Source: a virus (Duplodnaviria; Heunggongvirae; Uroviricota; Caudoviricetes). Taken from it: a DNA stretch of 64,000 bases. Location of the stretch: the IMG/VR virus record IMGVR_UViG_3300033076_000726, positions 55,240-119,239 of that record. The stretch is one strand, 5' to 3'. Under the pieces are notes generated by a model. It saw only the letters and a program-made list of their open reading frames with translations, was not told where the DNA came from and did not search any database. The translations under genes were made by a program, and so were the position numbers. Position 1 is the stretch's first letter; the number at the start of each line of letters is the position of its first letter. Positions 1 to 64,000 of this stretch are shown one piece after another.

Positions 1-2
1 AT

Positions 3-257
3 AATTTAAGAAGATGGACAACATCTAATGATACGAATATCGGTACTGTTGCTAAACCACACGCTAACTGTGGTGAGGAAAACTTCACAATGGGACAAGA
101 TTGGCAATACATGCTTGGAAATTATGATGGAACAGGACAAAACAATACAAGTTGGAAATTCTATTATGCAAGTGATACAGGTTCAAATAGTGTACAAGGT
201 TTAGCTCCAGGTGTAAATGCGGGAACATCTTCAGGCACATGTGGGTGGAGAGCATAA
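3..257 (+). CDS. 3' fragment of a G/S/T/N-rich protein truncated by the window start (fibre/structural-like)
   Basis: Open frame from the window edge to TAA at 255-257; ends ...SNSVQGLAPGVNAGTSSGTCGWRA. Gly/Ser/Thr/Asn-rich composition resembles phage fibre C-termini. Confidence 0.4.
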   Translation, partial: NLRRWTTSNDTNIGTVAKPHANCGEENFTMGQDWQYMLGNYDGTGQNNTSWKFYYASDTGSNSVQGLAPGVNAGTSSGTCGWRA

Positions 258-304
258 TTAACTTGATTTTATCAATATTTTTAATTATATTTAAATAAAA
301 AAAT

Positions 305-1069
305 ATGGAAAAGAAATTCGAATACGAAAGAATATCACACAATTTAAGTGATGAAGACAAGAAATTATTAGAAATTGCTGAAGGATTAAGTTTTGCATTA
401 CCAAAGTACAAGGCTGAAAATTTCGTAGGAGGTTCTCAAATTACACCATACGCTAAATTAAGACAATGGTTAATGGAATTGAGAACGAGAGAAGATGCCG
501 CGGAACATATGGAATATCTTAAACGTAAAAAAGAAATTGAAATTGAATTAGAACATGAGAAAATAGAATATATTACGGAACCATTAAAAAGAGAATTAGT
601 TGAATTGGCAATTAAAGATATGCACATTGATTTGAGAAAATACAATAGAAATTTAAAAGATGCATATAGAGAAAGACAAATTTTTATTGATTTAATTAGA
701 GATTTTCTTGAAAGTGAGGATGGTAAATTACCTGATGGTACATCTCTAATGGAAATATTCAACAATCAATTACTTGAGGACAAATATGAAAAAGAGTATT
801 GGAGTGTTCGTATGGCTAAACAAGCGATGTTGGATATGATTTCATATGGTAGAGTCGGTACCGGTAATTTAGATTCAATTTTAATGATGTCACCTGAACA
901 ACAAAAAGAAGTTATGGCATTGGCATCATCGTATACTGTTACTATCGATAGAAATATAAACACTTTGATGGGTATGGCGGCAACAAACCAAACTTTAATT
1001 GATGGGCAATTAAAAGACCAATTTAAAATTGGTACAGCTAATGATGATTTAAATGAAAAATTATTATAA
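305..1069 (+). CDS. hypothetical protein
   Basis: 254-aa ORF, ATG start, first of a co-directional overlapping gene block; no recognisable motif. Confidence 0.6.
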   Translation: MEKKFEYERISHNLSDEDKKLLEIAEGLSFALPKYKAENFVGGSQITPYAKLRQWLMELRTREDAAEHMEYLKRKKEIEIELEHEKIEYITEPLKRELVELAIKDMHIDLRKYNRNLKDAYRERQIFIDLIRDFLESEDGKLPDGTSLMEIFNNQLLEDKYEKEYWSVRMAKQAMLDMISYGRVGTGNLDSILMMSPEQQKEVMALASSYTVTIDRNINTLMGMAATNQTLIDGQLKDQFKIGTANDDLNEKLL

Positions 1070-1809
1070 TGAAACATATTATTTTTAAAATGAGTATTGA
1101 GTCACCAGGTTATGTGATTAAATTGGGTAGTTATTTGAACTACACCGTTGGTAGAATTCCTGATGAATATGATGATAATAGAGTTGAATTAAAAAAGATG
1201 AACGCAGTTGTTGTTCCTGAAGAATTTGCAAGAGGTTATCTTTTTGCGGATATCTATAAAGACTACGTTTCAATACGAACTAATTCACACATTATTGATG
1301 AATTCCCACAATTTGCAAATTCAGGTGAAACGGAATCTGAAAAAGTTAAATACTTTTTAACAAATGAAGATAGAGAATTGGGTGTTAAATTTAACAAATT
1401 TGTTATGTTAAAAGTAATTGCCGATAGATTTTCAGAAAGAATGAAAAATCTTATTGTCGATGCGTCAGATTTGGAAATGGCAACATGGGAAGAACAAAAA
1501 AGAGAAGCGTTGGCATATCAATTAGATAATACCACATCAACACCTTTAATTGATATTTTAGCTGCAGGTAGAAATATTACAAGAGAAACATTGGTAAATA
1601 AAATTTTAACAAACGTCGAATCGTATAAAATTAAATTGGCAAATTTACTTGTTGAACAACAACAATTAGAACAACGAGTTAAAGCTTGTCAAACTATACC
1701 AGATTGCCATAGATTAAAACATGAAAAATTTGGTGTTAGTATGAGTTACCAACAACAACAAGATGAAAATGTACCAACTTCACCGCTGACGTTAACTATG
1801 GATTTCTAA
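1069..1809 (+). CDS. hypothetical protein
   Basis: 246-aa ORF; its ATG overlaps the upstream stop (TAATG); no motif recognised. Confidence 0.6.
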   Translation: MKHIIFKMSIESPGYVIKLGSYLNYTVGRIPDEYDDNRVELKKMNAVVVPEEFARGYLFADIYKDYVSIRTNSHIIDEFPQFANSGETESEKVKYFLTNEDRELGVKFNKFVMLKVIADRFSERMKNLIVDASDLEMATWEEQKREALAYQLDNTTSTPLIDILAAGRNITRETLVNKILTNVESYKIKLANLLVEQQQLEQRVKACQTIPDCHRLKHEKFGVSMSYQQQQDENVPTSPLTLTMDF

Positions 1810-1810
1810 T

Positions 1811-2455
1811 ATGGTTGAAAATTATTTAGAAACGTATGAATATGGTATCATAATATCAGATTTTATTGATTCTACAACAACAAATTCCCTTTCTAATAAA
1901 ATATTGGAAAGGGAATCTTACATTAAGGGACTTGACGATGGAAGTAAATTGCCAATGAAAATCGTCAATCAAGGTAATGTTACAAATTACCACACATATT
2001 ATAATTTATTAGATTTAGAAATCGAAGAAACTGAAACTTTGATATTAAAAATTAAAGAATTGATATTCAATACTTTCGGATGGGAAAATTTTTACATAAA
2101 AATGTGGGCAAATATTTTTAGAAAGGGAGATTATCTTGGATTACATAAGCATATGGACAATATCAGTCTTAAAAAATTCCCATATGCGGTAAGTGGACAT
2201 TGTTTTCTATATTCTTCAGAAAAAACATACACCACTTTTTTGTTTAAGAATAAAAAAATCAGTATATTTGATAGTAGTATCAATGTTGTCGATTTGGAAA
2301 ACAAACCAGGTGAAGTTTCCATATTCTCCTCATATGTTGAACATGAGTTTAAAAAATGGGACGGTGATTTAAGAGTCGGAATTGCATTTGATATTAACAA
2401 TGAACCTGATGCTAACATTGATTGGCTCAAAAATAGACAATTTAAATACGTTTAG
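1811..2455 (+). CDS. putative 2OG-Fe(II) oxygenase-like protein
   Basis: HKHMD (HxD) ... VEHEF (distal His) ... RVGIAF spacing resembles the 2OG-oxygenase facial triad plus Arg; assignment is tentative. Confidence 0.4.
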   Translation: MVENYLETYEYGIIISDFIDSTTTNSLSNKILERESYIKGLDDGSKLPMKIVNQGNVTNYHTYYNLLDLEIEETETLILKIKELIFNTFGWENFYIKMWANIFRKGDYLGLHKHMDNISLKKFPYAVSGHCFLYSSEKTYTTFLFKNKKISIFDSSINVVDLENKPGEVSIFSSYVEHEFKKWDGDLRVGIAFDINNEPDANIDWLKNRQFKYV

Positions 2456-3463
2456 ATGAATTTTGTTATAAATGGTACATGTGCTAAAGGATGTTCTTTT
2501 TGTTTCACTAAAGAAGAGGCAAGAACCAAACATACTTTAGGTGAAATGACTTTATCTAAAATAGATGAACTAATTGACCATTACAAACTTCATAAAAGTA
2601 AAGAAGAAATTACAATATTGGGAGGAGAACCAACACAACATTCTAATTTTACAGGAATAGTTGATCATATTATATCTAAAGGTTTGAAAATCAATTTAGT
2701 TAGTAATTTTTTATTTGGTAAATCGACAAGAGAATTTATTATAAAAAACATTAGACATATCAGATGGGTATTTCCAAATGCGGCCGAATTAGACGAGAAG
2801 AATCGAATGGTTATATTCAAAAAGAATTACAATGAAATATATGACGCTTATTTGAATACGTGGGGATTCGATAATCACCCAAGATTATATTTGGCCATTA
2901 CAATGTCAAATAATTGGAAAGAAAAGAATTTCTACGAATATATAAAATGGTTATACCACCAATTAGATGGTAAAATTAACGCAATTAGAGTTGGGTTAGA
3001 TTTAACAAATACATATCTTGTTAATAATAAAGATATGGGTTCTGAAATCACTAAAATATTAAAATTTGGAAAATATAATGACATTAAAATAACATCTGAT
3101 TGTCAAGTACCTCCATGTTTGTGGGAAGGTAAAACTGTTGAATCCGTCATGGAAAATTCGTTAGGGTTTGCAACATTTAAAATACCGGAATATGACACCA
3201 TATGTGGATTTATGCCATTAGATGTTTTCCCCGATGGAAGTTCGATACATTGTTATCCTTTGGAGGATAAAGTTAAAATAAAAAATGTATTGGATATTAG
3301 TGGTGAAAGTAATATCTTAGCATTAAGACAAGAGTTCGATAAATTATATAAAGAAAATCATAAAAATTATACATTACCAAAAGACTGTTTAGAATGTCAT
3401 TTCTATAAGACGTTATGTAACGGTATCTGTGGTGGATGTTTAGAGGGAAGTCAACATGAGTAA
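2456..3463 (+). CDS. radical SAM enzyme with C-terminal SPASM/twitch-like Cys cluster
   Basis: N-terminal CAKGCSFC (CxxxCxxC), ILGGEPTQH glycine-rich SAM motif, C-terminal Cys cluster CQVPPC...CGF...HCYP...CLECHF...CNGICGGC. Confidence 0.8.
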   Translation: MNFVINGTCAKGCSFCFTKEEARTKHTLGEMTLSKIDELIDHYKLHKSKEEITILGGEPTQHSNFTGIVDHIISKGLKINLVSNFLFGKSTREFIIKNIRHIRWVFPNAAELDEKNRMVIFKKNYNEIYDAYLNTWGFDNHPRLYLAITMSNNWKEKNFYEYIKWLYHQLDGKINAIRVGLDLTNTYLVNNKDMGSEITKILKFGKYNDIKITSDCQVPPCLWEGKTVESVMENSLGFATFKIPEYDTICGFMPLDVFPDGSSIHCYPLEDKVKIKNVLDISGESNILALRQEFDKLYKENHKNYTLPKDCLECHFYKTLCNGICGGCLEGSQHE

Positions 3464-4481
3464 AATATTTTCAATACCATTAAATCCAATGTTATCTGAA
3501 GAAGATTTCGTTGGTAAATTTGCACCATTTTTAGAGGAATATAAAGAATGGATTTATGATATCTATTTCACTTGTAGAATACCACCATTTACACAAGATG
3601 CTATGGGTACAGTATTCAAACAAGAAGACAGAGATGTTGTAATTGAAAACGCATTTCAAATTCAAGATGTGTTAGGAATTAAAATTAGTGCAACATTTAA
3701 TAATGTCAATGTATCCCCAAAGTTTGACAATTATAAATTGTTTATTGAACATCTTAAACCATTATATGAAAGGGGATTAAGAAGTATCACTTTAGCACAC
3801 GCACATTGGGTTGCTATGGGTATTAAAAATCATTTTCCCGATATGGAGGTTAAGAATACCATATTAAGAAAAGTGGCAACCGCTCAAGATTTCTGGTACA
3901 ACGCGGAACAAGGATTTGATTATGTCAATGTCGATAGAATCTTAATGAGAGATGTTGAAGAATTGAAAAATATTCGAAGAGCTCAATTACAATTTCAACA
4001 AAAACACGGAAGATATGTAAAAATTGCATTATTAACCAATGAAGGTTGTTTAGGAAGATGTCCTATGATGGATGAACACTACTCATATAATAATTTAAAA
4101 TTGGATAATGAATTACCATACTTTAGACATGAGATATCAAAAGTAACTTGTGAATATAAATGGGAAAAAGAAATAAATGCATTTTTCTTTAAAGCGGCAA
4201 CAATTCCTCCATTCAAAAAGGAATACGATGAATTTTTAAACTACATTGACGTGTTTAAAATGCACGGTAGAGATAGTTTCAATAGACTGGATGAAACGAT
4301 GGATATCGTTAAAGGATATGTTGCCGGTAATGAAACATTATCTGTCTCATCTAAATTATATTTGGATGGTGTACCATCTGACGAATTAGACGGTTGGAGA
4401 AATAAAATAAAGAAATGTAAATTCCAATGTTGGGATTGCAATTATTGCGACATTGTTGCGGATTATAAAAAAGGTAAATAA
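3456..4481 (+). CDS. Cys-rich hypothetical protein, partner of the radical SAM gene
   Basis: 341 aa; start overlaps the upstream stop; CLGRCPMMDEH and C-terminal CKFQCWDCNYCD clusters; no CxxxCxxC. Confidence 0.55.
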   Translation: MSKIFSIPLNPMLSEEDFVGKFAPFLEEYKEWIYDIYFTCRIPPFTQDAMGTVFKQEDRDVVIENAFQIQDVLGIKISATFNNVNVSPKFDNYKLFIEHLKPLYERGLRSITLAHAHWVAMGIKNHFPDMEVKNTILRKVATAQDFWYNAEQGFDYVNVDRILMRDVEELKNIRRAQLQFQQKHGRYVKIALLTNEGCLGRCPMMDEHYSYNNLKLDNELPYFRHEISKVTCEYKWEKEINAFFFKAATIPPFKKEYDEFLNYIDVFKMHGRDSFNRLDETMDIVKGYVAGNETLSVSSKLYLDGVPSDELDGWRNKIKKCKFQCWDCNYCDIVADYKKGK

Positions 4482-5143
4482 TGGATTACATTAAACATAT
4501 TGACGATTCAGTAAAGTGGGGAGAATTGGAGGTATCTAAACTTACTTTAGACATATTAAACATACATGGGATAACAAGTAATAAAGTTAAATGTCTATTA
4601 AATAATATATGTAACATAGATGGTGCCAATTATTTAGAAATCGGTGTCTTTAGAGGTTCTACATTTTGTTCCGCAATATATGGTAATAATATAACCGCAA
4701 CTGGAATTGACAATTGGAGTTCGCCATATTTGATGCCAAGTGGGGTTAGTCAAAAAATGAACTTCTATTTAAGGGACAAATCAAATGACCCTAAAGAGGA
4801 ATTCTTATCGAATGTCAAAAAATACGGTAACGTAGAAAAATTAAACGTTTATAGGGCAAATTATTTGGATTTTGATTATTCAACTATCGGTCCGTTGGAT
4901 ATTATTTTTTACGACGGGGAGACAAAGTACTATGACCAATATACTACAATAAAAAATCTAATACCTTATATGTCAAACAATTGTATTTTAATTATTGACG
5001 ATTGGAATTGGCAAAAAGAGGGTGCAACCAAAGCGTTGGAGGATTCAAATGCCTTTATAACATACCAAAAAAATCTATACACAAACGGAGAAGACTCAAA
5101 AGATTTTTGGAATGGAATCGGTATATTTTTAATTGAAAAGTAG
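4481..5143 (+). CDS. class I SAM-dependent methyltransferase (TylF/MycF/CmcI-like)
   Basis: YLEIGVFRGSTFCSAI (SAM-binding GxGxG-like segment) and IIFYDGETKYY...ILIIDDWNW, typical of the macrocin-O-methyltransferase fold. Confidence 0.65.
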   Translation: MDYIKHIDDSVKWGELEVSKLTLDILNIHGITSNKVKCLLNNICNIDGANYLEIGVFRGSTFCSAIYGNNITATGIDNWSSPYLMPSGVSQKMNFYLRDKSNDPKEEFLSNVKKYGNVEKLNVYRANYLDFDYSTIGPLDIIFYDGETKYYDQYTTIKNLIPYMSNNCILIIDDWNWQKEGATKALEDSNAFITYQKNLYTNGEDSKDFWNGIGIFLIEK

Positions 5144-5207
5144 TTCTATTTCTCACATTTTTTGTTTATATTTGAGTAATAATAAACTTTTCTTAAACAA
5201 AAAACAA

Positions 5208-6092
5208 ATGAGAAAAACAATCACAACACTATCGCTAATGTTAGTGTTATTGTTTACTACAACATTGTCATATGGTCAATATAGTAGTAGTGCAATTCAG
5301 AAAGGTTCAGAACAATCCTTAAAAGTTCAAACGGATACACTCCATAATCAATTACAAGAAATTGTTGTTAGTGCAAAGAAAGTTCCTTTGATGACAAGAG
5401 TTGGTGAATACAATCAACCACTTTGGTCAACAATTCGAATGTTTCCATCTACACGTGTTTACATTATGAATCCACCAAATACAGTAATGTATGAGAAGTG
5501 GTTCGATATTAGACAACGTAGAAATGGTCCGGCACAAATCAGAATGAGAGATGAATTCACATTCGGTTTAGGTAAGAGACTTCAATTAGATGTATATTCA
5601 CACACAGTTTATGACGGTTATAATGGTGATAAGGAATTCAAATGGAGAGGATTTTCTTGGGAATTCAGATACGCATTAGCCGATTGGGGTAAACTATGGG
5701 GTAATCCAACAATCTATTGGGAAACCAAAATGTTAGATGGTCGTTGGGGAATTGAACCAAAACTATTGTTAGGAGATAGAGTAGGTAGAAATGGTGTGTG
5801 GGGATTCAATGCAATCTATGAAGGTAACTTAGGTGGTACTAAAGAAGAACAAGAACGTGAATATGCGTATACCGCATCATATGCAAAAATCCTAAACAAT
5901 GATTTAACATTAGGTGTTTCACATATGTTTAGATACAATGACTATGAAGGTGGTTCACAAGAATGGTATCTCGGACCATTAGTACAATACCGATTCACCA
6001 ACAAAGCATATTTGAATGTTGAACATATGCCAGGTTTAAATCAAGACGCAAAATTATCAAGAACCACAATTATATTCGGATGGAGATTTTAA
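5208..6092 (+). CDS. secreted outer-membrane beta-barrel-like protein
   Basis: ATG at 5208 gives MRKTITTLSLMLVLLFTTTLSYGQ (Bacteroidetes-type signal peptide). C-terminus ...TTIIFGWRF ends in an aromatic residue like the OMP beta-signal. The track start at 5133 is a TTG upstream. Confidence 0.5.
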   Translation: MRKTITTLSLMLVLLFTTTLSYGQYSSSAIQKGSEQSLKVQTDTLHNQLQEIVVSAKKVPLMTRVGEYNQPLWSTIRMFPSTRVYIMNPPNTVMYEKWFDIRQRRNGPAQIRMRDEFTFGLGKRLQLDVYSHTVYDGYNGDKEFKWRGFSWEFRYALADWGKLWGNPTIYWETKMLDGRWGIEPKLLLGDRVGRNGVWGFNAIYEGNLGGTKEEQEREYAYTASYAKILNNDLTLGVSHMFRYNDYEGGSQEWYLGPLVQYRFTNKAYLNVEHMPGLNQDAKLSRTTIIFGWRF

Positions 6093-7087
6093 TCAAAGGA
6101 CAAGAATTCCTTGTCTACTTAATATTCATTATGTTCGTAACTGGTATCCTCAAGGAAAGAGGATACCTTATGGACATCTTTAGACTTTTAGAACAGAAAG
6201 TTAAATCAAAGAAGATGGTGGTCTTCTTAGTATCGTTATTTGGTGGAGTGTTACCAATACCAGGTCGTGTTGCATTATCAGCATCTATGTTGAATAGTAT
6301 TGCACCAGTTGATAATAAAAAACGTAAGAAGTTTGGTATTATCGATTACCTTGCAACACACCATTATTATTTATGGTCACCCTTGGAGAAGACTGTTATC
6401 ATACCTATGGCTGTATTAGGATTAACTTATGTGCAGTTTATGTCTTATATCTGGCCGTTGTTATTGATTTCAGGATTATACATCAGTTATTATATTCTAT
6501 CATTAGATGAAGATGAAATTGATATTGAAGTTAAAGACGACCCAATCGATTGGAAGAACATCTATCTTGTAGTTATCCCATTTCTAGCTACGATTATGAT
6601 GTGTGTTTTCTTTACTGATTATTATTTTGGATTCTTTATGGGGTTCACATTATGGTTGGTATATTATTCCAATAGTTGGAAAAAATTACTCGATTATGTG
6701 AATTGGGAACTGATATGGATTGTGGCGTTAGTTATTATTTTAGGTAACTTAATAGGTTCATATTATAATGTAATTGAAGGGTATATTAAACAATATAATA
6801 AACCTGAATATATATTGATTGTATCTATGATATCATTTTTATCCTCGTTTATGTTGGGGTCTTCTGCAAAATATGCTAGTATCGTAAGTTTATTAACAAG
6901 TGTATTTGGAATGCAATATTTTGTTTTATTTTTCACTTTAGAATACTCCGCATATCTAATATCCCCATCACACAAATGTCTACCAATAGGTCAAAAATAT
7001 TTCCACACAGGTTTTATGACATATTTGAAGGCTTTGATAATATGGATATCAATAATGATGACATATGCACTATTAACAATAATATAA
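6080..7087 (+). CDS. polytopic integral membrane protein
   Basis: 335 aa with 8 or more hydrophobic segments and a LFGGVLPIPGRVALSAS motif. Confidence 0.6.
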   Translation: MEILIKGQEFLVYLIFIMFVTGILKERGYLMDIFRLLEQKVKSKKMVVFLVSLFGGVLPIPGRVALSASMLNSIAPVDNKKRKKFGIIDYLATHHYYLWSPLEKTVIIPMAVLGLTYVQFMSYIWPLLLISGLYISYYILSLDEDEIDIEVKDDPIDWKNIYLVVIPFLATIMMCVFFTDYYFGFFMGFTLWLVYYSNSWKKLLDYVNWELIWIVALVIILGNLIGSYYNVIEGYIKQYNKPEYILIVSMISFLSSFMLGSSAKYASIVSLLTSVFGMQYFVLFFTLEYSAYLISPSHKCLPIGQKYFHTGFMTYLKALIIWISIMMTYALLTII

Positions 7088-7101
7088 AATACATATAAAA
7101 T

Positions 7102-7563
7102 ATGAATAAGATAAATTTAACATTAGGAGAAATTAGACAATTAAACGATGAAATTAACGGACTCATCAATCAAGAAACAGGTAACGTTATTTTTGAAGGA
7201 TTTTTAAATCAAAAAATTTCAATTTTATTAAAATATGAATTAACCGATTTAAGTGAATTTCTCGAAAAGGAAAAAAATAAAACCGAAAAAATAAAAGATG
7301 AACTGATTTTAAAATACGGTGAGGAGGATGAAAAGGGAATAAAGTTAAACATGTGGTTAATTGATAAGGACGATGAGGGTAAAATATTATCCAAAACCAT
7401 AAATCCAAAATACGTTCAATTTGATGAAGAAATGGGTAAACTTATGTTGATGGAGAAAGAAATTGAATATCCTGATATCACTAAAGATGATTTAAAAAAC
7501 ATCGGAGAAACGAAAGACAATTATCAAGTGTTATTTAAACTAATAAAAAAAGGGACTAATTAA
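7102..7563 (+). CDS. hypothetical protein (Lys/Glu-rich)
   Basis: 153-aa ORF, last gene of the first rightward block, convergent with the minus-strand glycan island. Confidence 0.55.
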   Translation: MNKINLTLGEIRQLNDEINGLINQETGNVIFEGFLNQKISILLKYELTDLSEFLEKEKNKTEKIKDELILKYGEEDEKGIKLNMWLIDKDDEGKILSKTINPKYVQFDEEMGKLMLMEKEIEYPDITKDDLKNIGETKDNYQVLFKLIKKGTN

Positions 7564-8662
7564 GTCCCTTTCTTATTTCTATCATCATATTTCCTATTTG
7601 ATATTCACCCGGTTCATAATGAGGTATTGACAATCTTAAAGTGTATAAAAGATACACATCCTCATCTGTAAACGGTGCGGTTTCGTAAATCATCACATCT
7701 ACGGTATCTGTAAGGGTAAATTTGGACCTTAAATCATATCTGGTATTCTTCTGTTCATTCTCAATATAATCTTCAGGAATACGTCCTAAATTGATTTTAT
7801 CAAAGAATGGCTCAATCTCAAACAATCTATTGGAATTATTCGTAGATAATCCCATTGTGAATGTGTTATATTTAAATTCCTTATCTTCCCAATATCTTAA
7901 TTCATTAAATGACATAATAGGAATCCCCCACTTTCTTACGAAATTTCTATTGGATGATATTTCAATAATTTGTCTATTGTTCTTCATATCATCACTAAAT
8001 CTTGATGTCTGTGAAACAAAATGATAAGTGATAGCCGATTCACAAGTTTTTAATTCATATCCTTTTAGTTTTGCACGAATAAGAAAATCATCGTCTTCAC
8101 AAAAACAAGGTGCGAAACTAAATCCATCAAACATCCCAACATCCTCAAACATTTTCTTATATCCGCTCATAAAGAACACAGCACCGTCATATAGGGTATC
8201 TGAGTTTTTCCATTGTTGAACGTAATTGTTGAAATGATATGTGTTAAAATTTAAGAACGATGAACCTAAATCTAATAGAACTTTACCAGGTCTTTTGTGA
8301 CCGGCAAAAATTGGTGGTTCAATTGTTGTATAAGACAATAACATATTTGGTTGTAATAATCGTTCAATGGCTTCTAAAAAACCTTCACCGATAACCATAT
8401 CGTTATGTATCAAAACAAGCTTTTCAGTATCAACTAATTTAATACCCGCATTATATGTTTCAGAAAATGTTAATCTATCATCATCATGAATAAATGAAAG
8501 ATTATTGTCCTCCAAAGATTCTAACCATTCTTTTGTTCCATCTGTAGAACCACCACTACTTATAACTAATGGTTCGTTTGGATATAAATCACGAAGATAT
8601 CTATAACATTCTTTTGTTAGATTTAATTTATTATATACCGCTAATACAAATGTTATATTCAT
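7556..8662 (-). CDS. glycosyltransferase family 2
   Basis: N-terminal ITFVLAVYNKLNLTKECYRYL...SSGGSTDGT and LIHNDMVIGEGF fit a GT-A/GT2 fold. Confidence 0.75.
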   Translation of the reverse strand: MNITFVLAVYNKLNLTKECYRYLRDLYPNEPLVISSGGSTDGTKEWLESLEDNNLSFIHDDDRLTFSETYNAGIKLVDTEKLVLIHNDMVIGEGFLEAIERLLQPNMLLSYTTIEPPIFAGHKRPGKVLLDLGSSFLNFNTYHFNNYVQQWKNSDTLYDGAVFFMSGYKKMFEDVGMFDGFSFAPCFCEDDDFLIRAKLKGYELKTCESAITYHFVSQTSRFSDDMKNNRQIIEISSNRNFVRKWGIPIMSFNELRYWEDKEFKYNTFTMGLSTNNSNRLFEIEPFFDKINLGRIPEDYIENEQKNTRYDLRSKFTLTDTVDVMIYETAPFTDEDVYLLYTLRLSIPHYEPGEYQIGNMMIEIRKGLN

Positions 8663-9525
8663 TACTTATTATTCAAATATTCAACAATGTAATCTTCAAT
8701 GTTTTTAGTTGGTTCCCAATCTAATTGAAGTCTGGCTTCAGAACTATCACATAAAGTTATTAACGCCTCACCTGGTTTATCATCAGTAAAAACATATTCG
8801 TGTTTGAACATTTTAGCAATATCCTCGATTGAATAATTCTTACCTCTACCTAATTCGAATATATGTCCCCATTTATCATAAGATTTAATTCGAATAAGAC
8901 CATCCACAATATCTTCAATGTGTGTGAAATCCCTTCTCTTAGTTCCATCACCATAAATTGTTAATGGTTGACCGTCTTCAATTGCTTTTTCCCACTTACC
9001 GATTAAAGTACAATATCCACCCTCCTTCAAATGATGAGGGCCATATACATTATAGAAACGAGCAACACTTGCTTTCAAATTAAAATGTTGTTGATACATT
9101 TGAATAATCTCTTCACCAACATCTTTACTAAAAGTATATGGATTTTTAAATTTACCACTATGGTGTGAACTACTTCCCGCATATATTAGTGGTATGTTAT
9201 TTTGTACACAATAATCTGCAATGTATAAAGTACCATTTGCATTTGTTTGAAAATAACCAACTGGATTTTTAAAGGATGGTTGTATACGTGCAATTGCAGC
9301 TAAATGATATACCACATCAAAAGTTTGACCATCATCCAAATACGGGTTCCAATTTCTTTTTCTAAATGATATGTCTTCATTAACATATTTTGCACCCTCT
9401 ACGTGATTTGTTCTAAACCCCGTAAAATAGTTATCAACGGAAACAACATTGTGTCCTTCACTAACTAATCTTTTAATTAAATTGGTACCAACAAATCCAG
9501 CACCACCAGTCACTAATACGTTCAT
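8662..9525 (-). CDS. NAD-dependent sugar-nucleotide dehydratase/epimerase (SDR; UXS/4,6-dehydratase-like)
   Basis: VLVTGGAGFVGTNL Rossmann GxxGxxG, VDNYFTG, catalytic YTFSK (YxxxK). Confidence 0.8.
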   Translation of the reverse strand: MNVLVTGGAGFVGTNLIKRLVSEGHNVVSVDNYFTGFRTNHVEGAKYVNEDISFRKRNWNPYLDDGQTFDVVYHLAAIARIQPSFKNPVGYFQTNANGTLYIADYCVQNNIPLIYAGSSSHHSGKFKNPYTFSKDVGEEIIQMYQQHFNLKASVARFYNVYGPHHLKEGGYCTLIGKWEKAIEDGQPLTIYGDGTKRRDFTHIEDIVDGLIRIKSYDKWGHIFELGRGKNYSIEDIAKMFKHEYVFTDDKPGEALITLCDSSEARLQLDWEPTKNIEDYIVEYLNNK

Positions 9526-10646
9526 TATCTATTATTTACTATTTTAATTATTGATTCAATATCTTCATCCGTTAAACCTAAATGTAACGGTAAAGTTAAT
9601 TCATGTTTATCGTACCATTCTGCATTTACCAATCCACCCACTTTCTTAAATTCTCTAAATGGTTCATATTTGTCATTTCTTTTATAGTGCATACCACAGT
9701 AAACACCATTGTTTTTTAACAAATCATAAACCTCATCTCTGTCTTCAAAAAATAAAGGTAAAAAGTGTGACGAAGAAACTCTATCCGATTTATATTCAGG
9801 TAACAAAGCACCTTCGACACTATCTAAATAATATTGTGCAATTCTTCTACGACGCGTATTATTTTGATTGATTGTTTCTAAACCAATAATACCCATTGTA
9901 GATGCGATATCTGTTAAATGATACTTGTACCCAACTTCCTCAACTTCATAATCCCAATTGTATGTTGGTTTTTCAGTATTCAAATTACTTCTTGAAACAG
10001 TATCTTTATTGATACCTAACCATCTTAATTTATTTAAACGAGTATATAATTCTTCGTTGTTTGTTGAAATTGCACCACCATCCCCAACTGGTAAGTTTTT
10101 CACAGCTTGAAAACTCCAAACACAAATGTTATCAGTATCACCAATCATTTTACCATTGTACATTCCGCCAAATGCGTGTGCACAATCTTCAATAACAGGA
10201 ATACCATAACGATTGGCAATTTCATTGATACGAATCATATCACAACTATATCCACCGATATGAACAACGATAATCGCTTTAATTTCGTTATCTTCTTGTA
10301 ATGCTTGTTCAATAGAATCGGCACAAATATTACCGGTCATTTTTTCAACATCACAAAATACTGGAATATGACCTTCATACATAATTGCATGGTTTGTACT
10401 AACAAACGTATTTGATGTTGTAATGATTTTAGATTTAGGTGGTAAGTTTAAACACTTAACTGCTAAATGTAAACCAGCAGTTGCACTATTCAATGCAACA
10501 AAATACTTTGAACCGATATATTCGGATAATTTTGTTTCGAACTCCTTTGTTTTTGGACCCAATCCAATCCATCCTGAATTAAGAATTGGTCTTAATTCAT
10601 TTAGAATTCTTTCGGTGTCAATCATTGGTTTGAATACTTGTATCAT
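9525..10646 (-). CDS. DegT/DnrJ/EryC1/StrS-family PLP-dependent sugar aminotransferase
   Basis: ATAGLHLA, IIVVHIGGYSCDM, EDCAHAFGG, and SFQAVKNLPVGDGGAI (PLP-lysine region). Confidence 0.85.
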   Translation of the reverse strand: MIQVFKPMIDTERILNELRPILNSGWIGLGPKTKEFETKLSEYIGSKYFVALNSATAGLHLAVKCLNLPPKSKIITTSNTFVSTNHAIMYEGHIPVFCDVEKMTGNICADSIEQALQEDNEIKAIIVVHIGGYSCDMIRINEIANRYGIPVIEDCAHAFGGMYNGKMIGDTDNICVWSFQAVKNLPVGDGGAISTNNEELYTRLNKLRWLGINKDTVSRSNLNTEKPTYNWDYEVEEVGYKYHLTDIASTMGIIGLETINQNNTRRRRIAQYYLDSVEGALLPEYKSDRVSSSHFLPLFFEDRDEVYDLLKNNGVYCGMHYKRNDKYEPFREFKKVGGLVNAEWYDKHELTLPLHLGLTDEDIESIIKIVNNR

Positions 10647-11218
10647 AAATTTAAAAATTGTTGCGGTGTTATAAGATTTAATATTTCTTTTCTATTTTCA
10701 TCTAATAATTTAAAATCTAACACATCTGATTTTGGAAATAAGGTTTGTTTACCTTTACTAATAATACCAACACCGTGGTCAGTATCGACAACACACATAT
10801 TTAAATTTTCGTCTGTCATTCTGAATTTAACATATGCCTTCCATGTTGTCCCATTCCAAGTAGTTCCAAGAACATATTCTTCCACTTGATGTTCTTCTTT
10901 AATTGGACTACAGTCATGCATCACAATTGTTCCTCCATCACTTAAATGTTTTAATGAGTTGGTGATATCTTTTTCTACCTGATAATCAAGATGTAAACCA
11001 TCAATGAAGATAATATCATATTTTACGTTTTCATCTAATTGCTCAAAGAAATCGTCAGATGTAATTGGATAGTTACAACGACCCGCTGGGTCAACACCAT
11101 CCTTATGTTCAATATCAATTAGATTTAAATTGGATTCAGGGTCTCTAACTCCAATTTCTAAATACCGTTTATAATTATTTTTCTTGATTAAGTGATTGAT
11201 AATGTCTGTTCTTTTCAT
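10643..11218 (-). CDS. class I SAM-dependent methyltransferase (Methyltransf_24/TylF-like)
   Basis: YLEIGVRDPESN and DIIFIDGLHLDYQVEKD...LSDGGTIVMHDC. Confidence 0.7.
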   Translation of the reverse strand: MKRTDIINHLIKKNNYKRYLEIGVRDPESNLNLIDIEHKDGVDPAGRCNYPITSDDFFEQLDENVKYDIIFIDGLHLDYQVEKDITNSLKHLSDGGTIVMHDCSPIKEEHQVEEYVLGTTWNGTTWKAYVKFRMTDENLNMCVVDTDHGVGIISKGKQTLFPKSDVLDFKLLDENRKEILNLITPQQFLNL

Positions 11219-11729
11219 TCTTTTTTGCTTTTAAAATTATATCTGAATGTCCTCCATCCAAAGAATATGTTAGTTCGATAATTGTGAAATCTTCCTCAAA
11301 GAAATTTTGAATTTCTGTTAGACTCATTCGTACTTCATCTCCATAATTGTAGATGTTTGGTGATGAGGTATGTCCCTTCTCACATTTATCCGAACACATA
11401 GATAAAAATAAGAAACCTCCGTCACATAGTAAATCGGTAATTTGTTTTTTATAAAGATTTGGTTCAGGACAAAATTGAAATGAACTTATGGATGTCACAA
11501 AATTATATATCCCAATATGTTCTTCGGGGATAATGCCAGGTTCAATAACCACATCCACACCTTCTCCATCATATATGTCAAAACCAATTGCGTGTGATAT
11601 AATATTTTTAGTTGAACCGTTTATATTATACGCACCCACATCTGCAATTTTTGATGAATCGATACTAATCCTGTTTGATTTATACCAATCCTCAAGACGA
11701 TATTTTACATTATCATGCATATTGTTCAA
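11175..11729 (-). CDS. putative SAM-dependent methyltransferase
   Basis: IADVGAYNINGS (GxGxG-like), GVDVVIE, LLCDGGFLFLS; weaker match. Confidence 0.45.
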   Translation of the reverse strand: MNNMHDNVKYRLEDWYKSNRISIDSSKIADVGAYNINGSTKNIISHAIGFDIYDGEGVDVVIEPGIIPEEHIGIYNFVTSISSFQFCPEPNLYKKQITDLLCDGGFLFLSMCSDKCEKGHTSSPNIYNYGDEVRMSLTEIQNFFEEDFTIIELTYSLDGGHSDIILKAKKNEKNRHYQSLNQEK

Positions 11730-12624
11730 TAAGTTTTATCAGTTTTTCGGTTATAACTTTTGTACTTAAACTGTTCAAAATAAAAGGTTGAATATCTTTA
11801 AGATATCTTCTTCTGTTGTGGATGTTGTTTAATATATTAAGTGCGTTTTTTAATGATTGTGGGTCATTGGCAATCGCATAATCTAAATTGAATTCTTTTG
11901 CTAATTCTTCATAACTTCTTGATGAGTTAACAATACATGGTACACCACAAGCAATTGACGCAATCATTTTATTGTTACTCTTTACACCAGCATCTGAACC
12001 TAAATGAGATAATGCACATACATTTGATTTTCTTAAATCATCTACAAACGTATCAAGTCCCCATTGTGTTTTCGTAATCGGCGGTTGAACGTTTATGTTT
12101 CTTGCATCAGTTATTAAATTTAATTCAAATCTTGTTTCAATAATGTGAGGAACCATCCATTGTATCGACTGAGCATTTGGATAATTACCAAACCAAGCAA
12201 TTTTATTGGATACCTCAGGAGTTTCTAATATATCAACAACACCATAATCCAAACAATCCTCAATAACAATACATTCTTTACCAGTACCCAAAGAATCGAA
12301 ATGTTCTTTTCTACCCAAAGTATCTGTTGTAACAATATCGATATGTTCCATCATCTCTCTGAAATGTGGATTATTGTGTACAGGGTCATCGAAGTCAAAT
12401 ATTTTGAATCCTTCAAATGCTTTAACATATGTAAGTGTTTGGTTATCAATTCTTTTTTGAATGATTAGTATATCTGAATTGATATCAAAACCAATATTAC
12501 TTTCATACTTGTTAGAATGGTATCTGTTAATCGATTGATTTGGATAGAACAAACGTATTCTTGTTGATGCAAAGTTTTTTACATCATCATACATTGGTAT
12601 CCATGAAATTTTCTTAGTTGACAT
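11713..12624 (-). CDS. putative GT-B glycosyltransferase
   Basis: C-terminal SNNKMIASIACGVPCIVNSS resembles the GT4 donor-binding segment. Confidence 0.45.
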   Translation of the reverse strand: MSTKKISWIPMYDDVKNFASTRIRLFYPNQSINRYHSNKYESNIGFDINSDILIIQKRIDNQTLTYVKAFEGFKIFDFDDPVHNNPHFREMMEHIDIVTTDTLGRKEHFDSLGTGKECIVIEDCLDYGVVDILETPEVSNKIAWFGNYPNAQSIQWMVPHIIETRFELNLITDARNINVQPPITKTQWGLDTFVDDLRKSNVCALSHLGSDAGVKSNNKMIASIACGVPCIVNSSRSYEELAKEFNLDYAIANDPQSLKNALNILNNIHNRRRYLKDIQPFILNSLSTKVITEKLIKLIEQYA

Positions 12625-13210
12625 ATTCCCAATTAAATCTTAATCTTGGTGTTGACTCAACACCTTTTCTTTTTATTACTTCTAAATTATGTGTACTGTC
12701 TCTAACACCTTCACTTGAACTTTCCTTAGCGTATACTTTCGCTTTAATGTGTCTTAACTCATGTACTTCTAATAATCTTACACATTTATTATAGAAATGT
12801 ATATCATCATAACCATAGTTACCACAGAAGTCTTCATCATACCCACCAATCTTTTCAAAGTCATCTTTATGGATTACATAGATGTTTACACTATTAGTAT
12901 CTTCTCTACCTAAGTAATAAACACAACCACGTTTTAATTCTGTCTTTTCTAATTGTTCCATATTTTCTTTAGTCACTAAGTGGTCAATGTCTGCACATAA
13001 TATCCACCCATCGCTAATATGAAATCCTAAATTTCTTGCACCTGGTTGATTCCATTTAATGTCATCAGTTACCCTAACAACCTTAACACCATCCAATGGT
13101 CCTAATGGTTCCTTAGAACAATCATCAACAATAACAGTTTTCAATCCTTGTTCTAAAATACCTTGTATTCTTTCTCTTTGTCCGAAATATGTGTATAATA
13201 CTGTAATCAT
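12614..13210 (-). CDS. glycosyltransferase family 2-like (small)
   Basis: TVIVDDCSKEP and NQPGARNLGFHISDGWILCADIDHL (DxD-like). Confidence 0.55.
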   Translation of the reverse strand: MITVLYTYFGQRERIQGILEQGLKTVIVDDCSKEPLGPLDGVKVVRVTDDIKWNQPGARNLGFHISDGWILCADIDHLVTKENMEQLEKTELKRGCVYYLGREDTNSVNIYVIHKDDFEKIGGYDEDFCGNYGYDDIHFYNKCVRLLEVHELRHIKAKVYAKESSSEGVRDSTHNLEVIKRKGVESTPRLRFNWEYVN

Positions 13211-13213
13211 AAA

Positions 13214-13912
13214 TTATCTTAAATGTTTTCCTTGGTCATCAAAATACTCATTACCACCACTATCCCCTTTAACGGCATATAAGTTTGCATAACCTTTTAA
13301 TCTTTTTCTTTTTAATTTCTTATCTAATTTCCATATACAATATGGAAAACTAATTTGGTCTCTTGAACTAAATCTACATATTTGTTCCCACCACATTAAC
13401 TGTAATTGTTTAATTACATCTGTGGTTTTTACTATGAATGTCGAAAGTTCGAACAACCCAAATAATTCTGGCATCCCTTTAGATTTGTAGAACGCGAATT
13501 GATTATCAATATTTTGTTGATAGTCCAATCTCCAATGAACACATGCACCCATCTCTTGATATAAACAAGTTCTATCAGGATGTTTAAATAAAAAGATATC
13601 GGTATCGGCACCATACTCATCTATAATCAATTGAGGGTCTTTTTTTAATTGGTGGTTACCATCTTCCCAAATAATATATTCATATTGAGGGAACATTATT
13701 GACGATAAAATTTTATATGGTTTGGCATTTCTTCTATCAGTAAGTCCATCAATGGATGAAAATTCTAATACACTTCTTTGTTCCCAAACTTTAACTGTCT
13801 CGTCTTTCTTATCCACATATGCAATATAATCACAATTGTCAAAAACCTGTGGTGGGTCTAACAATTTATCTTTTCCTCCGGTGATTGCGGTTAATACTAA
13901 GAATTTTTTCAT
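13214..13912 (-). CDS. putative glycosyltransferase (TOD1/DUF616-like)
   Basis: N-terminal FLVLTAITGGKDKLLDP resembles the DUF616 'IYTAIFGxYDxL' start; tentative. Confidence 0.35.
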   Translation of the reverse strand: MKKFLVLTAITGGKDKLLDPPQVFDNCDYIAYVDKKDETVKVWEQRSVLEFSSIDGLTDRRNAKPYKILSSIMFPQYEYIIWEDGNHQLKKDPQLIIDEYGADTDIFLFKHPDRTCLYQEMGACVHWRLDYQQNIDNQFAFYKSKGMPELFGLFELSTFIVKTTDVIKQLQLMWWEQICRFSSRDQISFPYCIWKLDKKLKRKRLKGYANLYAVKGDSGGNEYFDDQGKHLR

Positions 13913-14619
13913 ATTTTTTCGTTTCTACAAAGTACAAGTAATTTATCATTATCCCATCCTGGGGAATATCTATTTTTATGTTCGGTCACAATAAAAGTCA
14001 TTGAATGGAAATACGACTCTAACGGTTCAAAATTCTTTGCGAAATCGTCTTCATTGGTACTTCTAAAAATATCCTCAACAATTAAATAACCACCTGGTTT
14101 TATGTAACGATATGCGTGATATGCGAATAATGTGTTATGAGGTAAATCATGTATCATATCATCAATTATCACATCAAATCCACCACCAGTCGATTGTAAA
14201 CACTCTTCAATTGACTCGGATTTATTAACATCCATGAAATGATATGTAGTGTTTTCTAAATTATCACTAATTGCTTTATTCATGTATGTTTGGTCATATT
14301 CAAATCCATGTAACTCGGCATATGGGAAGTATTCCCTCCAACACTTCATTGACATATTTTCGGCAATACCGCCTTCAGCAAATTTAATTGGTTTGTATCG
14401 TAATGACATAAATAACATATCATATACCGCCATGTATGGATGTCTATGTCCATCATGAACAACATATGGAGATTTATCTGTTGGATATTTTACACCCAAC
14501 TTACATAAATCAGTAATTGAATCTGATGAATCGATTATTAGTTTATTTATTATCATATTGTTCCGTAATATTTGTTTTGTTTTTCTTGTCTTTGTATTGT
14601 TTTGTGATGTTGAATACAA
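13909..14619 (-). CDS. class I SAM-dependent methyltransferase
   Basis: GGGFDVIIDDMIHD...YIKPGGYLIVEDIF (Methyltransf_24-like). Confidence 0.6.
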   Translation of the reverse strand: MYSTSQNNTKTRKTKQILRNNMIINKLIIDSSDSITDLCKLGVKYPTDKSPYVVHDGHRHPYMAVYDMLFMSLRYKPIKFAEGGIAENMSMKCWREYFPYAELHGFEYDQTYMNKAISDNLENTTYHFMDVNKSESIEECLQSTGGGFDVIIDDMIHDLPHNTLFAYHAYRYIKPGGYLIVEDIFRSTNEDDFAKNFEPLESYFHSMTFIVTEHKNRYSPGWDNDKLLVLCRNEKI

Positions 14620-15173
14620 TATTCTTCGTCATCAGGTAAGGAGGCAAATTTACTACCGCCTATAATCCTTTCATGAACTTTACCATACCATCTAAGATGT
14701 TTCTTATAAATTCTACCTTGTCTATCGGGAAAATTTATCCAACCCTTTTCATTTATGTTCCATCTCCAAGTGTCGATATGTTCTTGTGTTATCCCATCTA
14801 CTGTGTTAATACGGGGTACAAAGATTAAGTCTACGTTTGGGTTCATTTCAAGAATGTTATGTAAATTCTCAACCATATATTGACTAATCATCTCATCTGC
14901 GTCAATTTGATAGATATAATCACCAGTACAATAACCGTTTAATATGTTTTTAAAATCGGCAAAATTATCATTCCAATCAAAACATCTCCAAGTTTGAACA
15001 TTTGGTAGTTTATTATACGGTAATAGAAAATTTAATACGTCAGGGTCTCCATTTGTGTTATCATATAGAATCACTATTTCGTCCTGAGGTCTCTTGTAAT
15101 CCAATAAAAACGGGACTAATCTCCTTATTTCCGTCAATTCGTTGCAAATTGTTATTGCGTAACTTATCTTCAT
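14553..15173 (-). CDS. glycosyltransferase family 2
   Basis: MKISYAITICNELTEIRRL...EIVILYDNTNGD, then QIDADE (DxD). Confidence 0.65.
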   Translation of the reverse strand: MKISYAITICNELTEIRRLVPFLLDYKRPQDEIVILYDNTNGDPDVLNFLLPYNKLPNVQTWRCFDWNDNFADFKNILNGYCTGDYIYQIDADEMISQYMVENLHNILEMNPNVDLIFVPRINTVDGITQEHIDTWRWNINEKGWINFPDRQGRIYKKHLRWYGKVHERIIGGSKFASLPDDEEYCIQHHKTIQRQEKQNKYYGTI

Positions 15174-15264
15174 ATTTTCGTTTATTTTCTTCTATCGTTA
15201 ATTCTTCACATCTCCAACACCACTCAGCGTCTTTAGAATCCCAACTGTGTCTTTCACATCTCAT
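15061..15264 (-). CDS. small Zn-ribbon-like protein (uncertain)
   Basis: Internal ATG gives MRCERHSW...AEWCWRCEE (C-x2-H...C-x2-C) with an ATGA overlap onto the upstream ORF stop; overlaps the GT2 start by ~110 nt. Confidence 0.3.
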   Translation of the reverse strand: MRCERHSWDSKDAEWCWRCEELTIEENKRKYEDKLRNNNLQRIDGNKEISPVFIGLQETSGRNSDSI

Positions 15265-15488
15265 GCTCTTTGTCCTCCTATGTCCATCCAACGATTAAAA
15301 TATTCTAAATTAGTATTTAAACGTTGTATTCTACCTTCAAATATTGATGGTACACCATCGTTTATTCTTCTGGTTAATTCATCAATAATATTATTATCAA
15401 TTTCTCTCGCAATTTGTTCGGATAACATATTCGTTAATTCCGTTTCAACATCAACAACAAAGCCACGAAAAAATTTAAAACTATTCAT
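15261..15488 (-). CDS. hypothetical protein, member of the 'SFKF(F/L)RG' N-terminal family
   Basis: MNSFKFFRGFVVDVETEL...; N-terminus similar to the next ORF. Confidence 0.5.
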   Translation of the reverse strand: MNSFKFFRGFVVDVETELTNMLSEQIAREIDNNIIDELTRRINDGVPSIFEGRIQRLNTNLEYFNRWMDIGGQRA

Positions 15489-15738
15489 TTATTCTTTCCC
15501 TCGCAAATATTTTAAATCTTCTACCATTATGTTCGAATGTTATGTTCCCACCGGTTGTTGGTTGTATTGTCATAGTTAATGTATCATGACCCGTACCAAA
15601 CACGTGAGGTTCATCGTCATCGAATTGAAAACAATATTCATTATTTGTGTGAGGTGTGTTTTGTCTTAAAGATAATACCTGCATTGGTTCCAATCTTAAA
15701 AATATATCTTCATCACCTCTTAAAAATTTAAAACTCAT
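15481..15738 (-). CDS. hypothetical protein, tandem paralog (FDDDEP motif)
   Basis: Internal Met MSFKFLRGDED creates an ATGA overlap with the upstream gene; FQFDDDEPHVFG and C-terminal GRRFKIFARER shared with 15735-15998. Confidence 0.5.
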   Translation of the reverse strand: MSFKFLRGDEDIFLRLEPMQVLSLRQNTPHTNNEYCFQFDDDEPHVFGTGHDTLTMTIQPTTGGNITFEHNGRRFKIFARERINE

Positions 15739-15998
15739 TTTTGTTTGGGTCTTGCCCACATTTTAAAAGTCTTACCATTTTCACTATTGGTAAAAGTTAT
15801 AAACGATTGGTTTGTGTTTTGTAATTTAATTACAACTTCATGATTGGTTGAATTATCGTCTGATTGTGCAAACAATTGAGGTTCATCATCGTCAAATTGA
15901 ATCATCCACTCACACGGAGTATAATATTCAATTTCAGGAACATTAAGGTCAAATTCAACCTCAGGAGTTTCAATTTTCTTTTTTCTTGACTTAGCCAT
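15735..15998 (-). CDS. hypothetical protein, tandem paralog (FDDDEP motif)
   Basis: IQFDDDEPQLFA and GKTFKMWARPK match the neighbour. Confidence 0.55.
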   Translation of the reverse strand: MAKSRKKKIETPEVEFDLNVPEIEYYTPCEWMIQFDDDEPQLFAQSDDNSTNHEVVIKLQNTNQSFITFTNSENGKTFKMWARPKQK

Positions 15999-16000
15999 CT

Positions 16001-17257
16001 CTACTTAATTTTATTTAATTTAGGTAAAACTAATTTAGTTTCTTGTGGAATAACCATAAACGGCAAGATTATTGATTTAAACTTATCTTTCATTTTTTCC
16101 ATTGAAAAATTATTAACATTCTCTTCTCTCAAAACTTCAGATTTTTTTATAAACATATCATAATCTTTCTTAACTAATTTTAATACCTCAACAACTTCAC
16201 CATAATTTGCAGTAAACCATTTGGAACCTTTTATTATAAATGAATCAATTGCACTATCGTGAACATCTGTCAATTTACCTCCAACCATAATTGCCTTATC
16301 CATAGGTAAAAAATCTTTATGTCCCGACCAGTTAGATGCAACTATTGGTTTACCCGTCATTGAAAACTCTAACAATGGTCTACCAAACCCTTCACCTTTT
16401 GTTATTGATACCATTGATTTAATTTTTGGGTGGTTATATAGGTCATTCATTTCACTATCTGATAATTCACCAAATAACAAATAAATGGAAGGTGGATTTG
16501 GTATATCACTAACTAATCCTTGAATTTTCTTTCTGAAAGATTCTCTTTCTTTTATTGAAAATCCTGCGGACGATGTTTTTAAAACTAATGCGGGTTTATC
16601 TTCACTATCCTTAAACGCACTTGCAAAACATTTAATCAACATACCCACATCTTTTCTGTCTTGTCCTAAATCACCTTTTAACCAATGACCAACAAAAAGA
16701 TACGCAAAATCTTCCAAAATATCTAATTTAAAGTCATCATTTTTAATGTTGTTATAAACATTAGTATTAACACCTTCAAACAATACTTCAATAGGTTTTT
16801 CGATTCTATGTTGTTTAACTAATTTTCCAGTATTCTTTTCATTTTCATTATAAACAGTTTGTAATAATACATCCTTAGAAAATGTTGATGTGGTGATTAT
16901 CATATCCATTCTATTACAACCATCAACCCAATCTTTTGGTGCAATTGTTGTTTCAATACCCGCAGTAATTCCTATGTTAAATTTACCAACTCTTTGAAAT
17001 TCATTTGGTACTGTGACTTGAATATAAAGTTCGGGTGTCTGATTTAAATTAACTGTTACAATGTTCGATTCAATCCATTTGTGAAATGTATTATCACTTT
17101 CCAATGCGGTCATTGGTGTGGTTCCCCACATACAACTATCAATTTTAATATCAAACAAATCCATCTCATACAATGCTTGTAATAAATCTCTTGAATGTGC
17201 ACCGTACCCACTTCTCGTTTTTACTGGTCCTCTAAATAATAATGTTGGTTTGTTCAT
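16001..17257 (-). CDS. GT-B glycosyltransferase (GT4-like)
   Basis: GEGFGRPLLEFSMTGKPIVASNWSG fits the GT4 E-x7-E segment. Confidence 0.75.
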   Translation of the reverse strand: MNKPTLLFRGPVKTRSGYGAHSRDLLQALYEMDLFDIKIDSCMWGTTPMTALESDNTFHKWIESNIVTVNLNQTPELYIQVTVPNEFQRVGKFNIGITAGIETTIAPKDWVDGCNRMDMIITTSTFSKDVLLQTVYNENEKNTGKLVKQHRIEKPIEVLFEGVNTNVYNNIKNDDFKLDILEDFAYLFVGHWLKGDLGQDRKDVGMLIKCFASAFKDSEDKPALVLKTSSAGFSIKERESFRKKIQGLVSDIPNPPSIYLLFGELSDSEMNDLYNHPKIKSMVSITKGEGFGRPLLEFSMTGKPIVASNWSGHKDFLPMDKAIMVGGKLTDVHDSAIDSFIIKGSKWFTANYGEVVEVLKLVKKDYDMFIKKSEVLREENVNNFSMEKMKDKFKSIILPFMVIPQETKLVLPKLNKIK

Positions 17258-18636
17258 ACTAACTTATATAAATTAAATTTTTCTCTTGGTTTATAATTCA
17301 TCAATGCGGTTTCAATTCCCTCAACCATTTTATCACACATCACTTTTGATGAGAAGTTCTCAATTGCAAATTCACGACCCTTTAATCCTCTTTCTTTTCT
17401 ACCCTCTTTACCCCATGAATAAACTTCACTAATTGCTTGTGCAACATCATAATCGTTTACTCTATCATCAAAAATATAAGGTGTTGGTACCGAACCATTT
17501 ATGTTATTTGCAACTGACCATACTGGTTTAACCCATTCACCATGTTTTGTTGACCCGTGGTCTTTTTTAATATGAAGTGAACCAAATGTAATGTAATTGT
17601 CTGCGGTGTAATTAAAACCACATTGGTCTTGTAAACCTCCTGTTACATTTACAATGATTGGTGTTCCGGCCATTAGACTTTCGACTGTGGTTAAACCGAA
17701 ACCTTCATTGTTTGCAATGTTTATTGTGCAATCAGATGCGTTATATAATTCATTTAATTTATCCTGTTCTAATTTAATGTTGGTAAATTTAACATCGTAG
17801 TCAGGACATAAAGTATCTTTAACTGCATTTAAATCTGTACCATTATCGTCAACTGGTGCGGTGTGCATTAACAATAGACATTTATCAGATTCTTCCTTCG
17901 GTAACATGTCACAAAACAATTTATATGAATATATCACATCACTTGGTTGTTTTCTTCTTATGTTTCTATTGTTGTAAAATAAAATGAATTCATATTTCTT
18001 TTTTGAAAACAAAAACTTATCGAATTCATCTGAAATTTTATCAATCGGTTTGAACACCTCAGGATTTATTCCGTGTGGAACATAACTAATCTGCCAATCT
18101 TCTAAAGGTTTATATGTTGGTTCATCAGTCATTTTACCAACTCTATGAACAATACCATATGTTTGTTTAGATATACAACCAATCCAATCACAACTTTCAT
18201 AGAAATCTCTATTATATTTTGGGTCTGGTAAGTTATCCCATATGTGATAATAAAGTATTGGACATACTTGTCTTATTTCATGTTCATTATCATATAACCA
18301 TTGCCAATAATGTGGGTCGGTGAAATGTAAAATAGCATCTGGTTTTTCTTCTAATAATAATTTTCTAAGAATACCAATATCACCATAACCATTATATGGA
18401 ATTATTTTTAAATTAGCATCCTCAACACCCGTTCTCTTTCTAACATCGTCATTTATATCAACAACTTTTCCAAATTCAGGATGTTTAATTGCCCCACCTA
18501 ATTGAACCCAGTCGTATTTGTCAATTGTACCCAATACGATTTCTTTAGACATGGTGGCAATACCTGACGTCATTCGCAAATCGTCAGATAATAATAATAT
18601 TTTTTTCTTCTTCATTAAATCAATACTTTGAACCAC
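17254..18636 (-). CDS. GT-B glycosyltransferase (GT4-like)
   Basis: NNEGFGLTTVESLMAGTPIIVNVTGG. Confidence 0.75.
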   Translation of the reverse strand: MVQSIDLMKKKKILLLSDDLRMTSGIATMSKEIVLGTIDKYDWVQLGGAIKHPEFGKVVDINDDVRKRTGVEDANLKIIPYNGYGDIGILRKLLLEEKPDAILHFTDPHYWQWLYDNEHEIRQVCPILYYHIWDNLPDPKYNRDFYESCDWIGCISKQTYGIVHRVGKMTDEPTYKPLEDWQISYVPHGINPEVFKPIDKISDEFDKFLFSKKKYEFILFYNNRNIRRKQPSDVIYSYKLFCDMLPKEESDKCLLLMHTAPVDDNGTDLNAVKDTLCPDYDVKFTNIKLEQDKLNELYNASDCTINIANNEGFGLTTVESLMAGTPIIVNVTGGLQDQCGFNYTADNYITFGSLHIKKDHGSTKHGEWVKPVWSVANNINGSVPTPYIFDDRVNDYDVAQAISEVYSWGKEGRKERGLKGREFAIENFSSKVMCDKMVEGIETALMNYKPREKFNLYKLV

Positions 18637-18817
18637 TCACAGCTAAACCAGTGTGATTATCTATCTTTTCTCTAAAAGATTCGTCTTTATTATACAAGTC
18701 TAATGACCTGTTAACTAATTTTTGTAAGTTAATTGTACCATCAATGGCATTAACCTTGAATTTCTTATAAACGTCGTCCAATATATGAACACTCGTTAGC
18801 TTCTTCTCTATTTTCAT
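18620..18817 (-). CDS. small hypothetical protein
   Basis: 65-aa ORF, first gene of the leftward block. Confidence 0.4.
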   Translation of the reverse strand: MKIEKKLTSVHILDDVYKKFKVNAIDGTINLQKLVNRSLDLYNKDESFREKIDNHTGLAVSGSKY

Positions 18818-19133
18818 TATATATGTTTATACATTTATATATACTAAGTATACAAAAAATATCGGACAAAATCTATATTTCTGCCCGATATTTTTTTATT
18901 ATTGGTTAGTATTATCTGTTGTAGTTTGCTCCTGAACAGGTGCTGGTTGTGTAGGTACCGGTGTTTGTTGTTCGGTAATTTTAATTGTTAAAGGTACTGG
19001 TTCTGTTGCTGTATCCTGATTTCTTTTTTTACATCCGCATCCCATAATGTTTCTTTTTTTATAAATATTTTGGTTTATTAGTTTTTATTTCTTATACTTT
19101 GATTAAATGTAAACAAAAAGAAAATAAAAATCA
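18818..19133. promoter_or_regulatory. divergent intergenic region between the leftward glycan block and the rightward block
   Basis: 316 bp AT-rich spacer where transcription diverges; no consensus located. Confidence 0.3.
18899..19045 (-). CDS. small Pro/Thr/Gln-rich peptide (below track cutoff)
   Basis: Own translation: MGCGCKKRNQDTATEPVPLTIKITEQQTPVPTQPAPVQEQTTTDNTNQ (48 aa) in otherwise non-coding DNA. Confidence 0.3.
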   Translation of the reverse strand: MGCGCKKRNQDTATEPVPLTIKITEQQTPVPTQPAPVQEQTTTDNTNQ

Positions 19134-19817
19134 ATGGAAAAAGACTTTAAGCCGGTAAAAAGTGTGTACGGATCCAATTATGAAACAATTAAAAACATAA
19201 TGGAATTATATGGTATAGAACAGTTTGATTTGGATTGTACATATTCCAAAGGTAATTTTTGGAAAGATTTAAATGGTCCAAAACACAAAACAGATTTATA
19301 TCCTATAAATGAATCGGTAATCGAAGCCAACTCAGAAAATTTGCCGTTTGAAAACAATTCAATGAAAAGTATTATGTGGGACCCACCATTTGTTATTGTT
19401 GGTAGTGGTAATAGTCACAGAAACGGTAAAGAAGGTAGTTCTATTATTGCAAAAAGATTTGAGGGGTATGGAACTTACGAGGATTTAAAATCAAACTACA
19501 ATAACACATTGAAAGAATTGTATAGAATTACCGAAGATGGTGGTTTTGTTGTGATGAAATGTCAAGATACCGTATCGGGAGGTAAACAATATTTCAGTCA
19601 CGTCATGGTTATGAACATGGCATATAGAATTGGATTTTACCCAAGAGATTTATTTGTATTAACTTCAAATGTTAGAGTCAATGCCTTTAACGGTACAAAA
19701 TGGACTAAACAATATCATGCAAGAAAATATCATTCTTATTTTTGGGTATTTGAAAAAGTAAAACCAAAAGTTAAATACGATTATATAAATACGTGTATTG
19801 TTGAGGATGAACAATAA
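19134..19817 (+). CDS. putative amino (N6-A/N4-C) methyltransferase-like protein
   Basis: SENLPFENNSMKSIMWDPPFVI (D12/beta-class DPPY-type motif IV) followed by LKELYRITEDGGFVVMKC; no clear FxGxG motif I, so it may be truncated or non-canonical. Confidence 0.4.
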   Translation: MEKDFKPVKSVYGSNYETIKNIMELYGIEQFDLDCTYSKGNFWKDLNGPKHKTDLYPINESVIEANSENLPFENNSMKSIMWDPPFVIVGSGNSHRNGKEGSSIIAKRFEGYGTYEDLKSNYNNTLKELYRITEDGGFVVMKCQDTVSGGKQYFSHVMVMNMAYRIGFYPRDLFVLTSNVRVNAFNGTKWTKQYHARKYHSYFWVFEKVKPKVKYDYINTCIVEDEQ

Positions 19818-20544
19818 ATACAAATATAGTTTTTACCCTAAAAATAAAACATTACTTTGGTGTCCCATGGATACGAAGGAAAGATTTTATGATAACCTCA
19901 AAAATGACCCGTCTAATGAAACTTTAAATTATTATTTGAATAATCCAATCGAATATCAATTCAATAATAATGGATTCAGAACGGCGGATGATTTTAATAT
20001 AAATGAAGAAGGTAATGTTTATTTGGGTTGTAGTTTCACTATGGGTATTGGATTACATCTCGAAGATACGTGGGCGTATAAATTAAATCAGACTATCGGT
20101 GGAAAATTTTGGAACCTATCATTAGGTGGGTCAAGTATTATGAGTCAATTTAGAATATTATATGGTTTTCATGAAGAATTGAAAATTAAAAATATTTTTC
20201 ATTTCGCACCGATACTACCGAGGTATGAATTTTTTATTGATGGAAAACCAAGAATAATAAGTATACATGATAAAGAACATGAAGAATTATATTCTAAGTA
20301 CTTAATTGACAATGAACAACTTAATTTATTGTATATCACATATGTTAATTCAATTAAAAATTTAGCAAATAAAATAGGATGTAACTATTATCATTTGGGT
20401 TATTTTCCTGATAGGTATGATAAACTTGCAAGAGATTTGGCTCACCCATCGAAAAAATTTCACGACACCCTTTACGATGTTTTTTTAAATAAGATAAGGA
20501 ATGAAGATTACAGTATTGAATACCAATTTAATGAAACTATCTAA
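19807..20544 (+). CDS. hypothetical protein (possible SGNH-like fold)
   Basis: ATG at 19807 (track start 19798 is TTG); LGCSFTMGIG resembles GDSx with Cys replacing Asp. Confidence 0.45.
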   Translation: MNNKYKYSFYPKNKTLLWCPMDTKERFYDNLKNDPSNETLNYYLNNPIEYQFNNNGFRTADDFNINEEGNVYLGCSFTMGIGLHLEDTWAYKLNQTIGGKFWNLSLGGSSIMSQFRILYGFHEELKIKNIFHFAPILPRYEFFIDGKPRIISIHDKEHEELYSKYLIDNEQLNLLYITYVNSIKNLANKIGCNYYHLGYFPDRYDKLARDLAHPSKKFHDTLYDVFLNKIRNEDYSIEYQFNETI

Positions 20545-20899
20545 CTGGATTTTGAGGAGTACCTAAGTACATGGCAACCTTATCTCCAACTTTCCAACCA
20601 TTAGATGTTCCGGCGGGAAACTCTATAACATGGTCACCGATTCCGGTATATCTTGGTAAAGTCATTTGACGTGGATTTGGTGCGGGACAGTTAGGGTGTA
20701 TTCGGCTAATACGATTATTTGTAACAAACACAATATCAAGGGGTATGAGACAATTTTTCATCCAAAATGAATGATGTCCTTTACCCATTTTAAAAACCAT
20801 ACATCCTTCTAATGAATCTCTACCCATCATTCCCTTTTCAATTTCTTCATCGGTTGATAAATATTCGGCGGGAAATGTTTTGTTGTTAATATGAACCAT
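20537..20899 (-). CDS. DUF192-family protein
   Basis: KNCLIPLDIVFVTNNRISRIHPNCPAPNP resembles the DUF192/COG1430 core; lone minus-strand gene. Confidence 0.5.
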   Translation of the reverse strand: MVHINNKTFPAEYLSTDEEIEKGMMGRDSLEGCMVFKMGKGHHSFWMKNCLIPLDIVFVTNNRISRIHPNCPAPNPRQMTLPRYTGIGDHVIEFPAGTSNGWKVGDKVAMYLGTPQNPVR

Positions 20900-21131
20900 A
20901 TTGATAATTATTTGGAATTTTAATATAAATTTACTATATTAGTGAAAAAAAGGAAATGAAACTAAGACAGATAATTTACGTGATGATGATAGTCACGGGT
21001 ATATTGGTTGAAAAATATGGACTTAGAGGTGCCGACCCTAATTTAGTTAATTATTTTGGGTGGGGTGCAATAAGTCTTGGGTCGTTTAATATAATATTAG
21101 ACTATTTTAAAAAACCTAAAAAATAAACAAC
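20900..21131. promoter_or_regulatory. divergent intergenic region (start of the long rightward block)
   Basis: 232-bp AT-rich spacer between the DUF192 gene (-) and the 21132 gene (+); contains a 56-aa hydrophobic ORF. Confidence 0.35.
20956..21126 (+). CDS. small hydrophobic peptide (below cutoff)
   Basis: Own translation MKLRQIIYVMMIVTGILVEKYGLRGADPNLVNYFGWGAISLGSFNIILDYFKKPKK. Confidence 0.3.
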   Translation: MKLRQIIYVMMIVTGILVEKYGLRGADPNLVNYFGWGAISLGSFNIILDYFKKPKK

Positions 21132-21731
21132 ATGGCAAAGTTCACTAAAAAATGGCAGAAGGATTTTGAGAAAAGATATTCTGATGCAATGAAAACATTA
21201 TCGGATTTAGAACTTGAGTTTATGACAATGGAGGCGACTAATCCGGATGAATGGACAATAAAATATACTTCACCTAAAGTTGACACCGTTGAATTTGGTA
21301 GATTAGATAGTTTCTATGTAGATTTATCAAACGATGATGATGAATCCAAAGGACAAGTCCCAAGTGTTTCAATCAAGCTATGTACCGCTGTTGGTAACTT
21401 CGAATTTATGTCTCTTGATTTGGAACAACTAATTTCAATTAGAAATAGATTGATGGAGGCAATTGACGAATTCAAGCGACCACTTAAACCAGTTAAAGAA
21501 GTTGTTGATTATGATTTGGATGATTGTGGTGATGAAGAAGATGATGAATATCATGAATTTACAATTAAAGCAGAACAACCACTTACACAATCTTGGACAT
21601 ATACTGTAACCGCAAGAAGTGCATGTGAGGCAATCAAAATGGTTGAGGAAGACCCGTGGCAAGAAGGTGTTGTTAATAATGACGATAACGACTATTATGA
21701 TTATGGTGAAATTGAATATGAATCAATTTAG
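21132..21731 (+). CDS. acidic protein (candidate DNA mimic)
   Basis: 199 aa with runs DDDESKG, DYDLDDCGDEEDDEYHE, NDDNDYYDYGEIEYESI. Confidence 0.55.
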   Translation: MAKFTKKWQKDFEKRYSDAMKTLSDLELEFMTMEATNPDEWTIKYTSPKVDTVEFGRLDSFYVDLSNDDDESKGQVPSVSIKLCTAVGNFEFMSLDLEQLISIRNRLMEAIDEFKRPLKPVKEVVDYDLDDCGDEEDDEYHEFTIKAEQPLTQSWTYTVTARSACEAIKMVEEDPWQEGVVNNDDNDYYDYGEIEYESI

Positions 21732-21735
21732 TAAT

Positions 21736-22335
21736 ATGGCAAACTACAAATTAAAAGTACACGGGTGGGAACTAAACGCATCGGCACATTCACTCACCAA
21801 TGAACAGGTTGAAGACCTTCGAGAATATCAAGAAGAAAACGGTCACGATGAACTTAGTGAAATGGCTTGGGATATCGAAACTGTTGTTGATGGATATGAA
21901 CCATTCAGTACCAACATGTGGGTTATTGATGTTCCAATGGATAATGATAGATTGGAATTCATAATCGAAGATGAGAATGGTGAAACCGTCGGTACATTCA
22001 AGTTGGATGATATGACTGACCATTATGAAGTCGTTGAAGATTATGAAGGTAGAAATTTAAATGGTTACCCTGAAGAAGATGGTGATGAAAACATTCTACT
22101 TTTCTTTGAGGAAAATAAAGGAATTGTTTACGGTTTTAATTTAGAATCTGAAGAAATACCTACAGCCAAAGATTTCTCATATATTAGAGGTTCAATCGAT
22201 ACACCCGATGGTGATTGGGACTTTGTCGATAAAGTATTCTTTAAAGGAACAGAATTAGAGATTGACTTTGATTTTCAAGATACAAGAGGGAAGGCATTAA
22301 CCGTGCAACTTTGGACATTAAATGATGTAGACTAA
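21736..22335 (+). CDS. acidic protein (candidate DNA mimic)
   Basis: The ATG at 21736 (MANYKLKVHGW) follows the stop of the previous gene; the track start at 21619 would overlap. Sequence is very Asp/Glu-rich. Confidence 0.55.
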   Translation: MANYKLKVHGWELNASAHSLTNEQVEDLREYQEENGHDELSEMAWDIETVVDGYEPFSTNMWVIDVPMDNDRLEFIIEDENGETVGTFKLDDMTDHYEVVEDYEGRNLNGYPEEDGDENILLFFEENKGIVYGFNLESEEIPTAKDFSYIRGSIDTPDGDWDFVDKVFFKGTELEIDFDFQDTRGKALTVQLWTLNDVD

Positions 22336-22347
22336 ATAAAATTAAAT

Positions 22348-22653
22348 ATGGACGCACAATTATTACAGTTAGAAACCGATATGTCTAACTACCAAAAAGT
22401 AAAAGAACTAATATTACAAAAATTAGTCGGTGAAGGTTTATTAGACCAAGATGATGCAAATGAATTTGATGAGAGATGTCAAGTATTAGTATACAAAGGA
22501 ACTTGGTTTAGTAAATGGTTTGATAAAAACGTAAAAGTAGAAAAGCCAGATGCGGATAAGAAGGGTTGGTATATGAGAATTGTCGAATTGAAAGAAAAAG
22601 AAGACGAAGTGGATAGATTATTAAGAAGAACAACAGGAGATTATGATGAATAA
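22348..22653 (+). CDS. hypothetical protein
   Basis: 101-aa ORF. Confidence 0.5.
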   Translation: MDAQLLQLETDMSNYQKVKELILQKLVGEGLLDQDDANEFDERCQVLVYKGTWFSKWFDKNVKVEKPDADKKGWYMRIVELKEKEDEVDRLLRRTTGDYDE

Positions 22654-22942
22654 TTATTTACTAATTTTATTTTTTCAAATTATGTTTAACATCTTCAAAG
22701 TAATGGAGATAAGGTTTACATATGAGAATAAAATAAAAAGTTTATTGGTCAATAGTGTTTGGATAAATTTAATGGCATTAGGGTCAACCTACTATTCATT
22801 AGATGGTTTATTCAGAGGTGATTATCTAGGTATAATTTTTTATATTATGGGTAGTATTGTTGGTAAGTGGTTTGCCATGGTTCACTATGACGCAATAAAA
22901 GAAAAGTTAAAACCATATTTTAAAAGAAATAATGAAGAATAG
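22643..22942 (+). CDS. small membrane protein
   Basis: 99 aa with 2-3 hydrophobic helices. Confidence 0.45.
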   Translation: MMNNYLLILFFQIMFNIFKVMEIRFTYENKIKSLLVNSVWINLMALGSTYYSLDGLFRGDYLGIIFYIMGSIVGKWFAMVHYDAIKEKLKPYFKRNNEE

Positions 22943-23147
22943 AGAACCAAAGTATTTGACAGACTTCTTTCTTTATAATAAGAAATATCATTGGTTTATC
23001 ATACCAACGATTGTTTTCTTTTATAGAAAAGATGTATTTTTTTCAACAGGATGTTACACACCAGCAATTGGGTTTAGTGTAAGATGGTTAACATTTTTTA
23101 TGGGAATACAATTTCAAATAAATCCATATTATACAAATGAAAAATAA
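22932..23147 (+). CDS. small membrane protein
   Basis: 71 aa, hydrophobic. Confidence 0.4.
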   Translation: MKNREPKYLTDFFLYNKKYHWFIIPTIVFFYRKDVFFSTGCYTPAIGFSVRWLTFFMGIQFQINPYYTNEK

Positions 23148-23505
23148 CGAAGTTAAAACCTGGCACATTTTAGTGTTTATGTTAATGGTGACCTCATCAA
23201 TCTATATGATTTATGATAAACCAGAAATAGCATATGATACTATTAAAACAAATTGTAAAGAAGATTCATTACAAACCGTAATAAGTAATTTAGAGGGAAC
23301 CTTAAAGTCTGAAGAAGATGGTTGGGATTCAAAAGAAAGACGTTATGATGATATAATTGGTGAGTATGAATTTATGATGAATTATTTACACGATTATCAT
23401 ATTGAGGCATATAGAGATATTCATAGAGTTACTGGAATGAAAGAAAAATATTCTCGTGAAATTGAAAAAGAGAATAAACAAAGATTAAGCATTAGTAAGT
23501 TTTAA
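23137..23505 (+). CDS. hypothetical protein with N-terminal TM helix
   Basis: WHILVFMLMVTSSIYMIY anchor. Confidence 0.5.
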   Translation: MKNNEVKTWHILVFMLMVTSSIYMIYDKPEIAYDTIKTNCKEDSLQTVISNLEGTLKSEEDGWDSKERRYDDIIGEYEFMMNYLHDYHIEAYRDIHRVTGMKEKYSREIEKENKQRLSISKF

Positions 23506-23506
23506 T

Positions 23507-24136
23507 ATGAAGTTGTTTACATTCGGAGATAGTTTTAGTGAAGGTTACAATGAGTATGCCATATGGTCAACTTCTTATGTGAAGTGGAAAGGTTATAAAC
23601 CTAAAATATTTTCAGAAATTATATCGGAGAAATTAGGATGTGACCTCATAAATTATGGTGTTGGTGGAAATGATAACTACTCAATTTTGGAATCATTCTT
23701 TAAACATTATTCAGAAATAAAAAGTGATGATATAGTACTAATAAATTGGTCGTCAATTGAAAGGTTTAGAGTTGTAACCAAAAGTGGGGAATGGATTACA
23801 ATGGTGCCAAATTTTAAAAACGTATTAGATGATTTGGACATTTCAGAAAGAACGGTAGAAGAAATGTTTGTTAATAGAATGTCTGATAAGTTTTTAAATG
23901 AGGTAAATTATTGGATTGATTATATTAACCTAACAAACACCCACAATACCATAATTCATTGGACACCGTTTACCACTAAATTAAATTGTTATCCTTTTGG
24001 TGGTTATCACACAATAGGTGATGAAACGAATTTTGAATTGGTTGATGGTCATTTTTCGGAAAAGGGTCAAAAGCAATTGGCAGAAGACATAATGAAAATT
24101 ATACAAACAAAATCAGAAAGAAAAAATTTAATATGA
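23507..24136 (+). CDS. SGNH/GDSL hydrolase
   Basis: N-terminal FTFGDSFSEG (GDSx block I); distal DGHFSEKG (DxxH block V-like). Confidence 0.65.
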   Translation: MKLFTFGDSFSEGYNEYAIWSTSYVKWKGYKPKIFSEIISEKLGCDLINYGVGGNDNYSILESFFKHYSEIKSDDIVLINWSSIERFRVVTKSGEWITMVPNFKNVLDDLDISERTVEEMFVNRMSDKFLNEVNYWIDYINLTNTHNTIIHWTPFTTKLNCYPFGGYHTIGDETNFELVDGHFSEKGQKQLAEDIMKIIQTKSERKNLI

Positions 24137-25179
24137 ATACATTAGACATCAAATATCAAGAACTATTACAAGATATCATCGATAATGGGATTGTTAAAAC
24201 CGATAGAACGGGAACTGGTACTATATCAGTATTCGGTCGTCAAATTCGTCATAAGATGTCCCAAGGTTTCCCATTACTTACAACTAAAAAGATGGCGTGG
24301 AAAACAATGGTAATTGAATTGTTATGGTTTTTACGTGGAGACACAAATATAAAATATCTGATTGATAATGGTTGTCACATTTGGGATGGGGATGCTTATA
24401 AGAATTACCAAAAGAAAATGACCGAATGGTTTGGTAATGAAAGTCAACTAACCAAAGAACTATTTGTTGATAAAATCAAAACCGATGATGAGTTTGCAGA
24501 AAAATGGGGTGAATTAGGACCAATCTATGGTAAGCAATGGAGAGATTGGACTAAACCAAATCACACTTGGGGAACAGACCAAATCCAAAACTTAATTAAC
24601 GAACTTAAAACAAATCCTGATAGTAGAAGGTTAATGGTATCGGCTTGGAATGTAGGTGAGTTAGACCAAATGGTTTTACCACCTTGTCATTATGGATTTC
24701 AAGTTTATACTAGAGAGTTAAATATTGAAGAAAGATTAGATTTAGCATCAAAAACTTATGGTAATTTATTTGAGCCGTTTGATTTCCACAAAGTAGACCA
24801 TGAAGAAATTGATAAATTATATCCGGTCCCAAAACGAGCAATCTCTTTAATGTGGAATCAAAGAAGTGTGGATACATTTTTAGGTTTACCATTTAATATC
24901 GCATCATATGGTTTATTATTGGAAATTATATCCAAAGAGGTGGGTATGGTTCCAGATGAGTTGATTGGTAATTTGGGAGACGTTCATTTATACTCAAACC
25001 ATATTGAACAGGCAAAAGAACAAATTAGTAGAGAACCTTTTAAGAATCTACCATTATTGAAAATAGAAGAAAATGTTAAAAGATTGGAAGGTGATTCCTT
25101 ACCGATGTATAAATTAGAGGATTTTACATTAGTAAATTATGAATCACACCCAACAATTAAAGCACCTTTATCAAATTAG
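24133..25179 (+). CDS. thyA: thymidylate synthase (ThyA family) with two insertions
   Basis: TDRTGTGT, LPPCH (catalytic Cys), QRSVDTFLGLPFNIASY; ~40-aa inserts between IWDGDA...GELGPIYG and between FQVYT...ISLMWNQRS. Confidence 0.9.
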   Translation: MNTLDIKYQELLQDIIDNGIVKTDRTGTGTISVFGRQIRHKMSQGFPLLTTKKMAWKTMVIELLWFLRGDTNIKYLIDNGCHIWDGDAYKNYQKKMTEWFGNESQLTKELFVDKIKTDDEFAEKWGELGPIYGKQWRDWTKPNHTWGTDQIQNLINELKTNPDSRRLMVSAWNVGELDQMVLPPCHYGFQVYTRELNIEERLDLASKTYGNLFEPFDFHKVDHEEIDKLYPVPKRAISLMWNQRSVDTFLGLPFNIASYGLLLEIISKEVGMVPDELIGNLGDVHLYSNHIEQAKEQISREPFKNLPLLKIEENVKRLEGDSLPMYKLEDFTLVNYESHPTIKAPLSN

Positions 25180-25180
25180 T

Positions 25181-25657
25181 ATGAAAAAAATTACATTTAT
25201 TATTACATTTTTAATGATTGGGTCTATTGGATATGGTCAAAATCAATTTATAGATTATGTCGAATACAGTAAACTAAACCCAACAAAATTAACCCCATTA
25301 ACATCATTTGTAATGGAATGGTATGGGGTAAAATATCGTTTAGGTGGTAGTACCAAAAGAGGTATTGACTGCTCCCAATTTACTAAAAAATTATATTGGG
25401 AGGTTTATGGTTTGAAATTGGGTAAAAATTGTGCAGAACAATGGAATCAAACCAAAAGAGTAAAGAAAGATAGTTTACAGGTTGGAGATATAGTATTCTT
25501 TAGAAGTAGACAAAGTCCAAGTGGTTGGCATTGTGGGTTGTATTTGGGTAACGATACTTTCGCTCATGCCGCAAATAAAAAGGAAGGGGTTAAAATAAGT
25601 AGCTTATTTGAACCCCGTTACCTACGCTCATATAAGGGGGCAGGACGTTTAAATTAA
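25181..25657 (+). CDS. NlpC/P60 cell-wall peptidase with signal peptide
   Basis: MKKITFIITFLMIGSIGYGQ signal peptide; GIDCSQF (catalytic Cys) and HCGLYLGND...AHA (His). Confidence 0.8.
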   Translation: MKKITFIITFLMIGSIGYGQNQFIDYVEYSKLNPTKLTPLTSFVMEWYGVKYRLGGSTKRGIDCSQFTKKLYWEVYGLKLGKNCAEQWNQTKRVKKDSLQVGDIVFFRSRQSPSGWHCGLYLGNDTFAHAANKKEGVKISSLFEPRYLRSYKGAGRLN

Positions 25658-25788
25658 CGACCCTGACCTCTATATTTCTTAGGTTTTTGAGCCTTAGGAC
25701 CCCAAGATTTTTGAGACCTTCCGCTCTTCCTTTTTCCGAAGGTAATCTTCATTGAAGATGCACCACCTTTACCTTTTGCTTTTGCCAT
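25654..25788 (-). CDS. small basic peptide (below cutoff; uncertain)
   Basis: Own translation MAKAKGKGGASSMKITFGKRKSGRSQKSWGPKAQKPKKYRGQGR; convergent with the NlpC/P60 gene. Confidence 0.25.
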   Translation of the reverse strand: MAKAKGKGGASSMKITFGKRKSGRSQKSWGPKAQKPKKYRGQGR

Positions 25789-25859
25789 AAAAAAACATTT
25801 ATGTATATAAGTATATGTCAAATATTTTTCATATTATTGTACCATAATAACATATAACC

Positions 25860-27719
25860 ATGGAGGAAATATATACCGAAAAATTTAGTCATGCAACTAT
25901 CACGTTATTTAGAGATTATTCTAAATTAACTGAAAAGAAAACCTCACTTAATTCAATGCATGTCAACTTGGATGGGTTTGAAGACGAGGAGGAATTTTTT
26001 GATGATTCGTATACAACTAATGAAAAATTGTTGTCCTCTGTTCTTAGGGAACCGGAACCAGTAAAAGGAAGGGTAGTCAATTTCCCAACTAAAAACGGTA
26101 AAAAGAAAACGCATTTCTTTTATGAGAATAGTGACGTGGTTGAAAGATTCAACCTAAATTTTGCTATTTACGAATTTGATACTATAAATGACAGACAAAT
26201 AAAAAGACACTATGGTAATCCATTTTCGGAGGTTACAATAACAACAACCGAAAGGTCAGTTAGAAAATTTGGGGATAAGGTTACCATTAAAATCTATCAC
26301 GGCTCAAAGTATAGAAAATTCAATTCAATTTATTTTAAAAAGAGTTACCACGTGTTTTCGGTAACTATAAACACGAAGACCGGTAATTTCACAATATTAG
26401 AAAAGAGTAAAAATGGACGAAACTCCAATTCAAAATTTAGAACAAACTCTTTTATGATGTTGAATAACACCGCAATATCCAATTATTCATTTTTTAATGT
26501 TGCTAAGAATTTCAAAAAGAAATCTAGGTTATATAATGAAATGATAAATTCATTTAATGATGTTGAATTCACCTCAAAAATACATGAGTTATTATTTGGT
26601 AACAAACCAAAATTATTTGTAAACTATACAACAAACCCAAATAAATTTACAACCGATTTAATGTCATTCTTTGTTGAAAAGAAACAAATAAGAATTCCTG
26701 ATGGTGACATTGAATATCTTTTGTCTAAATTTTACCCTACCGAAAAGTATCTTAAAAAGAACGATAGAAAATTAGTTGCATCGGTATTAGACACTATCGG
26801 TTTAAAATCAAAATCAACAATCAAAATTGTACACAAATACCCTAACATAGATTTGGAAGGTCTTCATTGGTTATGCAATAGATTGGGAGATAACTACTCA
26901 AAGTATTTGGGTAATCTAAACGATGATGTTTTAAGTAGGTCATCAAGAACAGATACACCATATTCATATGGTGGTATAACTAAAGAAACATTATTACATT
27001 TTTCTTCACAACAAAGATATACACCATTATCTGATATTGAAAAGGAAAATTTAATCAGAGTATTGTCTGATGATAGTACTAATAGAAATATATTATCGGG
27101 ACAATCTATAAGAATGTATGATGACCATTTTAATATGATTGACAAAATAAGAAAATACATTCCCGATATCTTCATGAAAGCAAAAAGCATGAAAGAGTTC
27201 AATGAAGAACATAGAGAACTTTCAAAAATATTAAGCGGGATTAGAAAGGGATGGGTAATTGAATATCAATACGATGAGAAAACATTAAAAGATATTGAAG
27301 AACCTATTCAATGTTTATATGACGATAAGTCTTTACATACATTGTATCCTGTCATTTTGAAAAGAGAAGAAGAATATGTTGAAGAAGGTGATTTCATGCA
27401 CCATTGTGTTGCATCATATGCAGATAAAGATAAGTCAATGATTGTATCTTTAAGAAATGAAGATGGTTCAGATAGGGTTACTGTGGAATATGAAATTCAA
27501 AATGGTAAACCAATACAAAAAAGACATTTCTGTAATAAAGTTCCACCTGAAACATTTAATGATGGGTTATTGTTGTTAGATGATAAAATTAGATTACACG
27601 CAAGATGGGGTACATTAAATTGGAAGGAGAAAAAGAAAGTACCGGTAAAAATAAATGGGATGGAAATAAATTTAGACGATAGGGGACCCAGACAAGCCGA
27701 ATTTAGATTACCTTTTTAA
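25860..27719 (+). CDS. hypothetical protein, paralog family member A
   Basis: 619 aa; C-terminal ...FMHHCVASYADKDKSMIVSLRNEDG...VTVEYEIQNGKPIQ is shared with 27750-29150 and 48445-49449. Confidence 0.6.
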   Translation: MEEIYTEKFSHATITLFRDYSKLTEKKTSLNSMHVNLDGFEDEEEFFDDSYTTNEKLLSSVLREPEPVKGRVVNFPTKNGKKKTHFFYENSDVVERFNLNFAIYEFDTINDRQIKRHYGNPFSEVTITTTERSVRKFGDKVTIKIYHGSKYRKFNSIYFKKSYHVFSVTINTKTGNFTILEKSKNGRNSNSKFRTNSFMMLNNTAISNYSFFNVAKNFKKKSRLYNEMINSFNDVEFTSKIHELLFGNKPKLFVNYTTNPNKFTTDLMSFFVEKKQIRIPDGDIEYLLSKFYPTEKYLKKNDRKLVASVLDTIGLKSKSTIKIVHKYPNIDLEGLHWLCNRLGDNYSKYLGNLNDDVLSRSSRTDTPYSYGGITKETLLHFSSQQRYTPLSDIEKENLIRVLSDDSTNRNILSGQSIRMYDDHFNMIDKIRKYIPDIFMKAKSMKEFNEEHRELSKILSGIRKGWVIEYQYDEKTLKDIEEPIQCLYDDKSLHTLYPVILKREEEYVEEGDFMHHCVASYADKDKSMIVSLRNEDGSDRVTVEYEIQNGKPIQKRHFCNKVPPETFNDGLLLLDDKIRLHARWGTLNWKEKKKVPVKINGMEINLDDRGPRQAEFRLPF

Positions 27720-27749
27720 CTACACAATATCAATAAATCCATATATCTT

Positions 27750-29150
27750 TTGTATATGGATTTATTATTTAGACACACACAAGAAAAGACCGATAAAGGT
27801 TTAACAAAATCTTTATGTGAATTACAATTATTACAAGATGATTCCGTTTTGATATTTGACGCTAAGTACGATTTTGAATATAGTAGATATGGAGATAGAA
27901 AGAAAGTATTCTTCCAACATCAACTATGTTTAAACATCAACAACGGAGATATCAATACCACATACTCCATAAAGAATGATAATTTAACAACTGAAAAATC
28001 ATTTAAAAATAAAACAATTTCCAAAAGAAATGATTTCAGTTTGATTTTCGATTTGTGTGAAAATGGTTTTGTTCGAGGTGAAAAAAGAATCGGGTATTGG
28101 GGTGTTAAATTCCACAGAGCACAAGATTCAATTATGAAACTACTGGTTGAAATTCTACAACCCAATTTTACGTTAGAATATTATAGAACAAAGAATTATC
28201 TAAACGACGCCAAGATAAATAGATTATATGATTTAATGGTGGATTATCATTTAGATGTGAAGGGAATTAAATCTCACGATGGTATATACTATGACATCCA
28301 ACACAATTACCCAAAGAAAAAATGGTTAGAGAAAAATGATTTTAAATTTCTTCCTGCAATATTAGATTCATACGGAATTAAATCAAAATATTTGATTGGA
28401 GAGTTAAACAAGAATACAAATAAACCAATACACATACAATCTTTAAATTACATCTGTAAATTATTTGGGAGTAATCATATTGACTACTTGAAACAATTTA
28501 ATTGGGAACAACATTGTTATGAACTACCTCCCAATAAAAGAATACATGAATTGAAAAATGAATCGGAAAAAATGTGTATGGTAAAGACAATAGAAAATTG
28601 GGAAACCGAAACATTAAAAAGTGATTCACTTGTTTATTCACTAAATAAATTATTCTCAATCCGTGAATTATTAGAATCAAAAGGAATTGATTTAAGATAT
28701 AAAGCGAAAACGGATAGTGATTTTGAAAATCATATGGAGACTTGGTCAGGAGTAAAATTACATTTCACCAGAGGATATAAAATAAAGTATGATTTACCAA
28801 AGGAGTTTATTGATGTTATTGAAGAAGAGATTGTTGTCGATGATAAACTTTATAAACCAACTGTATTGGTTTCGGAAGAGGATTATAGAATTGAGGGTTA
28901 TAATATGAAGAACTGCATGGCCAAACAATTCTTACACGGAGCCGTTTATGTTTTCGTATCTATGTCACATAAAAGAAAAAAGATTAACCTACAATATAAA
29001 AAGGGTAAACTAATACAGAGTTATGGTAAAGCGAATACCGCAGTCGACGAGGATTTATTCCAAAGGGCAATTGATATTCTAACCGATAGGATGGAAAAAC
29101 ATCTAACCTTTGATTGGAAAAAAGAAAAATACGATTTCATAACCCATTGA
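27750..29150 (+). CDS. hypothetical protein, paralog family member B
   Basis: 466 aa; ...MKNCMAKQFLHGAVYVFVSMSHKRKKINLQYKKGKLIQ; also shares the mid-region YGIKSKY...ICKLFGSN segment. Confidence 0.6.
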   Translation: MYMDLLFRHTQEKTDKGLTKSLCELQLLQDDSVLIFDAKYDFEYSRYGDRKKVFFQHQLCLNINNGDINTTYSIKNDNLTTEKSFKNKTISKRNDFSLIFDLCENGFVRGEKRIGYWGVKFHRAQDSIMKLLVEILQPNFTLEYYRTKNYLNDAKINRLYDLMVDYHLDVKGIKSHDGIYYDIQHNYPKKKWLEKNDFKFLPAILDSYGIKSKYLIGELNKNTNKPIHIQSLNYICKLFGSNHIDYLKQFNWEQHCYELPPNKRIHELKNESEKMCMVKTIENWETETLKSDSLVYSLNKLFSIRELLESKGIDLRYKAKTDSDFENHMETWSGVKLHFTRGYKIKYDLPKEFIDVIEEEIVVDDKLYKPTVLVSEEDYRIEGYNMKNCMAKQFLHGAVYVFVSMSHKRKKINLQYKKGKLIQSYGKANTAVDEDLFQRAIDILTDRMEKHLTFDWKKEKYDFITH

Positions 29151-29168
29151 TTTTCAATGGGTTTTTTA
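29143..29168 (+). terminator. rho-independent terminator
   Basis: cccattg-atttt-caatggg followed by tttttt; the stop codon lies in the stem. Confidence 0.5.
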
Positions 29169-29257
29169 TTTTTTTAAAAAATATTCTAAAATATTTTTGT
29201 ATATTAAAAATAATCACATAAATTTGTTGTGTTGTTAAACTAATAAACAAAATAAAC

Positions 29258-30235
29258 ATGAAAAAAGAACACGTATTTTTATCTCTATTTGCTGGTTATG
29301 GCGGGTCAAGATTATCTGCTGAGTATGCTGGATTAAATGTTGTTAAACATTACAGTAGTGAAGTGGAAGAGTCTTCAATCAAAGTATTGAACGCAAATTT
29401 TCCCGATACTATTCAAGTTGGTGATGTTCGTAATCTTAAACCCGAAGATTTTTTAGATGTAACCGTTATTGATGGAGGTTCACCATGTCAATGTCTATCA
29501 TTTATGGGTAAGAAAAAAGGTTTCTCAACCACAACTGAGATTGACATTTTAACTTTAGAACATTATGAACAATTGGTATCTGAAGGATTTGAATTCGAAG
29601 GTCAATCATATTTGTTTTGGGAATTCGTTAGGTTATATCGTGGTATTCGCGACCTACAAATTGAAAGAGGTTTACCAGTTCTTAATTTCTTGTTAGAAAA
29701 CGTTAAGATGACAAAGAAGTGGGAGAATGTTATTAGTGACGCGTTAGGTGTTAAACCAATTGTATTTGACGCAGCTCGTGTTTGGGGACAAAGTCGTATT
29801 CGTTTATTTTGGACAGATATTGAAGGAGTACAAGTACCTGAAGATAGAGGAATAACAATTGGTAATATTGTTAATGGTGCAAAGAATGGTGTTGGTTTTA
29901 GAGGTCGTAAAGGTAAAGATGGAAAATATTTTTATCCGAAAACAACTCGAATTGATGGTAAATCAAATTGTTTAGTTACACAACTTGGTTCAACAAATAG
30001 AAAGGGTGAATCATTTGGCACAGGATTTTATGAGACAGAATCTGGTGAGATTAAACAATTAACCATTATGGAAGCGGAAGTACTTCAAGGACTTAAAGCG
30101 GGATATACTAACGTTGAAGGTGTGACCGCAACCAAAAGAATCAAGATGATTGGTAACGGATGGTGTATTCCAGTGACTGGTCACATCTATAGTTTCTTAA
30201 ATAATAAACAAATTTTGAAATCTCAGAAAAAATAA
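29258..30235 (+). CDS. C5-cytosine DNA methyltransferase
   Basis: FAGYGG (motif I), GGSPCQ (motif IV PC), LLENV (motif VI). Confidence 0.9.
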   Translation: MKKEHVFLSLFAGYGGSRLSAEYAGLNVVKHYSSEVEESSIKVLNANFPDTIQVGDVRNLKPEDFLDVTVIDGGSPCQCLSFMGKKKGFSTTTEIDILTLEHYEQLVSEGFEFEGQSYLFWEFVRLYRGIRDLQIERGLPVLNFLLENVKMTKKWENVISDALGVKPIVFDAARVWGQSRIRLFWTDIEGVQVPEDRGITIGNIVNGAKNGVGFRGRKGKDGKYFYPKTTRIDGKSNCLVTQLGSTNRKGESFGTGFYETESGEIKQLTIMEAEVLQGLKAGYTNVEGVTATKRIKMIGNGWCIPVTGHIYSFLNNKQILKSQKK

Positions 30236-30303
30236 CTATATTAGATTTATGGAACCGAAAGAATCAAAATCAAATAGTCATTTTTGGATAAGTATTTTTA
30301 AAT

Positions 30304-30330
30304 CAGGCATCAGATTTGGTGCCTGTTTTT
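30304..30330 (+). terminator. rho-independent terminator
   Basis: caggca-(10 nt)-tgcctg then ttttt. Confidence 0.5.
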
Positions 30331-30424
30331 CTCTTTTCCAAGGACACTTAGAAGTTGCGGCAATTTTATTGGGACTTGCTGAAGTTTTAGGAATTGCGGA
30401 GGAAATATTTTAAACATAAATAAA

Positions 30425-30694
30425 ATGAAAACATTTAAAGACATTCAATTTGAAATCATTTCAGATGATTTTATGAAAGGAAAAACTGGTCGCATCAATT
30501 TTGAAAATGGATGGGGAGCTTCTGTTGTATCTCACACATATTCATACGGTGGTCCTGCCGGTTTATACGAATTGGCGGTTTTAGATTCTGAAGGTGAACT
30601 ACATTATGAGAATCCCGTAGCTCAAGGTGATGTAAGAGGACATCTAACAGAAGATGAAGTAACCGATTTACTAATCGAAATACAAAACTTATAA
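30425..30694 (+). CDS. hypothetical protein
   Basis: 89-aa ORF. Confidence 0.5.
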   Translation: MKTFKDIQFEIISDDFMKGKTGRINFENGWGASVVSHTYSYGGPAGLYELAVLDSEGELHYENPVAQGDVRGHLTEDEVTDLLIEIQNL

Positions 30695-30696
30695 AA

Positions 30697-30972
30697 ATGT
30701 CATCACAAGTAAAATTTTACATCGTAAGTCTTTTAATTGGGTTTACAATAATATCAATCAAATATGTAAACTCAATTGACGAACTAAAAAAATGTCAAAC
30801 CGATAAGTACCACGTTAGTGGTGGAGATATTCAAAAAGAAGAATTACAAGATTCATTATTCATACTTCAAAGTAACTTAGGAAGATATGAAATGGCACTT
30901 GAAATTTTAAAAGAAAAAGACAGTCTCTCAGCACAAAAGTTTGAGGAGATATTATTCACCGAAACTGAATAA
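30697..30972 (+). CDS. hypothetical protein with N-terminal TM
   Basis: YIVSLLIGFTIISI anchor. Confidence 0.45.
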   Translation: MSSQVKFYIVSLLIGFTIISIKYVNSIDELKKCQTDKYHVSGGDIQKEELQDSLFILQSNLGRYEMALEILKEKDSLSAQKFEEILFTETE

Positions 30973-31279
30973 AATGAGTAAAAGGCAAGGGGAGTTCCAT
31001 TTAGGTAATGGAGACTTCATAAATTTAAAAACATCACAAATAGTAAAATTAACCGAAAATTTTACAATCTATTCTGAGGATGGGCCAATAACAATAAATG
31101 TTGAAGTATCTTCAGATTTCGCAAAAATACCTGAAAAATATCACGAAATCTTTTTTAATGTTTTATCTTCAAAATATTTAAATAAGGTGAATTTTGGTGA
31201 TAATCCATTTTCAGAATGTCGACCAATTATCAAAAGAAAATGGTGGCAATTTTGGAAACCAAAATACATAGAACAATAA
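30941..31279 (+). CDS. hypothetical protein
   Basis: 112-aa ORF. Confidence 0.45.
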   Translation: MRRYYSPKLNKMSKRQGEFHLGNGDFINLKTSQIVKLTENFTIYSEDGPITINVEVSSDFAKIPEKYHEIFFNVLSSKYLNKVNFGDNPFSECRPIIKRKWWQFWKPKYIEQ

Positions 31280-31290
31280 AAAACCACTAT

Positions 31291-31434
31291 ATGATTTACA
31301 TTTTAATTGGATTAACTGTGTCCATAATATGGATTGGATTTGAAATGTGGAGAGCACCTATGATGGATGAACAAACCGGTAAAGTAATAAAACCAGGTAA
31401 AAAACTTAGTGACATATGGCAAAAGCGATTTTAG
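31291..31434 (+). CDS. small membrane peptide
   Basis: ATG at 31291 gives MIYILIGLTVSIIWIGFEMW...; the track ORF 31216 overlaps the upstream gene. Confidence 0.35.
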   Translation: MIYILIGLTVSIIWIGFEMWRAPMMDEQTGKVIKPGKKLSDIWQKRF

Positions 31435-31676
31435 AGTTTGACTTAAATGACCATGATGATAAAATGGCACACAAACGTGCTATTAAATCAACAGACTTAG
31501 CACTTGCTCTTTGGGAGATTGAAATGAATCTAAGAAAGAGACTCGAAAGAGAATTAGAATTCAAAGAGTTTAAAAATGAGGATGTTGAGGTTTATGATGT
31601 TATTGATATGTGTATGGATAACATACTTAAAACAATCGGCGACCATAATATTGACATTGAAGATTTAATAGAATAA
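31416..31676 (+). CDS. hypothetical protein
   Basis: 86-aa ORF. Confidence 0.5.
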
Positions 31677-31680
31677 AATT

Positions 31681-32013
31681 ATGATTACTGTAACAGATAA
31701 AGCGTTACATCACCTATTAGAATTGATGGTGAGTGAAGGTTTAACACCCGACACCCACCATCTTCGCGTTAGTGTGATTGGCGGAGGATGTAGTGGACTC
31801 TCATATAAGATGGATTTTGATGATGTTGAAGATATCACAGATGAAGTGGTTCAATTGGACGGAGGATTAAAAGTGGTTATTGATAGAAAATCAATATTAT
31901 ATCTTTTTGGTACCGAACTAGATTATTCTGACGGGTTAAATGGTAAGGGATTTAGTTGGGGTAATCCAAATGCAAGTAGAACTTGTGGATGTGGTGAATC
32001 TTTTTCATTATGA
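31681..32013 (+). CDS. HesB/IscA-family iron-sulfur cluster insertion (A-type carrier) protein
   Basis: [15 protein letters not shown] and C-terminal CGCGESF signature. Confidence 0.85.
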
Positions 32014-32732
32014 GAATTGCCGTTTTAGTTTTTGGTGAGTATAGAGAACTGGACATTGCAATTAAATCGTGGAAATTTTTAAATGAATACGATTGTGATG
32101 TCTATGTCTCAACTTGGGATAAATCTATTCAGATAAGGAACGATTTAAACATTAACATCATAGAAGATGTCACATTAGATAGGATTCTCAATCAATTACC
32201 AAACGCAACAGTTTCAATTAAAAACCAAGACGATGTTAGTTTTCTAAATGGGAACACACAGAAGATGTTTTATCATTGGAAGGAATCGTTTAGGTTGATG
32301 AAAGAAAGTAATAAACATTATGATTCTATAATGTTATTAAGACCTGACCTTCATTTCGAATTAAACGACCACTCAATATTTCGTGAGTTAAACGAAATAG
32401 ACACACTCTATTGTAATAAGTTAATAAATGCTAGTGGTTACGTTTCACCAAAGCCATTTCTTTTAACAGATACATTTTATTTTGGGAACCACAATGAGAT
32501 GTGTAAATTCATAAGTGAATTAGATGTTGTTTCTTCGGAAGTTAATCCACATAAACAATTATATAAGTTATCCACAAAATTGGGATTAAAAACAAAGATT
32601 GTGGATTTTGATATAATCATAATGAGACCAACATTAAGGGAAATAACATCACCATCAATTGAAACAATCCGTGAGAAGTTTTATGAATGGAAATTCATCG
32701 ATACTCCATTAAATAAAACTAAGTTAGTATAA
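32010..32732 (+). CDS. hypothetical protein, paralog of 52654-53505
   Basis: [14 protein letters not shown]...[20 protein letters not shown] shared with the 52654 ORF. Confidence 0.55.
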
Positions 32733-32788
32733 TTTTTTATTTTCAATTTTTTTTAGTATCTTTAGATAAACATTTAAATTATAAAGTT

Positions 32789-33070
32789 ATGCCAGAATTT
32801 ACAGCAGAAGTTGACATCGACCCAAGTGAGTTCATTGACTCATGTAGTAAAAGTGAAAGAAAAAGATTAGTTGAAATCTTAATTGAAGACGGCGACATCG
32901 ACCCACCACAGGATGAAGTGTGGAAAAATAATGGAGTTAAAAACCCCAACATAAACGATTTGACGTTTTGGAATAGTTTAGACCATTTAAAAAAATGTAG
33001 GGACTTATTGTCAATTCACGAAGAAAACTACATCAATAACATGGCGGCGAAGTATAAACACTTACGTTAA
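32789..33070 (+). CDS. hypothetical acidic protein
   Basis: 93-aa ORF. Confidence 0.5.
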   Translation: MPEFTAEVDIDPSEFIDSCSKSERKRLVEILIEDGDIDPPQDEVWKNNGVKNPNINDLTFWNSLDHLKKCRDLLSIHEENYINNMAAKYKHLR

Positions 33071-33780
33071 TGAAGGTATTGGAATTGTTTGCGGGCAGTC
33101 GCTCGGTTGGTAAAATTTCCGAAAGTTTAGGGATGGAAGTTTTTTCATCTGACTTGGTTGAATTTGAAGGGATTCATTATCCAATTAGTATATTGGATTT
33201 TGATGTAAAGAAAGTACCGTTTAAACCAGATGTTATTTGGGCATCACCCCCATGTACAAGTTTTAGTGTTGCATCATTAGGACACCATTGGACTGGAGGT
33301 AAAGGTGCTTACATTCCTAAAACAGATGGCGCAAGATTAGGTATCGAGTTAGTTAAGAAAACAATAGAAATAATAGAACATTTTAATCCAAGATATTGGT
33401 TCATGGAAAATCCAAGAGGAGTACTTCGTAAAATGCCATTCATGGCAGACTTTAAACGACACACAGTAACATATTGTCAATATGGTGATGAACGAATGAA
33501 ACCAACTGACATATGGACCAATAGCAATATGTGGGTTCCTCGTCCAATGTGTAAGAATGGTGACCCTTGTCATGTTGCAGCACCAAGAGGTTCTAAAACG
33601 GGAACACAAGGCAGAAGTAACGCATATGAAAGAAGTAAAATTCCTGAACAGTTATGTTTAGAAATATTATCAAGTTGTATGAATAATGACAAACCGTTTT
33701 ATTGTTCTGTTGAAGATGATGGTGGAGATAGATGTGACAAACAATGTAACAGATGTCGAATGACTGAAGAAAATGAGTAA
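33070..33780 (+). CDS. C5-cytosine DNA methyltransferase (compact)
   Basis: LELFAGSRSVG (motif I-like), ASPPCTSFSVAS (PC motif IV), FMENPRG (ENV-like), Cys-rich C-terminus. Confidence 0.8.
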   Translation: MKVLELFAGSRSVGKISESLGMEVFSSDLVEFEGIHYPISILDFDVKKVPFKPDVIWASPPCTSFSVASLGHHWTGGKGAYIPKTDGARLGIELVKKTIEIIEHFNPRYWFMENPRGVLRKMPFMADFKRHTVTYCQYGDERMKPTDIWTNSNMWVPRPMCKNGDPCHVAAPRGSKTGTQGRSNAYERSKIPEQLCLEILSSCMNNDKPFYCSVEDDGGDRCDKQCNRCRMTEENE

Positions 33781-33782
33781 AA

Positions 33783-34463
33783 ATGAAAATAAAACATCCT
33801 TTAGTTAAAGGTAAAGTAAAAGAAATAAAACCATACATCTATTGTGTTTCAGTTGATGACAACTATGATAGAGCTATGTTGTTTTGTCGTTATCAAGAAT
33901 TTTACGAATCACCATATAAACAATTCAGAGGAAAATATTTCACATGGATGGAGTATATGAAATTCTATAAGAATGTTTGGAAAAAAGATGTATTCACATA
34001 TCCTGAAGATTGGTCTGGTTATAATATCCCATCTAATGTTTTAGAAAAGGCACACGATAAGTTTTATAAAGAAACTGAATATGATAATATAATGAATGAC
34101 ATTTATTTTTATTGTGCATTAGATGCTCAAAATAAAAATAATGGGACAAGACATGATTGGTATTTGATTGGTGCAAGTTCTAAAGATAAAGGTACTATGA
34201 ACCACGAGATTGCACATGGTTTATATTATACAAATAAAGAATACAAATTAAGAATGACGTATCAATTATCTTTAATCCCTAAAAAGACTATGGATAAAAT
34301 AGATAAGAAACTTATAAAGATGGGATATGTCAATGATAGAAAAATTTTAGATGACGAAGCACAAGCATTTCTATCAACCGGTCTTTATAATGGTTTGGAT
34401 ATTAAAGAAATTGAGAAGTATGAAAAACCATTCATAAAAGTATTCAAAGAATTTAATAGATGA
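33783..34463 (+). CDS. hypothetical protein with HExxH motif
   Basis: TMNHEIAHGLYY; possible zincin-like metallopeptidase. Confidence 0.45.
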   Translation: MKIKHPLVKGKVKEIKPYIYCVSVDDNYDRAMLFCRYQEFYESPYKQFRGKYFTWMEYMKFYKNVWKKDVFTYPEDWSGYNIPSNVLEKAHDKFYKETEYDNIMNDIYFYCALDAQNKNNGTRHDWYLIGASSKDKGTMNHEIAHGLYYTNKEYKLRMTYQLSLIPKKTMDKIDKKLIKMGYVNDRKILDDEAQAFLSTGLYNGLDIKEIEKYEKPFIKVFKEFNR

Positions 34464-34807
34464 GAATATATCGATTCTATAAAGACGAATATGGTTGGTT
34501 CATAGACTTGCCTGGATGGGAAGGTGAGAAATATGATTTACAAATGGTTGCGGGTGCGGATACATTTTTAGATTTATTATCTCAAGGAGAAACTGATGTA
34601 TATGTTACATTATCCACTAAGCCATTTGAGAATTGTGAAGTGTTAATGTTTGAACATTATGGTAGATTAGAGGCATGGGAATTGGGTGAAGGTGCTTGGT
34701 ATGTGTTAAGTACTTATAAAGGACAACATTACGATTTAAAGATGTGGTTATGTGATGTAACCAAATTTGTATTTGGGGATTTACCTGATAAAATATATTT
34801 TAGATGA
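34460..34807 (+). CDS. hypothetical protein
   Basis: 115-aa ORF. Confidence 0.5.
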   Translation: MRIYRFYKDEYGWFIDLPGWEGEKYDLQMVAGADTFLDLLSQGETDVYVTLSTKPFENCEVLMFEHYGRLEAWELGEGAWYVLSTYKGQHYDLKMWLCDVTKFVFGDLPDKIYFR

Positions 34808-35397
34808 AAGTAATATTTTTAGACCACGATGGTGTGATATGTTTATCAACCGAATGGGGTGGTCGGTTTAAGAAACAAAGAGAAGCAGGTAGGAAATTAT
34901 CACAATCGGTAGCATCGTTACCCGTGATGTCCCGTTTTGATAACTTCAATAAAAAGGCAATCAAAGTTTTGAATGAAATCTTGGAAGAAACTAATGCTGA
35001 AATTGTTGTCTCATCTGATTGGAAAAGATGGGCAACTGTTGAGGAGATGGGTGAGTATTATGAATCACAAGGTCTCAAAAAGAAACCAATAGACTTTACA
35101 CCAAACTTGGGTCAATGTACTTGGTACATCGGAGCATATCCTGCAGGATTTGTTTGGTCTCGTGAATGGGAATTGGAACAAACAAGAAGTATTGAGATTA
35201 AACAATACTTGGTTGACCATCCTGAAATAACACATTGGGTTGCTATTGATGATTTGAGAATGGGTAAAACTGGTTTGGATTATTCCATTTCATATGAACA
35301 TGAATGGGGTTTAGATAATTTTGTTGAAACACCATTAAGTTCTGAAGGGATTAAACAAAGCGGTATTAAAGATAAGATTTTAAAATTTTTATTATGA
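34804..35397 (+). CDS. HAD-superfamily hydrolase-like protein
   Basis: MKVIFLDHDGVI (DxDGx motif I), SSDWKRW, WVAIDDL (DD motif). Confidence 0.45.
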   Translation: MKVIFLDHDGVICLSTEWGGRFKKQREAGRKLSQSVASLPVMSRFDNFNKKAIKVLNEILEETNAEIVVSSDWKRWATVEEMGEYYESQGLKKKPIDFTPNLGQCTWYIGAYPAGFVWSREWELEQTRSIEIKQYLVDHPEITHWVAIDDLRMGKTGLDYSISYEHEWGLDNFVETPLSSEGIKQSGIKDKILKFLL

Positions 35398-35657
35398 TGA
35401 CATTCATATTGTTGATAATATTGGCAGGTTTTTGTTTACCCGAACCTCCTGGTATATTAGGTGTACTCCTCCATTATTATGTTTTTGGTGGTAAAGAAGA
35501 AGAACAAAGAGAGATAAGAAAGTGGCAAAGACTTAATGAAATTGAAAGGGAATTGAGAAAAGATGGTAAAACTCTTCACGATGAAATTAAATTGGCACGA
35601 AAAGGTAAAAGTAAATATTTTAAGACATTAGGGAGTTATGAAGAAACTGATTTGTAA
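35394..35657 (+). CDS. hypothetical protein with N-terminal TM
   Basis: 87-aa ORF. Confidence 0.45.
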   Translation: MMTFILLIILAGFCLPEPPGILGVLLHYYVFGGKEEEQREIRKWQRLNEIERELRKDGKTLHDEIKLARKGKSKYFKTLGSYEETDL

Positions 35658-35820
35658 ATTGTTCGGACACAAATATTCATACAATTTTGTATGGATGCCA
35701 TCTAAATGTATTTGTAAAAGATGTGGTATGAAATGGAAAACGATTGATAATCCGAATTATATTCCGGGCGAATCTAATCCATTGTCTGAAGATTTAAAAG
35801 TTTGGGTGGAAGATAATTAG
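35638..35820 (+). CDS. small zinc-ribbon protein
   Basis: CKLFGHKY...CICKRCG. Confidence 0.4.
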   Translation: MKKLICKLFGHKYSYNFVWMPSKCICKRCGMKWKTIDNPNYIPGESNPLSEDLKVWVEDN

Positions 35821-35838
35821 AATTAAACAAATAACATT

Positions 35839-36009
35839 ATGACAAGTTTTTTTATAGTTGCAATTATAGTTTTTAGTTTCTCGGCATTGATTTCATATTT
35901 TTGGGTGAGAGGATTTGACTACATGATGAAGAATCATCCCGATTATAAGGGTGACGATTTGTTTGGTGAGTTTGATGAGAATGATAAAAATCAAATAGGT
36001 AATGGCTAA
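35839..36009 (+). CDS. small membrane peptide (below cutoff)
   Basis: Own translation MTSFFIVAIIVFSFSALISYFWVRGFDYMMKNHPDYKGDDLFGEFDENDKNQIGNG. Confidence 0.3.
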   Translation: MTSFFIVAIIVFSFSALISYFWVRGFDYMMKNHPDYKGDDLFGEFDENDKNQIGNG

Positions 36010-36397
36010 AAAGAAACCAGATTTAGTTGTATGGGATGAAGAGAAAGGTTACTATCAAAGAGGATTAACTTATGGTAGTAATCAAGGCGCACCTGCAATT
36101 AAATTAGAAGATGTTGGAGGGTGGAAACAAATGCAGGCGGGAGTTGCCAATAAACAATTCAAAACAAAATACGAAGAACTTGTTGAGGAGTTTAAGAAAC
36201 TTGTTGATGAAGTGAATTGGAATGAATTGGTATACCAATCCACATACTCATTTATACCCGTTATGAATGAAATTTATCATTTATATGTTAGGGAAGATGA
36301 GACTACCTTTTTATCGTTAATATCCCCCGACCAATGGAATAAAAAATACGTCGGGTCATTCAAATTAGATTCAACTCAAAAATGGGTAAAAGTGTAG
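36002..36397 (+). CDS. hypothetical protein
   Basis: 131-aa ORF. Confidence 0.5.
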   Translation: MAKKKPDLVVWDEEKGYYQRGLTYGSNQGAPAIKLEDVGGWKQMQAGVANKQFKTKYEELVEEFKKLVDEVNWNELVYQSTYSFIPVMNEIYHLYVREDETTFLSLISPDQWNKKYVGSFKLDSTQKWVKV

Positions 36398-36418
36398 TTT
36401 ATTGATATTTATATTGAT

Positions 36419-37696
36419 ATGAAGAATAATCTTAAAGAACAGTTAGAGAGAATACACAAATTAAACTACGGAAAACAAGTAGTAAATGAAGGTTTTTTAG
36501 ATAAATTACTCGGTAGAAAAGACGAAAAGAAAGCCGATGTAGTCGAACCCGACGTTCAAAAATTCTTCGACACATTAGAAACAGCATCCAAAGGTAACGG
36601 AATCACTCAACAAGAAAGAGGTTCAATGACGTTCCAAAAGGAAGTTGAAACTATGCAAATTGGTTTAATACTTCTTGGATATGAATTACCTAGATTTGGT
36701 GTTGATGGTTTATTTGGTCCTGAAACGGGTGCCGCGGTTCAAAAATTTAAAAAGGATAATTCACAATTAAATGAAGATGCCGCTGATTTAAGAAATACCT
36801 TATCTTCATTAGGATATCAAGAAAAATCGGGACAATTAACAAGTGGTGGAGATATTTCCGACGAACTTAGTAATATTGTTAGTGAGGTATTAAAAACATT
36901 TAAAAGTCAAAAACCAAATGTTAAAGTGGTAGTTACATCAGGTAACGATAAGTTTCACCAAGGTGTCGGATATAATAGTAAACACACTTTAGGTCAGGCG
37001 GTTGATTTGGTTCTTCAACCATATAATAGTGAAAACGCAAATGCATTTAAATCTATCTTAGATTCTTTCAAATCTAAGAACAACAAATTCAATTATATTG
37101 ATGAATATACCAACCCATCAAAAGCCTCAACAGGAGGACATTTTCACTTACAATATGGGGAAGGTGTGGGTTCATCAGTTACTGGAGAAGTTGCAACACC
37201 CGAAATGTTGCAAAAGTTAATTCAATTATTGAAAGAAAGAGGTGTTAAGGCAAGTGAGATTCAACAATATAGTAATGTTAGTAACATAAATTATACTGGT
37301 TCAACTGACAACGAATTCTATAAAACATTATTAACCGCACTACAAGCACCTGTTACCCAAGAGAATATGAAATTCCTATTTGCGTGGAGACAAGCGGAAG
37401 GTAAGGGTGGAATAAACAATCCATTCAATACGACTTGGGATTTACCTGGTTCAACAGTAATGAACTCACACGGAGTTAGAAACTATAAGAGTGCACAAGA
37501 TGGTTTAGTTGCAACAATTAAAACCCTTAAAAACGGTAGATATAATTGTATTTTAAGTGGATTAAGAAACGATTTAGGTGCCGATAGAATTGCACAATGC
37601 GAATCCCTAAAAACTTGGGGTACGGGTGATTTAGTTGCTAAAGTCGTTAGTAGTTACAATGCGGGGGCTTCACCTAAAATTGCTAGTTTAGCTTAA
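36419..37696 (+). CDS. cell-wall hydrolase/endolysin: peptidoglycan-binding domain plus peptidase M15
   Basis: GLILLGYELPRFGVDGLFGPETGAAVQKFK (PG_binding_1-like); VVTSGNDKFH...HTLGQAVD (H-x6-D) and GGHFHLQY zinc ligands. Confidence 0.7.
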   Translation: MKNNLKEQLERIHKLNYGKQVVNEGFLDKLLGRKDEKKADVVEPDVQKFFDTLETASKGNGITQQERGSMTFQKEVETMQIGLILLGYELPRFGVDGLFGPETGAAVQKFKKDNSQLNEDAADLRNTLSSLGYQEKSGQLTSGGDISDELSNIVSEVLKTFKSQKPNVKVVVTSGNDKFHQGVGYNSKHTLGQAVDLVLQPYNSENANAFKSILDSFKSKNNKFNYIDEYTNPSKASTGGHFHLQYGEGVGSSVTGEVATPEMLQKLIQLLKERGVKASEIQQYSNVSNINYTGSTDNEFYKTLLTALQAPVTQENMKFLFAWRQAEGKGGINNPFNTTWDLPGSTVMNSHGVRNYKSAQDGLVATIKTLKNGRYNCILSGLRNDLGADRIAQCESLKTWGTGDLVAKVVSSYNAGASPKIASLA

Positions 37697-37771
37697 TATT
37701 TTTATAATTTTTAAAGATTTTATTGGATATTTCAAATAATAAGTTTAGATTTACACTCTAAACTTATTATT

Positions 37772-38053
37772 ATGCCAAAAGAAACATGTATCTTATGTGG
37801 TAAAGAAACACACGAAGAAATAACAACACACGTGGATTTTAGAACAGGTTATATTGACGGGATGGGACAACTTTGTATTGGTTGTTATAATAAATCCCAT
37901 TATCAAGGTTACGTTACTGATGATGAAATTAAACGAATCATGAAGAACAGAACCACATTGGTTACAATATCAGCTGAAGATATATTGAATACACCAAACG
38001 ACATGGAGTTGGGTGCCAAGGTTAGAAAACAATATTACGAAACAAACAAATAA
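37772..38053 (+). CDS. small zinc-ribbon protein
   Basis: CILCGKETHEE...CIGCYNKSH. Confidence 0.45.
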   Translation: MPKETCILCGKETHEEITTHVDFRTGYIDGMGQLCIGCYNKSHYQGYVTDDEIKRIMKNRTTLVTISAEDILNTPNDMELGAKVRKQYYETNK

Positions 38054-38054
38054 C

Positions 38055-38522
38055 ATGAACATTTTCTTTTTAGATTGGAGTCCTAAAAAATGTGCGGAAT
38101 ATCATAACGACAAACATGTGGTTAAAATGATATTAGAAACTGCCCAATTACTTTGTGGAGCACATTGGGCAACAGGTGGAGAAGCACCATATAAACTGTC
38201 ACATAAGAATCACCCGTGTTCTATATGGGTTAGAGAGGATTTACAGAACTACATTTGGTTGGTGGACTTAGGATTCAATTTATGTGAAGAGTACACATAT
38301 AGGTACGGAAAACGTCATAAAACTCAAGACATCATTGAATGGTGTGCATATCATAGACCAAATATTAAGGATAGGGAATTTACACCCCCAGCACTTGCAA
38401 TGCCTGAAGAATATAAGGTTTACGGAGATACAATTCAATCATATAGAAATTATTATATGGGTGATAAAAAAGAATTTTGTAAATGGAAGGGTAGAGTTAA
38501 TCCAGAATGGTTCCAAATGTAA
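38055..38522 (+). CDS. hypothetical protein
   Basis: ATG at 38055 (MNIFFLDW...); the track start 38013 overlaps the upstream gene. Confidence 0.5.
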   Translation: MNIFFLDWSPKKCAEYHNDKHVVKMILETAQLLCGAHWATGGEAPYKLSHKNHPCSIWVREDLQNYIWLVDLGFNLCEEYTYRYGKRHKTQDIIEWCAYHRPNIKDREFTPPALAMPEEYKVYGDTIQSYRNYYMGDKKEFCKWKGRVNPEWFQM

Positions 38523-38563
38523 TAATCCGAGTATTTATATACATATAAGAAATTTTAATTGAA

Positions 38564-39970
38564 ATGAAAGAAATATCAAAGAAGGACTTAGTATCTTTAG
38601 TAACCGAAAATCAATTCGATATTGACGAAATGGGTTACACCCCAAGATTCCAAACAACCAAAACTAAATCAGGTAGACTTGAAAGAGGTCAAGGTAAGAA
38701 AAAAATTGACCCTGTTACAGGTAAAGAAATTGAACCACAAGCATCAAGAGTTAAACCTTTAATTCACCCAACAATGAGTGTTGCAAAGAATGAAAAGGAA
38801 AAATATCCAATGGCTTATGTACTTAACACATCAAGAAAGTTGGGTGAAGGTACTATTGTTGTTGCGGTTGGAGAATCAACTGAAGAAGAGCTAATGAACA
38901 ATAAAGAATTTACCGATTGGTTTGAGGATGTTGTTGTTCCTTTGGTTGGTGTTTTGACTCCTGAAAAGGGAACAATTCACTTTGTTGATTTTATTGCAAC
39001 GGGACATCAAAAAGCATATCCTGAATATCTACAAAAACCAAGTAGTGAAGAATTTAGAAACGCATTTGCTGAAAAAACTGGTGTGGATTTAAATCTCGGT
39101 ATTGGTACAAAAGACTTAACACCAAAGACATATTATTTACTTGCACTTCGTAAACCGATGGAAGAGTTTATGAGTAATGTTCAAGAAAATTTATATTTAT
39201 CAGGATTCCCACCGATTAACTATCCAACACAGGACCCAGGACATCAAAAAAGAGGGTTTAATCAGTATTCAAAAATTGATAACAACAGTGCATTAGTTCA
39301 AAGTCACTCAGTTTACACATATGACAACTATCCTGAATTCATGAAATCAGCATTAGGATTGATTAAGTTAAATAATCTACCTGATGGTGAAGAAAAGAAT
39401 ATCGAAATTAGTGACGCAGAATACCAAGCAAGACAATACAATGCTGGTGTTAACTGGAGTGTTGAAAGAAAACAAATAAAAACAAGTTCTGATTTTAAAA
39501 GAGACCCACTTACTCGAGTTTATAAATTAGATAGACGAGGTATGAAGGCTGAAGAGAAGGACTACGTTACAATGACATCATTTGAATTGAAGAGTGAAAC
39601 CGTTAACAATGGACAAATTGAATTCACAGGTGAAGTTAGTGTTGAAATTAGTGAAAAATTAAGAGAAGAATCATTAAGAGGTGGTGGTAATTTGAAACCT
39701 GTTGTTACTTTTAGAGCAAACGCAGCAACAAATTATTCAGAACCAATTCAATTCGACCCAAAAAGAAGTATTTTGGACAACCCAAAAGTTATGAGAACAT
39801 TGAAAGTGGTGTTTGATGATTTGGCAAGTCAAATTGCAGCATATTCTAAGAATGAAGCGATGCTTCAATTGAAGGAAAGAGTATTCAAAACAAAAGACCA
39901 AGTAACTCGTTTGAAAATGAATGAAAATGAAATCATAGATTTGGTTAAAACAGTTATTAAAAATAAGTAA
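38564..39970 (+). CDS. large hypothetical protein (possibly structural)
   Basis: 468-aa ORF followed by a strong terminator. Confidence 0.6.
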   Translation: MKEISKKDLVSLVTENQFDIDEMGYTPRFQTTKTKSGRLERGQGKKKIDPVTGKEIEPQASRVKPLIHPTMSVAKNEKEKYPMAYVLNTSRKLGEGTIVVAVGESTEEELMNNKEFTDWFEDVVVPLVGVLTPEKGTIHFVDFIATGHQKAYPEYLQKPSSEEFRNAFAEKTGVDLNLGIGTKDLTPKTYYLLALRKPMEEFMSNVQENLYLSGFPPINYPTQDPGHQKRGFNQYSKIDNNSALVQSHSVYTYDNYPEFMKSALGLIKLNNLPDGEEKNIEISDAEYQARQYNAGVNWSVERKQIKTSSDFKRDPLTRVYKLDRRGMKAEEKDYVTMTSFELKSETVNNGQIEFTGEVSVEISEKLREESLRGGGNLKPVVTFRANAATNYSEPIQFDPKRSILDNPKVMRTLKVVFDDLASQIAAYSKNEAMLQLKERVFKTKDQVTRLKMNENEIIDLVKTVIKNK

Positions 39971-40022
39971 ACCTCTCCTGGTAAGTAACCACGGACTGAC
40001 TCAAGTTGAGTTTTGTTACAAT

Positions 40023-40049
40023 CCCCACAGAAATGTGGGGATTTTTTTT
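40023..40049 (+). terminator. rho-independent terminator
   Basis: ccccaca-gaaa-tgtgggg then a and 8 T. Confidence 0.55.
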
Positions 40050-40108
40050 ATGATATATTTTAGAATATCCAAAATATATGTTACATTTGTGTATTAACTC
40101 ACAACATA

Positions 40109-40612
40109 ATGGGAACAAACTATTACAGAATACCGACACACGAGGAAATGGTTACTCGTAAAATGGAATTATTAGGTCATGTAAATGGTCTAGATTTAAC
40201 ACCAGGAAACATTGAAGGTGGTTTTAGAACCATTAGCCCTACTAAAAATTGGGAATGGTTTTCACCGTGGGAAATGTTCTTAATGGATACCAGTATTCAT
40301 TTGGGGAAAAGAAGTAGTGGATGGAAGTTCTGTTGGAATTTTCACAATAACAAATACTATTCAGACAAAGAAAGTTTATTTGAATTCATTCGTTCAGGTA
40401 GAGTTGTTGATGAATATGGTGAAGAACAAGATGTTGAAGAATTCATTACAATGGCGTTGGAATGGGGTGAACCGAATGGTTTGGTTGTAAACGAAGAATA
40501 TCGTAGAAAAGAAAGAACCAAAGGACACGGTTCATTCTGGTTGGATAATGAAAAGTACGATGATTTAATAATCGATGGGCTTCGAGTGAGCTCATCAACA
40601 GATTTTTGTTAA
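40109..40612 (+). CDS. hypothetical protein
   Basis: 167-aa ORF. Confidence 0.55.
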   Translation: MGTNYYRIPTHEEMVTRKMELLGHVNGLDLTPGNIEGGFRTISPTKNWEWFSPWEMFLMDTSIHLGKRSSGWKFCWNFHNNKYYSDKESLFEFIRSGRVVDEYGEEQDVEEFITMALEWGEPNGLVVNEEYRRKERTKGHGSFWLDNEKYDDLIIDGLRVSSSTDFC

Positions 40613-40645
40613 TATAAAAAAACTAATTATAAAAATAATATTTTA

Positions 40646-42793
40646 ATGGCAGAACTTTACAATTACAGAAAGGAAGAATCTAAACCAAGACCAATGGATT
40701 TCAATGCTGAGGATAAACACCTCGACATGATGAGAGCCATTGCACCTTTCGCAAAAGCTAAGGTTCAAGAAAACGTCACAGACGTTGAGATTATACCGAG
40801 TACCAAAAATACAAAATTAGCACTTGTGTTAATGCCCGAGTGGTCACCTAACTTTCCGCCATTTAGTATTGCTCGTTTATCTGCCGTTTCAAGAAAGGCC
40901 GGTTATAATACTAAGTGTTTCGATTTTAATGTTAAAGTACATAATGAATCTCGTAAATGGTTATTGGAAAATAAAATTGACTTTGACCCCTTTGATGGTG
41001 CTCGTGAATGGAAATGGAATCCACCACATTACTACGAAGAAATTCACCAACATACGGAACCATTATTTAAAGAGTACCTAAAAGATATTATGGCATTTGA
41101 CCCTGATGTTGTTGGGTTTACATTATATTATTGTAATGAACAACCGGTTAAGTGGATGATGACCGAGTTAAAGAAACTAAAACCATCAATAAAAATATTA
41201 TTAGGGGGACCACACGTTGCGTTGAGACAATATCAATTCTTAGACCCTAATGATTATCCACAAGGTGTAATTGATTATGCGGTTAATGGTGAAGGTGAAA
41301 TGATTTTGTTACAAATATTAAATGAAATAGAAAAGGGTGTGGTTCATCCAACGATGCAATATTTGGCACAACCTGAAAACCAAAGATTAAATTTAAATAA
41401 TCTACCATTACCTGATTATTCAACATTTGATTTTAATGAGTATGTTTATCCAAACGGAGTTAACACAGAATTCAGTAGAGGTTGTATTGCTAAATGTTCT
41501 TTCTGTGAAGAAACACATTTTTGGAAGTATAGACAAAGACAGGCGGTTGATGCGATAACGGAAATCGAATGGTTATATTATAACAAAGGTACCGATGTTA
41601 TTTGGTTCATTGATAGTTTAGTTAATGGTAACTTAAATGAATTAAGAGCATTTTGTAAAGGTGTTGTTGCAAAGGGAATGAAGATACATTGGACGGGTTA
41701 TGCTAGACATGATGGTCGAATGGATTTAGAATATTATAAAGACTTGAAGGCGGGTGGTTGTGAGATGTTGAGTTATGGTTGTGAATCTGGTAGTCAGAAA
41801 GTACTTAACGATATGTTAAAAGGAGTTACCATTCAAGAAATGGAAGATAACTTGGCATCGGGTAAAGTTGTTGGTGTTGGTGGATTGACGAACTGGATTG
41901 TAGGTTTCCCAACTGAAGACTATGAAGACTTTGGACACACGATGAGTTTCATTTGGAGAAATAGAAACACAAGTATATTAACAATTGCGGCTGGTTTTGG
42001 TTTTGGATTAGGTGTTAATACGGTTGCCGGACAAAACATTGAACGTTTCAATATATCACCATTCTTTTACTTAGGTAGTTGGATGAGAGATGATTATAAA
42101 TTATCTAAGATACATGTTTTGAATAGAGTAAAATCATTTGCGATATTCTTACAAAATATGAAAAGTGAAGAACCGATTAGTGTACCGTGGAGACCTAACT
42201 TACCTGAGTTTCATTACACACTAACATTTGACAATCCCGATAAACTAATTGAGATTGATTATGAAACTGGTTTTGATTACAATATCATTAAACCTAACAT
42301 TAGTAATTTCGCAGATAGTTTAGTTAACGAAATGTTTGTTCTGTTTAGATTATTTTGGAGAACAAGGGGTGGATTTGAGATTCATTTAAAATATGATGAG
42401 GAGTTGGATATGATTGAATTTGGTGCTAGAAATGCTGGACCATATTGGGCTGACCATCATTTTAAGATAGATGATGAAGGTAAGTGGACATATAAATGTA
42501 AACATAAATTTACACAACCGGCATATGACCCTGTTGAAAGAATTCCATTTAGATTAGAAGACTATTCATATACTAAATTAAATGCATCGACAAGAGCAAG
42601 AAAAATTGCAAAACCAAGATGGGGTGAAGAAGGTAGACCTGACCCCGAATTTAAACAACTAGAAATACAACTATTTCACATGAATAGTAATGTTGATTTT
42701 AGTTTTGAATATGAGTGGGAAGGTTCGGGAGATTGGTCAAATAAACCAGTCGAAGAAATTACCCCATTACCAAATAAAAAGACATTGATATGA
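40646..42793 (+). CDS. B12-binding (class B) radical SAM enzyme with long C-terminal extension
   Basis: N-terminal B12-binding-like LALVLMPEW...DVVGFTLYY...KILLGGPH; radical SAM FSRGCIAKCSFCEE (CxxxCxxC). Confidence 0.8.
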   Translation: MAELYNYRKEESKPRPMDFNAEDKHLDMMRAIAPFAKAKVQENVTDVEIIPSTKNTKLALVLMPEWSPNFPPFSIARLSAVSRKAGYNTKCFDFNVKVHNESRKWLLENKIDFDPFDGAREWKWNPPHYYEEIHQHTEPLFKEYLKDIMAFDPDVVGFTLYYCNEQPVKWMMTELKKLKPSIKILLGGPHVALRQYQFLDPNDYPQGVIDYAVNGEGEMILLQILNEIEKGVVHPTMQYLAQPENQRLNLNNLPLPDYSTFDFNEYVYPNGVNTEFSRGCIAKCSFCEETHFWKYRQRQAVDAITEIEWLYYNKGTDVIWFIDSLVNGNLNELRAFCKGVVAKGMKIHWTGYARHDGRMDLEYYKDLKAGGCEMLSYGCESGSQKVLNDMLKGVTIQEMEDNLASGKVVGVGGLTNWIVGFPTEDYEDFGHTMSFIWRNRNTSILTIAAGFGFGLGVNTVAGQNIERFNISPFFYLGSWMRDDYKLSKIHVLNRVKSFAIFLQNMKSEEPISVPWRPNLPEFHYTLTFDNPDKLIEIDYETGFDYNIIKPNISNFADSLVNEMFVLFRLFWRTRGGFEIHLKYDEELDMIEFGARNAGPYWADHHFKIDDEGKWTYKCKHKFTQPAYDPVERIPFRLEDYSYTKLNASTRARKIAKPRWGEEGRPDPEFKQLEIQLFHMNSNVDFSFEYEWEGSGDWSNKPVEEITPLPNKKTLI

Positions 42794-43443
42794 TAAAGAT
42801 AGATGATAATATAAGAGTGTGGATAACATCTGACACTCATTACGCCCACAAAAATATATGTCGTGGTGTAACTAATTGGAGATTACCTAATGGTGATATT
42901 CCTGAAAAACAAACACGACCTTTTGAGACAATTGAAAAGATGAATTCAGCAATTGTTAATAACATTAACGAAGTTGTTGGACAAGATGATATTCTAATTC
43001 ACTTAGGTGATTGGAGTTTTGGTGGATTTGAAAACATTGAAGAATTCCATAACAGATTGATTTGTAAGAACATACATTTGATTCTGGGTAATCATGACCA
43101 TCACATTGATAGAAATAGAGGGGATGTTAAAAAACTTTTTATGAGTGTGAGTTGGTTTGACCAATTTGAATATCAAGGAGAAACAATCGAGATGTGTCAT
43201 TACCCAATATCAAGTTGGAACGGACTTCGTAAAGGACGTATACATTTACATGGACATTGCCATTTACCTTTCGATAAAAAGATTAGTAATGGTCGTCGTA
43301 TGGATGTTGGTATGGATGGTAGTTTAGAATTTGCACCATATGATTTAAAAGATGTAATTAAAGCACTCAAAAGACATCAAATAGGTTCTGAATTGGGTAC
43401 TGATGACCATCATATGGATGATATTGTTGGAATTGTTGGATAA
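42790..43443 (+). CDS. calcineurin-like metallophosphoesterase
   Basis: ITSDTHYAH, LGDWSFGG, GNHDHH, HLHGHCH metal-binding motifs. Confidence 0.8.
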   Translation: MIKIDDNIRVWITSDTHYAHKNICRGVTNWRLPNGDIPEKQTRPFETIEKMNSAIVNNINEVVGQDDILIHLGDWSFGGFENIEEFHNRLICKNIHLILGNHDHHIDRNRGDVKKLFMSVSWFDQFEYQGETIEMCHYPISSWNGLRKGRIHLHGHCHLPFDKKISNGRRMDVGMDGSLEFAPYDLKDVIKALKRHQIGSELGTDDHHMDDIVGIVG

Positions 43444-43494
43444 AATTTTTTTATATCAAATATATTTCTTATTATTGAATAAACACATAAGTTT

Positions 43495-43845
43495 ATGGAA
43501 AAGGAACAATTAAAGCAAGAAATTATTGACACCTTTAAAAAGTTGTCATCATTAGAAAAACAATTCAAGGAATTGTATGAAGATGAAGAAGTTGGGTTAG
43601 ACACAAAAGACGAATTAGTTACTGATGTTAATTATGTTTTTGTACATAATGATTTTCCTGATGTTACAAGACAAAACGAACAATGGGTTGGTTTAGCGTT
43701 AGAAACAACTACAGGTCTTAAGTTTCATTTTAATTTCCATGATACCGATAATGTTGAAGAAGTTATTCTTGGGATGCAAGAGATGAGAGATTTTGTTGAA
43801 GATAAAAATGAGAATTGGGAACCAGAAGATTTAGAAGAAGATTAA
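43495..43845 (+). CDS. hypothetical acidic protein
   Basis: 116-aa ORF. Confidence 0.5.
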   Translation: MEKEQLKQEIIDTFKKLSSLEKQFKELYEDEEVGLDTKDELVTDVNYVFVHNDFPDVTRQNEQWVGLALETTTGLKFHFNFHDTDNVEEVILGMQEMRDFVEDKNENWEPEDLEED

Positions 43846-43855
43846 ATTTAAAAAT

Positions 43856-44293
43856 ATGAATATCAAACAAGCACTTAAAAAGAAAAACAAACTCGTAGGT
43901 TTAATCAACGAAGAGTTTTATAAAGCATCACACTATAATGTTGTTGATGAAGGCAATCCACGTCCATATTCGGCGACAGAATCTATTGGAAAGTGGATGC
44001 AATTAACAAACGATTTAATCGTTTTGAAAACACAAATTCATAAAGCTAACTTACCGGTTTATGATAAGATTTTTGAATTATCAGAATTAAAAAATCAAGT
44101 GAAACATTTGAAAACGCTTAACTGTGCATCCGGTAAAGTTAATGGTGGAAGATGGGGTGAAGGTGAACCAGTAATTAAACACGCAGAAATTAACATTGTT
44201 GAAAAAGATAGTATGGTTAAAAACTTGGAGGCGAGAATCGAAACCTTACAAGATGAATTAGACCAATGGAATCATAACACAACAATCGATTAA
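43856..44293 (+). CDS. hypothetical protein
   Basis: 145-aa ORF. Confidence 0.5.
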   Translation: MNIKQALKKKNKLVGLINEEFYKASHYNVVDEGNPRPYSATESIGKWMQLTNDLIVLKTQIHKANLPVYDKIFELSELKNQVKHLKTLNCASGKVNGGRWGEGEPVIKHAEINIVEKDSMVKNLEARIETLQDELDQWNHNTTID

Positions 44294-44510
44294 AAATATT
44301 GGTTGGGGGACGAGGGAAAATTATTTAAATCAATATGAATGGTCACAAACCATTTGACATATTCAATCTGCTAAAGTCTGATAACTTGATGATGTTTATG
44401 AACTCAAAAATTAAAAATCAACAAGTCAACAGTTAACCGTCAAACTTTAAAACTCTTTTAAGATTTATTTAATTGGAACTTTGAACCCAACCATCCTTAA
44501 AACTCACACC

Positions 44511-44861
44511 ATGAAAGAAACATTAAAAAAAACATTTAACCCAAAAATATTGTCAGTAGTTGGGGTTGTACTCGGAATTATTTTGATTTTTGAATTCATA
44601 GTATTTCCAGGATTAACCGCTTCAGATACAATATTAAACATTATTTCATTATTACTCGGCGGATTCTCAATTCTTTTCGCTTTCCATTTTATTCAATGGA
44701 AAAATCTATTTGATTTTTTATCAGAAGAGGATGAAAAACCAATTCCACCGGGAGAAACAGAACTCGATTATCTACCCAAAGAAGAGGTGATTAAAAAGAA
44801 AAGAGCGACTAAAAAGAAACCAGAACCACATGTAGTTCATCCAAAAGTAAAAAGAAAATAA
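44511..44861 (+). CDS. membrane protein with Lys-rich tail
   Basis: ATG at 44511 (the track start is TTG); two TM helices then KKKRATKKKPEPHVVHPKVKRK. Confidence 0.45.
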   Translation: MKETLKKTFNPKILSVVGVVLGIILIFEFIVFPGLTASDTILNIISLLLGGFSILFAFHFIQWKNLFDFLSEEDEKPIPPGETELDYLPKEEVIKKKRATKKKPEPHVVHPKVKRK

Positions 44862-44862
44862 T

Positions 44863-45348
44863 ATGGAATATAACATAATTGAAGGGGATTTAATTGAATT
44901 GGCAAAGAATAAACAATTCGATGTTATAACACACGGTTGTAATTGTTTCAATGCAATGGCTGGAGGATTAGCACCACAAATGGCTAGAGCGTTTGGTTGT
45001 GATAGATTCTTTCTTGAAAGTAAAAGGTTCGAAGGAATGAAAGAAAAGTTGGGTAAAATTGATTGGGAATATAATACCAAATATAGATTGTTTGTTGTTA
45101 ATTCCTATACACAATATAGACCAGGACCGGATTTCAGACTAAATGCACTTAAATCGTGTTTAAAAAGTATGAATAGAATATTTGCGGGTAAACATATTGG
45201 ACTACCAAAGATTGGTGCGGGTATTGGTGGTGGTGATTGGGGTGCGATTGAATCTGCAATAAAAAGTAATTTAAGAAATTGTGATGTGACAGTTGTTACA
45301 TTTACACCAACACCATTAACAACCACATCACCTATTTTAACAAAATAA
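44863..45348 (+). CDS. macro domain protein (TARG1/OARD1/DarG-macro-like)
   Basis: DVITHGCNCFNAMAGGLAPQMARAFG resembles the HC(I/N)...MGxGIA...F segment of TARG1-type macro domains. Confidence 0.65.
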   Translation: MEYNIIEGDLIELAKNKQFDVITHGCNCFNAMAGGLAPQMARAFGCDRFFLESKRFEGMKEKLGKIDWEYNTKYRLFVVNSYTQYRPGPDFRLNALKSCLKSMNRIFAGKHIGLPKIGAGIGGGDWGAIESAIKSNLRNCDVTVVTFTPTPLTTTSPILTK

Positions 45349-45349
45349 T

Positions 45350-45706
45350 ATGGAAATTTTATTAGTATTAACAATTCTATTATTGATTTTAGAAGTTTCT
45401 ACCATTGCAACATATGGTTGGTACATTAAAGATGATGTTGTGTTTGATTATCTATATGAATTTGAACCGTTTGAAAAAAATCCATTTGATAATAAAATAC
45501 TGGGACCGGTTCTTAATGTTGATGGGGATATAAAAAAAATGATTCATAGAGCAAAAAATGGTAAATATATTTCACACACACCGTTTTCACCTTTAAGTAA
45601 GTACCATATTTCAGGTAAGGGACCAATTTTAAGATGGACAGAGGCACATAAAGTAATTAACAATTTGTATAAAACAACTAAAACAAAACAATATGGCGAA
45701 ATTTGA
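45350..45706 (+). CDS. hypothetical protein with N-terminal TM
   Basis: 118 aa; overlaps the SPFH gene start. Confidence 0.5.
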   Translation: MEILLVLTILLLILEVSTIATYGWYIKDDVVFDYLYEFEPFEKNPFDNKILGPVLNVDGDIKKMIHRAKNGKYISHTPFSPLSKYHISGKGPILRWTEAHKVINNLYKTTKTKQYGEI

Positions 45707-46637
45707 TAGATACAATAACCGATGGGATAATCGAGGTAATCGTAGGTCCGAGGAAGAATTGGACCTAATGGAAGAAGAATTTAATAACGAACAAACAATT
45801 AAAATTAAAAAAACAATGAAAACAATTGTAACAGGTGTGGTGGGATTTTTCCTAATTATTTTTCTTTTCTTTTCATGTGAAAGAATTGATGCTGGACACG
45901 TTGGTGTAAAGGTAAACTTATATGGTGATAATAAAGGTGTAAGTGATGTAACTGAAGTTACTGGTATGGTATTCTTTAATCCAATCACTCACAACATTTA
46001 TGAATTCCCAACATTTATTCAACACAAAGAATATACTGGCGACAATTCATTCATCGTAAACAGTAGAGACGGTAGTGAGTTCCACGTATCTCCAATCATC
46101 AACTACTCAGTACAAAGAGAAAAGGTACCACAAATCTTTGCTAAGTATCGTAGAAGTTTAGAACAGATTGAAGAAGGGTTCTTAAAGACCGCAGTATTCG
46201 ACGCGTTTAGATTAGCAACAAACAAATATACCGCAGATGAATTGATTAGTAATCGAGCTCAATTTGAGATTGAAGTTCGTAAGTTATTGGAAGGTCAATT
46301 GTTACATGAAGGGTTTGTTGTAAATCAATTTACATCTAATCTATTATATCCTGAATCATTTAAGAACGCAATAAACGCCAAGAACAATGCGGTTCAAGCT
46401 GCTTTGATGGCAGAGAATAAAGTTAAACAAGCTGAAGCTGAAGCTAAGATTAAAGTGGCAACCGCTGAAGGTAACGCTCAGGCGATGTTAACAACCGCTA
46501 AGGCTGAGTCTGAAGCAAACAGAATGAAACAATCTACTTTGAATTCATTATTGTTACAACAATTGTGGATTGAAAAATGGGACGGAAAGTTACCGGTTTA
46601 CGGTCAAACCCCACAATTATTTAAAGGAGTTAACTAG
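45693..46637 (+). CDS. SPFH/band-7 (prohibitin/flotillin-like) membrane protein
   Basis: N-terminal TM, then IDAGHVGVKVNLYG SPFH core and a C-terminal Ala/Glu-rich coiled coil. Confidence 0.8.
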   Translation: MAKFDRYNNRWDNRGNRRSEEELDLMEEEFNNEQTIKIKKTMKTIVTGVVGFFLIIFLFFSCERIDAGHVGVKVNLYGDNKGVSDVTEVTGMVFFNPITHNIYEFPTFIQHKEYTGDNSFIVNSRDGSEFHVSPIINYSVQREKVPQIFAKYRRSLEQIEEGFLKTAVFDAFRLATNKYTADELISNRAQFEIEVRKLLEGQLLHEGFVVNQFTSNLLYPESFKNAINAKNNAVQAALMAENKVKQAEAEAKIKVATAEGNAQAMLTTAKAESEANRMKQSTLNSLLLQQLWIEKWDGKLPVYGQTPQLFKGVN

Positions 46638-46648
46638 TAGTTCATAAA

Positions 46649-46680
46649 CCCCGATTAGGACATTCCCATCGGGGTTTTTT
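46649..46680 (+). terminator. rho-independent terminator
   Basis: ccccgat-(12 nt)-atcgggg then tttttt. Confidence 0.55.
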
Positions 46681-46831
46681 CTATTCTTTTGTTATATTTA
46701 TTTACATGACAAAAGCAGAAAAAAAGAAGAAGAATAGAATCAAAATGGGTAAAGAAACCCGTAAGATGAATCAAAAGAAGGGACTTCATAAGAAAAAAAC
46801 CTAATAATCAGTATTTATATATAAAAAAGAC

Positions 46832-47095
46832 ATGTCAAAAATAGTAAAATTAAAACAAGAAGATATTGAAAAGATAGTTAACAATATCGTTAACGAACAA
46901 GTTGATGAGGAAACACACGAACTTGATGAACAACCTCAGGACGATAAAATACAGATTTTTTTAGGGAAAGATGAGAATGGAGTAATCTATGTTATCAACT
47001 CTAAAACTGGAGATATCCTTGGAAGAAAGGATATGAGTGGTAAGATTTCCGGTTTGGAAAGTGGTTCCGAAGAATTAGGAATGGCAGCTGAGTAA
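46832..47095 (+). CDS. hypothetical acidic protein
   Basis: 87-aa ORF between two terminators. Confidence 0.5.
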   Translation: MSKIVKLKQEDIEKIVNNIVNEQVDEETHELDEQPQDDKIQIFLGKDENGVIYVINSKTGDILGRKDMSGKISGLESGSEELGMAAE

Positions 47096-47118
47096 CACCA
47101 ATATATTATAAACAAAAA

Positions 47119-47141
47119 CCCTCAATTTTGAGGGTTTTTTT
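47119..47141 (+). terminator. rho-independent terminator
   Basis: ccctca-attt-tgaggg then ttttttt. Confidence 0.55.
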
Positions 47142-47187
47142 ATGCCCATTTTTTGTTAAAACGAAAAAAATTACTTATATTTAAAAT

Positions 47188-47658
47188 ATGAACACAAAAT
47201 ACAAAATCTATTGTGACATGGACGGAGTTCTTGTCGACTTTGATAAAGGTTACTTTGAATTAACAGGTCACCAACTTGATGGTACACATCGTAATGACGA
47301 AAATTTTTGGGACCCGATAAACAAAGCGGGTTATGACTTTTGGGCAAACTTAAAATGGATGTCAGATGGTAAAAGATTGTGGAATTATATAAAAAAATAT
47401 AATCCTGAAATATTATCCGCACCATCAAGACAACCAGAATCGAGAGTGGCTAAACACGACTGGATTAACAAAGAATTACCAGGTGTTCATTTAATACTTC
47501 GTAGTGCTAAACATAAGAAAGATTTTGCAACCCCCACATCAATTTTGATTGACGATAGAATTGACAACATTCAAGGATGGAGAGATGCGGGTGGAATCGG
47601 TATTCATCATGTTAGTGCAAAACACACAATTGACCAACTAAAAGTTTTAGACTTATAA
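47188..47658 (+). CDS. 5'(3')-deoxyribonucleotidase (HAD, NT5C family)
   Basis: KIYCDMDGVLVDF (motif I) matches the NT5C-family start. Confidence 0.75.
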   Translation: MNTKYKIYCDMDGVLVDFDKGYFELTGHQLDGTHRNDENFWDPINKAGYDFWANLKWMSDGKRLWNYIKKYNPEILSAPSRQPESRVAKHDWINKELPGVHLILRSAKHKKDFATPTSILIDDRIDNIQGWRDAGGIGIHHVSAKHTIDQLKVLDL

Positions 47659-47668
47659 ATCATATATT

Positions 47669-47911
47669 ATGTTATTCAGATATCAAATCACATTGGACTT
47701 GGATGTTGAATTTGAAGCGCCATTGTTAGGTGCCGACAATACCAAACATAAGAGAAAATATGCAAACTCAATTGCCAAGAAAATACTTCAAGAAATGACG
47801 AGACTTAATGATACGTCAAAAATTGTGGACAGAAATATCGAAGAAGATAATTTTAATGGAAGAGTTAAGGGTCACATTCATTTAGGTAAATCAGAAAAAA
47901 ACAAATACTAA
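47669..47911 (+). CDS. hypothetical protein
   Basis: 80-aa ORF. Confidence 0.5.
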   Translation: MLFRYQITLDLDVEFEAPLLGADNTKHKRKYANSIAKKILQEMTRLNDTSKIVDRNIEEDNFNGRVKGHIHLGKSEKNKY

Positions 47912-48195
47912 TGAAAAAAATATTATTAGTGCTAATGTTATTGGGAGTGATGACATTAGAGGCGAGTCCTAAATATAGAATTGAAACTTGGGTAAGTGAT
48001 GGTGTAAATTTTTATAAACCACAAAAAAAAGTTTGGTTTAAAACAAATTATTTCTACCTACCGTTTAAAGTGTGGGTTTCCTCCGATTATCCATTTCAAA
48101 ATAAATGGCAAGCTGAAGAGATAATTAACAATTGGAAAAGGGAATATGAGGAAAGTAAAATGTATCGTAAATCAAATTACATTGAAATAAAATAA
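47911..48195 (+). CDS. secreted hypothetical protein
   Basis: MKKILLVLMLLGVMTLEA signal peptide. Confidence 0.5.
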   Translation: MKKILLVLMLLGVMTLEASPKYRIETWVSDGVNFYKPQKKVWFKTNYFYLPFKVWVSSDYPFQNKWQAEEIINNWKREYEESKMYRKSNYIEIK

Positions 48196-48198
48196 ATT

Positions 48199-48393
48199 AT
48201 GAATATGTTTAAATTGTTATTATTCGTTTGTCTATCCTTTATTTTTGGATTTGGAATATGGTATTTAATTTTTTGGTTTTTCACCAATGAACCAAATTTA
48301 TTTGTTTGGCATTGGGTAACCAAAACACTCTTCCTTATGTTTTCATTTTCATCGACAACGGGGATTATGAATTCAATAGAAAAAGAATTATAA
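48199..48393 (+). CDS. small membrane protein
   Basis: 64 aa with two TM helices. Confidence 0.45.
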   Translation: MNMFKLLLFVCLSFIFGFGIWYLIFWFFTNEPNLFVWHWVTKTLFLMFSFSSTTGIMNSIEKEL

Positions 48394-48444
48394 AATTTGG
48401 TATTATAAAAATAAAATATTATTATTAGATAAAATATAGTTAAA

Positions 48445-49449
48445 ATGTCAAGAGCTAAAGAATTAAAAGAAAAGCCCGAGAATAACATCAACATGTTTGA
48501 ATTGTTTTCATTATTATCACCTGAAGGTAAATCAAAATACACCGAAACTTTGATTCGTATAATGAAAAAAACACCGAACATTGATGAGCATAAAAAAGAA
48601 ATTATCGAAAGACTTAGTGATGAGTTTAAGATACCTAAAGAAACATTAAAAAAATTCACAACATTAGAGATTGTTTTCTTTTACCGAATGATTGATTCAA
48701 TGTTTAATTTTTCAGATTTGAAAGCATTCCAAAAGTTTTGTGAATTAAATGAAAGAGGTTTAATTAAACAAAATGATTTGAGTAGATATAATTCATTCGA
48801 TGAAGTGTTATCAGAATTAAGTCTTGCTGAAATGGTTGCCGATATGAAAGATATGGAGAAACAAATTCGTATCGTATTTGAAAGTGACGAATGGTTAATG
48901 GTTAGACCTTTAACATATACTGCATCAAGAAAATATGGTTCAAACACTAAATGGTGCACAACACAAGAAAACAATCCTGATTACTTTATGAAGTATGCCA
49001 GTAGAGGTGTTTTAATATATGCCATTAACAAAAAGAACGGTTATAAAGTTGCGAGCTTTAATTCTTTAGATAAAAACGAACCCGAATTTTCATTTTGGAA
49101 CCAAAAGGATGTGAGGATTGATTCTATGCAAACAGAATTACCTGACAACCTTTTGGGTATGATTAAGAGAGAATCAACAATTGATGCTAAAACAAATCGT
49201 TTCTTGTTATCGGATGAAGAAAGAACTAAAGAAGAAAGATTGTTAAGAAGTAAAGGACACTTTATAGGTGAACAAAATATACCATCAGAACCAGTTCCAA
49301 TTGAAAATAACAGAAGAGGTCGTGTTCGTAGAGCCTTAACAAATAATATAGAGGATGAGGTTGGATTAGAAGAACCTGAACCTGAGATGGATATGACCGA
49401 ACAGGCACCAGTAATGGAACTCCCAAGAAGTGCGTCTTTTAATGGGTAG
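48445..49449 (+). CDS. hypothetical protein carrying the conserved module of the 25860/27750 family
   Basis: KWCTTQENNPDYFMKYASRGVLIYAINKKNGYKVASF parallels HHCVASYADK.../MKNCMAKQF... of the paralogs. Confidence 0.55.
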   Translation: MSRAKELKEKPENNINMFELFSLLSPEGKSKYTETLIRIMKKTPNIDEHKKEIIERLSDEFKIPKETLKKFTTLEIVFFYRMIDSMFNFSDLKAFQKFCELNERGLIKQNDLSRYNSFDEVLSELSLAEMVADMKDMEKQIRIVFESDEWLMVRPLTYTASRKYGSNTKWCTTQENNPDYFMKYASRGVLIYAINKKNGYKVASFNSLDKNEPEFSFWNQKDVRIDSMQTELPDNLLGMIKRESTIDAKTNRFLLSDEERTKEERLLRSKGHFIGEQNIPSEPVPIENNRRGRVRRALTNNIEDEVGLEEPEPEMDMTEQAPVMELPRSASFNG

Positions 49450-49457
49450 GGATATTT

Positions 49458-49640
49458 ATGATAATGAAAACTAAAATTAAAAGATGGTTAATTTGGACTT
49501 TTATTATCTTATTCCTGTTATATGGTTTGATTTACCACACCTATGTAATTCTGTTTTTCTTGTTTTTAATCATTGGAGGAGGATATTTATTGTTTAAGGG
49601 AGGTTCCCAATTAAAGAAACTATTCGACGAATTAAAATGA
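49458..49640 (+). CDS. small membrane protein
   Basis: 60 aa, 2 TM. Confidence 0.4.
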   Translation: MIMKTKIKRWLIWTFIILFLLYGLIYHTYVILFFLFLIIGGGYLLFKGGSQLKKLFDELK

Positions 49641-49870
49641 AAATAAAACTAACAGAATCTCAATACAATAAAGTTCTTTTAGAATACTATGATAGTGAAA
49701 AACTATACAGAAAGGACTTGGTTGTGGCCAAATTAAAACAAGGTCCAAAGTATATTCGTGAATACATTAAAGGATTACCGAGCATCTTATGTACCGATTC
49801 TAACGGTAATGAGGTAATTTGTACTAAAATACCTGAAGTAATATATCAGTACCTTTTTGGAAATTTCTAA
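49637..49870 (+). CDS. hypothetical protein
   Basis: 77-aa ORF. Confidence 0.45.
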   Translation: MKIKLTESQYNKVLLEYYDSEKLYRKDLVVAKLKQGPKYIREYIKGLPSILCTDSNGNEVICTKIPEVIYQYLFGNF

Positions 49871-49923
49871 AAAATATTTGGAATATTCTAACTAATCCCC
49901 TATTTTTGTACAAAATATAACAT

Positions 49924-50307
49924 ATGAGTACATTGGTTAAGATTAGTCCTTACGTTTTCCCCGGTATTAAAAATAAGGATGAAATAAAGAAAATTAAGAA
50001 GTTCAAGAGAGATAGAATTAGTCTGGATGACATCCTTTTAATCATTGCCAGAAACTGTAACGTCAACTTAAAAGATATCACATCCAGAATTAGAAAAAGA
50101 GAGGTGATTGATGCTAGATTCATCTTTATCAATACGTTAAGAGAACAATTTAATTATACCTATGAGGCAATAGGTGAAATGTTAGAAAGAGACCACACAA
50201 CTATCATCCACGCGGTTAACACACACAGAGAAAGGTACCACCAATATAGTGACTATAAACAAGTTAGTGACGGTGTCTATGAAGACATTAAAAACATTAT
50301 AGAATAA
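49924..50307 (+). CDS. hypothetical protein
   Basis: 127-aa ORF. Confidence 0.5.
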   Translation: MSTLVKISPYVFPGIKNKDEIKKIKKFKRDRISLDDILLIIARNCNVNLKDITSRIRKREVIDARFIFINTLREQFNYTYEAIGEMLERDHTTIIHAVNTHRERYHQYSDYKQVSDGVYEDIKNIIE

Positions 50308-50852
50308 TGAAAACACTTATTATACATCCAAAAGACGAAACTACAACGTTTCTTGATATCGTTTACAAGGATATCCCAAACCAAACATTGGTTACCGGTG
50401 GATACACAAAAGGAGAAATTCAACAACTCATCAGGGAACATGATAGAGTCATGATGATGGGTCACGGAAGTCCTAAGGGTCTTTTTAGTGTGGGAATGTT
50501 CGATTCCTCTAATGGTTATATCATTGACCATTTAATGGTTTCTTGTTTAATGGAGAAAAAGGATAATGTCTACATTTGGTGCAATGCCGATGGGTTTGTT
50601 AGAACTTTTGGGTTAAAAGGGTTTTATAGTGGGATGTTCATTAGTGAGATTGAGGAGGCGGACTATTGTGGGATTCCAGGTACCGACCAGGAACTCATAG
50701 ACGAGTCAAATTACGGGTTTGTTAACATCATATCCAAATACATTACTGAGAATACTGAGGTCATTCATGAGAACGTAATGAAGGAATATGGGGTTATTGC
50801 AGAAGAGAATCCCGTGGCATTATATAATCATATGAGATTGTACAAATCGTAG
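50307..50852 (+). CDS. hypothetical protein
   Basis: 181-aa ORF. Confidence 0.55.
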   Translation: MKTLIIHPKDETTTFLDIVYKDIPNQTLVTGGYTKGEIQQLIREHDRVMMMGHGSPKGLFSVGMFDSSNGYIIDHLMVSCLMEKKDNVYIWCNADGFVRTFGLKGFYSGMFISEIEEADYCGIPGTDQELIDESNYGFVNIISKYITENTEVIHENVMKEYGVIAEENPVALYNHMRLYKS

Positions 50853-50871
50853 GTTTTATATATTTATCTAT

Positions 50872-51402
50872 ATGGCTAAAATAGTTAAACTTACGAAAAA
50901 TGATTTGATTCGAATAGTAGAAGAGACTTTGAACATTCTACCTAATCAAAATGATTTACCCAAACAATTAAGTGAGATGGAAAAAATCACAAATGAGGGT
51001 AAAAAAACAATAAACAGAATATATAATTTTGTTATGGACCTAAGTCTTAGAGAGATATTAGAAGACCCCAGTAAATACGATAAGTTACTTCAAGATATTG
51101 AAAACACTCAAGACGTTTATTCTAAAAAACATGACCAATTCTATGATATTATCGAATCTCATTGGGATGCTTATATCAATGATGAGATGGACGATGAAAC
51201 TAGAGACACCTATAACAAGTACAATCATGTCCTTAATGAACTTTACAATGTAAGTGATGGTATGAATACTTTATATAGGATATTTGAAGAGATGCATTTT
51301 ACCGTGAATCGTACAAGTCTATTAAAAGATTTTACGGACACATATCCAAACCAAACGATAAACATTGGCACAGCTTTAAACAACAATACCGATGAAAATT
51401 AA
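50872..51402 (+). CDS. hypothetical protein
   Basis: 176-aa ORF. Confidence 0.55.
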   Translation: MAKIVKLTKNDLIRIVEETLNILPNQNDLPKQLSEMEKITNEGKKTINRIYNFVMDLSLREILEDPSKYDKLLQDIENTQDVYSKKHDQFYDIIESHWDAYINDEMDDETRDTYNKYNHVLNELYNVSDGMNTLYRIFEEMHFTVNRTSLLKDFTDTYPNQTINIGTALNNNTDEN

Positions 51403-51628
51403 AATAACAGAAGAAACATATAAAAGATTACAAGGACATCTATTAAAAGAAGATGGTATTGTAACTGAAAAGGTACAAGTAAACGAGAATCATCAATTAT
51501 TGGAATATGACGAGTTTTTCGATAATGTGACTACCAAACTAAGGAATAGTAAAAAGGAAGTAAAAAAACCAAAACAAGACGGTTTCAATACCTTCGACGA
51601 GTTGAAAGGTAATTTAAAATATTTTTAA
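51392..51628 (+). CDS. hypothetical protein
   Basis: 78-aa ORF followed by a terminator. Confidence 0.45.
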   Translation: MKIKITEETYKRLQGHLLKEDGIVTEKVQVNENHQLLEYDEFFDNVTTKLRNSKKEVKKPKQDGFNTFDELKGNLKYF

Positions 51629-51631
51629 TAA

Positions 51632-51655
51632 AACCCCCGATTAGGGGGTTTTTTA
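51632..51655 (+). terminator. rho-independent terminator
   Basis: aaccccc-gatta-gggggtt then ttttt. Confidence 0.55.
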
Positions 51656-51684
51656 TTTGGTATTGTCGATATATTTTTGTATTT

Positions 51685-51870
51685 TTGGTGATGGAAGTAA
51701 AAGTAACAATTAAATACCACATTGAAGTCGGTCAGGAAACTATTCAATGTGAATCGTTAGAACAGGCAGAAAGAAAGTTAAAAAGTCTTAGAGTATCTGA
51801 AGCTGAATGTTATTTGTATAGAACAGAGTTTCATGGTAAGTCTATAAAAATAACTTATCTGATGTCATAA
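51685..51870 (+). CDS. small hypothetical protein
   Basis: 61-aa ORF. Confidence 0.4.
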   Translation: MVMEVKVTIKYHIEVGQETIQCESLEQAERKLKSLRVSEAECYLYRTEFHGKSIKITYLMS

Positions 51871-51881
51871 ACATTATTTAT

Positions 51882-52202
51882 ATGTTGGTAACTAAAAAAA
51901 TGAAACTCGAATTTGAAGAAAAAGGTTTGAGATACTGTGGGTGTTGCGATAAGGTTAAGGATATCGAACTTTTTTATAGTAAAAAAATGAAACATTCTAA
52001 TTTTACTAAATGTACTAGATGTAGAAGTTTTTTGAGTAAAGAAAAGAAAAATAAGGAAGAACAAAAATATGTTGACGAAAAAAGAAATACTGAGTGGTTT
52101 AAAAACTATCTTGAGAAAAGAGAGGGTAAATTAAAATCAACTAAGAGTAGTCATTCATATTATAAGAAAATGGTTTGGCAATCATATTTTTTAAAAAGAT
52201 AA
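51882..52202 (+). CDS. Lys-rich zinc-finger-like protein
   Basis: CGCCDKV...CTRCRSF. Confidence 0.45.
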   Translation: MLVTKKMKLEFEEKGLRYCGCCDKVKDIELFYSKKMKHSNFTKCTRCRSFLSKEKKNKEEQKYVDEKRNTEWFKNYLEKREGKLKSTKSSHSYYKKMVWQSYFLKR

Positions 52203-52654
52203 TGACCATAGTTTGTAATTTATACAAGGATACTGAAATAACTTTAAACATTCCTAATGTAAAAGTTATTAACACGCCATATGATTTTACGGTATCCACA
52301 TATAAAAATATTGGATTGGGTGGTATTGATATTGAAGAGGAGTTATTTAAATATGATTCAGTATTTGGTGAACAAAAATATACACAGTCTATTTTAATTT
52401 GGGATTCAAATGGGGTCAATATAAAAAAAATTATTGAGAGTATCGGTGAACCCAAACCCGATGAAATTTATTTAGAATCTATAAAACCAAATTTTAAACA
52501 TAGTTGGTTTGGTGGTCATAAAAACGCGGTGGTAACTTTATCGTCGGCTATAATGTCGGCTAATACCATGATATTAGATAATCCTGAAAAAATACATAAT
52601 AATATCATTCCTTGGATGGGAAATAGAATTGGATTAAATTTATTTGAAATATAA
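52175..52654 (+). CDS. hypothetical protein
   Basis: 159-aa ORF (start uncertain). Confidence 0.45.
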   Translation: MAIIFFKKIMTIVCNLYKDTEITLNIPNVKVINTPYDFTVSTYKNIGLGGIDIEEELFKYDSVFGEQKYTQSILIWDSNGVNIKKIIESIGEPKPDEIYLESIKPNFKHSWFGGHKNAVVTLSSAIMSANTMILDNPEKIHNNIIPWMGNRIGLNLFEI

Positions 52655-53505
52655 TGAAAGTTGCAATATTTTTAAGGGGTCATGCTAGAACGTGGAATCT
52701 AATAAAAAACGAAACAATTGAATTGTTTAATACTTTATATGATAACCCCGATTGGTATATTGCGATGTGGGATTCAGGAACCGTAAATAATGAAGCGATT
52801 TATGAGGATTTCAAAAATTATAATTTAGTTTATCTAAATGCATCTGTAAAAGAAACCGGTGCAATTGTAAGAAATAACTTTCATGAACAATCCGTTGAAT
52901 ATGAATCTTCATTTAAAAAAAATAATTATTTGAAGATTGCTTACTTAGATTCAATATTATCAATTGCAAAAAGAAAACGAGAAGTTAGTTTTAATTTTGA
53001 TTATGACTTTGTGATTTTTATTAGACCGGATGTTTTATATAAAATTGAAAATAAAAATTTTAAACATCTAAAATCTAAAATATTTTCATTGGAGATAACA
53101 AATTTAGATATTCATTTTGAATCAACTAAAGATGATTATCCAATGTCTTCCGATTTTTTCATGAAGGCGGGTTCGGTTGCGTCTAATGTATTTTGTTCAA
53201 GATTATATGATACTGAGTTAACATTAAATAAGAAAAATTTATACATTGCCAATCCACATCATAAACTAACATCATTCTATATGAAACATAGACTAATCTA
53301 CCAAAAATCTGGTATGGTTGAGCCTATGTTGATAAGACCAGATTATATGGATTTTTTAAATGGTAAATTAGAATATAACAAAGATGTTATTGATTCACAT
53401 AGATTCGCATATAATTGGAAAAACATGGTTAAAGAAGAAAGATTTGTGGATATAAAAAAATACATGGACCAACATAATATTAGTTATAAAGATTATTTAT
53501 TTTAA
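52654..53505 (+). CDS. hypothetical protein, paralog of 32010-32732
   Basis: MKVAIFLRGHARTW...DWYIAMWDSG, IFIRPDV, NPHHKL. Confidence 0.55.
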   Translation: MKVAIFLRGHARTWNLIKNETIELFNTLYDNPDWYIAMWDSGTVNNEAIYEDFKNYNLVYLNASVKETGAIVRNNFHEQSVEYESSFKKNNYLKIAYLDSILSIAKRKREVSFNFDYDFVIFIRPDVLYKIENKNFKHLKSKIFSLEITNLDIHFESTKDDYPMSSDFFMKAGSVASNVFCSRLYDTELTLNKKNLYIANPHHKLTSFYMKHRLIYQKSGMVEPMLIRPDYMDFLNGKLEYNKDVIDSHRFAYNWKNMVKEERFVDIKKYMDQHNISYKDYLF

Positions 53506-54236
53506 TGAAATATAAAAACAATAAATTAAATGTTGTAATCCCAATGGCGGGATTGGGTAGTCGATTCCAAAAGGTTGGATACGAATTGCCAAAACCATTG
53601 ATTGATGTTAATGGAAAACCGATGGTTAAATTGGTTGTTGAATCCATGAACATAGATGCTCATTTCATATACATCGTTCAAAAGGAACATAGACTCGATT
53701 ATCCATTGGATGATATTTTATCTTTCACTCCTAACTTCTCAATTGTGGAAGTTAATGGATTAACTGAAGGTGCTGCGTGTAGTGTGTTGGCATCTAAAGA
53801 ACTAATCAATAATGATAACCCTTTAATCATCATGAATTCAGACCAGTTAATTATATGGGACTCAAATGATTTCATGGGTGCGGTTAAAGAATATGATGGC
53901 GCAATAATGTGTTTCGAAGCATATGATGAGAAGTGGTCATTTGCAAGGGTAAACAGCAACACCAATCTAATAACTGAGGTTGCGGAAAAAAGAGCAATAT
54001 CAAATAAGGCAACTGCAGGAATTTACTATTGGAAACATGGTTCGGATTTTGTTAAATCCGCAGAACAAATGATTGATAAGAACATCCGAGTTAATAATGA
54101 ATTTTATGTTTGTCCTGTTTATAACGAAGCAATCGGTAATGGTTTACAAATATACAACTATATGATTGAATCAAAAGATATGTGGGGACTTGGGACGCCA
54201 GAAGATTTAGAATATTATTTAAAAAATTATAAATGA
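53505..54236 (+). CDS. sugar-phosphate nucleotidyltransferase (NTP_transferase fold)
   Basis: NVVIPMAGLGSRFQKVGYELPKPLIDVNGKPMV matches the G-x-G-x-R...K...PKPL signature. Confidence 0.7.
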   Translation: MKYKNNKLNVVIPMAGLGSRFQKVGYELPKPLIDVNGKPMVKLVVESMNIDAHFIYIVQKEHRLDYPLDDILSFTPNFSIVEVNGLTEGAACSVLASKELINNDNPLIIMNSDQLIIWDSNDFMGAVKEYDGAIMCFEAYDEKWSFARVNSNTNLITEVAEKRAISNKATAGIYYWKHGSDFVKSAEQMIDKNIRVNNEFYVCPVYNEAIGNGLQIYNYMIESKDMWGLGTPEDLEYYLKNYK

Positions 54237-54481
54237 AATTAGAAATTGGTGAATTATATAAAGTTATCGATATTCCCGAAGCTGAACATTGTTTAAAATG
54301 TAAACCTTGTATTCGATTAAGATTGATGGAAATGGGATTCATATGTGGTGAAATAATTAAAATCAAATTACGTCAAAACGGGGTTTATTTAGTTTCCCTA
54401 TTAACTAATAGTGGTGAGGTTTGTCAAACCATAGCCCTGAGGGATAGTGAATTAAATAAAATAGTGTTAGAAAAGCTATAA
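54233..54481 (+). CDS. FeoA-like small SH3-fold protein
   Basis: LRLMEMGFICGEIIKI...IALRDSELNKIVL fits the FeoA consensus. Confidence 0.5.
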   Translation: MKLEIGELYKVIDIPEAEHCLKCKPCIRLRLMEMGFICGEIIKIKLRQNGVYLVSLLTNSGEVCQTIALRDSELNKIVLEKL

Positions 54482-54522
54482 TATTTTTTGGAATATTCTG
54501 AAAAATTAGTTACATTTGTCCT

Positions 54523-54768
54523 ATGGACAAAGAGTGTGAAAAATCTAAATTCACTAAAAAAGGTGCGAAGACTGCTCTGAACTATATCAGAGATACTCGC
54601 TTCGGTAGAAAACAATACCGAAGAGAGATACGCTCGTACCATTGTCCACTATGTGGTTCTTGGCATTTAACATCAAAAGAGGATGATGGTGCAACTCCTG
54701 AAATAGAATTACCTAAAATCTTATTAAGACCCGAATGGGAGAAACTAATTAAAAACTATGATGAATGA
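54523..54768 (+). CDS. small zinc-ribbon protein
   Basis: YHCPLCGSWH. Confidence 0.45.
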   Translation: MDKECEKSKFTKKGAKTALNYIRDTRFGRKQYRREIRSYHCPLCGSWHLTSKEDDGATPEIELPKILLRPEWEKLIKNYDE

Positions 54769-55343
54769 GAATATTGATTATAACATATCCAAGGTCGGGT
54801 GGATATTCTTTAAGTACTTGGATTTCAAGTGAATTAAACTATATTCATTTACACGAACCGTTTTCCCCGAATCACGAAGAACTTCTTGATTATATTGACC
54901 ACGATAACATTGTGGTTAAAGAGTTTTTATTTAGAATTGATAATGATTTCATATCTAAATTTGATAAGGTGATAATTCATAAACGATTGAATTTTAGAGA
55001 TGTTGCAATCAGTTGGGTTTATTCGGATAATAAAGTTGGTGATTATAAAAATCACAAAACATATGAATTAAATAACGACTGGGTTGAAAGACATAAGGAT
55101 GAAATCAATCGAATGGAAAACTGGGTTGGAAAATTATCAGAAAAATTAGATGAGTTGAATATCAATGCGTTAAGAACAACATACGAAAACTTATTTGAAG
55201 AAAAAGAAGATGTTGAAAAAGTTAAATCGTTTCTTAACATGGGTGATTTAAAGTATTTGGATTTATTAGATAGTAAACGAAGATTACAAAATGGTACTAT
55301 TGGTATGAATTATATTCAAAGAAAACGAGATACTTTGATATAG
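54765..55343 (+). CDS. sulfotransferase-family protein
   Basis: ITYPRSGGYSLSTW (5'-PSB PKSGTTW-like) and FRDVAISWVYS (3'-PB RDxxxxxxS-like). Confidence 0.6.
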   Translation: MRILIITYPRSGGYSLSTWISSELNYIHLHEPFSPNHEELLDYIDHDNIVVKEFLFRIDNDFISKFDKVIIHKRLNFRDVAISWVYSDNKVGDYKNHKTYELNNDWVERHKDEINRMENWVGKLSEKLDELNINALRTTYENLFEEKEDVEKVKSFLNMGDLKYLDLLDSKRRLQNGTIGMNYIQRKRDTLI

Positions 55344-55400
55344 TTTTGGAATATTCAAAAAAATATAATATCTTTGGAGAAGAAACAAACACATACAAAA

Positions 55401-55796
55401 ATGAATATACTATTATTTTTAATGATGTTCGTTATATTTCCACAGGAAGTTAACGAAGATAGTATAGAAGTTGAACCGTTTGAAGTTGTTACCCTAACAA
55501 CATATAAGTCTGTTGGTTCTGAGACAGATAAACACCCAAGAATTACCGCATCTGGTTTTAAAATTAGTAAGAAGAATCCAAAGAAACATCGCATAATGGC
55601 GGTGTCAAGAGATTTAAAAAAGAAATATCCGTTTGGAACAAAACTTACAATCAAAAACGCAGGTAAATTCAATGGTGAATACGTCGTCCAAGATGTCATG
55701 AATAAACGATATAAAAAACGTATCGATATTCTTATCAACCCAAAAGACAAACAAACAACAATTAAAAATGTTAAACTAATTAAACCAAAAGAATAA
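55401..55796 (+). CDS. 3D-domain protein (MltA-like C-terminal domain) with signal peptide
   Basis: ITASGFKI...IMAVSRD...PFGTKLTI...GEYVVQDV...RIDIL match the conserved 3D-domain Asp pattern; ATG at 55401. Confidence 0.6.
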   Translation: MNILLFLMMFVIFPQEVNEDSIEVEPFEVVTLTTYKSVGSETDKHPRITASGFKISKKNPKKHRIMAVSRDLKKKYPFGTKLTIKNAGKFNGEYVVQDVMNKRYKKRIDILINPKDKQTTIKNVKLIKPKE

Positions 55797-55797
55797 A

Positions 55798-56310
55798 ATG
55801 ATAGTAGAAAAGGCTTATAAAGTTGTATTGTTAGATGGTAGTGAACCATCAACATTATACAATACAATGCAAGATGCGGTTAGAGCTCACAGAGGTAACA
55901 TTAAAAAGTTAGTTGAGGTTCTACCCAAAGTCACAAAGAAAAAAGTTGAGGTTACTCATGACCAACTCGCCATTGTGATTAGTGCTCGTAGTAATGAGGA
56001 CTTAGACATTTCTAAAGATTGTGGTTATGCGGTAATGTATAATTGTCCTAAGAGAGATAAAATATATGAAGGTATGGTTTATCTTGAGGTGTCTGATGAA
56101 TATGTGTTGGAAGCAACCATAACTAAATTAGAAAAATACGAAAAAGGTATCCATCATCATTGGAAGGGTCCTGGTTATAGACCTAACAAAGAATGGAAAT
56201 GGGCGTTGTTTCATAAAAACGGAAAGATTATTAGTAGAGAATCTGCCGAATTAAAATACAACAATCCATTAAAGGGAACACAAGGAGGAATCAGTTACAT
56301 TAAACTTTAA
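55798..56310 (+). CDS. hypothetical protein
   Basis: 170-aa ORF. Confidence 0.55.
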   Translation: MIVEKAYKVVLLDGSEPSTLYNTMQDAVRAHRGNIKKLVEVLPKVTKKKVEVTHDQLAIVISARSNEDLDISKDCGYAVMYNCPKRDKIYEGMVYLEVSDEYVLEATITKLEKYEKGIHHHWKGPGYRPNKEWKWALFHKNGKIISRESAELKYNNPLKGTQGGISYIKL

Positions 56311-56403
56311 CAAAATGGAATTCTATAAAGTAGTAATTTTATGTATCTTATGGTTTTCCGTCGGATACAAATTTGGTAACAAAGAAAAATAACATTCATT
56401 AAC

Positions 56404-57003
56404 ATGATTGATAACATTAAGCTTATAAAACCATTGTTGACATTTGATAAGGAAGGTGACTTCTATCAATTGTATGTTTTTCTGCGCAAGAAAGACCAAC
56501 CCGAAGGTGAGAAAGATAATCATCAATCAGTTAGAACAATCAAATCATATTGCATCACATCACATGAATATCTTGATAAAAGATATGATGAGATTAAGAT
56601 GTTATGTGAGGTGTTTAAGGCACGTGCTTATATCCATGTGTGTAAACAAAATCATATGGATGTTGGGTTGAACATGATATCTGAAATCGTTACTCGTATT
56701 CAATCTGGCCAAATAAATCAAAAGAATGTGTTTGATTCCGTAGTTGGACAAATCAAAACACAAGAGAAGAGATGGATTGTGGATATAGATTCAAAAGAGA
56801 ATGGAATTGAAAACTTAATCAGTAATGAAATCTATATGTTAAGACCAGAGGGGCCGAAGGTTGAGGCAGTTATTCCAACAAATAGTGGAGTTCATCTTAT
56901 TACAAAACGATTCGATGTAACGGAATTTAAAAAACAATTTCCTAACACCGATATTCAAAAGAAAAACCCAACATTATTATATTATCCAAACTCATTAAAT
57001 TAA
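56404..57003 (+). CDS. hypothetical protein
   Basis: 199-aa ORF. Confidence 0.55.
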   Translation: MIDNIKLIKPLLTFDKEGDFYQLYVFLRKKDQPEGEKDNHQSVRTIKSYCITSHEYLDKRYDEIKMLCEVFKARAYIHVCKQNHMDVGLNMISEIVTRIQSGQINQKNVFDSVVGQIKTQEKRWIVDIDSKENGIENLISNEIYMLRPEGPKVEAVIPTNSGVHLITKRFDVTEFKKQFPNTDIQKKNPTLLYYPNSLN

Positions 57004-57009
57004 AATCAA

Positions 57010-57246
57010 ATGAAAACATTATTAGGAATTATTATAGGATTAGTATTGATGTCACTAATTTCTTGTGAACCACAAAACACACAAACAGAACATGTTGTAT
57101 CTGAATCAGTTTCTAACTTTAAAAAAGTTGCAGATAGATTAGAAATATCATCTGGTTATGTTTCAGTTTACACTTATGGCGATGATACTTTGTACATTGT
57201 TGAGGGACGTAGTCAATCATATCCAGTTGGAATAACTGTTAAATAA
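57010..57246 (+). CDS. small lipoprotein
   Basis: MKTLLGIIIGLVLMSLISC lipobox. Confidence 0.5.
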   Translation: MKTLLGIIIGLVLMSLISCEPQNTQTEHVVSESVSNFKKVADRLEISSGYVSVYTYGDDTLYIVEGRSQSYPVGITVK

Positions 57247-57273
57247 TACGAATCACAACTTTATAAATCCATT

Positions 57274-57864
57274 ATGAGGGGAGTAATTTTATTTTTATGT
57301 TTAACTATGGTATCTTTTAAATCTGAGACAGGTAGAAGGATATTATTTGTGGGAGATAGTTTAACTTGTTATAGTGGTGGATGGCAATCAAGTGTGGCTA
57401 AGGGTATGGATATGAAGTTTCATAACATATCAAAAGGAGGTAAAAGAACTAAGTGGATGTTATCAACATTGGAATCTTACTTAAAGAAAAATGAATTTCA
57501 TTCAACTTTAATTATATACGGTGGTATCAATGATTCATTTGCGATGACTAGTGAAACGGAAACATTGAATAACATTCAATCGATGGTTGACTTAGGTAAT
57601 CTATATGAGATGGAAGTCATTGTTATTGTTGGTTATAACCCTGAGAAGGTTAATGTTAGAACAACTTATGACGATGCAACAACCACTCGTTGTAGAAATC
57701 GATACATAAAACTACAAAAGAAAATTCAAGAAAGAATTACTGGATGTAGAATCATTCCTATGGATAATACTGTAGACAGAAGTGATTCTGATGATGGTAT
57801 TCATTTAAAATCTTCAGGACATAAGAAATTTGCCAAACACGTTTTAAATGAATTATTAAAATGA
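57274..57864 (+). CDS. SGNH/GDSL hydrolase
   Basis: ILFVGDSLTCYSGG block I, DDGIHLKSSGH block V (DxxH). Confidence 0.6.
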   Translation: MRGVILFLCLTMVSFKSETGRRILFVGDSLTCYSGGWQSSVAKGMDMKFHNISKGGKRTKWMLSTLESYLKKNEFHSTLIIYGGINDSFAMTSETETLNNIQSMVDLGNLYEMEVIVIVGYNPEKVNVRTTYDDATTTRCRNRYIKLQKKIQERITGCRIIPMDNTVDRSDSDDGIHLKSSGHKKFAKHVLNELLK

Positions 57865-58199
57865 AACGAATAGCAACATTACCATATGATGAAATTGATT
57901 TTGTTTGGATATCCAATCATTACGATGTTCATCTATCTGGTTTGTGTAGAATGGGAAACACATTATTTTGGTTTGAAACTAAAATAGAAGGTGATTATGA
58001 AAAAATAACATGTGATATCTACATGTTATCGTTTTGGGAGGAAGTTAAATTCAGATTAAGAAAGTTTCTATTTGAACAAATGGTTGGTTATCATTGGTCT
58101 TATCCAAAAACAAAGAGTAAGGGTTTCTATTATAGGAAACCTGAGTGGTTATATAAAAGATTGTTTAAGTTGTACTATAAAATTAGAAAATTTCTATGA
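57861..58199 (+). CDS. hypothetical protein
   Basis: 112-aa ORF. Confidence 0.5.
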   Translation: MKRIATLPYDEIDFVWISNHYDVHLSGLCRMGNTLFWFETKIEGDYEKITCDIYMLSFWEEVKFRLRKFLFEQMVGYHWSYPKTKSKGFYYRKPEWLYKRLFKLYYKIRKFL

Positions 58200-58435
58200 C
58201 ACCATTTAAAAAAACGGTTGTATTTGCAATGTTGTTAATTGCATTTGTGACATTTGTAAAGTTGATTAGTTTGTTTACATCTGATAAACCCGCAAAGTAT
58301 ACAATATATGCCGCAGACAGAGTGTATCATTGTAACCAGTTTAATGTTACAGGAAGAACAATATATTTTAGAGATACAAATAAGAAAAATGTTTGTATCA
58401 ATGGAGACTATACATTGATTTACGAAAACAATTAG
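58196..58435 (+). CDS. small membrane protein
   Basis: N-terminal TM. Confidence 0.45.
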   Translation: MTPFKKTVVFAMLLIAFVTFVKLISLFTSDKPAKYTIYAADRVYHCNQFNVTGRTIYFRDTNKKNVCINGDYTLIYENN

Positions 58436-58437
58436 TG

Positions 58438-58593
58438 ATGATAAAAAGATTATTTGCAAAATTTATAGAGTTTAGATTCACAGACATTGTTAATGGTAAA
58501 CCGGTTAATCTTTATGAATGTAAAGATGGTACACGTTTTATGGCTCACTCTAAATGGGACTCGATATTTTTTCACGTTGATATAGAAAATTAA
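58438..58593 (+). CDS. small hypothetical protein
   Basis: ATG at 58438 (MIKRLFAKF...); the track start overlaps the upstream gene. Confidence 0.35.
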   Translation: MIKRLFAKFIEFRFTDIVNGKPVNLYECKDGTRFMAHSKWDSIFFHVDIEN

Positions 58594-58597
58594 AAAT

Positions 58598-58909
58598 ATG
58601 AAATTAGGAGAATTCATCAAACAATTTTCTCACAATAATATTGTGAGATTACATTACAAAATTAAAGGTGGACATCAATGTGTCTTAGAAAGTTGGGATG
58701 ATGTTTCGATGGACCACGAGATTGTGAATGGTAAAGGTAAGAATCGTCACTACATTAACAATGAGGTATTAGGTTTAGTAGGTATAAACTTTCGAAGTGG
58801 TGACACACATTACCCTGAAGCTATCAATATCGTAATTGAGGAATTGGAAAACCAACCATTGATTGAAGAAATAAAAGAAGAACAAATACAATACAGTGAA
58901 GCCATTTAA
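58598..58909 (+). CDS. hypothetical protein
   Basis: 103-aa ORF. Confidence 0.5.
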   Translation: MKLGEFIKQFSHNNIVRLHYKIKGGHQCVLESWDDVSMDHEIVNGKGKNRHYINNEVLGLVGINFRSGDTHYPEAINIVIEELENQPLIEEIKEEQIQYSEAI

Positions 58910-59396
58910 ATTTTTTCAGAAGGGGACACTCGATGACCCGCAGATGTTAAATGATTTAACTCAAGCAACCGCATCGTTTAATGAGGACACTCCTGGTGGT
59001 CATATGTATCGAAGAAGATTATATCACACAGACCGTGCCACATATGATAGATTGTATCGAGGTACACATATGGAGGCGGATAGATATTATTTTGACAGGG
59101 AGTTAGGACGTTTTGAAACTATTCAACCAACTCAATTAACCAGACAAAGAATCGAAGACCAAGAGCACCAAGAAAGATTGAGATTGATTAGAAGAATAAA
59201 TGGTGGAGAAAGAATTGTACCATTCTTCACCGGCACACCAATAGCAACAACAACAAATCCAAAATGGTGGATGAAGATAAAGATATTCTTTCAAGAACAG
59301 TTTTGGTTTAAAGACCCAGCAGGTGTAATTGCAATTGCCGGAGGATTAACAATATTTGTAATTCTAACGATAGCAAAAATATTAAGTGTGTGGTAA
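58896..59396 (+). CDS. MKPFKFFQ-family protein with C-terminal TM
   Basis: N-terminus MKPFKFFQKG; C-terminal AGVIAIAGGLTIFVILTIAKIL anchor. Confidence 0.55.
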   Translation: MKPFKFFQKGTLDDPQMLNDLTQATASFNEDTPGGHMYRRRLYHTDRATYDRLYRGTHMEADRYYFDRELGRFETIQPTQLTRQRIEDQEHQERLRLIRRINGGERIVPFFTGTPIATTTNPKWWMKIKIFFQEQFWFKDPAGVIAIAGGLTIFVILTIAKILSVW

Positions 59397-59692
59397 AAGA
59401 TTTTAAATTTTTTCAAGATAACAATCAGGATGAGATAACACCACACAATGGTGCATCGTGGATGTGGGGAAGACTTGAGAATCTTGACCAATACAATTAC
59501 GATATTGCATTAGATTATCATTTTGGTATTCATTCATTTCTAAATCAATTTCCTGATGGACATATTGCAATAATCTTATCAATTACCGGTCCTGATGGTT
59601 TTGTACATAGTATTGATAATGATGGAATTGGTTGGAGATTTGATATATTAGTGGATTTGATTGCAATTCAATGGATAAGATTTAGACCTTAA
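59390..59692 (+). CDS. MKPFKFFQ-family protein
   Basis: MVKDFKFFQDN N-terminus. Confidence 0.5.
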   Translation: MVKDFKFFQDNNQDEITPHNGASWMWGRLENLDQYNYDIALDYHFGIHSFLNQFPDGHIAIILSITGPDGFVHSIDNDGIGWRFDILVDLIAIQWIRFRP

Positions 59693-59695
59693 TAT

Positions 59696-59950
59696 ATGAA
59701 ACCATTTAAATTTTTTCAAAATAAACCCGAGAGAGTATTCACCGACTACATGGATAGGATGGATGATTATTTCTTGGGTGGAATAAGGGAAGAACCTACT
59801 CCCATCCCATACGAACAATATCAAGGTTGGGATGCACATCATAACAATCTCCCACCAGGTCAATGTCCATATGATATTGGAACAATAGAACGTGAACATT
59901 GGATGACGGGTTGGAGTAATAGGGAAAACTGGGAACAACAACCCCAATAG
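59696..59950 (+). CDS. MKPFKFFQ-family protein
   Basis: MKPFKFFQNKPE N-terminus. Confidence 0.5.
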   Translation: MKPFKFFQNKPERVFTDYMDRMDDYFLGGIREEPTPIPYEQYQGWDAHHNNLPPGQCPYDIGTIEREHWMTGWSNRENWEQQPQ

Positions 59951-59958
59951 TATAAAGA

Positions 59959-60696
59959 ATGGCAAAGATTGAAATAGATTATGAAAAGAAGTACGGATAT
60001 CTAAAGATAATTCGTGAAGTTCCGACACCTGAGGGTCAGAAGTACACGGGTAGGTTGATTTTGTGTAAATGTGATTGTGGGGTGGAGAAGGTAATCAAAC
60101 TTACTAATGTGGTAAATGGTGCAACAACATCTTGTGGTTGTCAGAAATTTAAAAATTCCAAGGAGAATGGATTAAAGAGTAGGAGAACATTTTTAAATGT
60201 TGGGGATGTATATGGTAGATTAAAGGTGAAAAGGGAGGTTGAGGGTATTAGATACAATAATCAAAAAAGGGACCATAGACAATATGAGTGTGAATGTACA
60301 TGTGGGAACATATGTGTGGTTCAGATGAGACATTTAACGGCGGGAAAGACCACATCATGTGGTTGTTATAGAATTGAGAGGAGTTTGGAGACAATTACAA
60401 AGCATGATATGCATAAGACTTCCGAGTATAAGGCTTGGCAATCATTAAAACAGAGATGTTATAATCCCAAGACCATACATTTTAAGGATTATGGTGGAAG
60501 AGGACTAACGGTATGTGATAGGTGGTTGGAATCATTTGAGAATTTTTTTGAGGATATGGGTTTCAAACCCACTCCGACGCATAGTATTGATAGGATTGAT
60601 AACCATAAATTGATTGACGCCTATTCCAAAGATAATTGTAGATGGGCAACAAAGAAGGAACAGGTTGATAATAGAAGGATAAACGAGTCCAAATAA
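59959..60696 (+). CDS. HNH (HNH_3-type) endonuclease with duplicated Cys-rich repeats
   Basis: Two repeats (LILCKCDCG...TSCGC and YECECTCG...TSCGC), then HSIDRIDNHK...DNCRWATKKEQVDNRR (HNH_3-like). Confidence 0.6.
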   Translation: MAKIEIDYEKKYGYLKIIREVPTPEGQKYTGRLILCKCDCGVEKVIKLTNVVNGATTSCGCQKFKNSKENGLKSRRTFLNVGDVYGRLKVKREVEGIRYNNQKRDHRQYECECTCGNICVVQMRHLTAGKTTSCGCYRIERSLETITKHDMHKTSEYKAWQSLKQRCYNPKTIHFKDYGGRGLTVCDRWLESFENFFEDMGFKPTPTHSIDRIDNHKLIDAYSKDNCRWATKKEQVDNRRINESK

Positions 60697-60719
60697 ATAC
60701 ATACGGTATTTAATGGTAT

Positions 60720-61040
60720 ATGGCCAAGAAGAAATTACAAAAGATTGTTAAGGAATGGAATGAATGTGGACCCAAAGAGGTGTTCGAAGGGGTAAGAGAT
60801 AACTTCATCTTTGGATTCTTGGGTGCGACCATTGTGGTATTCATATCCACCAGAACTGATATCATGGTTATATTGGGATATTTGGCATACTATTTCTTTA
60901 TGGGGAGGATTGTTAATCGTCCCAAATACGTCACCGACCTTGGTAGACTCATCGTATTCCCAATCCCATCGGCACTTGGTGCGTTCACTGGATATAAGTT
61001 ATCTTATATTATTCAGACGTACTTTATGAGTGTCCTATAA
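60720..61040 (+). CDS. small membrane protein
   Basis: 106 aa, 2-3 TM. Confidence 0.5.
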   Translation: MAKKKLQKIVKEWNECGPKEVFEGVRDNFIFGFLGATIVVFISTRTDIMVILGYLAYYFFMGRIVNRPKYVTDLGRLIVFPIPSALGAFTGYKLSYIIQTYFMSVL

Positions 61041-61300
61041 CCACATCTTCCTCTTCTTCTTTTACGAATACGTAGGATTGTACGGAGGGTAATCCACTAT
61101 ATTGACATAGACTATCGTCACCTACCAATAGTAATTCATCTTTATCGAAGTATACTCCATCACTATGCATGTCTGCTAACGGTCTATAAGATATTCCTTT
61201 CATGTGTTTATTTGTTTAGACCACAAAGTTAAACAATAGATTTGACATAAAAAAATTTAAATTATTTGGGATATATCGGAATATATTGTATATTTGGTAT

Positions 61301-61627
61301 ATGAAACCGTTTAAGTTCTTAAAGAATCCGATTGCAACCGCTCACGATGGTGGTTATATATACGCGGGGGAAACGTTCTATACAATGAATAAGGAGGAAT
61401 TTTCATCAATTACGGGGAGAATGATTCCCAAATATACTATTGTAAGAAGATATGTTGGAAAGAAGTTTGCAATCGTATTCAAACCTGACTATGATTCATT
61501 ATGGTATTTCCGTAGTGAACAGAACGCGGAATATCTAAGGGATATATGGGAAAGACAGGATAGAATGACAGAAGGCGGGGAGATATTCAACAATCAATCA
61601 GATATAACAATAACATTCAATAGATGA
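61301..61627 (+). CDS. MKPFKFFQ-family protein
   Basis: ATG at 61301 gives MKPFKFLKNP. Confidence 0.5.
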   Translation: MKPFKFLKNPIATAHDGGYIYAGETFYTMNKEEFSSITGRMIPKYTIVRRYVGKKFAIVFKPDYDSLWYFRSEQNAEYLRDIWERQDRMTEGGEIFNNQSDITITFNR

Positions 61628-61914
61628 AAAATACATTCAGAAAGACCATAAAGGATAATAGACTCGAAGAACTATCTGATAGAGTTAGAAGAGGTATACC
61701 TGTATCTATGGGAGAAGCCATGGAAGTAATAGAATACCAAGAACAACTAAGAAAGAATAAACTCTCTTTCACAGATAAGATTCTCAAATTCTTTAAGGTA
61801 AAGAATAATGTAGTAGAGAAAACATTAGGATGTATTCATGAACAAAGATATAGGGAATACTATAGAGAAGGATGTTATAAGTGTTGGGAATGTCATAAAG
61901 TTATTGTTGAGTAG
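61624..61914 (+). CDS. hypothetical protein
   Basis: 96-aa ORF. Confidence 0.45.
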   Translation: MKNTFRKTIKDNRLEELSDRVRRGIPVSMGEAMEVIEYQEQLRKNKLSFTDKILKFFKVKNNVVEKTLGCIHEQRYREYYREGCYKCWECHKVIVE

Positions 61915-61915
61915 T

Positions 61916-62248
61916 ATGAACATAGTAGACTTCATAGATGAACTAAGAAATACTGACAGGTATATTCATCACATCTACACAAAAGGAGGTTGTTATAAGT
62001 TTCACCTCCTACTAAGTAAGATGTATAAAGGTTGTATACCATATACGAATGGGAATCATATTATCACAAGGTATAAGGGAAAATATTATGACATATATGG
62101 TGAAGTGGATAATCAAGATGGATTCAGAAAACTATCTACTATGGAAAAACCACAGGTTGAGAAATGGTCCTTCCATATGAATAATCTTCTTGTACTAAAG
62201 GATTGTCCCCATTGTGATGAACCGATTATTATAGAGAACTTATCATGA
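61916..62248 (+). CDS. hypothetical protein
   Basis: Internal ATG avoids a 77-nt overlap with the upstream gene. Confidence 0.45.
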   Translation: MNIVDFIDELRNTDRYIHHIYTKGGCYKFHLLLSKMYKGCIPYTNGNHIITRYKGKYYDIYGEVDNQDGFRKLSTMEKPQVEKWSFHMNNLLVLKDCPHCDEPIIIENLS

Positions 62249-62694
62249 AAGTATATTATTGTTTTGAATGTGACTCTAAGGAAAATATACATCATCATCA
62301 TGTGATTCCACAGAGTAAAGGGGGAACTAAAACCATACCCTTATGTGAAGTTTGTCACGGTAAAGTACATGGGATTGATTTTACTAACCATGGAATATTG
62401 ACAAGAGAAGGATTGAAACGAGCCAAAGATAGAGGAGTTAAATTAGGTTCACCTCAGAATCTAACAAAGGTTGCCACATTAAAGGGTGTTGAATCTATTA
62501 AAAGGAATCGTATTGAGAATGAAAATTGGATATTCTGTAAGAACTTTATAGATGAATTTGTAAAGGTAAATGGATATCTAAATTATACCCAGATAAGTAA
62601 TCTCTTAAATGAACAAGGACATAAGACAAGACATAATAAGAAGTTTACTCCGAGTATAGTAAGAAGAGTACATCTAAATTTTAATACACCCTGA
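62245..62694 (+). CDS. HNH homing-endonuclease-like protein with resolvase-like DNA-binding tail
   Basis: YYCFECDSKENIHHHHVIPQSKGGTKTIPLCEVCHGKVHG (HNH core); C-terminal LKRAKDRGVKLGSP resembles the serine-recombinase C-terminal segment. Confidence 0.7.
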   Translation: MKVYYCFECDSKENIHHHHVIPQSKGGTKTIPLCEVCHGKVHGIDFTNHGILTREGLKRAKDRGVKLGSPQNLTKVATLKGVESIKRNRIENENWIFCKNFIDEFVKVNGYLNYTQISNLLNEQGHKTRHNKKFTPSIVRRVHLNFNTP

Positions 62695-62724
62695 AGGGAG
62701 GGAGTCGAAAGACTCCCGACCGAC
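62690..62724. repeat. left arm of long-range inverted repeat closing the GC-rich island
   Basis: cctgaaggga-[gggagtc-gaaa-gactccc hairpin]-cgaccgac; partners at 63355-63364 and 63333-63340. Confidence 0.6.
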
Positions 62725-63332
62725 AATACCGGTTCCAGAACCCCATAATAAAACCCCTCTAATATAGTCAGAATCCACACTATTTTCCCCCTAAAATTAG
62801 ACCGAATTTTTTCCTGTTTTTAGTACAAAAACCTGTACTTTTTTCTGACACTTTTATCGTGATCGAAAAATATATACTAAATTATCTTTTTTTATCTAAA
62901 ATTTGGGATACCAGTATTACAATCCACAAATTCCCACTTTTCCCCACGGGCTAGGAATGTATTACGGGATTGACCCTTGCGTGAATCACGACCCATTTTA
63001 TTTCCGGTACCAGAATATAACCATTTTAGTGTAATACGGACCTCCCTACACTTCGTTTCGGTCGGTCCTTCATCCCGTTTATATTATAGTATTATGTAAT
63101 ACATATTATACCATATAACGTGTCATACATTATAGGTCCTAACCCCCCTGAAGGGGACTCGACAGAGTCCCCGTAATTCTTGCCAGACAAATATGGGTAA
63201 TACACTATGGTCATAATATTGTGATATTGTCTGGCAACTGTACGGGATGAAGGGGGTCCGTTAGGACCCCCGTATAATGGGTTATATGTATTACATAGTT
63301 TACTGGATTAAGTCCACAAAAGAAGTGATTGA

Positions 63333-63364
63333 GTCGGTCGGACTCTACGAGTCCTCCCTTCAGG
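63333..63364. repeat. right arm of long-range inverted repeat
   Basis: gtcggtcg-[ggactc-tac-gagtcc]-tcccttcagg, reverse complement of the left-arm segments. Confidence 0.6.
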
Positions 63365-63705
63365 ATGGTAATACATCCCTGAATCTTAGAATAGTTATAT
63401 GGTTTTTAGAAAAACCCTTAGGGAATTTTCGACGGGGACTTAGAATAGTACAATATATACCCCTGTCATACAGTCCCACATGTATGGTGTAATACCCACG
63501 TTCCACGTGGAACCTTCACCACGGGATGAAGGGACGACCCGAAGGGGAGTCCCGTAATCAGTTAATCCAGTAAAGTTTGTGGACCTTCTTCCTCCCTAAG
63601 AACAAGGTAAGGAATATCTCTGACATGTACAAATAAGAAGGGTCCCCGTACAGCTAACATGAGCAACTGTAGGAGACCCCGAAGTCTTATTGGAAGTAGT
63701 ACTTA

Positions 63706-63888
63706 CTATCGACCTAACAATTCGTTACGGAATGAAACCGCTTTACGTTTGTTAGAGAAGTTCTTAGAGTACTTCTTACCGTTGATACTAACACGTACAC
63801 GGTATGATGAACCGTCGTGGTAGATGTTGTCAGATACAGGAACATAAGTGGTTACAGTCTGACGGCGTGTTGATGATTGTTTTTTCAT
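63706..63888 (-). CDS. AP2/Arm-like DNA-binding domain protein (short; possibly endonuclease-associated or a remnant)
   Basis: YRVRVSINGKKYSKNFSNKRKAVSFRNELL resembles AP2/integrase-arm DNA-binding domains; abuts the repeat island. Confidence 0.4.
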   Translation of the reverse strand: MKKQSSTRRQTVTTYVPVSDNIYHDGSSYRVRVSINGKKYSKNFSNKRKAVSFRNELLGR

Positions 63889-64000
63889 GTGTTTTATTAT
63901 TTTATACTAAAATATAGTAAATAATATCCACAATAAAAAATCTGCCGGCAAAATATTTTTACATGTCCCCTAATCCAGTAAACTTCGGAGTCCTGATCAC

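Follow-up and report, generated by a model that had tools for sequence, protein, structure and literature searches.

A distant U32-family homologue and its partner methyltransferase lie at the conserved heart of an enzyme cassette in a marine jumbo-phage operon

We analysed a window of 64,000 nt, that is, the whole stretch taken from IMG/VR virus record IMGVR_UViG_3300033076_000726, in which a four-gene cassette belongs to a marine jumbo-phage operon with tightly packed enzyme genes. The plus-strand unit contains the following features, the four cassette genes being those of the ORF listing:

305-1069, plus strand: 254-aa helical protein with 0 Cys (phrog_1409, E 7.7e-45), equivalent of cyanophage T4-GC353
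1069-1809, plus strand: 246-aa protein (phrog_1604), equivalent of T4-GC352
1811-2455, plus strand: 2OG-Fe(II) oxygenase gene, 214 aa
2456-3463, plus strand: radical SAM (rSAM) gene, 335 aa
3456-4481, plus strand: U32-like TIM-barrel gene, 341 aa
4481-5143, plus strand: methyltransferase gene, 220 aa
5208-6092, plus strand: exported protein, signal peptide MRKTITTLSLMLVLLFTTTLSYG followed by Q, with a weak PF13557 match (E 0.022)
6080-7087, plus strand: polytopic, transporter-like DUF401/TIGR00529 membrane protein (PF04165, 43.5 bits; phrog_14035)
7102-7563, plus strand: 153-aa protein, last gene of the unit, in 29/31 loci of the lineage
7546-7574, unstranded: bidirectional terminator-like hairpin with 12-pair and 9-pair stems and T tails on both strands

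A first, sequence-only reading had described four consecutive, tightly coupled genes, and this is borne out, with the ORFs lying at exactly those coordinates and abutting or overlapping throughout. One base separates the TAA of the 246-aa gene from the ATG of the oxygenase gene (1809/1811; TAAtATG), the TAG of the latter runs without a gap into the rSAM start codon (2455/2456; TAGATG), the rSAM and U32-like genes overlap by 8 nt, ATGAGTAA (3456-3463), and the U32-like and methyltransferase genes overlap by 1 nt at 4481 (TAATG). A sequence scan found no terminator-like hairpin within the four-gene cassette; the hairpin at 7546-7574 marks the end of the plus-strand unit, where it meets a glycosyltransferase island on the minus strand. 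This 11-kb glycosyltransferase/epimerase island abuts the operon, and its content differs among relatives. On the other side, the fragment at 3-257 corresponds to the C-terminal end of a protein of 364-380 aa whose gene, in relatives, follows a 3,400-3,700-aa fibre gene, and the operon lies downstream of giant fibre genes in every lineage. In Ralstonia phage RP31, it is found downstream of a collagen-repeat protein.

Co-conservation was counted at 80 IMG/VR loci, split into the window's lineage and a more distant group. In these synteny comparisons, the expectation that all cassette genes are kept together fails for the oxygenase and rSAM genes, and the cassette is thus not one co-conserved unit. 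Its core is made up of the U32-like/methyltransferase pair and the 254-aa protein encoded upstream, which are also present in Ralstonia jumbo phages and have their cyanomyovirus equivalent, often fused, in T4-GC353/354. The methyltransferase accompanies the U32-like gene in 47/47 loci of the window's lineage and 21/22 of the distant group, and the two form one polypeptide in phrog_1458, S-ShM2_051, Syn19_046 and dozens of metagenomic clusters, so that the conserved heart of the cassette is this pair, almost always found together. RP31 carries the U32-like gene and has no methyltransferase within 15 kb; O-methylation is therefore not obligatory. As for the rSAM gene, all 57 loci in the window's lineage had it and none of the 21 in the distant group did, and its co-conservation and overlap with the U32-like gene hold at identities as low as 43%, whether the architecture is split or fused. 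The oxygenase gene is a recent, lineage-specific insertion: in the window's lineage only 5/56 loci have it, the ones nearest to the window (U32-like protein 85-95% identical), it is missing at about 78% identity, and 0/20 loci of the distant group carry it.

No gene accompanies the U32-like one more constantly than that of the 254-aa protein (56/56 and 18/19 loci in the window's lineage and the distant group, respectively), which tblastn places beside it not only in the window's lineage but also in locus L007, Syn19/S-H25 and, as ORF137, RP31. This protein had no Pfam or PDB profile match, and the MazG label that it carries at JGI was unsupported (hhalign P=0.31). Counts for the 246-aa protein were 56/56 in the window's lineage and 10/19 in the distant group. 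Downstream, the exported protein, possibly an outer-membrane beta-barrel, is co-conserved in the window's lineage (35/39 loci); its ORF runs 5133-6092, and the Met at 5208 was picked by reading the translation. The DUF401 gene is a recurrent companion of the U32-like gene: counts were 27/27 in the window's lineage and 6/13 in the distant group, in both S-H25 and L110 it lies one gene from the fused gene, and its product shares 37% identity with that of RP31 ORF135, an ORF overlapping the U32-like ORF136.

Among the cassette enzymes, the 2OG-Fe(II) oxygenase call was confirmed by PF13759 (30.3 bits; cut-off 27), together with phrog_81 and the residues H114-x-D116, H178 and R188. The second protein had been called a radical SAM enzyme with a SPASM-type C-terminus. 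The first part holds by PF04055 (44.7 bits against a cut-off of 29.5) and the cluster motif C9-x3-C13-x2-C16, and the C-terminal Cys domain resembles SPASM in motifs, fold and profile while falling short of the Pfam/TIGR thresholds, with TIGR04085 at 17.5 bits (cut-off 27) and PF13186 matching 0/33 family members. The family has eight more invariant Cys, in the motifs C250-x10-G-x4-C266 and C311-x2-C314-x6-C321-x3-C325. Foldseek searches with the AF2 model (pLDDT 87.5) gave SuiB (TMq 0.62) and anSMEcpe (TMq 0.59) as the top full-length matches, and hhalign aligned the protein with E. coli AslB/YdeM, which are anSME homologues, with the SPASM Cys motifs in register (probability 90%, P=1.5e-6). 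Judged from profiles, the enzyme is not a housekeeping one, in keeping with the sequence-only reading, because every match to NCBIfam equivalogs, those for RiPP/anSME enzymes included, falls far under cut-off. There were no tblastn matches to it in 50,697 isolated-phage records.

The 341-aa protein had been noted as Cys-rich, and rightly so, given its seven invariant Cys (C198, C202, C232, C321, C325, C328 and C331); its likeness to U32 proteins had been missed. It is a TIM-barrel Fe-S-type protein distantly homologous to the U32 family of oxygen-independent hydroxylases, a kinship previously unrecognised. The best structural and profile matches are the U32-family Fe-S proteins Mk0906, TrhP and RlhA. 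Using a 194-sequence family profile in hhalign, E. coli TrhP matched with a probability of 83.5% (P=8.3e-6, 265 columns) and RlhA with P=1.3e-4, whereas control alignments to 40 shuffled targets and to four further TIM-barrel proteins of E. coli gave P of at least 0.07; UbiU and UbiV, taken singly, were not significant (P=0.15-0.16). C198 and C202 align to the two essential signature Cys of TrhP, and C232 aligns to the next cluster Cys (PMC6599085, PMC10990095). Pfam U32 (PF01136) matches no member of the family, in which the U32 signature is unmet as written (Cys spacing x3, not x6) and the essential Glu of TrhP (E162) has no aligned counterpart. An extra C-terminal C-x3-C-x2-C-x2-C motif, also without counterpart in U32 proteins, sits in a helical tail modelled with pLDDT of about 80, down to 54 in the last block, and could equally bind Zn.

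The 220-aa protein is a class I SAM methyltransferase, matching phrog_1458 at positions 306-519. The TylF/MycF assignment made earlier does not stand at the level of HMMs: PF13578 (Methyltransf_24) was found instead, at 35 bits against a cut-off of 26.3 and in 10/10 family members, none of which matched TylF PF05711, so that the likeness to TylF is at the superfamily level only. The enzyme is probably a metal-dependent O-methyltransferase. The sole PDB profile match of the family, a weak one (E 0.0027, 20.9 bits), is 5zw3, YrrM/TrmR, to whose D-N site D173-D174 is aligned; by analogy with COMT-type O-methyltransferases, we take these residues to be the metal site. YrrM/TrmR is a ho5U O-methyltransferase (PMC6599085).

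The U32 identity of the 341-aa protein changes the most likely chemistry relative to the earlier reading. O2-independent hydroxylation followed by O-methylation is the best, still tentative, reading, under which the cassette would consist of layered tailoring enzymes around one conserved pair. The U32 Fe-S proteins UbiU/V, RlhA and TrhP are implicated in O2-independent, prephenate-dependent hydroxylation, and in vitro hydroxylation by a U32 protein is yet to be demonstrated (PMC10990095). The U32-like enzyme would put a hydroxyl on an sp2 carbon of the substrate by means of a [4Fe-4S] cluster with C198, C202 and C232 as three of its four ligands, and the methyltransferase would then O-methylate this hydroxyl. 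In the window's lineage, the rSAM-SPASM enzyme, whose gene is translationally coupled to the U32-like one, may carry out a further, radical reaction on this substrate, or it may mature its partner, and in the closest relatives the oxygenase might add an O2-dependent oxidation, possibly as an aerobic counterpart. The candidate substrates are, in order of preference, an RNA or DNA pyrimidine, a glycan or protein attached to the fibres or the surface, and a small aromatic compound moved by DUF401; against a nucleic acid, the adjacency to fibre genes, the glycosyltransferase island and the DUF401/exported pair would be left unexplained. Of the tailoring pathway proposed earlier, the tailoring-type enzymes in one operon beside fibre genes are upheld, and the single four-gene pathway is not, given the patchy distribution of the rSAM and oxygenase genes.

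Alternatively, the operon might tailor a sugar or nucleotide-sugar whose product ends on virion fibres or the host envelope, which we consider unlikely, though a serious rival. The rSAM-SPASM enzyme would act on a sugar as DesII, BtrN and BlsE do, the TIM barrel would be a sugar-phosphate enzyme, the methyltransferase would O-methylate a sugar hydroxyl in TylF/MycF-like fashion, and DUF401 and the exported protein would move the product or precursor. The position after giant fibre genes (or, in RP31, after the collagen-repeat protein) and next to the variable island is consistent with this, as are the structural matches of the rSAM model, which include DesII, BlsE and viperin-like enzymes, and the D...DD acidic site of the methyltransferase, which resembles those of metal-dependent sugar O-methyltransferases. 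Distant rSAM family members (31-32% identity) also occur beside tail genes in tandem rSAM arrays that hold an aminotransferase, a DAHP/KDO8P-synthase-family gene and a transaldolase-like gene, and APH-family kinases lie downstream of the Halarcobacter chromosomal homologue. However, the cyanophage and RP31 copies have no neighbouring glycosyltransferase island, the island in the window lies on the opposite strand past the terminator, and PF05711 is unmatched. Furthermore, the TIM-barrel profile similarity is specific to U32, with NanE, NanA and MetF, compared as sugar-phosphate barrels, giving no match (P of at least 0.12), and seven invariant Cys are unexpected for such a barrel.

Protein or peptide maturation, the other serious rival, is rather improbable. 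Here the rSAM-SPASM enzyme would modify a phage protein (the 254-aa, 246-aa, fibre or U32-like protein) in the manner of anSME or RiPP maturases, with the other enzymes hydroxylating or methylating side chains. The best structural matches are indeed peptide- or protein-modifying SPASM enzymes, the AslB/YdeM profile match points the same way, the rSAM gene overlaps its U32-like neighbour, and both upstream proteins, proposed earlier as substrates, are co-conserved in 56/56 loci. Yet the companions that define a RiPP/anSME system, namely an RRE, a precursor ORF and a conserved Cys substrate, are absent, and no equivalog comes near cut-off. The rSAM protein has no RRE domain, because it begins at the rSAM cluster; a search near the cassette found no precursor peptide, for which there is no room because the genes abut; and no C/S-x-P-x-R sulfatase-type motif was seen when the sequence was read by eye. 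The 254-aa protein lacks Cys, and the two Cys of the 246-aa protein (207 and 213) are not conserved. Since the 254-aa, U32-like and methyltransferase genes are kept in 18-21 of about 20 loci without any rSAM, the upstream proteins cannot exist mainly as rSAM substrates.

There is little to recommend the view that the genes share no pathway and mark an insertion hot-spot after fibre genes, with only the U32-like/methyltransferase pair linked. The T4-GC353-T4-GC354 interval of S-ShM2 holds three 2OG oxygenases, petE, gnd and small ORFs, the window's oxygenase is limited to its closest relatives, and hot-spot regions and sporadic 2OG oxygenases are described in cyanomyoviruses (Sullivan et al., PMC3037559), but the strict co-conservation and overlap of the rSAM and U32-like genes and junctions without room for independent promoters argue otherwise. 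We likewise give little credence to the 341-aa protein being another Fe-S enzyme, for example a non-canonical SAM-radical one that uses C321-x3-C325-x2-C328 as a ThiC-like C-terminal cluster on a full TIM barrel and joins the rSAM-SPASM enzyme and methyltransferase in chemistry without U32 precedent: the invariant tail motif, missing from U32 proteins, does include the canonical radical-SAM spacing, and the unconserved signature Glu and Cys spacing and the lack of a Pfam U32 match would fit, but no radical SAM HMM matches the protein, in fold and profile searches it comes closest to U32 proteins rather than rSAM barrels, and the motif lies in a lower-confidence tail.

Several known systems resemble parts of the cassette. 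The rSAM enzyme shares its core and SPASM motifs (CX9-15GX4C, CX2CX5-6CX3C) with anSMEcpe, AslB/YdeM and SuiB and the compact size of anSME; unlike anSME and SuiB, it has no RRE, sulfatase or precursor neighbour or equivalog match, and its partner gene is U32-like. To call such a cassette unusual for a phage was an overstatement, given that published T4-like marine viral genomes carry up to 12 rSAM genes (Nishimura et al. 2017, PMC5332604). Tandem rSAM arrays of that kind, in which the distant rSAM family members lie, belong to marine, myovirus-like genomes with many genes for rSAM and other Fe-S proteins, whereas the window has a single rSAM gene coupled to a U32-like one.

In the ubiquinone pathway, the U32 proteins UbiU/UbiV hydroxylate an aromatic ring, whose new hydroxyls UbiG then O-methylates; the non-enzymatic partner UbiT and the membrane context recall the phage 254-aa protein and DUF401, and the O2-dependent alternative hydroxylase recalls the phage oxygenase (PMC10990095). 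In contrast to that pathway, the phage family shows no significant profile similarity to UbiU or UbiV individually, its methyltransferase is not UbiG-like in any match, and no prenyl or quinone genes lie nearby. Another parallel is offered by TrhP1/TrhP2 (YrrO/YrrN) with TrmR (YrrM) in B. subtilis and TrhP in E. coli, which convert tRNA U34 to ho5U and then mo5U/cmo5U. There, too, a U32-type Fe-S TIM barrel is genetically coupled to a COMT-like SAM O-methyltransferase, with the operon logic of yrrM-yrrN-yrrO (PMC6599085), and TrhP and TrmR are the best profile match and sole PDB match of the respective phage families. Unlike TrhP, the phage family diverges in Pfam match, Cys spacing and essential Glu, and carries the CX3CX2CX2C tail in place of the C-terminal domain of TrhP/YrrO; its activities are often fused, it is viral and sits beside fibre genes with no tRNA link in evidence, and it has an obligatory 254-aa and a frequent DUF401 companion, neither of them matched in the tRNA pathway.

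The direct homologues are those of cyanophages, in which the U32-like/methyltransferase pair is common in the ocean and has never been assigned a function, T4-GC352, T4-GC353 and T4-GC354 being annotated only as 'Hypothetical-Protein' (Sullivan et al. 2010). Compared with the window, the two small genes are in swapped order, the two enzymes are fused, and the rSAM gene is absent. T4-GC352 and T4-GC353 correspond to the 246-aa and 254-aa proteins, and T4-GC354 unites the 341-aa protein as its N-terminal domain with the methyltransferase as its C-terminal domain, the three genes being consecutive in Syn19, S-ShM2, S-H25 and others.

The four consecutive genes of the cassette were found exactly where the sequence-only reading had placed them, all on the + strand, and their products all belong to known superfamilies, but the interpretation attached to this observation was only partly supported. 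The cassette and its surroundings comprise the following features.

305-1069, 254-aa protein (phrog_1409)
1069-1809, 246-aa protein (phrog_1604)
1811-2455, + strand, 2OG-Fe(II) oxygenase
2456-3463, + strand, radical SAM (rSAM) enzyme
3456-4481, + strand, 341-aa U32-like protein
4481-5143, + strand, methyltransferase
5133-6092, + strand, exported-protein ORF, with a listed TTG start that overlaps the methyltransferase gene
6080-7087, + strand, DUF401/TIGR00529 transporter-like protein
7102-7563, + strand, 153-aa protein
7556-18636, - strand, convergent glycosyltransferase island with GT2, GT1-like, NAD-dependent epimerase and other sugar enzyme genes

The genes are tightly packed: upstream of the oxygenase gene, a TAA stop and an ATG start are separated by one base (1809/1811), TAG is followed without a gap by ATG between the oxygenase and rSAM genes (2455/2456), the rSAM and U32-like genes share 8 nt, ATGAGTAA, at 3456-3463, and the U32-like and methyltransferase genes meet in a TAATG at 4481. 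We found no terminator-like hairpin within the four-gene block, and the + strand unit continues with three further genes and ends at a bidirectional hairpin (7546-7574), its point of contact with the long - strand glycosyltransferase island. The window has a G+C content of about 30% and contains no tRNA genes. A megablast search of positions 1-9000 against 50,697 isolated phages returned no nucleotide-level match, and neither the rSAM enzyme nor a 715-aa ORF of the window was matched in phages by tblastn. Elsewhere in the window, a DNA methyltransferase (29258-30235; phrog_116, E 3.7e-42) and a lipoprotein-family gene (45693-46637; phrog_200, E 7.4e-66) count among a small number of other genes that could be recognized, and most large ORFs, such as those at 40646-42793 and 38564-39970, lack an informative match.

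We call the 341-aa protein a divergent member of the U32 superfamily, distantly matched and outside PF01136. Searches of Pfam, NCBIfam and PDB sequences returned no match for the protein itself, its family retrieved nothing from the PDB by single-sequence or profile search, and PF01136 was matched by 0/31 family members at E<=5 and by 0/10 distant representatives, so that the U32 link rests on fold comparison and hhalign. The AF2 model built from a 31-sequence alignment (pLDDT 88.9) is a TIM barrel with a helical tail, a predicted fold closest to that of a solved U32 protein. A 194-sequence profile of the family aligned with E. coli TrhP over 265 columns (hhalign probability 83.5%, P=8.3e-6), and with both RlhA and a 4-sequence U32 profile at P=1.3e-4; UbiU and UbiV individually gave no significant match. 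Control TIM barrels of E. coli (MetF, NanE, NanA and YhbW) gave P values of at least 0.12, and 40 shuffled targets gave values of at least 0.07.

Alignment with TrhP places C198 and C202 at its two signature cysteines and C232 at the next cluster cysteine; these three residues are invariant in the family and would supply three of the four ligands of a predicted [4Fe-4S] cluster. The signature Glu and the two signature Cys of TrhP (E162, C170, C177) are essential, as are the two signature Cys in RlhA (PMC6599085). The U32 signature, taken as E-x-F-x2-G-[SA]-[LIVM]-C-x4-G-x-C, was not found in the family, which carries N-E-G-C198-x3-C202, with a spacing of x3 versus x6 and with Ala or Ser at the Glu position. 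An invariant C-terminal tail, C321-x3-C325-x2-C328-x2-C331, has no U32 counterpart.

The methyltransferase encoded next had been assigned to the TylF/MycF family in the sequence-only reading, an assignment that does not hold at HMM level: PF05711 (TylF) was matched by 0/10 family members at E<=5, and all 10 instead match PF13578 (Methyltransf_24; 35 bits for the window protein). Its sole PDB profile match, a weak one (E 0.0027, 20.9 bits), is B. subtilis YrrM/TrmR (5zw3), and in this weak match the invariant D145 and D173-D174 align to a D and a D-N pair of YrrM. We take the D-N pair to be the metal site, as in COMT-type O-methyltransferases.

Both proteins fall within a single family, phrog_1458, the 341-aa protein at profile positions 1-292 and the methyltransferase at 306-519; in other phages, the two are one polypeptide. 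Among 149 representatives of the U32-like family, the domain is fused only to the methyltransferase or to N-terminal extensions to which no identity was assigned; none is fused to the 254-aa, 246-aa or rSAM proteins. Three proteins (P0231, P0292, P0296) carry such extensions of about 200 aa, and a Campylobacterales MAG encodes a 652-aa protein (L022 4586-6544) in which the U32-like domain lies behind an N-terminal domain of about 300 aa. This extra domain has a C-x2-C-x5-C-x12-C pattern and no CX3CX2C motif; it may represent a SPASM-like module that has degenerated and become joined to the barrel.

Homologs of the 341-aa protein were detected by tblastn in 126 isolated-phage records, 123 from marine cyanomyoviruses and 3 from Ralstonia jumbo phages (RP12, RP31), all at below 60% identity and, among those listed, at 42-45%. 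In Syn19, S-ShM2 and S-H25, the homolog makes up the N-terminal domain of T4-GC354, which lies downstream of T4-GC352 and T4-GC353, the homologs of the 246-aa and 254-aa proteins, respectively; these three clusters have been entered only as hypothetical proteins (PMC3037559 supplement). The order in RP31 is ORF137 (254-aa homolog), ORF136 (U32-like) and ORF135 (DUF401, overlapping ORF136), with neither a methyltransferase nor an rSAM gene in the locus; ORF135 and ORF137 were considered as candidates for these two roles and rejected on the basis of these assignments. Just upstream of this trio, ORF140 (L012 4393-4905) encodes a collagen-triple-helix-repeat protein, which echoes the fiber-gene neighborhood of the marine phages.

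Metagenomic relatives at 92% identity or more keep all four cassette genes, those at about 72-78% lack the 2OG oxygenase and retain all else, and those at 43-54% rSAM identity have the rSAM gene before a fused U32-methyltransferase gene, following the fiber genes and the two small proteins. Gene counts across 80 IMG/VR loci are given below.

Table. Genes accompanying the U32-like gene in 80 IMG/VR loci, grouped by identity of the U32-like protein to that of the window; for each gene, only loci with sufficient flank were counted.
Gene; group at >=74% identity; group at 46-50% identity
254-aa protein; 56/56; 18/19
246-aa protein; 56/56; 10/19
rSAM; 57/57; 0/21
Methyltransferase; 47/47; 21/22
2OG oxygenase; 5/56; 0/20
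DUF401; 27/27; 6/13

Thus, from these counts and the relatives described, the U32-like protein, its 254-aa neighbor and the methyltransferase form the core of the module. DUF401 often accompanies this core, the rSAM gene was added at the level of the lineage, and the 2OG oxygenase is a recent insertion. The U32-like family is mostly viral: an exhaustive profile search recovered 600 clusters at 50% identity (E<=0.001), and only three loci turned up in 185,579 species genomes. Of these three, one, in Halarcobacter sp. CP182352.1 (L021 6998-10209; 44% identity), is a genuine chromosomal copy; it overlaps one APH-family kinase gene and faces a second, downstream of genes for an ABC substrate-binding protein and a two-component system (sensor kinase and response regulator). 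This cellular context could serve as a pointer to the substrate.

On its sequence, the product of 2456-3463 is a bona fide radical SAM protein: it matches PF04055 at 44.7 bits (threshold 29.5), as do 33/33 family members, and the cluster motif C9-x3-C13-x2-C16 is invariant in the 33 sequences. The C-terminal third contains eight further invariant Cys, including the SPASM motifs C250-x10-G-x4-C266 and C311-x2-C314-x6-C321-x3-C325 (x6 where SPASM has x5); C216, C221 and C328 are also invariant or nearly so. The AF2 model (pLDDT 87.5) resembles SuiB and anSMEcpe over its full length (Foldseek TMq 0.62, E 4e-8, and TMq 0.59, respectively, over 366-376 columns), and the family profile aligns with the E. 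coli anSME homologs AslB/YdeM with both SPASM Cys motifs in register (hhalign probability 90%, P=1.5e-6). The SPASM assignment made from the sequence is thus borne out by Cys motif, fold and profile but not at curated HMM thresholds, with TIGR04085 reaching 17.5 bits (cut-off 27) and PF13186 matching 0/33 members at E<=1. We accept that the enzyme carries a SPASM-type domain, as a new subfamily.

The proposal that this enzyme matures a RiPP or acts as an anSME is weakened because there is no RRE/PqqD-like domain (the cluster motif starts after 8 residues, with no extra domain), no free space for a short precursor ORF by the cassette, where genes abut or overlap, and because the two upstream proteins, both of which persist in loci without rSAM, contain no conserved Cys and offer no Cys/Ser-rich precursor; in addition, the locus contains no sulfatase gene, and among the 25 NCBIfam matches listed of 38, none is an anSME model and every equivalog falls far under its cut-off. 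In two relatives' loci (L007 and L008), the rSAM and U32-like genes overlap by 17-20 nt. Distant rSAM relatives (31-32% identity) belong to tandem arrays that each comprise six to nine radical SAM genes (L006 1-14172; L108 3356-9693; L109), which in L108 and L109 adjoin tail genes and are followed by genes for an aminotransferase, a DAHP/KDO8P-synthase-family protein and a transaldolase-like protein. We know of no proposed function for such arrays. For T4-like marine viruses, genomes carrying as many as 12 rSAM genes have been described (PMC5332604).

The 2OG oxygenase matches PF13759 (30.3 bits, cut-off 27) and phrog_81, and its facial triad and basic residue can be read as H114-M-D116, H178 and R188. 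In S-ShM2, T4-GC353 and T4-GC354 are separated by a stretch (L001 245-2921) that encodes three 2OG-Fe(II) oxygenases and a 'minor coat protein' along with petE and gnd, so the junction that took the window's oxygenase gene is a cyanophage insertion hot-spot. The window protein is not an ortholog of these three oxygenases, with a single weak local match (E 8e-5, 53 residues), and the junction repeatedly gathers mutually non-orthologous 2OG oxygenases.

Among the companion genes, no paralogy was detected between the 254-aa and 246-aa proteins (P=0.62). JGI annotates some 254-aa homologs (P0447, P0453, P0477, P0486) as 'MazG superfamily NTP pyrophosphatase', a label we rejected, having found no Pfam or PDB profile match and a P of 0.31 against E. 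coli MazG in hhalign. Within ORF 5133-6092, an internal Met at 5208 opens a typical signal peptide (MRKTITTLSLMLVLLFTTTLSYGQ), and the protein weakly matches PF13557 (E 0.022), an outer-membrane channel family; this would be a phage exported protein, possibly a beta-barrel, beside a membrane transporter. The DUF401 gene is found with the U32-like gene in three phage groups that are unrelated to one another (window 6080-7087; RP31, L012 8016-9056; L013 6995-8017; L110 10112-11107) and overlaps it in RP12 and RP31; among isolated phages, DUF401 is confined to 12 records, 9 of them Synechococcus and 3 Ralstonia, and we found no function for it in the literature. The gene content of the glycosyltransferase island varies among close relatives, with DUF3431, CmcI-like methyltransferase or UDP-galactopyranose-mutase-like genes in the loci L003, L014 and L017, and the GC skew switches sign over the island, with negative values between about 8 and 18 kb.

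All U32 proteins whose function has been studied are tied to hydroxylation at an aromatic or heteroaromatic carbon without O2, a reaction in which prephenate donates the oxygen and a [4Fe-4S] cluster is required (PMC6599085, PMC10990095). The new hydroxyl is then O-methylated in the B. subtilis tRNA pathway by TrmR, in one operon with the TrhP1/2 hydroxylation genes (PMC6599085), and in ubiquinone biosynthesis by UbiG (PMC10990095). Tentatively, this logic of hydroxylation followed by O-methylation is the best fit for a U32-like domain that is fused to a putative COMT-class methyltransferase or overlaps it. The U32-like domain would hydroxylate the substrate without O2, and the methyltransferase would then O-methylate the new hydroxyl; the rSAM-SPASM enzyme would most likely share this substrate or act on its partner, and the 2OG oxygenase may, by analogy with TrhO versus TrhP or UbiI/H/F versus UbiU/V, be an O2-dependent alternative.

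As for the substrate, the gene neighborhoods favor a glycan or protein linked to fibers or to the surface, or else a small molecule that is transported: fiber-like genes always immediately precede the module, in the window's lineage it is followed by the exported protein, DUF401 and the variable glycosyltransferase island, and distant rSAM relatives sit in arrays with aminotransferase, DAHP/KDO8P-synthase-family and transaldolase-like genes. Two weak matches, to TrhP/RlhA for the barrel and to TrmR for the methyltransferase, point instead to an RNA-type substrate. A more specific reading, which we consider unlikely, is that a virus-specific branch of U32 hydroxylases, together with its O-methyltransferase, marks host tRNA or rRNA, or else phage DNA, with a 5-hydroxy/5-methoxy-pyrimidine-type modification that needs no O2, in marine cyanomyoviruses, Ralstonia jumbo phages and the window's probable jumbo-phage lineage, with the rSAM-SPASM enzyme and the 2OG oxygenase as add-on chemistries. 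If true, the label 'T4-GC354 hypothetical protein' would have hidden a viral epitranscriptomic or DNA-modification system for 15 years.

Literature searches on U32 and phage, on DUF401, and on rSAM/SPASM and cyanophage returned no account of this module. We found no publication that recognizes in T4-GC354 and its relatives a divergent and largely viral branch of U32, nor any account of this branch being hard-wired to a putative O-methyltransferase or of a U32-like protein being coupled to an rSAM-SPASM enzyme, the 254-aa partner and DUF401. Because the core module is present in cultured phage-host pairs, its product is open to direct search by nucleoside, glycan and proteomic mass spectrometry, and T4-GC352-354, which Syn19, S-ShM2, P-SSM3 and other cultured cyanophages carry as 'hypothetical' genes, would gain a testable function. 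The coupling of the U32-like protein to rSAM-SPASM could, moreover, illuminate the oxidant or electron route of U32 enzymes. The known U32 proteins form twelve subfamilies, most of them uncharacterized, are almost exclusively bacterial with fewer archaeal members, and are the only known enzymes tied to O2-independent, prephenate-dependent hydroxylation (PMC10990095); a large, divergent and mainly viral U32 branch, many of whose members are fused to a methyltransferase, would carry that chemistry into viruses.

Follow-up and report, generated by a model that had tools for sequence, protein, structure and literature searches.

A phage-encoded glycan assembly operon with a conserved glycosyltransferase frame and an exchangeable tailoring cassette

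Introduction

What does a large phage make with an operon of glycosyltransferases (GTs), methyltransferases and sugar-modifying enzymes, and on which acceptor is the product built? The question is raised by a 64-kb stretch of viral DNA (hereafter, the window), for which an earlier note made from the sequence alone described a contiguous minus-strand run of glycan genes at 7556-18636. The note named virion glycosylation and host-surface remodelling as possible roles, and giant viruses and serotype-converting prophages as possible analogies. Here we report the gene content, conservation and distribution of this locus. The analysis bears out a phage-encoded locus for multi-enzyme glycan assembly and tailoring, and the two roles named at the outset are still the two leading explanations.

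Results

A single operon of soluble proteins

The claimed minus-strand run holds, and one further small gene at its 5' end extends it to 18817. It is a single transcription unit of a large freshwater phage that is uncultured and probably infects a member of the Flavobacteriales. The tightly packed operon (18817 to 7556, ~11.3 kb) encodes 16 soluble proteins: seven GTs or GT-like proteins, three candidate methyltransferases, a DegT aminotransferase, a GalE-like SDR and four small proteins (Table 1). Its genes overlap or abut, with the sole exception of one 88-nt gap.

Most family assignments of the earlier note stand; the four small genes (three at 15261-15998 and the 65-aa gene at 18620-18817) had been overlooked. 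In place of two Methyltransf_24-type and two other methyltransferases, the island holds three candidates, one of them of the Methyltransf_24 family; a second Methyltransf_24 gene lies outside, at 4481-5143 on the plus strand. Two starts were revised, that of GT4a (ORF previously 17254-18636) to the ATG at 18615, and that of the 215-aa methyltransferase candidate (ORF previously 13909-14619) to the start called on identical contigs.

Table 1. Features of the operon and its borders, in order of transcription
Feature	Position	Strand	Basis or characteristics
Terminator-like hairpin	18853..18893	-	ATATCGGGC...GTCCGATAT + T-run, read from sequence
AT-rich near-palindrome	18829..18844	-	GTATATATAAATGTAT, 11 nt upstream of first gene
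s65, small conserved protein, 65 aa	18620..18817	-	ribbon-helix-helix-like sequence pattern
GT4a, GT-B/GT4 glycosyltransferase, 453 aa	17254..18615	-	Pfam Glycos_transf_1
GT4b, second GT4 glycosyltransferase	16001..17257	-	weak Pfam Glycos_transf_1 match
s87, 'MARGRKK' subtype of s87 family	15735..15998	-	cluster 0, small conserved protein
s92/85, tandem paralogue of s87	15481..15738	-	N-terminal M-x-FKF(F/L)-x-G motif
s75, mini-protein homologous to part of gp23-type major capsid protein	15261..15488	-	Pfam Gp23
GT2, 206 aa, cassette 5' border	14553..15173	-	Pfam Glycos_transf_2
Class-I SAM methyltransferase candidate, 215 aa	13909..14556	-	weak Pfam Methyltransf_31, E 1.8e-5, below cut-off
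TOD1/MUCI70 (ex-DUF616) GT-like protein	13214..13912	-	Pfam TOD1_MUCI70, E 7.8e-22
Small GT-A/GT2-like glycosyltransferase	12614..13210	-	Pfam Glyco_tranf_2_2 + Glyco_transf_7C, just above cut-offs
GT-B fold glycosyltransferase, 303 aa	11713..12624	-	AlphaFold pLDDT 94.9 + Foldseek
SAM-dependent methyltransferase	11175..11720 (ORF to 11729)	-	PHROG 32762, E 8.7e-6; no Pfam match
Methyltransf_24 methyltransferase	10643..11218	-	Pfam, E 1.1e-9
DegT/PseC/ArnB-type PLP sugar aminotransferase	9525..10646	-	Pfam, E 2e-91
Short extended-SDR NDP-sugar enzyme, 287 aa	8662..9525	-	Pfam Epimerase, E 1e-42
Terminal GT2, 368 aa, cassette 3' border	7556..8662	-	Pfam Glycos_transf_2
Bidirectional intrinsic-terminator-like hairpin	7546..7574	.	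12-bp stem + T-run, both strands

The operon is bordered by candidate regulatory structures. The terminator-like hairpin would close the 48-aa ORF upstream and insulate the operon, and a hairpin with a T-run 5' of the s65 homologue recurs in about 30 related loci. The near-palindrome is a putative operon-specific promoter or operator: relatives keep its position and sequence type (TATATA-N5-6-TATATA), and of the 4 matches of a loose pattern in the window (1.8 expected by chance), no other was seen directly preceding a gene start. At the 3' end, the bidirectional hairpin separates the operon from a convergent 153-aa gene.

Membrane components were searched for across relatives. The 19-residue hydropathy windows of all island proteins stay below 1.3, and the 442 operon proteins taken from 60 loci include no multi-pass membrane protein. 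On 72 cassette representatives, 52 Pfam families were matched, and the 25 commonest contain no flippase, polymerase or priming transferase.

A conserved frame around a hypervariable cassette

The conserved frame consists of s65, GT4a, GT4b, the 206-aa GT2 and the terminal GT2, together with two or three small proteins. GT4a has more than 8000 homologues, the best 120 of which are all at least 77% identical; its top-scoring structure in the PDB is the chlorovirus GT B736L. A search of IMG/VR with GT4b returned 232 related stretches, on viral contigs of up to 335 kb. The 206-aa GT2 occurs in 80 of 85 loci (median identity 72%), the terminal GT2 in 57 (78%) and s65 in 70 (75%). The frame extends to cultured phages, where GT4b is 43% identical to the gene at the same position in Flavobacterium phage immuto and Microcystis phage Mel-JY01, and the 206-aa GT2 is 49% and 36% identical to theirs, respectively. 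The terminal GT2 is 30% identical to immuto gp169, likewise terminal, and s65 is 39% identical to gp182, at the equivalent position. The best PDB profile match of s65 is a CopG ribbon-helix-helix protein, not significant at E 0.37, and its sequence pattern suggests a putative regulator.

Between the two GT2 genes lies a hypervariable stretch. The 60 loci comprise 76 gene clusters in 36 architectures, and only three of the clusters lying between GT4b and the terminal GT2 are common. Operons measure 5.1 to 12.5 kb, and their middle parts 0.8 to 7.4 kb. Methyltransferases, including rhamnosyl O-methyltransferase/CmcI types, dominate the pan-cassette, in which GT2s, NDP-sugar enzymes and aminotransferases are also abundant, and the cassettes of relatives hold no membrane or export proteins. 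Cassettes of loci with a GT4b nucleotide identity of at least 98% have a Jaccard similarity of 0.94, which falls to 0.09 where that identity is under 80%. In three loci sharing the cassette of this window, four genes have 85-93% amino-acid identity and three others 55-72%, whereas the core GTs are only 73-77% identical, which points to horizontal exchange. The middle of the operon is thus exchanged between relatives, in the manner of a bacterial O-antigen locus.

Enzymes of the cassette in this window

The GT-B call at 11713-12624 was borne out by the AlphaFold model and Foldseek despite the lack of a Pfam match in the protein itself (Glyco_trans_1_4 was found on one homologue). Foldseek matched it to BshA, PimA, Gtf3/GtfC and ManT (E about 1e-9, TM about 0.7), as well as SenB and a tetrahydrobiopterin glucosyltransferase, and its top PDB profile match is Gtf3 (E 0.002). 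Gtf3/GtfC work in the glycosylation of serine-rich-repeat adhesins. In strain L001, which is 99.2% identical, a 223-bp replacement disrupts the TOD1/MUCI70 gene.

The aminotransferase retains the catalytic PLP lysine, in 'SFQAVKNLPVGDGG'; its NCBIfam scores for PseC (298 bits) and ArnB (241 bits) are both below the cut-offs, and its best PDB matches are TlmJ and ArnB. The SDR, with best PDB matches Pal and UXS1, has a GalE-like active site (GSSS...YTFSK) without the T-D-E (or S-T-S-E) acid/base residues of 4,6-dehydratases and decarboxylases. The dehydratase step, and with it the complete amino-deoxy-sugar toolkit previously claimed, therefore lacks support. The SDR is 65% identical to the immuto 'epimerase' gp170 versus 26-27% to the SDRs of close relatives.

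These enzymes could also yield some cytoplasmic product that is not a virion glycoprotein, such as a soluble polymethylated oligo- or polysaccharide of the kind known from mycobacteria (methylmannose polysaccharides), a small molecule bearing a glycan, or proteins of the host or non-structural proteins of the phage that are glycosylated for cell takeover or protection. Consistent with this are the solubility of every enzyme, the abundance of methyltransferases in the pan-cassette, the position of the operon among non-structural genes, and the Foldseek matches to ManT, a methylmannose-polysaccharide mannosyltransferase, and to the small-molecule GTs BshA, SenB and tetrahydrobiopterin glucosyltransferase. 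However, fast cassette turnover with horizontal exchange is the signature of an externally recognised structure, no hydrolase or carrier gene of the sort usual in such pathways was recognised, and no phage precedent is known. We consider a product of this kind rather improbable.

Small proteins and a capsid fragment

Upstream of the cassette lie three small genes. The s87 cluster 0 is found in 55 of 60 loci, with the motif E(F/W)CFQFxxxEP...FK(L/I)FAR and a Ka/Ks of 0.23; its structure model, of modest confidence, matches no known fold. Its paralogue s92/85 has 53 homologues, all of 78-103 aa; the AlphaFold model (pLDDT 68) gave no match in a fold search. The s75 family, present in 45 of 60 loci and under purifying selection (Ka/Ks 0.36), corresponds to the E-loop strand and spine helix of the capsid protein, with a profile match to residues 297-356 of the immuto major capsid protein (50 bits, E 2.6e-17). 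The window copy retains only the helix part, and locus L011 has an unmarked Pfam Gp23 match as well. Since the gene is missing from immuto, Mel-JY01 and the minimal operon of locus L178, s75 is not essential to the core system.

An ancient phage locus

The phage context inferred earlier is supported by the IMG/VR relatives, by syntenic operons in cultured phages and by the rarity of the locus in cellular genomes. Could it instead be a bacterial polysaccharide locus, mis-binned or recently transferred into a phage? Its enzyme families are typical of such loci, and two homologous loci occur in MAGs labelled Flavobacteriales. These two are, however, the only matches in 185,579 bacterial and archaeal species genomes, and one of the two lies on a 248-kb contig whose phage flanks are the same. 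The 232 IMG/VR stretches and the operons of cultured phages likewise argue against a bacterial origin. The suggestion of a recently acquired island also fails, as GC, GC3, codon usage and tetranucleotide profile are indistinguishable from those of the rest of the window, and every relative examined carries the locus with the same phage-type flanking genes. Distribution and composition together rule out a bacterial locus or recent capture, to which we assign a practically negligible probability.

Among 50,697 phage records, strong GT4a homologues were found only in immuto, Mel-JY01, LR756508 and Rhodothermus phage RM378 (46, 51, 34 and 28% identity, respectively). The carriers, which form one gp23-type capsid clade, are exactly the four closest capsid-protein relatives (100/54/51/39% identity), after which identity drops to 28%. 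Such co-occurrence is expected for any core gene, so that the capsid is not singled out as the target. The four enzymes at the ends of the operon belong to the ancient core of this phage clade, in distinction to the exchanged middle. In immuto, Mel-JY01 and RM378, the operon or GT4 pair lies among replication and nucleotide-metabolism genes, and structural genes do not adjoin the operon in this window, unlike in mycobacteriophages, whose GT genes adjoin them; this position weighs against a virion acceptor.

Neighbouring genes and DNA glycosylation

SGNH/GDSL esterases (23507-24136 and 57274-57864) were confirmed as neighbours; Pfam, PHROGs and a motif scan found neither the fibre-like nor the sulfotransferase gene proposed with them. 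Just past the operon 3' end are an outer-membrane-barrel-like protein (signal peptide, C-terminal ...GWRF) and an 8-TM DUF401 protein.

The genomic surroundings bear on another alternative, in which the GTs would glycosylate a hydroxylated or hydroxymethylated pyrimidine, or some other modified base, as protection against restriction, as in the T-even phages, RB69/DLP3 and the MT/5mYOX/GT clusters. A ThyA homologue (24133-25179) lies 5.5 kb from the operon, in the same arrangement in relatives, two C5-cytosine methylases and one N6/N4 methylase are encoded in the window, and the DNA-metabolism context of the GT4 pair in cultured phages fits as well. Yet a set of seven GTs plus enzymes for amino sugars and methylation goes far beyond the known DNA glycans, which are mono- to trisaccharides. 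A TET/JBP dioxygenase was not detected in the window, the sole 2OG oxygenase found being of the 2OG-FeII_Oxy_5 type. A thymidylate-synthase homologue with GT-B enzymes nearby is a known signature (10.1101/2023.12.21.572611), but this ThyA passes the NCBIfam thymidylate-synthase equivalog cut-offs, and in alignment it has an intact C-terminus and all TS-type residues (Leu143, Cys146, Asp169, Asn177; diagnostic residues from PMC13326640). Immuto has the homologous operon, and HPLC-UV-MS of its virion DNA showed only dA, dC, dT and formyl-preQ1 replacing dG, without a glycosylated nucleoside (PMC10516641). DNA glycosylation by the homologous immuto operon is largely refuted; by this operon it is unlikely, and we give it a very small probability.

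Discussion

Two explanations lead. Under host-envelope remodelling, the phage GTs would act at the inner membrane face on host lipid-linked intermediates (O-antigen, capsule or general O-glycan of Bacteroidota), use the host priming transferase, flippase and ligase, and alter the host surface, for example blocking superinfection or changing grazing; the cassette would vary because host glycans vary. Peripheral, soluble GTs are the norm in bacterial O-antigen pathways, so the lack of transmembrane segments is compatible with action on undecaprenyl-linked intermediates. Conserved flanks around a variable centre are typical of surface-polysaccharide loci, and the esterases and the barrel-like and DUF401 proteins of the window would fit. 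Envelope remodelling is also the standard reading of such clusters in large aquatic myoviruses, namely the GT/'LPS' clusters in hypervariable regions of pelagimyophages (PMC7029224) and those of P-SSM2, S-SCSM1 and S-SCSM2R (PMC12801897). Against it, the 60 loci contained no priming phosphoglycosyltransferase, flippase, polymerase, ABC exporter or Gtr-type protein, and only about 15 of 85 loci have the DUF401 and barrel genes along with the operon. The ORFs scanned yielded neither an integrase nor a lysogeny marker, which, with the lack of membrane Gtr-type proteins, also speaks against the analogy with serotype-converting prophages. The core GTs are kept in phages whose hosts span three phyla (Bacteroidota, Cyanobacteria, Rhodothermus) with unrelated envelope glycans; hosts this diverse make a host-specific envelope acceptor less likely than a phage-borne one. 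We regard envelope remodelling as a serious but unlikely explanation.

We tentatively favour, as nearly an even chance, cytoplasmic glycosylation of a phage protein, probably of the virion, giving a strain-specific sugar coat. We infer the acceptor, sugars and timing as follows. During infection, cytoplasmic assembly of a conserved core oligosaccharide by the conserved GTs would take place directly on an acceptor encoded by the phage. The most plausible acceptor is a virion protein, for instance the capsid protein or a decoration protein. Host NDP-sugars would serve as donors; the SDR may interconvert a donor and DegT aminate a 4-keto sugar, probably host-made. Cassette enzymes would then add residues and methylate them, yielding a strain-specific glycan. 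The similarity of the GT-B enzyme to Gtf3/GtfC recalls adhesin glycosylation. A possible capsid link comes from the s75 family, which matches the capsid protein and is under purifying selection. The closest functional parallel is the giant viruses, as the earlier note had proposed, with soluble GTs, methyltransferases and a conserved core under strain-specific decoration. GT4a has its best match in B736L, and the dominance of methyltransferases in the pan-cassette resembles the situation in chlorovirus glycans (PMC9614988, PMC7826918).

The picture is now one of a conserved frame combined with a hypervariable tailoring cassette, with GT4a tied to one capsid clade. Since relatives differ in the cassette, glycosylation of this kind would mean that the lineage has glycan 'serotypes'.

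Organization of the operon

The operon is a continuous series of minus-strand ORFs running from 18817 to 7556, most of which abut or overlap by 1-8 nt, with a single 88-nt gap upstream of the 206-aa GT2 gene. Family assignments were made using Pfam, NCBIfam, and PHROGs. The gene list of the earlier note was close to this content but missed four small genes. It also counted four methyltransferases, two of them of the Methyltransf_24 type; methyltransferases are indeed present, but the operon contains three candidates with a single Methyltransf_24 among them, and the second such gene lies outside the operon on the opposite strand. The 303-aa protein matched no family in Pfam, NCBIfam, or PHROGs. 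Its AlphaFold model (pLDDT 94.9, alignment of 23 homologues) resembles the GT-B enzymes BshA, PimA, Gtf3/GtfC, and ManT (E ~1e-9, TM ~0.7), and because of this match the GT-B call previously made for the gene is right. The terminal GT2 has no sequence match in PDB, no defence-system relative was found by PADLOC, and no transmembrane segments were found in any protein of the island. A marginal Pfam 'GT4-conflict' match on GT4a, which overlaps Glycos_transf_1, was discarded.

Coordinates of the operon genes, regulatory elements, and other genes of the window. Identities are medians over related loci, with the number of loci in parentheses.
Feature	Coordinates	Strand	Length (aa)	Remark	Median identity (loci)
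Near-palindrome	18829-18844			AT-rich, GTATATATAAATGTAT, 11 nt 5' of the s65 ATG	
s65	18620-18817	-	65	putative ribbon-helix-helix-like protein	75% (70)
GT4a	17254-18615	-	453	from ATG; start per gene callers on identical contigs	75% (71)
GT4b	16001-17257	-		GT4	76% (85)
s87	15735-15998	-	87		
s92/85	15481-15738/59	-	85-92	tandem paralogue of s87	
s75	15261-15488	-	75	capsid-fragment homologue	
Gap	15174-15260			88 nt	
GT2	14553-15173	-	206		72% (80)
Methyltransferase candidate	13909-14556	-			
TOD1/MUCI70 (formerly DUF616) protein	13214-13912	-			
Small GT2-like protein	12614-13210	-			
GT-B protein	11713-12624	-	303	AlphaFold model and fold match	
SAM-methyltransferase	11175-11720	-			
Methyltransf_24 protein	10643-11218	-			
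DegT aminotransferase	9525-10646	-			
SDR	8662-9525	-	287		
Terminal GT2	7556-8662	-	368		78% (57)
Terminator	7546-7574			bidirectional, 12-bp stem	
Envelope-protein gene pair	5133-7087	+		overlapping genes	
Second Methyltransf_24 gene	4481-5143	+			
Possible second tailoring set	1811-5143	+			
N6/N4 DNA methyltransferase	19134-19817	+		divergent from operon	
SGNH-like block protein	19798-20544	+		'GCSFTMG' block only	
GDSL/SGNH esterase	23507-24136	+			
ThyA	24133-25179	+	348		
PcfJ-like protein pair	25860-29150	+	619, 466		
C5-cytosine DNA methyltransferase	29258-30235	+			
C5-cytosine DNA methyltransferase	33070-33780	+			
B12-binding radical-SAM protein, metallophosphoesterase	40646-43443	+	715 (first)		
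Second sugar-activation mini-locus	52654-54236	+			
Sugar-1-phosphate nucleotidylyltransferase	53505-54236	+	243		
GDSL/SGNH esterase	57274-57864	+			

A conserved glycosyltransferase frame and an exchangeable cassette

The operon was compared by tblastn with 85 related loci; both ends are present in 60 of them, and the ORFs of these 60 were clustered. The small protein s65 and the four glycosyltransferases GT4a, GT4b, the 206-aa GT2, and the terminal GT2 form a conserved frame, and two small-protein families are also common (55/60 and 45/60 loci). By contrast, all content lying between the 206-aa GT2 and the terminal GT2 genes, hereafter the cassette, is variable among loci. The length of the operon ranges from 5.1 to 12.5 kb and that of its middle part from 0.8 to 7.4 kb (5.9 kb in the window), and the 60 loci contain 76 gene clusters arranged in 36 architectures. 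A Pfam census of 72 cluster representatives identified Methyltransf_24 (9), GT2 (7), NDP-sugar epimerase/dehydratase (5), rhamnosyl O-methyltransferase/CmcI (3), DegT (2), and hexapeptide acyltransferase (2) families, as well as other SAM-methyltransferase families, short-chain dehydrogenases, PhyH dioxygenases, and FAD oxidoreductases. Priming phosphoglycosyltransferases, flippases/polymerases, ABC exporters, and chain-length regulators were not found among the 25 commonest Pfam families of the census, and none of the 442 operon proteins from the 60 loci is a multi-pass membrane protein.

The similarity of cassettes falls as the frame diverges: the mean Jaccard index is 0.94 at a GT4b nucleotide identity of at least 98%, 0.65 at 90-98%, where a quarter of the pairs are fully disjoint, and 0.09 below 80%. 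Three loci, L031, L033, and L085, share the cassette type of the window, with four genes 85-93% identical (DegT 93%) and three others 55-72% identical, whereas their core glycosyltransferases are 73-77% identical to those of the window. This pattern indicates that the cassette has been transferred between diverged genomes. Variation at a finer scale is seen in L001 (ERZ4208449), a locus 99.2% identical to the window, in which a 223-bp segment (13601-13823) of the TOD1/MUCI70-like gene is replaced by ~100 bp, truncating the gene to 112 aa; here a cassette gene decays or varies within a population.

Ancestry of the frame in one capsid clade

In a collection of 50,697 phage records, strong GT4a homologues were found in four lineages only: Microcystis phage Mel-JY01 (GT4a ~48-51% identical to that of the window; capsid protein 54% identical to that of immuto), Flavobacterium phage immuto (~46-47%; 100%), LR756508 (34%; 51%), and Rhodothermus phage RM378 (28%; 39%). 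When the immuto capsid protein was used as the query, the same four lineages came out on top, followed at 28% by ~2,000 T4-like phages. In immuto and Mel-JY01, adjacent GT4a and GT4b orthologues are followed by a ~206-aa GT2 in the same order and on a single strand (tblastn identities of 43% for GT4b and 49% for GT2 in immuto, 43% and 36% in Mel-JY01). The two phages share with the window the order small protein, GT4a, GT4b, (small protein), GT2, tailoring genes, SDR, and terminal GT2, and the SDR of the window is 65% identical to that of immuto. Their cassettes differ, however: that of immuto includes two genes for aminotransferases and one for an acetyltransferase, whereas the window has three methyltransferases and three extra glycosyltransferases. 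RM378 has GT4a alone, beside a 425-aa gene that is uncharacterised, and a GT2 far from it. No published function was found for the operons of immuto, Mel-JY01, or RM378, and the literature search returned no paper on Mel-JY01.

The glycosyltransferase frame is ancestral to one gp23-type capsid clade, the hosts of which (Flavobacterium, Microcystis, and Rhodothermus) belong to different phyla. The operon is flanked by replication and lysis genes in immuto and RM378. The 64-kb window contains no capsid gene, and a scan for the capsid gene of the lineage, with the immuto capsid protein as seed, returned immuto-like contigs only. An indirect sign that the genome may carry a capsid protein of this clade is the s75 gene fragment in the operon, which is similar to the immuto capsid protein at 50 bits.

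A capsid-fragment gene and lineage-specific small proteins

The s75 protein has a weak Pfam Gp23 match, and the copy from a relative has a confident one. It is encoded by a conserved gene of 60-95 aa (e.g., L011:12866-13123 and L050:11471-11725) with the family motif FKFFxG...RxLRAxWxPE...HGIDAEAELTRxMSEEIAREIDxxII..LTRRINGG and, after it, a variable tail, the last residues of which are usually -RA. In a two-sequence search, the s75 family profile matched residues 297-356 of the immuto major capsid protein (50 bits, E 2.6e-17), which we take to be the returning E-loop strand and the spine helix of the HK97 fold (gp23); the s75 of the window lacks the strand part.

The two tandem paralogues at 15481-15998, s87 and s92/85, belong to a family of 53 homologues of 78-103 aa known solely from the phage lineage of the window. 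Most members of this family share with s75 the N-terminal M-x-FKFF-x-G, a motif seen nowhere else in the compared loci, and FKFFxG is all that the two have in common. The s87 profile did not match the capsid protein. The N-terminal 26 residues of the s87 family are predicted to be disordered; for its structural model (pLDDT 68), Foldseek returned nothing below E = 1. An N-x-S/T sequon was considered in this family and set aside, being not conserved across members. The Ka/Ks values of the s75 (0.36) and s87 (0.23) families, compared with 0.10 for the 206-aa GT2, show that the small ORFs are real genes. Unlike in the window, the s75 and s87 genes are absent in immuto, Mel-JY01, and the minimal operon of the related locus L178, and they are lineage-specific additions outside the ancestral system.

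Operon boundaries and a putative regulator

Upstream of s65, a terminator-like hairpin closes a 48-aa ORF, and the arrangement of hairpin, T-run, palindrome, and ATG is common to ~30 related loci. A loose form of the palindrome pattern has four matches in the 64-kb window, of which the operon one alone was seen directly 5' of a gene start. The palindrome is not a general late-promoter motif in the window, because it was seen upstream of s65 only; the exact T4-type late promoter TATAAATA is absent upstream of the operon. The s65 protein has the β-α-α pattern of ribbon-helix-helix proteins and is also present in immuto. The top match of its profile in PDB, a CopG ribbon-helix-helix protein, was not significant (E = 0.37), and s65 is putatively ribbon-helix-helix-like by its sequence pattern. 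Together, s65, the hairpin, and the palindrome (18620-18893) look like an autoregulated operator/promoter unit, in which autoregulation would act through the palindrome. At its other end, the operon is separated from a convergent 153-aa gene by the bidirectional terminator.

Phage origin, composition, and host

The window has ~31% GC throughout. The earlier note had raised the possibility of a recently acquired island, which the comparison of composition contradicts: core and cassette genes match the rest of the window in GC content (0.311 and 0.312 vs. 0.322 in the 65 other window genes), in RSCU distance to the rest (0.345 and 0.360; null 0.355 ± 0.059), and in tetranucleotide correlation (r = 0.98 and 0.97; null 0.93-0.99). 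The exact DegT protein occurs on 14 metagenome contigs, some of them 100% identical over 20.6 kb. GT4a has >8000 homologues, the best 120 of which are at least 77% identical, and GT4b has 232 IMG/VR relatives, on viral contigs of up to 335 kb. Of 185,579 bacterial and archaeal species genomes, only two have a GT4a match. Both are Flavobacteriales MAGs (L178 and L179), and one of the matches lies on a contig of 248 kb that carries a minimal operon together with the same phage flanks. The neighbours kept in relatives include DUF192, the N6/N4 methylase, ThyA, the PcfJ-like proteins, and the convergent 153-aa gene. That the stretch is a non-phage artefact is hardly credible. Neither the island nor a second 10-kb stretch matched any of the 50,697 phage records by megablast, and the lineage is without a close cultured relative.

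A Shine-Dalgarno-like motif precedes 4% of window genes, less than the background of 6.7%, and there is an A-rich stretch at positions -10 to -14. Scarcity of Shine-Dalgarno sites and A-rich upstream sequences are a pattern of Bacteroidota; the lack of Shine-Dalgarno sites and the MAG labels agree, and both point to a Flavobacteriales host.

Neighbouring and distant genes

The earlier note described SGNH-esterase, sulfotransferase, and fibre-like genes beside the operon. Two GDSL/SGNH esterases are supported by Pfam, and a third protein carries an SGNH-like block only; the GDSL/SGNH proteins could be glycan O-acetyl esterases. Searches with Pfam and PHROGs and a scan for the PAPS-loop motif detected no sulfotransferase or fibre-like neighbours. 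The genes at one end of the window, encoding a 2OG-Fe(II) oxygenase, a radical-SAM protein with a weak viperin-like N-terminus, a 341-aa PHROG 1458/36869 protein, and a Methyltransf_24 protein, may form a second small-molecule or glycan tailoring set adjoining the operon. The following envelope-protein gene pair, 88-91% conserved in L011, encodes an 8-TM DUF401 permease-like protein and a 319-aa protein that resembles an outer-membrane beta-barrel, having a signal peptide and ending in ...GWRF. This pair was rejected as an export route, as it lies beside the operon in only ~15 of 85 loci. Farther away, the two large adjacent PcfJ-like proteins show 37-44% identity in relatives, and the B12-binding radical-SAM methyltransferase-type protein, with a metallophosphoesterase encoded next to it on the downstream side, is unusual phage cargo.

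Sugar-nucleotide enzymes

The DegT aminotransferase is intact, and its Schiff-base lysine lies within 'SFQAVKNLPVGDGG'. Among solved structures it is closest to TlmJ and ArnB; the NCBIfam models for PseC and ArnB also match, with scores under their cut-offs. The best solved relatives of the SDR are Pal and the UDP-glucuronate decarboxylase UXS1. When aligned to these, it reads G-S-S-S where dehydratases and decarboxylases have T-D-E or S-T-S-E, followed by a shortened loop and YTFSK. The YxxxK motif is thus present, but the Thr-Asp-Glu triad expected of an NDP-hexose 4,6-dehydratase, the activity previously proposed for this gene, is not. The G-S-S-S pattern is of the GalE type, E. coli GalE reading 'SSSATVYG'. 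Minimal operons lacking any aminotransferase (architecture '1-7') also have an SDR of this type, and on both grounds we read it as a probable NDP-sugar epimerase-like enzyme. The toolkit for an amino-deoxy sugar, formerly called complete, is accordingly less so at the sugar-nucleotide step, as the SDR lacks the dehydratase catalytic residues. The 4-keto substrate of DegT would be supplied by the host or be the product of an as yet unrecognised activity. A sugar-1-phosphate nucleotidylyltransferase gene lies 35 kb from the operon and overlaps by 1 nt an upstream unannotated 283-aa gene, forming a separate second sugar-activation mini-locus.

Phage DNA as an improbable target

The proximity of GT-B enzymes to ThyA homologues is a recognised sign of DNA glycosylation, and a ThyA homologue is located 5.5 kb from the operon. 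The window also encodes three DNA methylases, with the C5-methylases 10-15 kb off, and the phage DNA is probably methylated. Nevertheless, we consider DNA a very improbable target of the operon. The ThyA passes the NCBIfam equivalog cut-offs for thymidylate synthase and has Leu143, Cys146, Asp169, Asn177, and an intact C-terminus; these residues distinguish true synthases from hydroxymethylases and 5-hydroxy-dCMP synthases (L143D/E, N177D, D169N) (PMC13326640). No TET/JBP enzyme was found within the window. In immuto, which has a homologous operon and serves as a proxy for the lineage, HPLC-UV-MS of virion DNA revealed only dA, dC, dT, and formyl-preQ1 (fdPreQ1), and no glycosylated nucleosides (PMC10516641). 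The ThyA itself carries two insertions and is shorter than those of relatives (364-378 aa) and immuto (423 aa); an exact-protein look-up found nothing on record.

Comparison with known systems

The moraphages are freshwater jumbo phages with 200-307-kb genomes and predicted Bacteroidota hosts, the core genome of which includes four putative glycosyltransferase orthogroups, and a Rhodothermus phage is among their capsid-protein relatives (PMC12619734). The four orthogroups recall the four conserved glycosyltransferases of the operon, and the predicted hosts fit the lack of Shine-Dalgarno sites and the Flavobacteriales MAG matches. Judging by their published description, the moraphages may be the same lineage as the phage of the window or a sister to it; that description treats the glycosyltransferases as putative and gives no account of an operon, a variable cassette, or a capsid-fragment gene (PMC12619734).

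In P-SSM2, S-SCSM1, S-SCSM2R, and pelagimyophages, glycosyltransferases of putative function are clustered with NDP-sugar epimerases, with content variable between relatives (PMC12801897, PMC7029224). These aquatic myovirus LPS clusters resemble the operon in their many glycosyltransferases and epimerases and their variable content. Those clusters, however, lie in the hypervariable tail-fibre region and are read as modifying the host O-chain, whereas the fixed four-glycosyltransferase frame is an ancestral trait of another capsid clade. GT4a has no match in these phages, and the core is without sequence relationship to their clusters.

In giant viruses, the glycans (N-glycans on the chlorovirus capsid, fibril glycans in Megavirinae) have a conserved core, the decoration of which differs by strain or clade, and these viruses encode soluble glycosyltransferases, sugar-nucleotide enzymes including DegT-type aminotransferases, and methyltransferases (PMC7826918, PMC10117803, PMC9614988). 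The operon is similar in encoding soluble glycosyltransferases with sugar-nucleotide and methylation enzymes, free of membrane-linked machinery, and the best PDB match of GT4a is the chlorovirus glycosyltransferase B736L, at a marginal 29 bits. Chloroviruses and Megavirinae are, however, eukaryotic viruses with another capsid fold, and their glycan and acceptor are chemically established, whereas those of the operon are wholly inferred. In mycobacteriophages, as reported for Freeman et al. 2023 (cited in PMC12619734 and PMC12801897), phage glycosyltransferases modify phage structural proteins in the cytoplasm with no export machinery, as is envisaged here; these systems comprise 2-4 glycosyltransferase genes beside structural genes in phages of actinobacterial hosts, with no sugar-tailoring cassette. 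The operon is flanked instead by methylase, DUF192, ThyA, membrane-protein, and auxiliary genes; L012 and L013 have a large gene ~2 kb beyond the operon end, with Peptidase_S74 in the L012 copy.

Bacterial O-antigen and capsule loci likewise have conserved flanks and a recombining centre of glycosyltransferases, NDP-sugar enzymes, aminotransferases, acetyltransferases, and methyltransferases. Unlike them, the operon is phage-borne and lacks Wzx/Wzy, an ABC transporter, a priming transferase, and a chain-length regulator. The resemblance to serotype-converting prophages suggested in the earlier note did not hold. Such modules (gtrABC, oac) encode an integral-membrane GtrA flippase, the bactoprenol glycosyltransferase GtrB, and a type-specific Gtr or acetyltransferase, and lie beside int/att in temperate phages. 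The operon encodes no membrane proteins, and no integrase was seen among the scanned or precomputed ORFs, which cover the window except for parts of 21-34 kb and 53-64 kb.

Possible targets of the glycosylation

The dynamics of the cassette point to an externally recognised structure. Remodelling of the host envelope is the customary reading of glycosyltransferase clusters in aquatic myoviruses (PMC12801897, PMC7029224), and it retains some probability here because bacterial O-antigen glycosyltransferases are likewise soluble. We nonetheless regard it as rather unlikely, as no priming, flipping, polymerising, or exporting function was found in any of the 60 loci, and the frame is conserved across phages whose hosts have unrelated envelopes. 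An acceptor carried by the phage explains both observations. The capsid-derived mini-gene, the Gtf3-like GT-B, and the match to a chlorovirus glycosyltransferase lean toward such an acceptor, although none of them is proof. Weighing this evidence against the rivals, we therefore favour, tentatively and with somewhat less than even confidence, that the operon glycosylates a phage protein, probably of the virion, in the cytoplasm. Another cytoplasmic product is decidedly unlikely.

A more specific and unlikely form of the virion interpretation is that phages of this freshwater clade make their own serotype-like variable glycan coat, with the mini-protein as coupler and a role in adsorption; the operon would then be what an O-antigen locus is in bacteria. 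The four ancestral glycosyltransferases would lay down a glycan core, which the horizontally exchanged cassette would diversify. The mini-protein derived from the capsid E-loop and spine helix would act as an adaptor, primer, or decoy, coupling the enzymes to the capsid lattice, and adsorption to Bacteroidota hosts could depend on the variable glycan or be tuned by it, for instance via glycan-binding outer-membrane systems.

Significance

Large phages with multi-glycosyltransferase clusters are already known, as is glycosylation encoded by viruses. In the searched literature, we found no description of a fixed four-glycosyltransferase frame ancestral to one capsid clade, of an O-antigen-like exchangeable tailoring cassette across dozens of relatives, or of a capsid-fragment gene within a glycosyltransferase operon. 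The locus is also a compact source of soluble glycosyltransferases, sugar methyltransferases, and aminotransferases that need no membrane machinery. Since immuto is cultured and has a homologous operon, the target of the glycosylation is directly testable. Even if the host surface is the target, the data show that in a large clade of phages the 'LPS genes' make up a structured locus of ancestral origin and are not accessory genes scattered about. If the virion is the target, virus-encoded, host-independent glycosylation, so far chemically established in giant viruses and mycobacteriophages only, would extend to an abundant aquatic phage clade, and phage glycans would diversify via cassette exchange, like bacterial surface antigens, with a bearing on host recognition by phages, escape from recognition, and the upkeep of population microdiversity.

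Follow-up and report, generated by a model that had tools for sequence, protein, structure and literature searches.

Phage T4 carries a macrodomain protein, Tk.4 ("AdfM"), and knockout of the tk.4 gene sensitises this phage to DarTG2, as described in a preprint on genetic evidence only (bioRxiv 10.1101/2025.11.20.689424). A second function in the same family is represented by Adpp, the macrodomain of phage NAD+-rebuilding (NARP1) operons, which is an ADP-ribose-1''-phosphate phosphatase. The Adpp of NARP1-AP from Vibrio phage Gary belongs to this family and its activity has been biochemically shown, the substrate being a free metabolite (ADPR-1''-P) and not DNA. Counter-defence roles for the family were reported only in 2025-2026, and the protein described here adds to it a divergent member, probably of a Bacteroidota phage.

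Among cellular proteins, SCO6735 of Streptomyces coelicolor strips DarT-made ADP-ribose from thymidine in DNA and rescues DarT toxicity, and its mutants Q85A and N27S are inactive (PMC9411070). SCO6735 and BT1257 of Bacteroides thetaiotaomicron are the best sequence relatives of solved structure, the latter with E-values of 1e-7 (single-sequence search) and 1e-16 (profile search). The DarG2 macrodomain and the chimallivirus AdfM (PhiKZ gp104) have the same ALC1-like class macro fold with its conserved Asn (N22 in Taq), and the functional analogy proposed between them and the protein under study would be the removal of DarT2 ADP-ribose from DNA. In contrast to this glutamine-type protein they are of the Lys type, with an FPTK motif (K80 in Taq, K78 in PhiKZ), and share 17-24% identity with it.

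Family membership and fold

The macrodomain gene of the T4 Tk.4/AdfM type (phrog_335) lies at 44863..45348 of the plus strand, stop codon included, within the window of 64 kb that constitutes the whole stretch of DNA analysed. From its ATG start it encodes 161 aa, and the coordinates, strand and start codon given in the first-pass annotation were confirmed exactly. The gene is under purifying selection, the dN/dS ratio against an 82%-identical relative (in L004) being 0.12. A Thr/Pro-rich C-terminal tail (residues 148-161; 45304..45345, plus strand), which most relatives lack, is predicted to be disordered; pLDDT in the AlphaFold2 (AF2) model is 52-63 in its last blocks and <50 at residues 152-154. 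No match of the region to isolate phages was found by megablast.

The product belongs to the ALC1-like/TARG1/DarG class of macrodomains and stands alone, an earlier claim that has held up in both the family profile and the Foldseek matches. It falls into phrog_335, the family of T4 Tk.4, with an E-value of 8.9e-46. A database search returned 802 homologues and tblastn matches were present in 2237 phage records, and by sequence comparison this homology is far above chance; the protein is an unexceptional representative of a very widespread phage family of enzymes that remove ADP-ribose from their targets. Its score against Pfam Macro (PF01661) is sub-threshold, at 19.2 bits versus a gathering cutoff of 22, and it represents a divergent subfamily that is missed by this cutoff and caught by phrog_335 and by profile and fold searches. 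The PADLOC DarG profile matched with an E-value of 7e-8, and the NCBIfam antitoxin_DarG model, whose cutoff is 250, gave 25.2 bits in a match confined to profile positions 90-150.

The AF2 model (pLDDT 91.2, pTM 0.85) has the three-layer alpha/beta/alpha macro fold, and its best Foldseek matches are TARG1, BT1257, Poa1p and DarG (probability 1.0, TM about 0.72), with human TARG1/OARD1 on top (E 1.4e-9, TMq 0.72). The BFVD entry for tk.4 of Acinetobacter phage 133 superposes on the model with a TMq of 0.83. When PDB entries are ranked by the query sequence, BT1257 comes first, followed by Poa1p and SCO6735; this resembles the ranking for T4 Tk.4, unlike that for a Thalassavirus Adpp, in which TARG1 comes first. 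The family profile ranks BT1257 best (1e-16) and then TARG1, SCO6735 and DarG.

T4 Tk.4 is from a Straboviridae coliphage and the query from an AT-rich phage, probably of Bacteroidota; the two proteins share 34% identity over 154 aa (BLASTP E 2e-27, residues 6-149 versus 6-153). Both are stand-alone, about 155-160 aa long and collinear over their full length, and they have in common the motifs HGCNCF, YTQ(Y/F)xPGP(D/N)F and P(K/R)IGAGIG.G(D/N)W, thus the same HGCN...Q active-site residues, the same 13-residue loop and the same IGAGIG.G.W loop. Neither is linked to NARP1. Of the two, the query has the Thr/Pro-rich tail, and the gene neighbourhoods are unrelated.

Homologues carry the source annotation 'O-acetyl-ADP-ribose deacetylase', and the best PDB matches, 4j5q and 4j5r, are named O-acetyl-ADP-ribose deacetylase 1 (that is, TARG1), which would agree with an enzyme that clears metabolites, for instance an O-acetyl-ADP-ribose deacetylase, and has no part in defence evasion. 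However, these names are automatic annotations and not tests, and both characterised phage members serve counter-defence. The gene is moreover accessory, being variably present among close relatives, unlike a housekeeping gene and as is typically the case for accessory anti-defence genes. A clean-up role therefore appears quite improbable.

Active site and proposed reaction

The H...MG.GIA...F core noted in the first-pass annotation is common to TARG1 and the query in the alignment, residues 20-45 of the 161-aa frame reading DVITHGCNCFNAMAGGLAPQMARAFG. The HGCN motif (His24-Gly25-Cys26-Asn27; 44932..44943, plus strand) was delineated by alignment and conservation, and we infer its role from the mutagenesis of SCO6735: His24 aligns with SCO6735 His24 and TARG1 His32, and Asn27 with SCO6735 Asn27 and TaqDarG Asn22, the conserved Asn after beta-strand 2. 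Gln84 and its short 13-residue loop, QYRPGPDFRLNAL (45112..45150, plus strand), correspond in the alignment to the 'mobile loop' of SCO6735, with Gln84 at the position of TARG1 Lys84, DarG Lys80 and SCO6735 Gln85. The predicted Gly-rich diphosphate-binding loop, Pro115-Trp126 or PKIGAGIGGGDW (45205..45240, plus strand), was assigned from alignment and conservation; it aligns with a P-R-I-G-C-G-L-A-G-G loop and places Gly122 at the position of TARG1 Asp125. H24, G25, N27, Q84 and P115 are invariant in 121 family sequences, in which G118, G120, G123, G124 and W126 are conserved to at least 90%, and the H-G-N-Q site is retained in 142 of 146 viral relatives.

The protein is placed in the glutamine-type branch of ALC1-like macrodomains and shares its phage family with T4 Tk.4. 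The TARG1/DarG-type assignment of the first-pass annotation stands as regards the ALC1-like/TARG1/DarG class but not as regards the Lys type. That annotation had proposed an alignment to DarG and to TARG1, to look for equivalents of the catalytic Lys84/Asp125 of the latter, and would have read the loss of the catalytic Lys/Asp as the sign of a binding-only macrodomain; by that criterion its own proposal would fail, since these equivalents and that of DarG Lys80 are absent from the alignment, Gln84 and Gly122 standing in their place. Such a reading of the loss was misconceived, because the His24/Asn27/Gln84 site is also that of T4 Tk.4 and of SCO6735, which has Gln and is yet efficient on DarT-made ADP-ribose. 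Annotation by the presence of a catalytic Lys or Asp would wrongly discard the whole Gln-type family. The absence of the Lys and Asp equivalents could still be taken to point to a non-catalytic protein that merely binds ADP-ribose, as a reader or a sponge; this is barely credible, given that the replacement Gln, Asn and His are invariant across the family, that the aligned Gln85 and Asn27 are needed for SCO6735 catalysis, and that Tk.4 and Adpp are functional, the latter as an active enzyme.

SCO6735 and BT1257 resemble the query in having Gln for the catalytic Lys, in keeping Asn27 and His24, and in a GxGG.W loop where TARG1 has GLDRLQW, although they are cellular rather than phage proteins with about 22-24% identity. 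In addition, the query has Gly25, invariant in the phage family, and Gly34 in place of their Val/Ile25 and Lys34, and its mobile loop of 13 residues is 5-6 shorter than theirs (18-19); this loop contains Arg86 and Arg92 and lacks the Lys89/Lys93 pair of SCO6735. TARG1 is 16-21% identical to the query, Lys84 and Asp125 being replaced by Gln84 and Gly122, and has Ser at the position of Asn27. Compared with DarG2, the query is a single-domain protein of 161 aa with neither a DarT-binding C-terminal domain nor an adjacent darT, its neighbours being membrane and SPFH genes.

An anti-DarT role is the best-supported reading because the protein is a stand-alone macrodomain with full-length homology to Tk.4, and Tk.4 is genetically an anti-DarTG2 factor. 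On the same grounds the candidate anti-DarT eraser put forward in the first-pass annotation is upheld as the leading proposal, except that the second family function, that of Adpp, had been overlooked. It is plausible by analogy, at about even confidence, that the protein is a small cytoplasmic ADP-ribosyl hydrolase serving as an orphan antitoxin-like counter-defence against a DarT2-type toxin acting on phage DNA; we infer ADP-ribosyl-thymidine in DNA as its substrate and a DarTG2-like system as the target defence. In this scheme a host DarT2-type toxin would ADP-ribosylate thymidines in single-stranded phage DNA, and the enzyme would bind the ADP-ribose and hydrolyse the bond between ribose C1'' and the base, so that ADP-ribose would be released and replicable DNA restored. 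If SCO6735 is a valid guide, the diphosphate would be held by the Gly-rich loop (115-126), Asn27 would lock Gln84, Gln84 would position the distal ribose and the transition state, and the attacking water would be positioned by the backbone, a Lys or Asp nucleophile presumably playing no part.

Alternatively, the protein may be a broad-specificity mono-ADP-ribosyl hydrolase of proteins or RNA that reverses other host ART toxins or defences or tunes the phage's own transferases (compare Alt, ModA and ModB of T4), with DNA not being its specific substrate. SCO6735 and TARG1 also strip the modification from proteins, TARG1 and Poa1p rank among the best structural matches, and T4, the bearer of Tk.4, encodes three ARTs. 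Nevertheless, no ART was detected in the window by jackhmmer when Alt, ModA and ModB of T4 served as queries, which is a search of low sensitivity over part of a genome, and among family members of the short-loop type the sole reported phenotype is anti-DarTG2 activity, making such broad specificity distinctly unlikely. Net charge and pI were considered as a proxy for DNA binding and rejected as a discriminator, the pI being 9.1 for both the query and the Adpp of Vibrio phage Quinn, and 5.9 for T4 Tk.4.

Loop type and linkage to NARP1 genes

The 13-residue Q(Y/F)xPGP(D/N) loop after the active-site Gln was used as an operational feature defined in this analysis. The loop of the query, QYRPGPDFRLNAL, and that of T4 Tk.4, QFQPGPNFEYSAL, are of the same short type. 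A NARP1 gene was found within 3 kb in 0/37 short-loop lineages versus 33/47 long-loop lineages, counts that are dominated by related T4-like genomes and for which the lineages are not phylogenetically independent; loops of the NARP1-linked members have 16-21 residues. No gene for Adps, Namat, NADAR or Ndt2 came up when the 64-kb window was searched with profiles, and NARP1 was not found within 10 kb in two short-loop relatives (P0006 and P0008). An AdfM-type role is favoured over that of Adpp because there are no NARP1 genes in the 64-kb window and because the query has the short Q-x-x-P-G-P-D/N loop as in T4 Tk.4.

If the protein were instead of the Adpp type, it would convert ADP-ribose-1''-phosphate, produced by NAD+ cleavage by a RES-domain (aRES) protein, to ADP-ribose, from which NAD+ would be rebuilt by NARP1 encoded elsewhere in the phage or by host salvage. 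Adpp is likewise a Gln-type macrodomain with H.CN and Q kept and a phage counter-defence context. Vibrio phage Quinn gp175, the same-genus orthologue used as a proxy for Gary Adpp in the comparisons, shares 31% identity with the query (E 1e-16), its key position being likewise occupied by Gln, and Poa1p, an ADPR-1''-P phosphatase, is among the best fold matches. The genomic context of relatives is in agreement: for the 80 closest IMG/VR loci, Adps-like genes occur in 45 and Namat-like genes in 41 (within 6 kb), often in the strict order Adps-macro-Namat, and many of the metagenomic relatives, to which the query is 45-57% identical, lie between Adps and Namat (the Adpp context). NARP1 is also present in a related phage of the same group (L163), where it encloses a homologue of the 118-aa gene next to the macro gene.

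Against an Adpp-type function, Adpp was identified as a macro gene no more than two genes from the NARP1 pair, and Adps and Namat are missing from the 64-kb window. Adpp sits between these two genes and has a loop of 20-21 residues after Gln, whereas the query is stand-alone, and its 13-residue loop is of the type never linked to NARP1 in the 37 lineages. T4 Tk.4 is also the better match to the query, at 87.8 bits compared with 59.3 bits for Quinn Adpp, and an ADPR-1''-P phosphatase would bring no obvious benefit without NARP1. An Adpp-type function is thus considered unlikely, albeit one to be reckoned with, and the AdfM-type role remains the favoured one.

In a neighbour-joining (NJ) tree built with the loop masked, short loops are scattered (P0008, P0009), and the query is not placed with T4 Tk.4; T4 Tk.4 and Quinn Adpp each lie on a long outer branch, and the tree does not discriminate between an AdfM-type and an Adpp-type role. 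Many relatives have a NADAR gene directly beside the macro gene. This adjacency was examined as support for an anti-DarT role and rejected, as all NADAR links belong to the long-loop NARP1 type (14/47) and none to the short-loop type (0/37).

As a separate observation, the query is nearest in overall sequence to members of a group that includes NARP1-linked proteins, and phages related to its own carry NARP1, yet it has the T4-type short loop and no NARP1 nearby in the 64-kb window. Loop length after Gln, along with NARP1 linkage, may separate the anti-DarT (AdfM-type) from the NAD+-salvage (Adpp-type) members, a rule that would apply to thousands of phage genes whose sole annotation at present is "phosphatase". 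A stronger proposal, put forward tentatively and rather doubtful, is that phrog_335 is split by loop into ADPR-1''-phosphate phosphatases of NARP1 (long, 19-21 residues) and DNA de-ADP-ribosylases, or AdfM (short, Q..PGP..), the query being a recent switch or a dual-function intermediate.

Gene neighbourhood and terminator

Upstream of the macro gene, a membrane protein of 116 aa is encoded at 44511..44861 on the plus strand, with an ATG at 44511 (the mechanical open reading frame begins at a TTG at 44481) and a stop codon 1 nt before the macro ATG. It is called as 116 aa in identical contigs, and profile searches including Pfam and phrog returned no family match above threshold. The first-pass annotation had described an N-terminal-TM protein and an SPFH/band-7 protein downstream (45350-46637), and both are present as stated. 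The former is a 118-aa protein with an N-terminal hydrophobic segment (45350..45706, plus strand), for which only 10 homologues were found; its homologue is located between Namat and Adps in two related phages (L163 and L164) and elsewhere in a third (L165). The latter is an SPFH/Band_7 protein of 314 aa (45693..46637, plus strand; Pfam Band_7 E 3e-20, phrog_200 E 7e-66) whose best isolate matches are in crAss-like and Lak phages.

The TM and SPFH genes are incidental neighbours rather than conserved partners of the macro gene, because in the third related phage (L165) the 116-aa membrane gene and the SPFH gene are both retained (75-77% identity) but the macro gene is missing from between them, and because just 3 of 80 related loci have an SPFH gene near the macro gene (within 6 kb). 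A functional macro-TM-SPFH module was also considered; it was rejected on these two observations and on the location of 118-aa homologues elsewhere.

A tRNA scan found none, and a scan for sigma-70 promoters gave 24 matches versus 17.5 expected and was uninformative; host promoters are probably of a non-sigma-70 type. The co-directional gene run is closed by an intrinsic-terminator-like hairpin and T-run at 46646..46681 (plus strand). The hairpin escaped a consensus terminator scanner on account of its loop of more than 8 nt; RNA folding of 46636-46690 with RNAfold gave -18.6 kcal/mol (z = -4.7, no shuffle folding equally well), with a U-run after the hairpin, which bears out the terminator proposed earlier.

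Fold and active site of the macrodomain protein

The 161-aa macrodomain ORF, which has an ATG start and is the only macro gene in the window, occupies 44863..45348 on the plus strand, exactly as the first-pass annotation had placed and sized it. The gene is under purifying selection (dN/dS 0.12 against an 82%-identical relative), and an identical protein is encoded by 23 assembled contigs. The Pfam Macro model matches it at 19.2 bits, slightly under the 22-bit threshold, and the NCBIfam DarG equivalog at 25 bits (cutoff 250); further matches were to the PHROG family phrog_335 ("phosphatase"; E 8.9e-46) and the PADLOC DarG model (7e-8). Homologues number 802 in a large protein collection, and tblastn located relatives in 2237 isolate phage genomes, the T4-like gene tk.4 among them. 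In sequence comparisons with solved structures, Bacteroides thetaiotaomicron BT1257 ranks first (E 1e-7 with the single sequence, 1e-16 with the family profile), ahead of TARG1, SCO6735 and DarG. An AlphaFold2 model built from an alignment of 121 sequences was confident (pLDDT 91.2, pTM 0.85), with disorder confined to the Thr/Pro-rich tail; among solved structures it most resembles TARG1, BT1257, yeast Poa1p and DarG macrodomains (TM ~0.72). Comparison with viral models gave a TMq of 0.83 for the tk.4 protein of Acinetobacter phage 133; the top viral match in BFVD is A0A481YV05, which is labelled 'SNF2 subfamily protein' and comes from a Marseillevirus (TMq 0.80, with 36% identity in the aligned region).

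The TARG1/DarG-type reading first given to this ORF is largely borne out as to class and probable role, but its expectation of the TARG1 catalytic residues was wrong. When the protein was aligned with T4 Tk.4, BT1257, SCO6735, TARG1, the Thermus (Taq) and Mycobacterium DarG proteins and PhiKZ gp104, Lys84 and Asp125 of TARG1 were found to be replaced by Gln84 and Gly122, the former also matching Lys80 of Taq DarG and Lys78 of PhiKZ gp104. Asn27 corresponds to Asn22 of Taq DarG and Asn27 of SCO6735, and His24 to His24 of SCO6735 and His32 of TARG1; the same Gln is present in T4 Tk.4 and BT1257. His24, Gly25, Asn27 and Gln84 are invariant in the family (121 sequences) and retained in 142 of 146 viral relatives. 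By the criterion set in the first-pass annotation, absence of the Lys/Asp pair would indicate a binding-only macrodomain, a wrong inference given that SCO6735 is active without both residues. SCO6735, with Gln85 at the catalytic-Lys position, removes DarT-made ADP-ribose from ssDNA thymidine more quickly than DarG or TARG1 and rescues DarT toxicity, and its activity is lost in the Q85A, Q85E and N27S mutants (PMC9411070). The phage protein differs from SCO6735 in having Gly25 and Gly34 in place of Val25 and Lys34, and in its shorter "mobile loop".

Published functions of the family

The protein is a further member of a family with already published functions. In a T4 transposon screen, tk.4 was the sole gene required on a DarTG2-expressing host, and a clean knockout rendered T4 DarTG2-sensitive, the protein being named AdfM (bioRxiv 10.1101/2025.11.20.689424). 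This name was given to different subclades in two independent studies (PMC13309987; bioRxiv 10.1101/2025.11.20.689424), namely Lys-type, DarG2-like PhiKZ gp104 and Gln-type, BT1257/SCO6735-like T4 Tk.4, which annotation pipelines could conflate. T4 Tk.4 is 34% identical to the protein studied here, whereas PhiKZ gp104, a true DarG2 homologue (E 1e-24 to Mtb DarG) that bears an FPTK motif, is only 17% identical and is an analogue outside this subfamily.

A second function, proven biochemically in the same family, had been overlooked. A macrodomain gene occurs in 15% of NARP1 operons, whose Adps and Namat enzymes rebuild NAD+; its product, Adpp, removes the phosphate from the ADPR-1''-phosphate that the RES-domain defence aRES generates, giving a form usable by NARP1. 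Vibrio phage Gary is the case in which this was demonstrated (Osterman et al., bioRxiv 10.64898/2026.01.28.702374). Quinn, of the same genus as Gary, has the same Adps-macro-Namat operon, and its Gln-type macro protein belongs to one family with ours at 31% identity.

Loop type and gene context as possible guides to function

Judged by their neighbourhoods, many close relatives resemble Adpp. Within 6 kb of the macro gene in 80 IMG/VR loci of the closest viral relatives (42-55% identity; neighbouring proteins clustered), Adps-like PRPP-synthetase-like genes were found in 45 loci and Namat-like NAPRTase-family genes in 41, often in strict Adps-macro-Namat order, along with Nuc_deoxyri_tr2 (23/80), NADAR (21/80) and SPFH genes (3/80). 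Profiles from these neighbours, searched against the window's ORFs, detected no Adps, Namat, NADAR or Nuc_deoxyri_tr2 homologue in the 64 kb.

The family is divided by the loop after Gln84. A 13-residue Q(Y/F)xPGP(D/N)xxxxAL loop is common to our protein, its closest relatives (P0001-P0004 and P0006-P0009) and T4 Tk.4, whereas in most NARP1-linked members the loop is 21 residues long, Q(Y/F)xYGxNHxDGxxxP(L/F)DYEA(L/F), and in Quinn Adpp it has 20 residues. After dereplication at 90% identity, a NARP1 gene lay within 3 kb in none of 37 short-loop lineages and in 33 of 47 long-loop lineages (19-21 residues), and NADAR in 0 and 14, respectively; for the NARP1 link, Fisher's exact test gave p = 2e-12, which overstates independence as the lineages are related. 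Before dereplication, a short-loop pattern scan had added 66 viral loci, mainly T4-like genomes of 155-175 kb, with Adps-like or NADAR neighbours in none and a Namat-like gene in one. The resulting rule, which combines loop type with gene context, adds modestly to the picture and can be tested.

The long-loop relatives sit in compact "NAD/ADP-ribose islands" (IMG/VR loci L015-L089, e.g. L058:5115-9500, L065:5047-10569 and L075:3582-7661) in which the Adps-like, macro and Namat-like genes are frequently joined by Nuc_deoxyri_tr2 and by a NADAR gene abutting the macro gene; two recurrent function-unknown families of ~134 and ~138 aa occur in 22/80 and 21/80 loci.

There is perhaps an even chance that our protein is a Tk.4/AdfM-type macrodomain. 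Beyond having the short loop and no NARP1 genes in the window, it scores higher against T4 Tk.4 than against Quinn Adpp (87.8 versus 59.3 bits), and its solved-structure ranking is like that of Tk.4 and unlike that of Adpp. In addition, the longer contigs of two short-loop relatives show DNA-metabolism genes around the macro gene and no NARP1 within 10 kb. Against this, a loop-masked NJ tree did not group it with T4, related phages carry NARP1, and the absence of NARP1 is seen over 64 kb of this phage. An Adpp-type enzyme appears unlikely, and the remaining probability falls to a broader de-ADP-ribosylation role. As the AdfM and Adpp activities both cleave the C1'' substituent of the distal ribose, dual DNA/ADPR-1''-phosphate activity would be chemically plausible.

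Neighbouring genes and the phage genome

The macro start codon follows by 1 base the stop of a 116-aa membrane-protein gene, and the macro stop is separated by 1 base from the ATG of the next gene (45350-45706), whose 118-aa product is hydrophobic at its N-terminus. An SPFH/Band_7 gene (45693-46637; Pfam E 3e-20) overlaps the latter. These downstream neighbours had been correctly recognized, as had the strong terminator that ends this run of genes, a hairpin and U-tract supported by RNA folding (-18.6 kcal/mol, z = -4.7) but missed by a consensus scanner because its loop exceeds 8 nt. The Metallophos...macro...Band_7 synteny is retained in the 82%-identical relative. The Metallophos, 116-aa membrane and SPFH genes recur in the related phage L165 at 75-81% identity (75-77% for the latter two; L165:8445-10262 versus window 44511-46637), but the position of the macro and 118-aa genes is taken there by two small unrelated ORFs (67 and 88 aa), which makes the slot a variable site for accessory genes. 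The macro gene is a variable accessory gene, which in general terms fits a counter-defence role. From the L165 comparison and the location of 118-aa homologues elsewhere, the membrane and SPFH genes are not its partners.

Only 10 homologues of the 118-aa protein were detectable. Two, on related contigs (L163:5001-5354 and L164:1023-1376), lie between Namat (NAMPT_N/NAPRTase) and Adps within a NARP1 cluster, hinting at an uncharacterised NARP1-associated accessory protein.

The window is AT-rich (~31% GC), with densely packed, co-directional ORFs and no tRNA genes by tRNA scan. Its genes match phage families of thymidylate synthases, DNA methyltransferases, glycosyltransferases, radical-SAM enzymes, phosphoesterases and deoxyribonucleotidases. 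Best isolate matches, to Cellulophaga phages for the macro protein and to crAss-like Bacteroides and Prevotella Lak phages for the SPFH protein, point to a large phage with a probable Bacteroidota host. Nucleotide/DNA-modification genes (24133-25179, 29258-30235, 33070-33780 and 47188-47658) comprise thymidylate synthase (phrog_160, E 6e-113), two DNA methyltransferases and an NT5C-like 5'-3' deoxyribonucleotidase. A minus-strand block at 7556-18636, whose genes include two glycosyltransferases and an aminotransferase (phrog_3139, E 1e-56), may form a pathway for sugar modification of DNA or the cell surface. At 40646-43443, a 715-aa B12-binding radical-SAM protein gene overlaps by 4 nt the following gene, for a calcineurin-like phosphoesterase (phrog_547, E 2e-43), a pair conserved in related contigs (L007), and a 619-aa protein at 25860-27719 carries a PcfJ-like domain at its C-terminus (Pfam E 1e-12).
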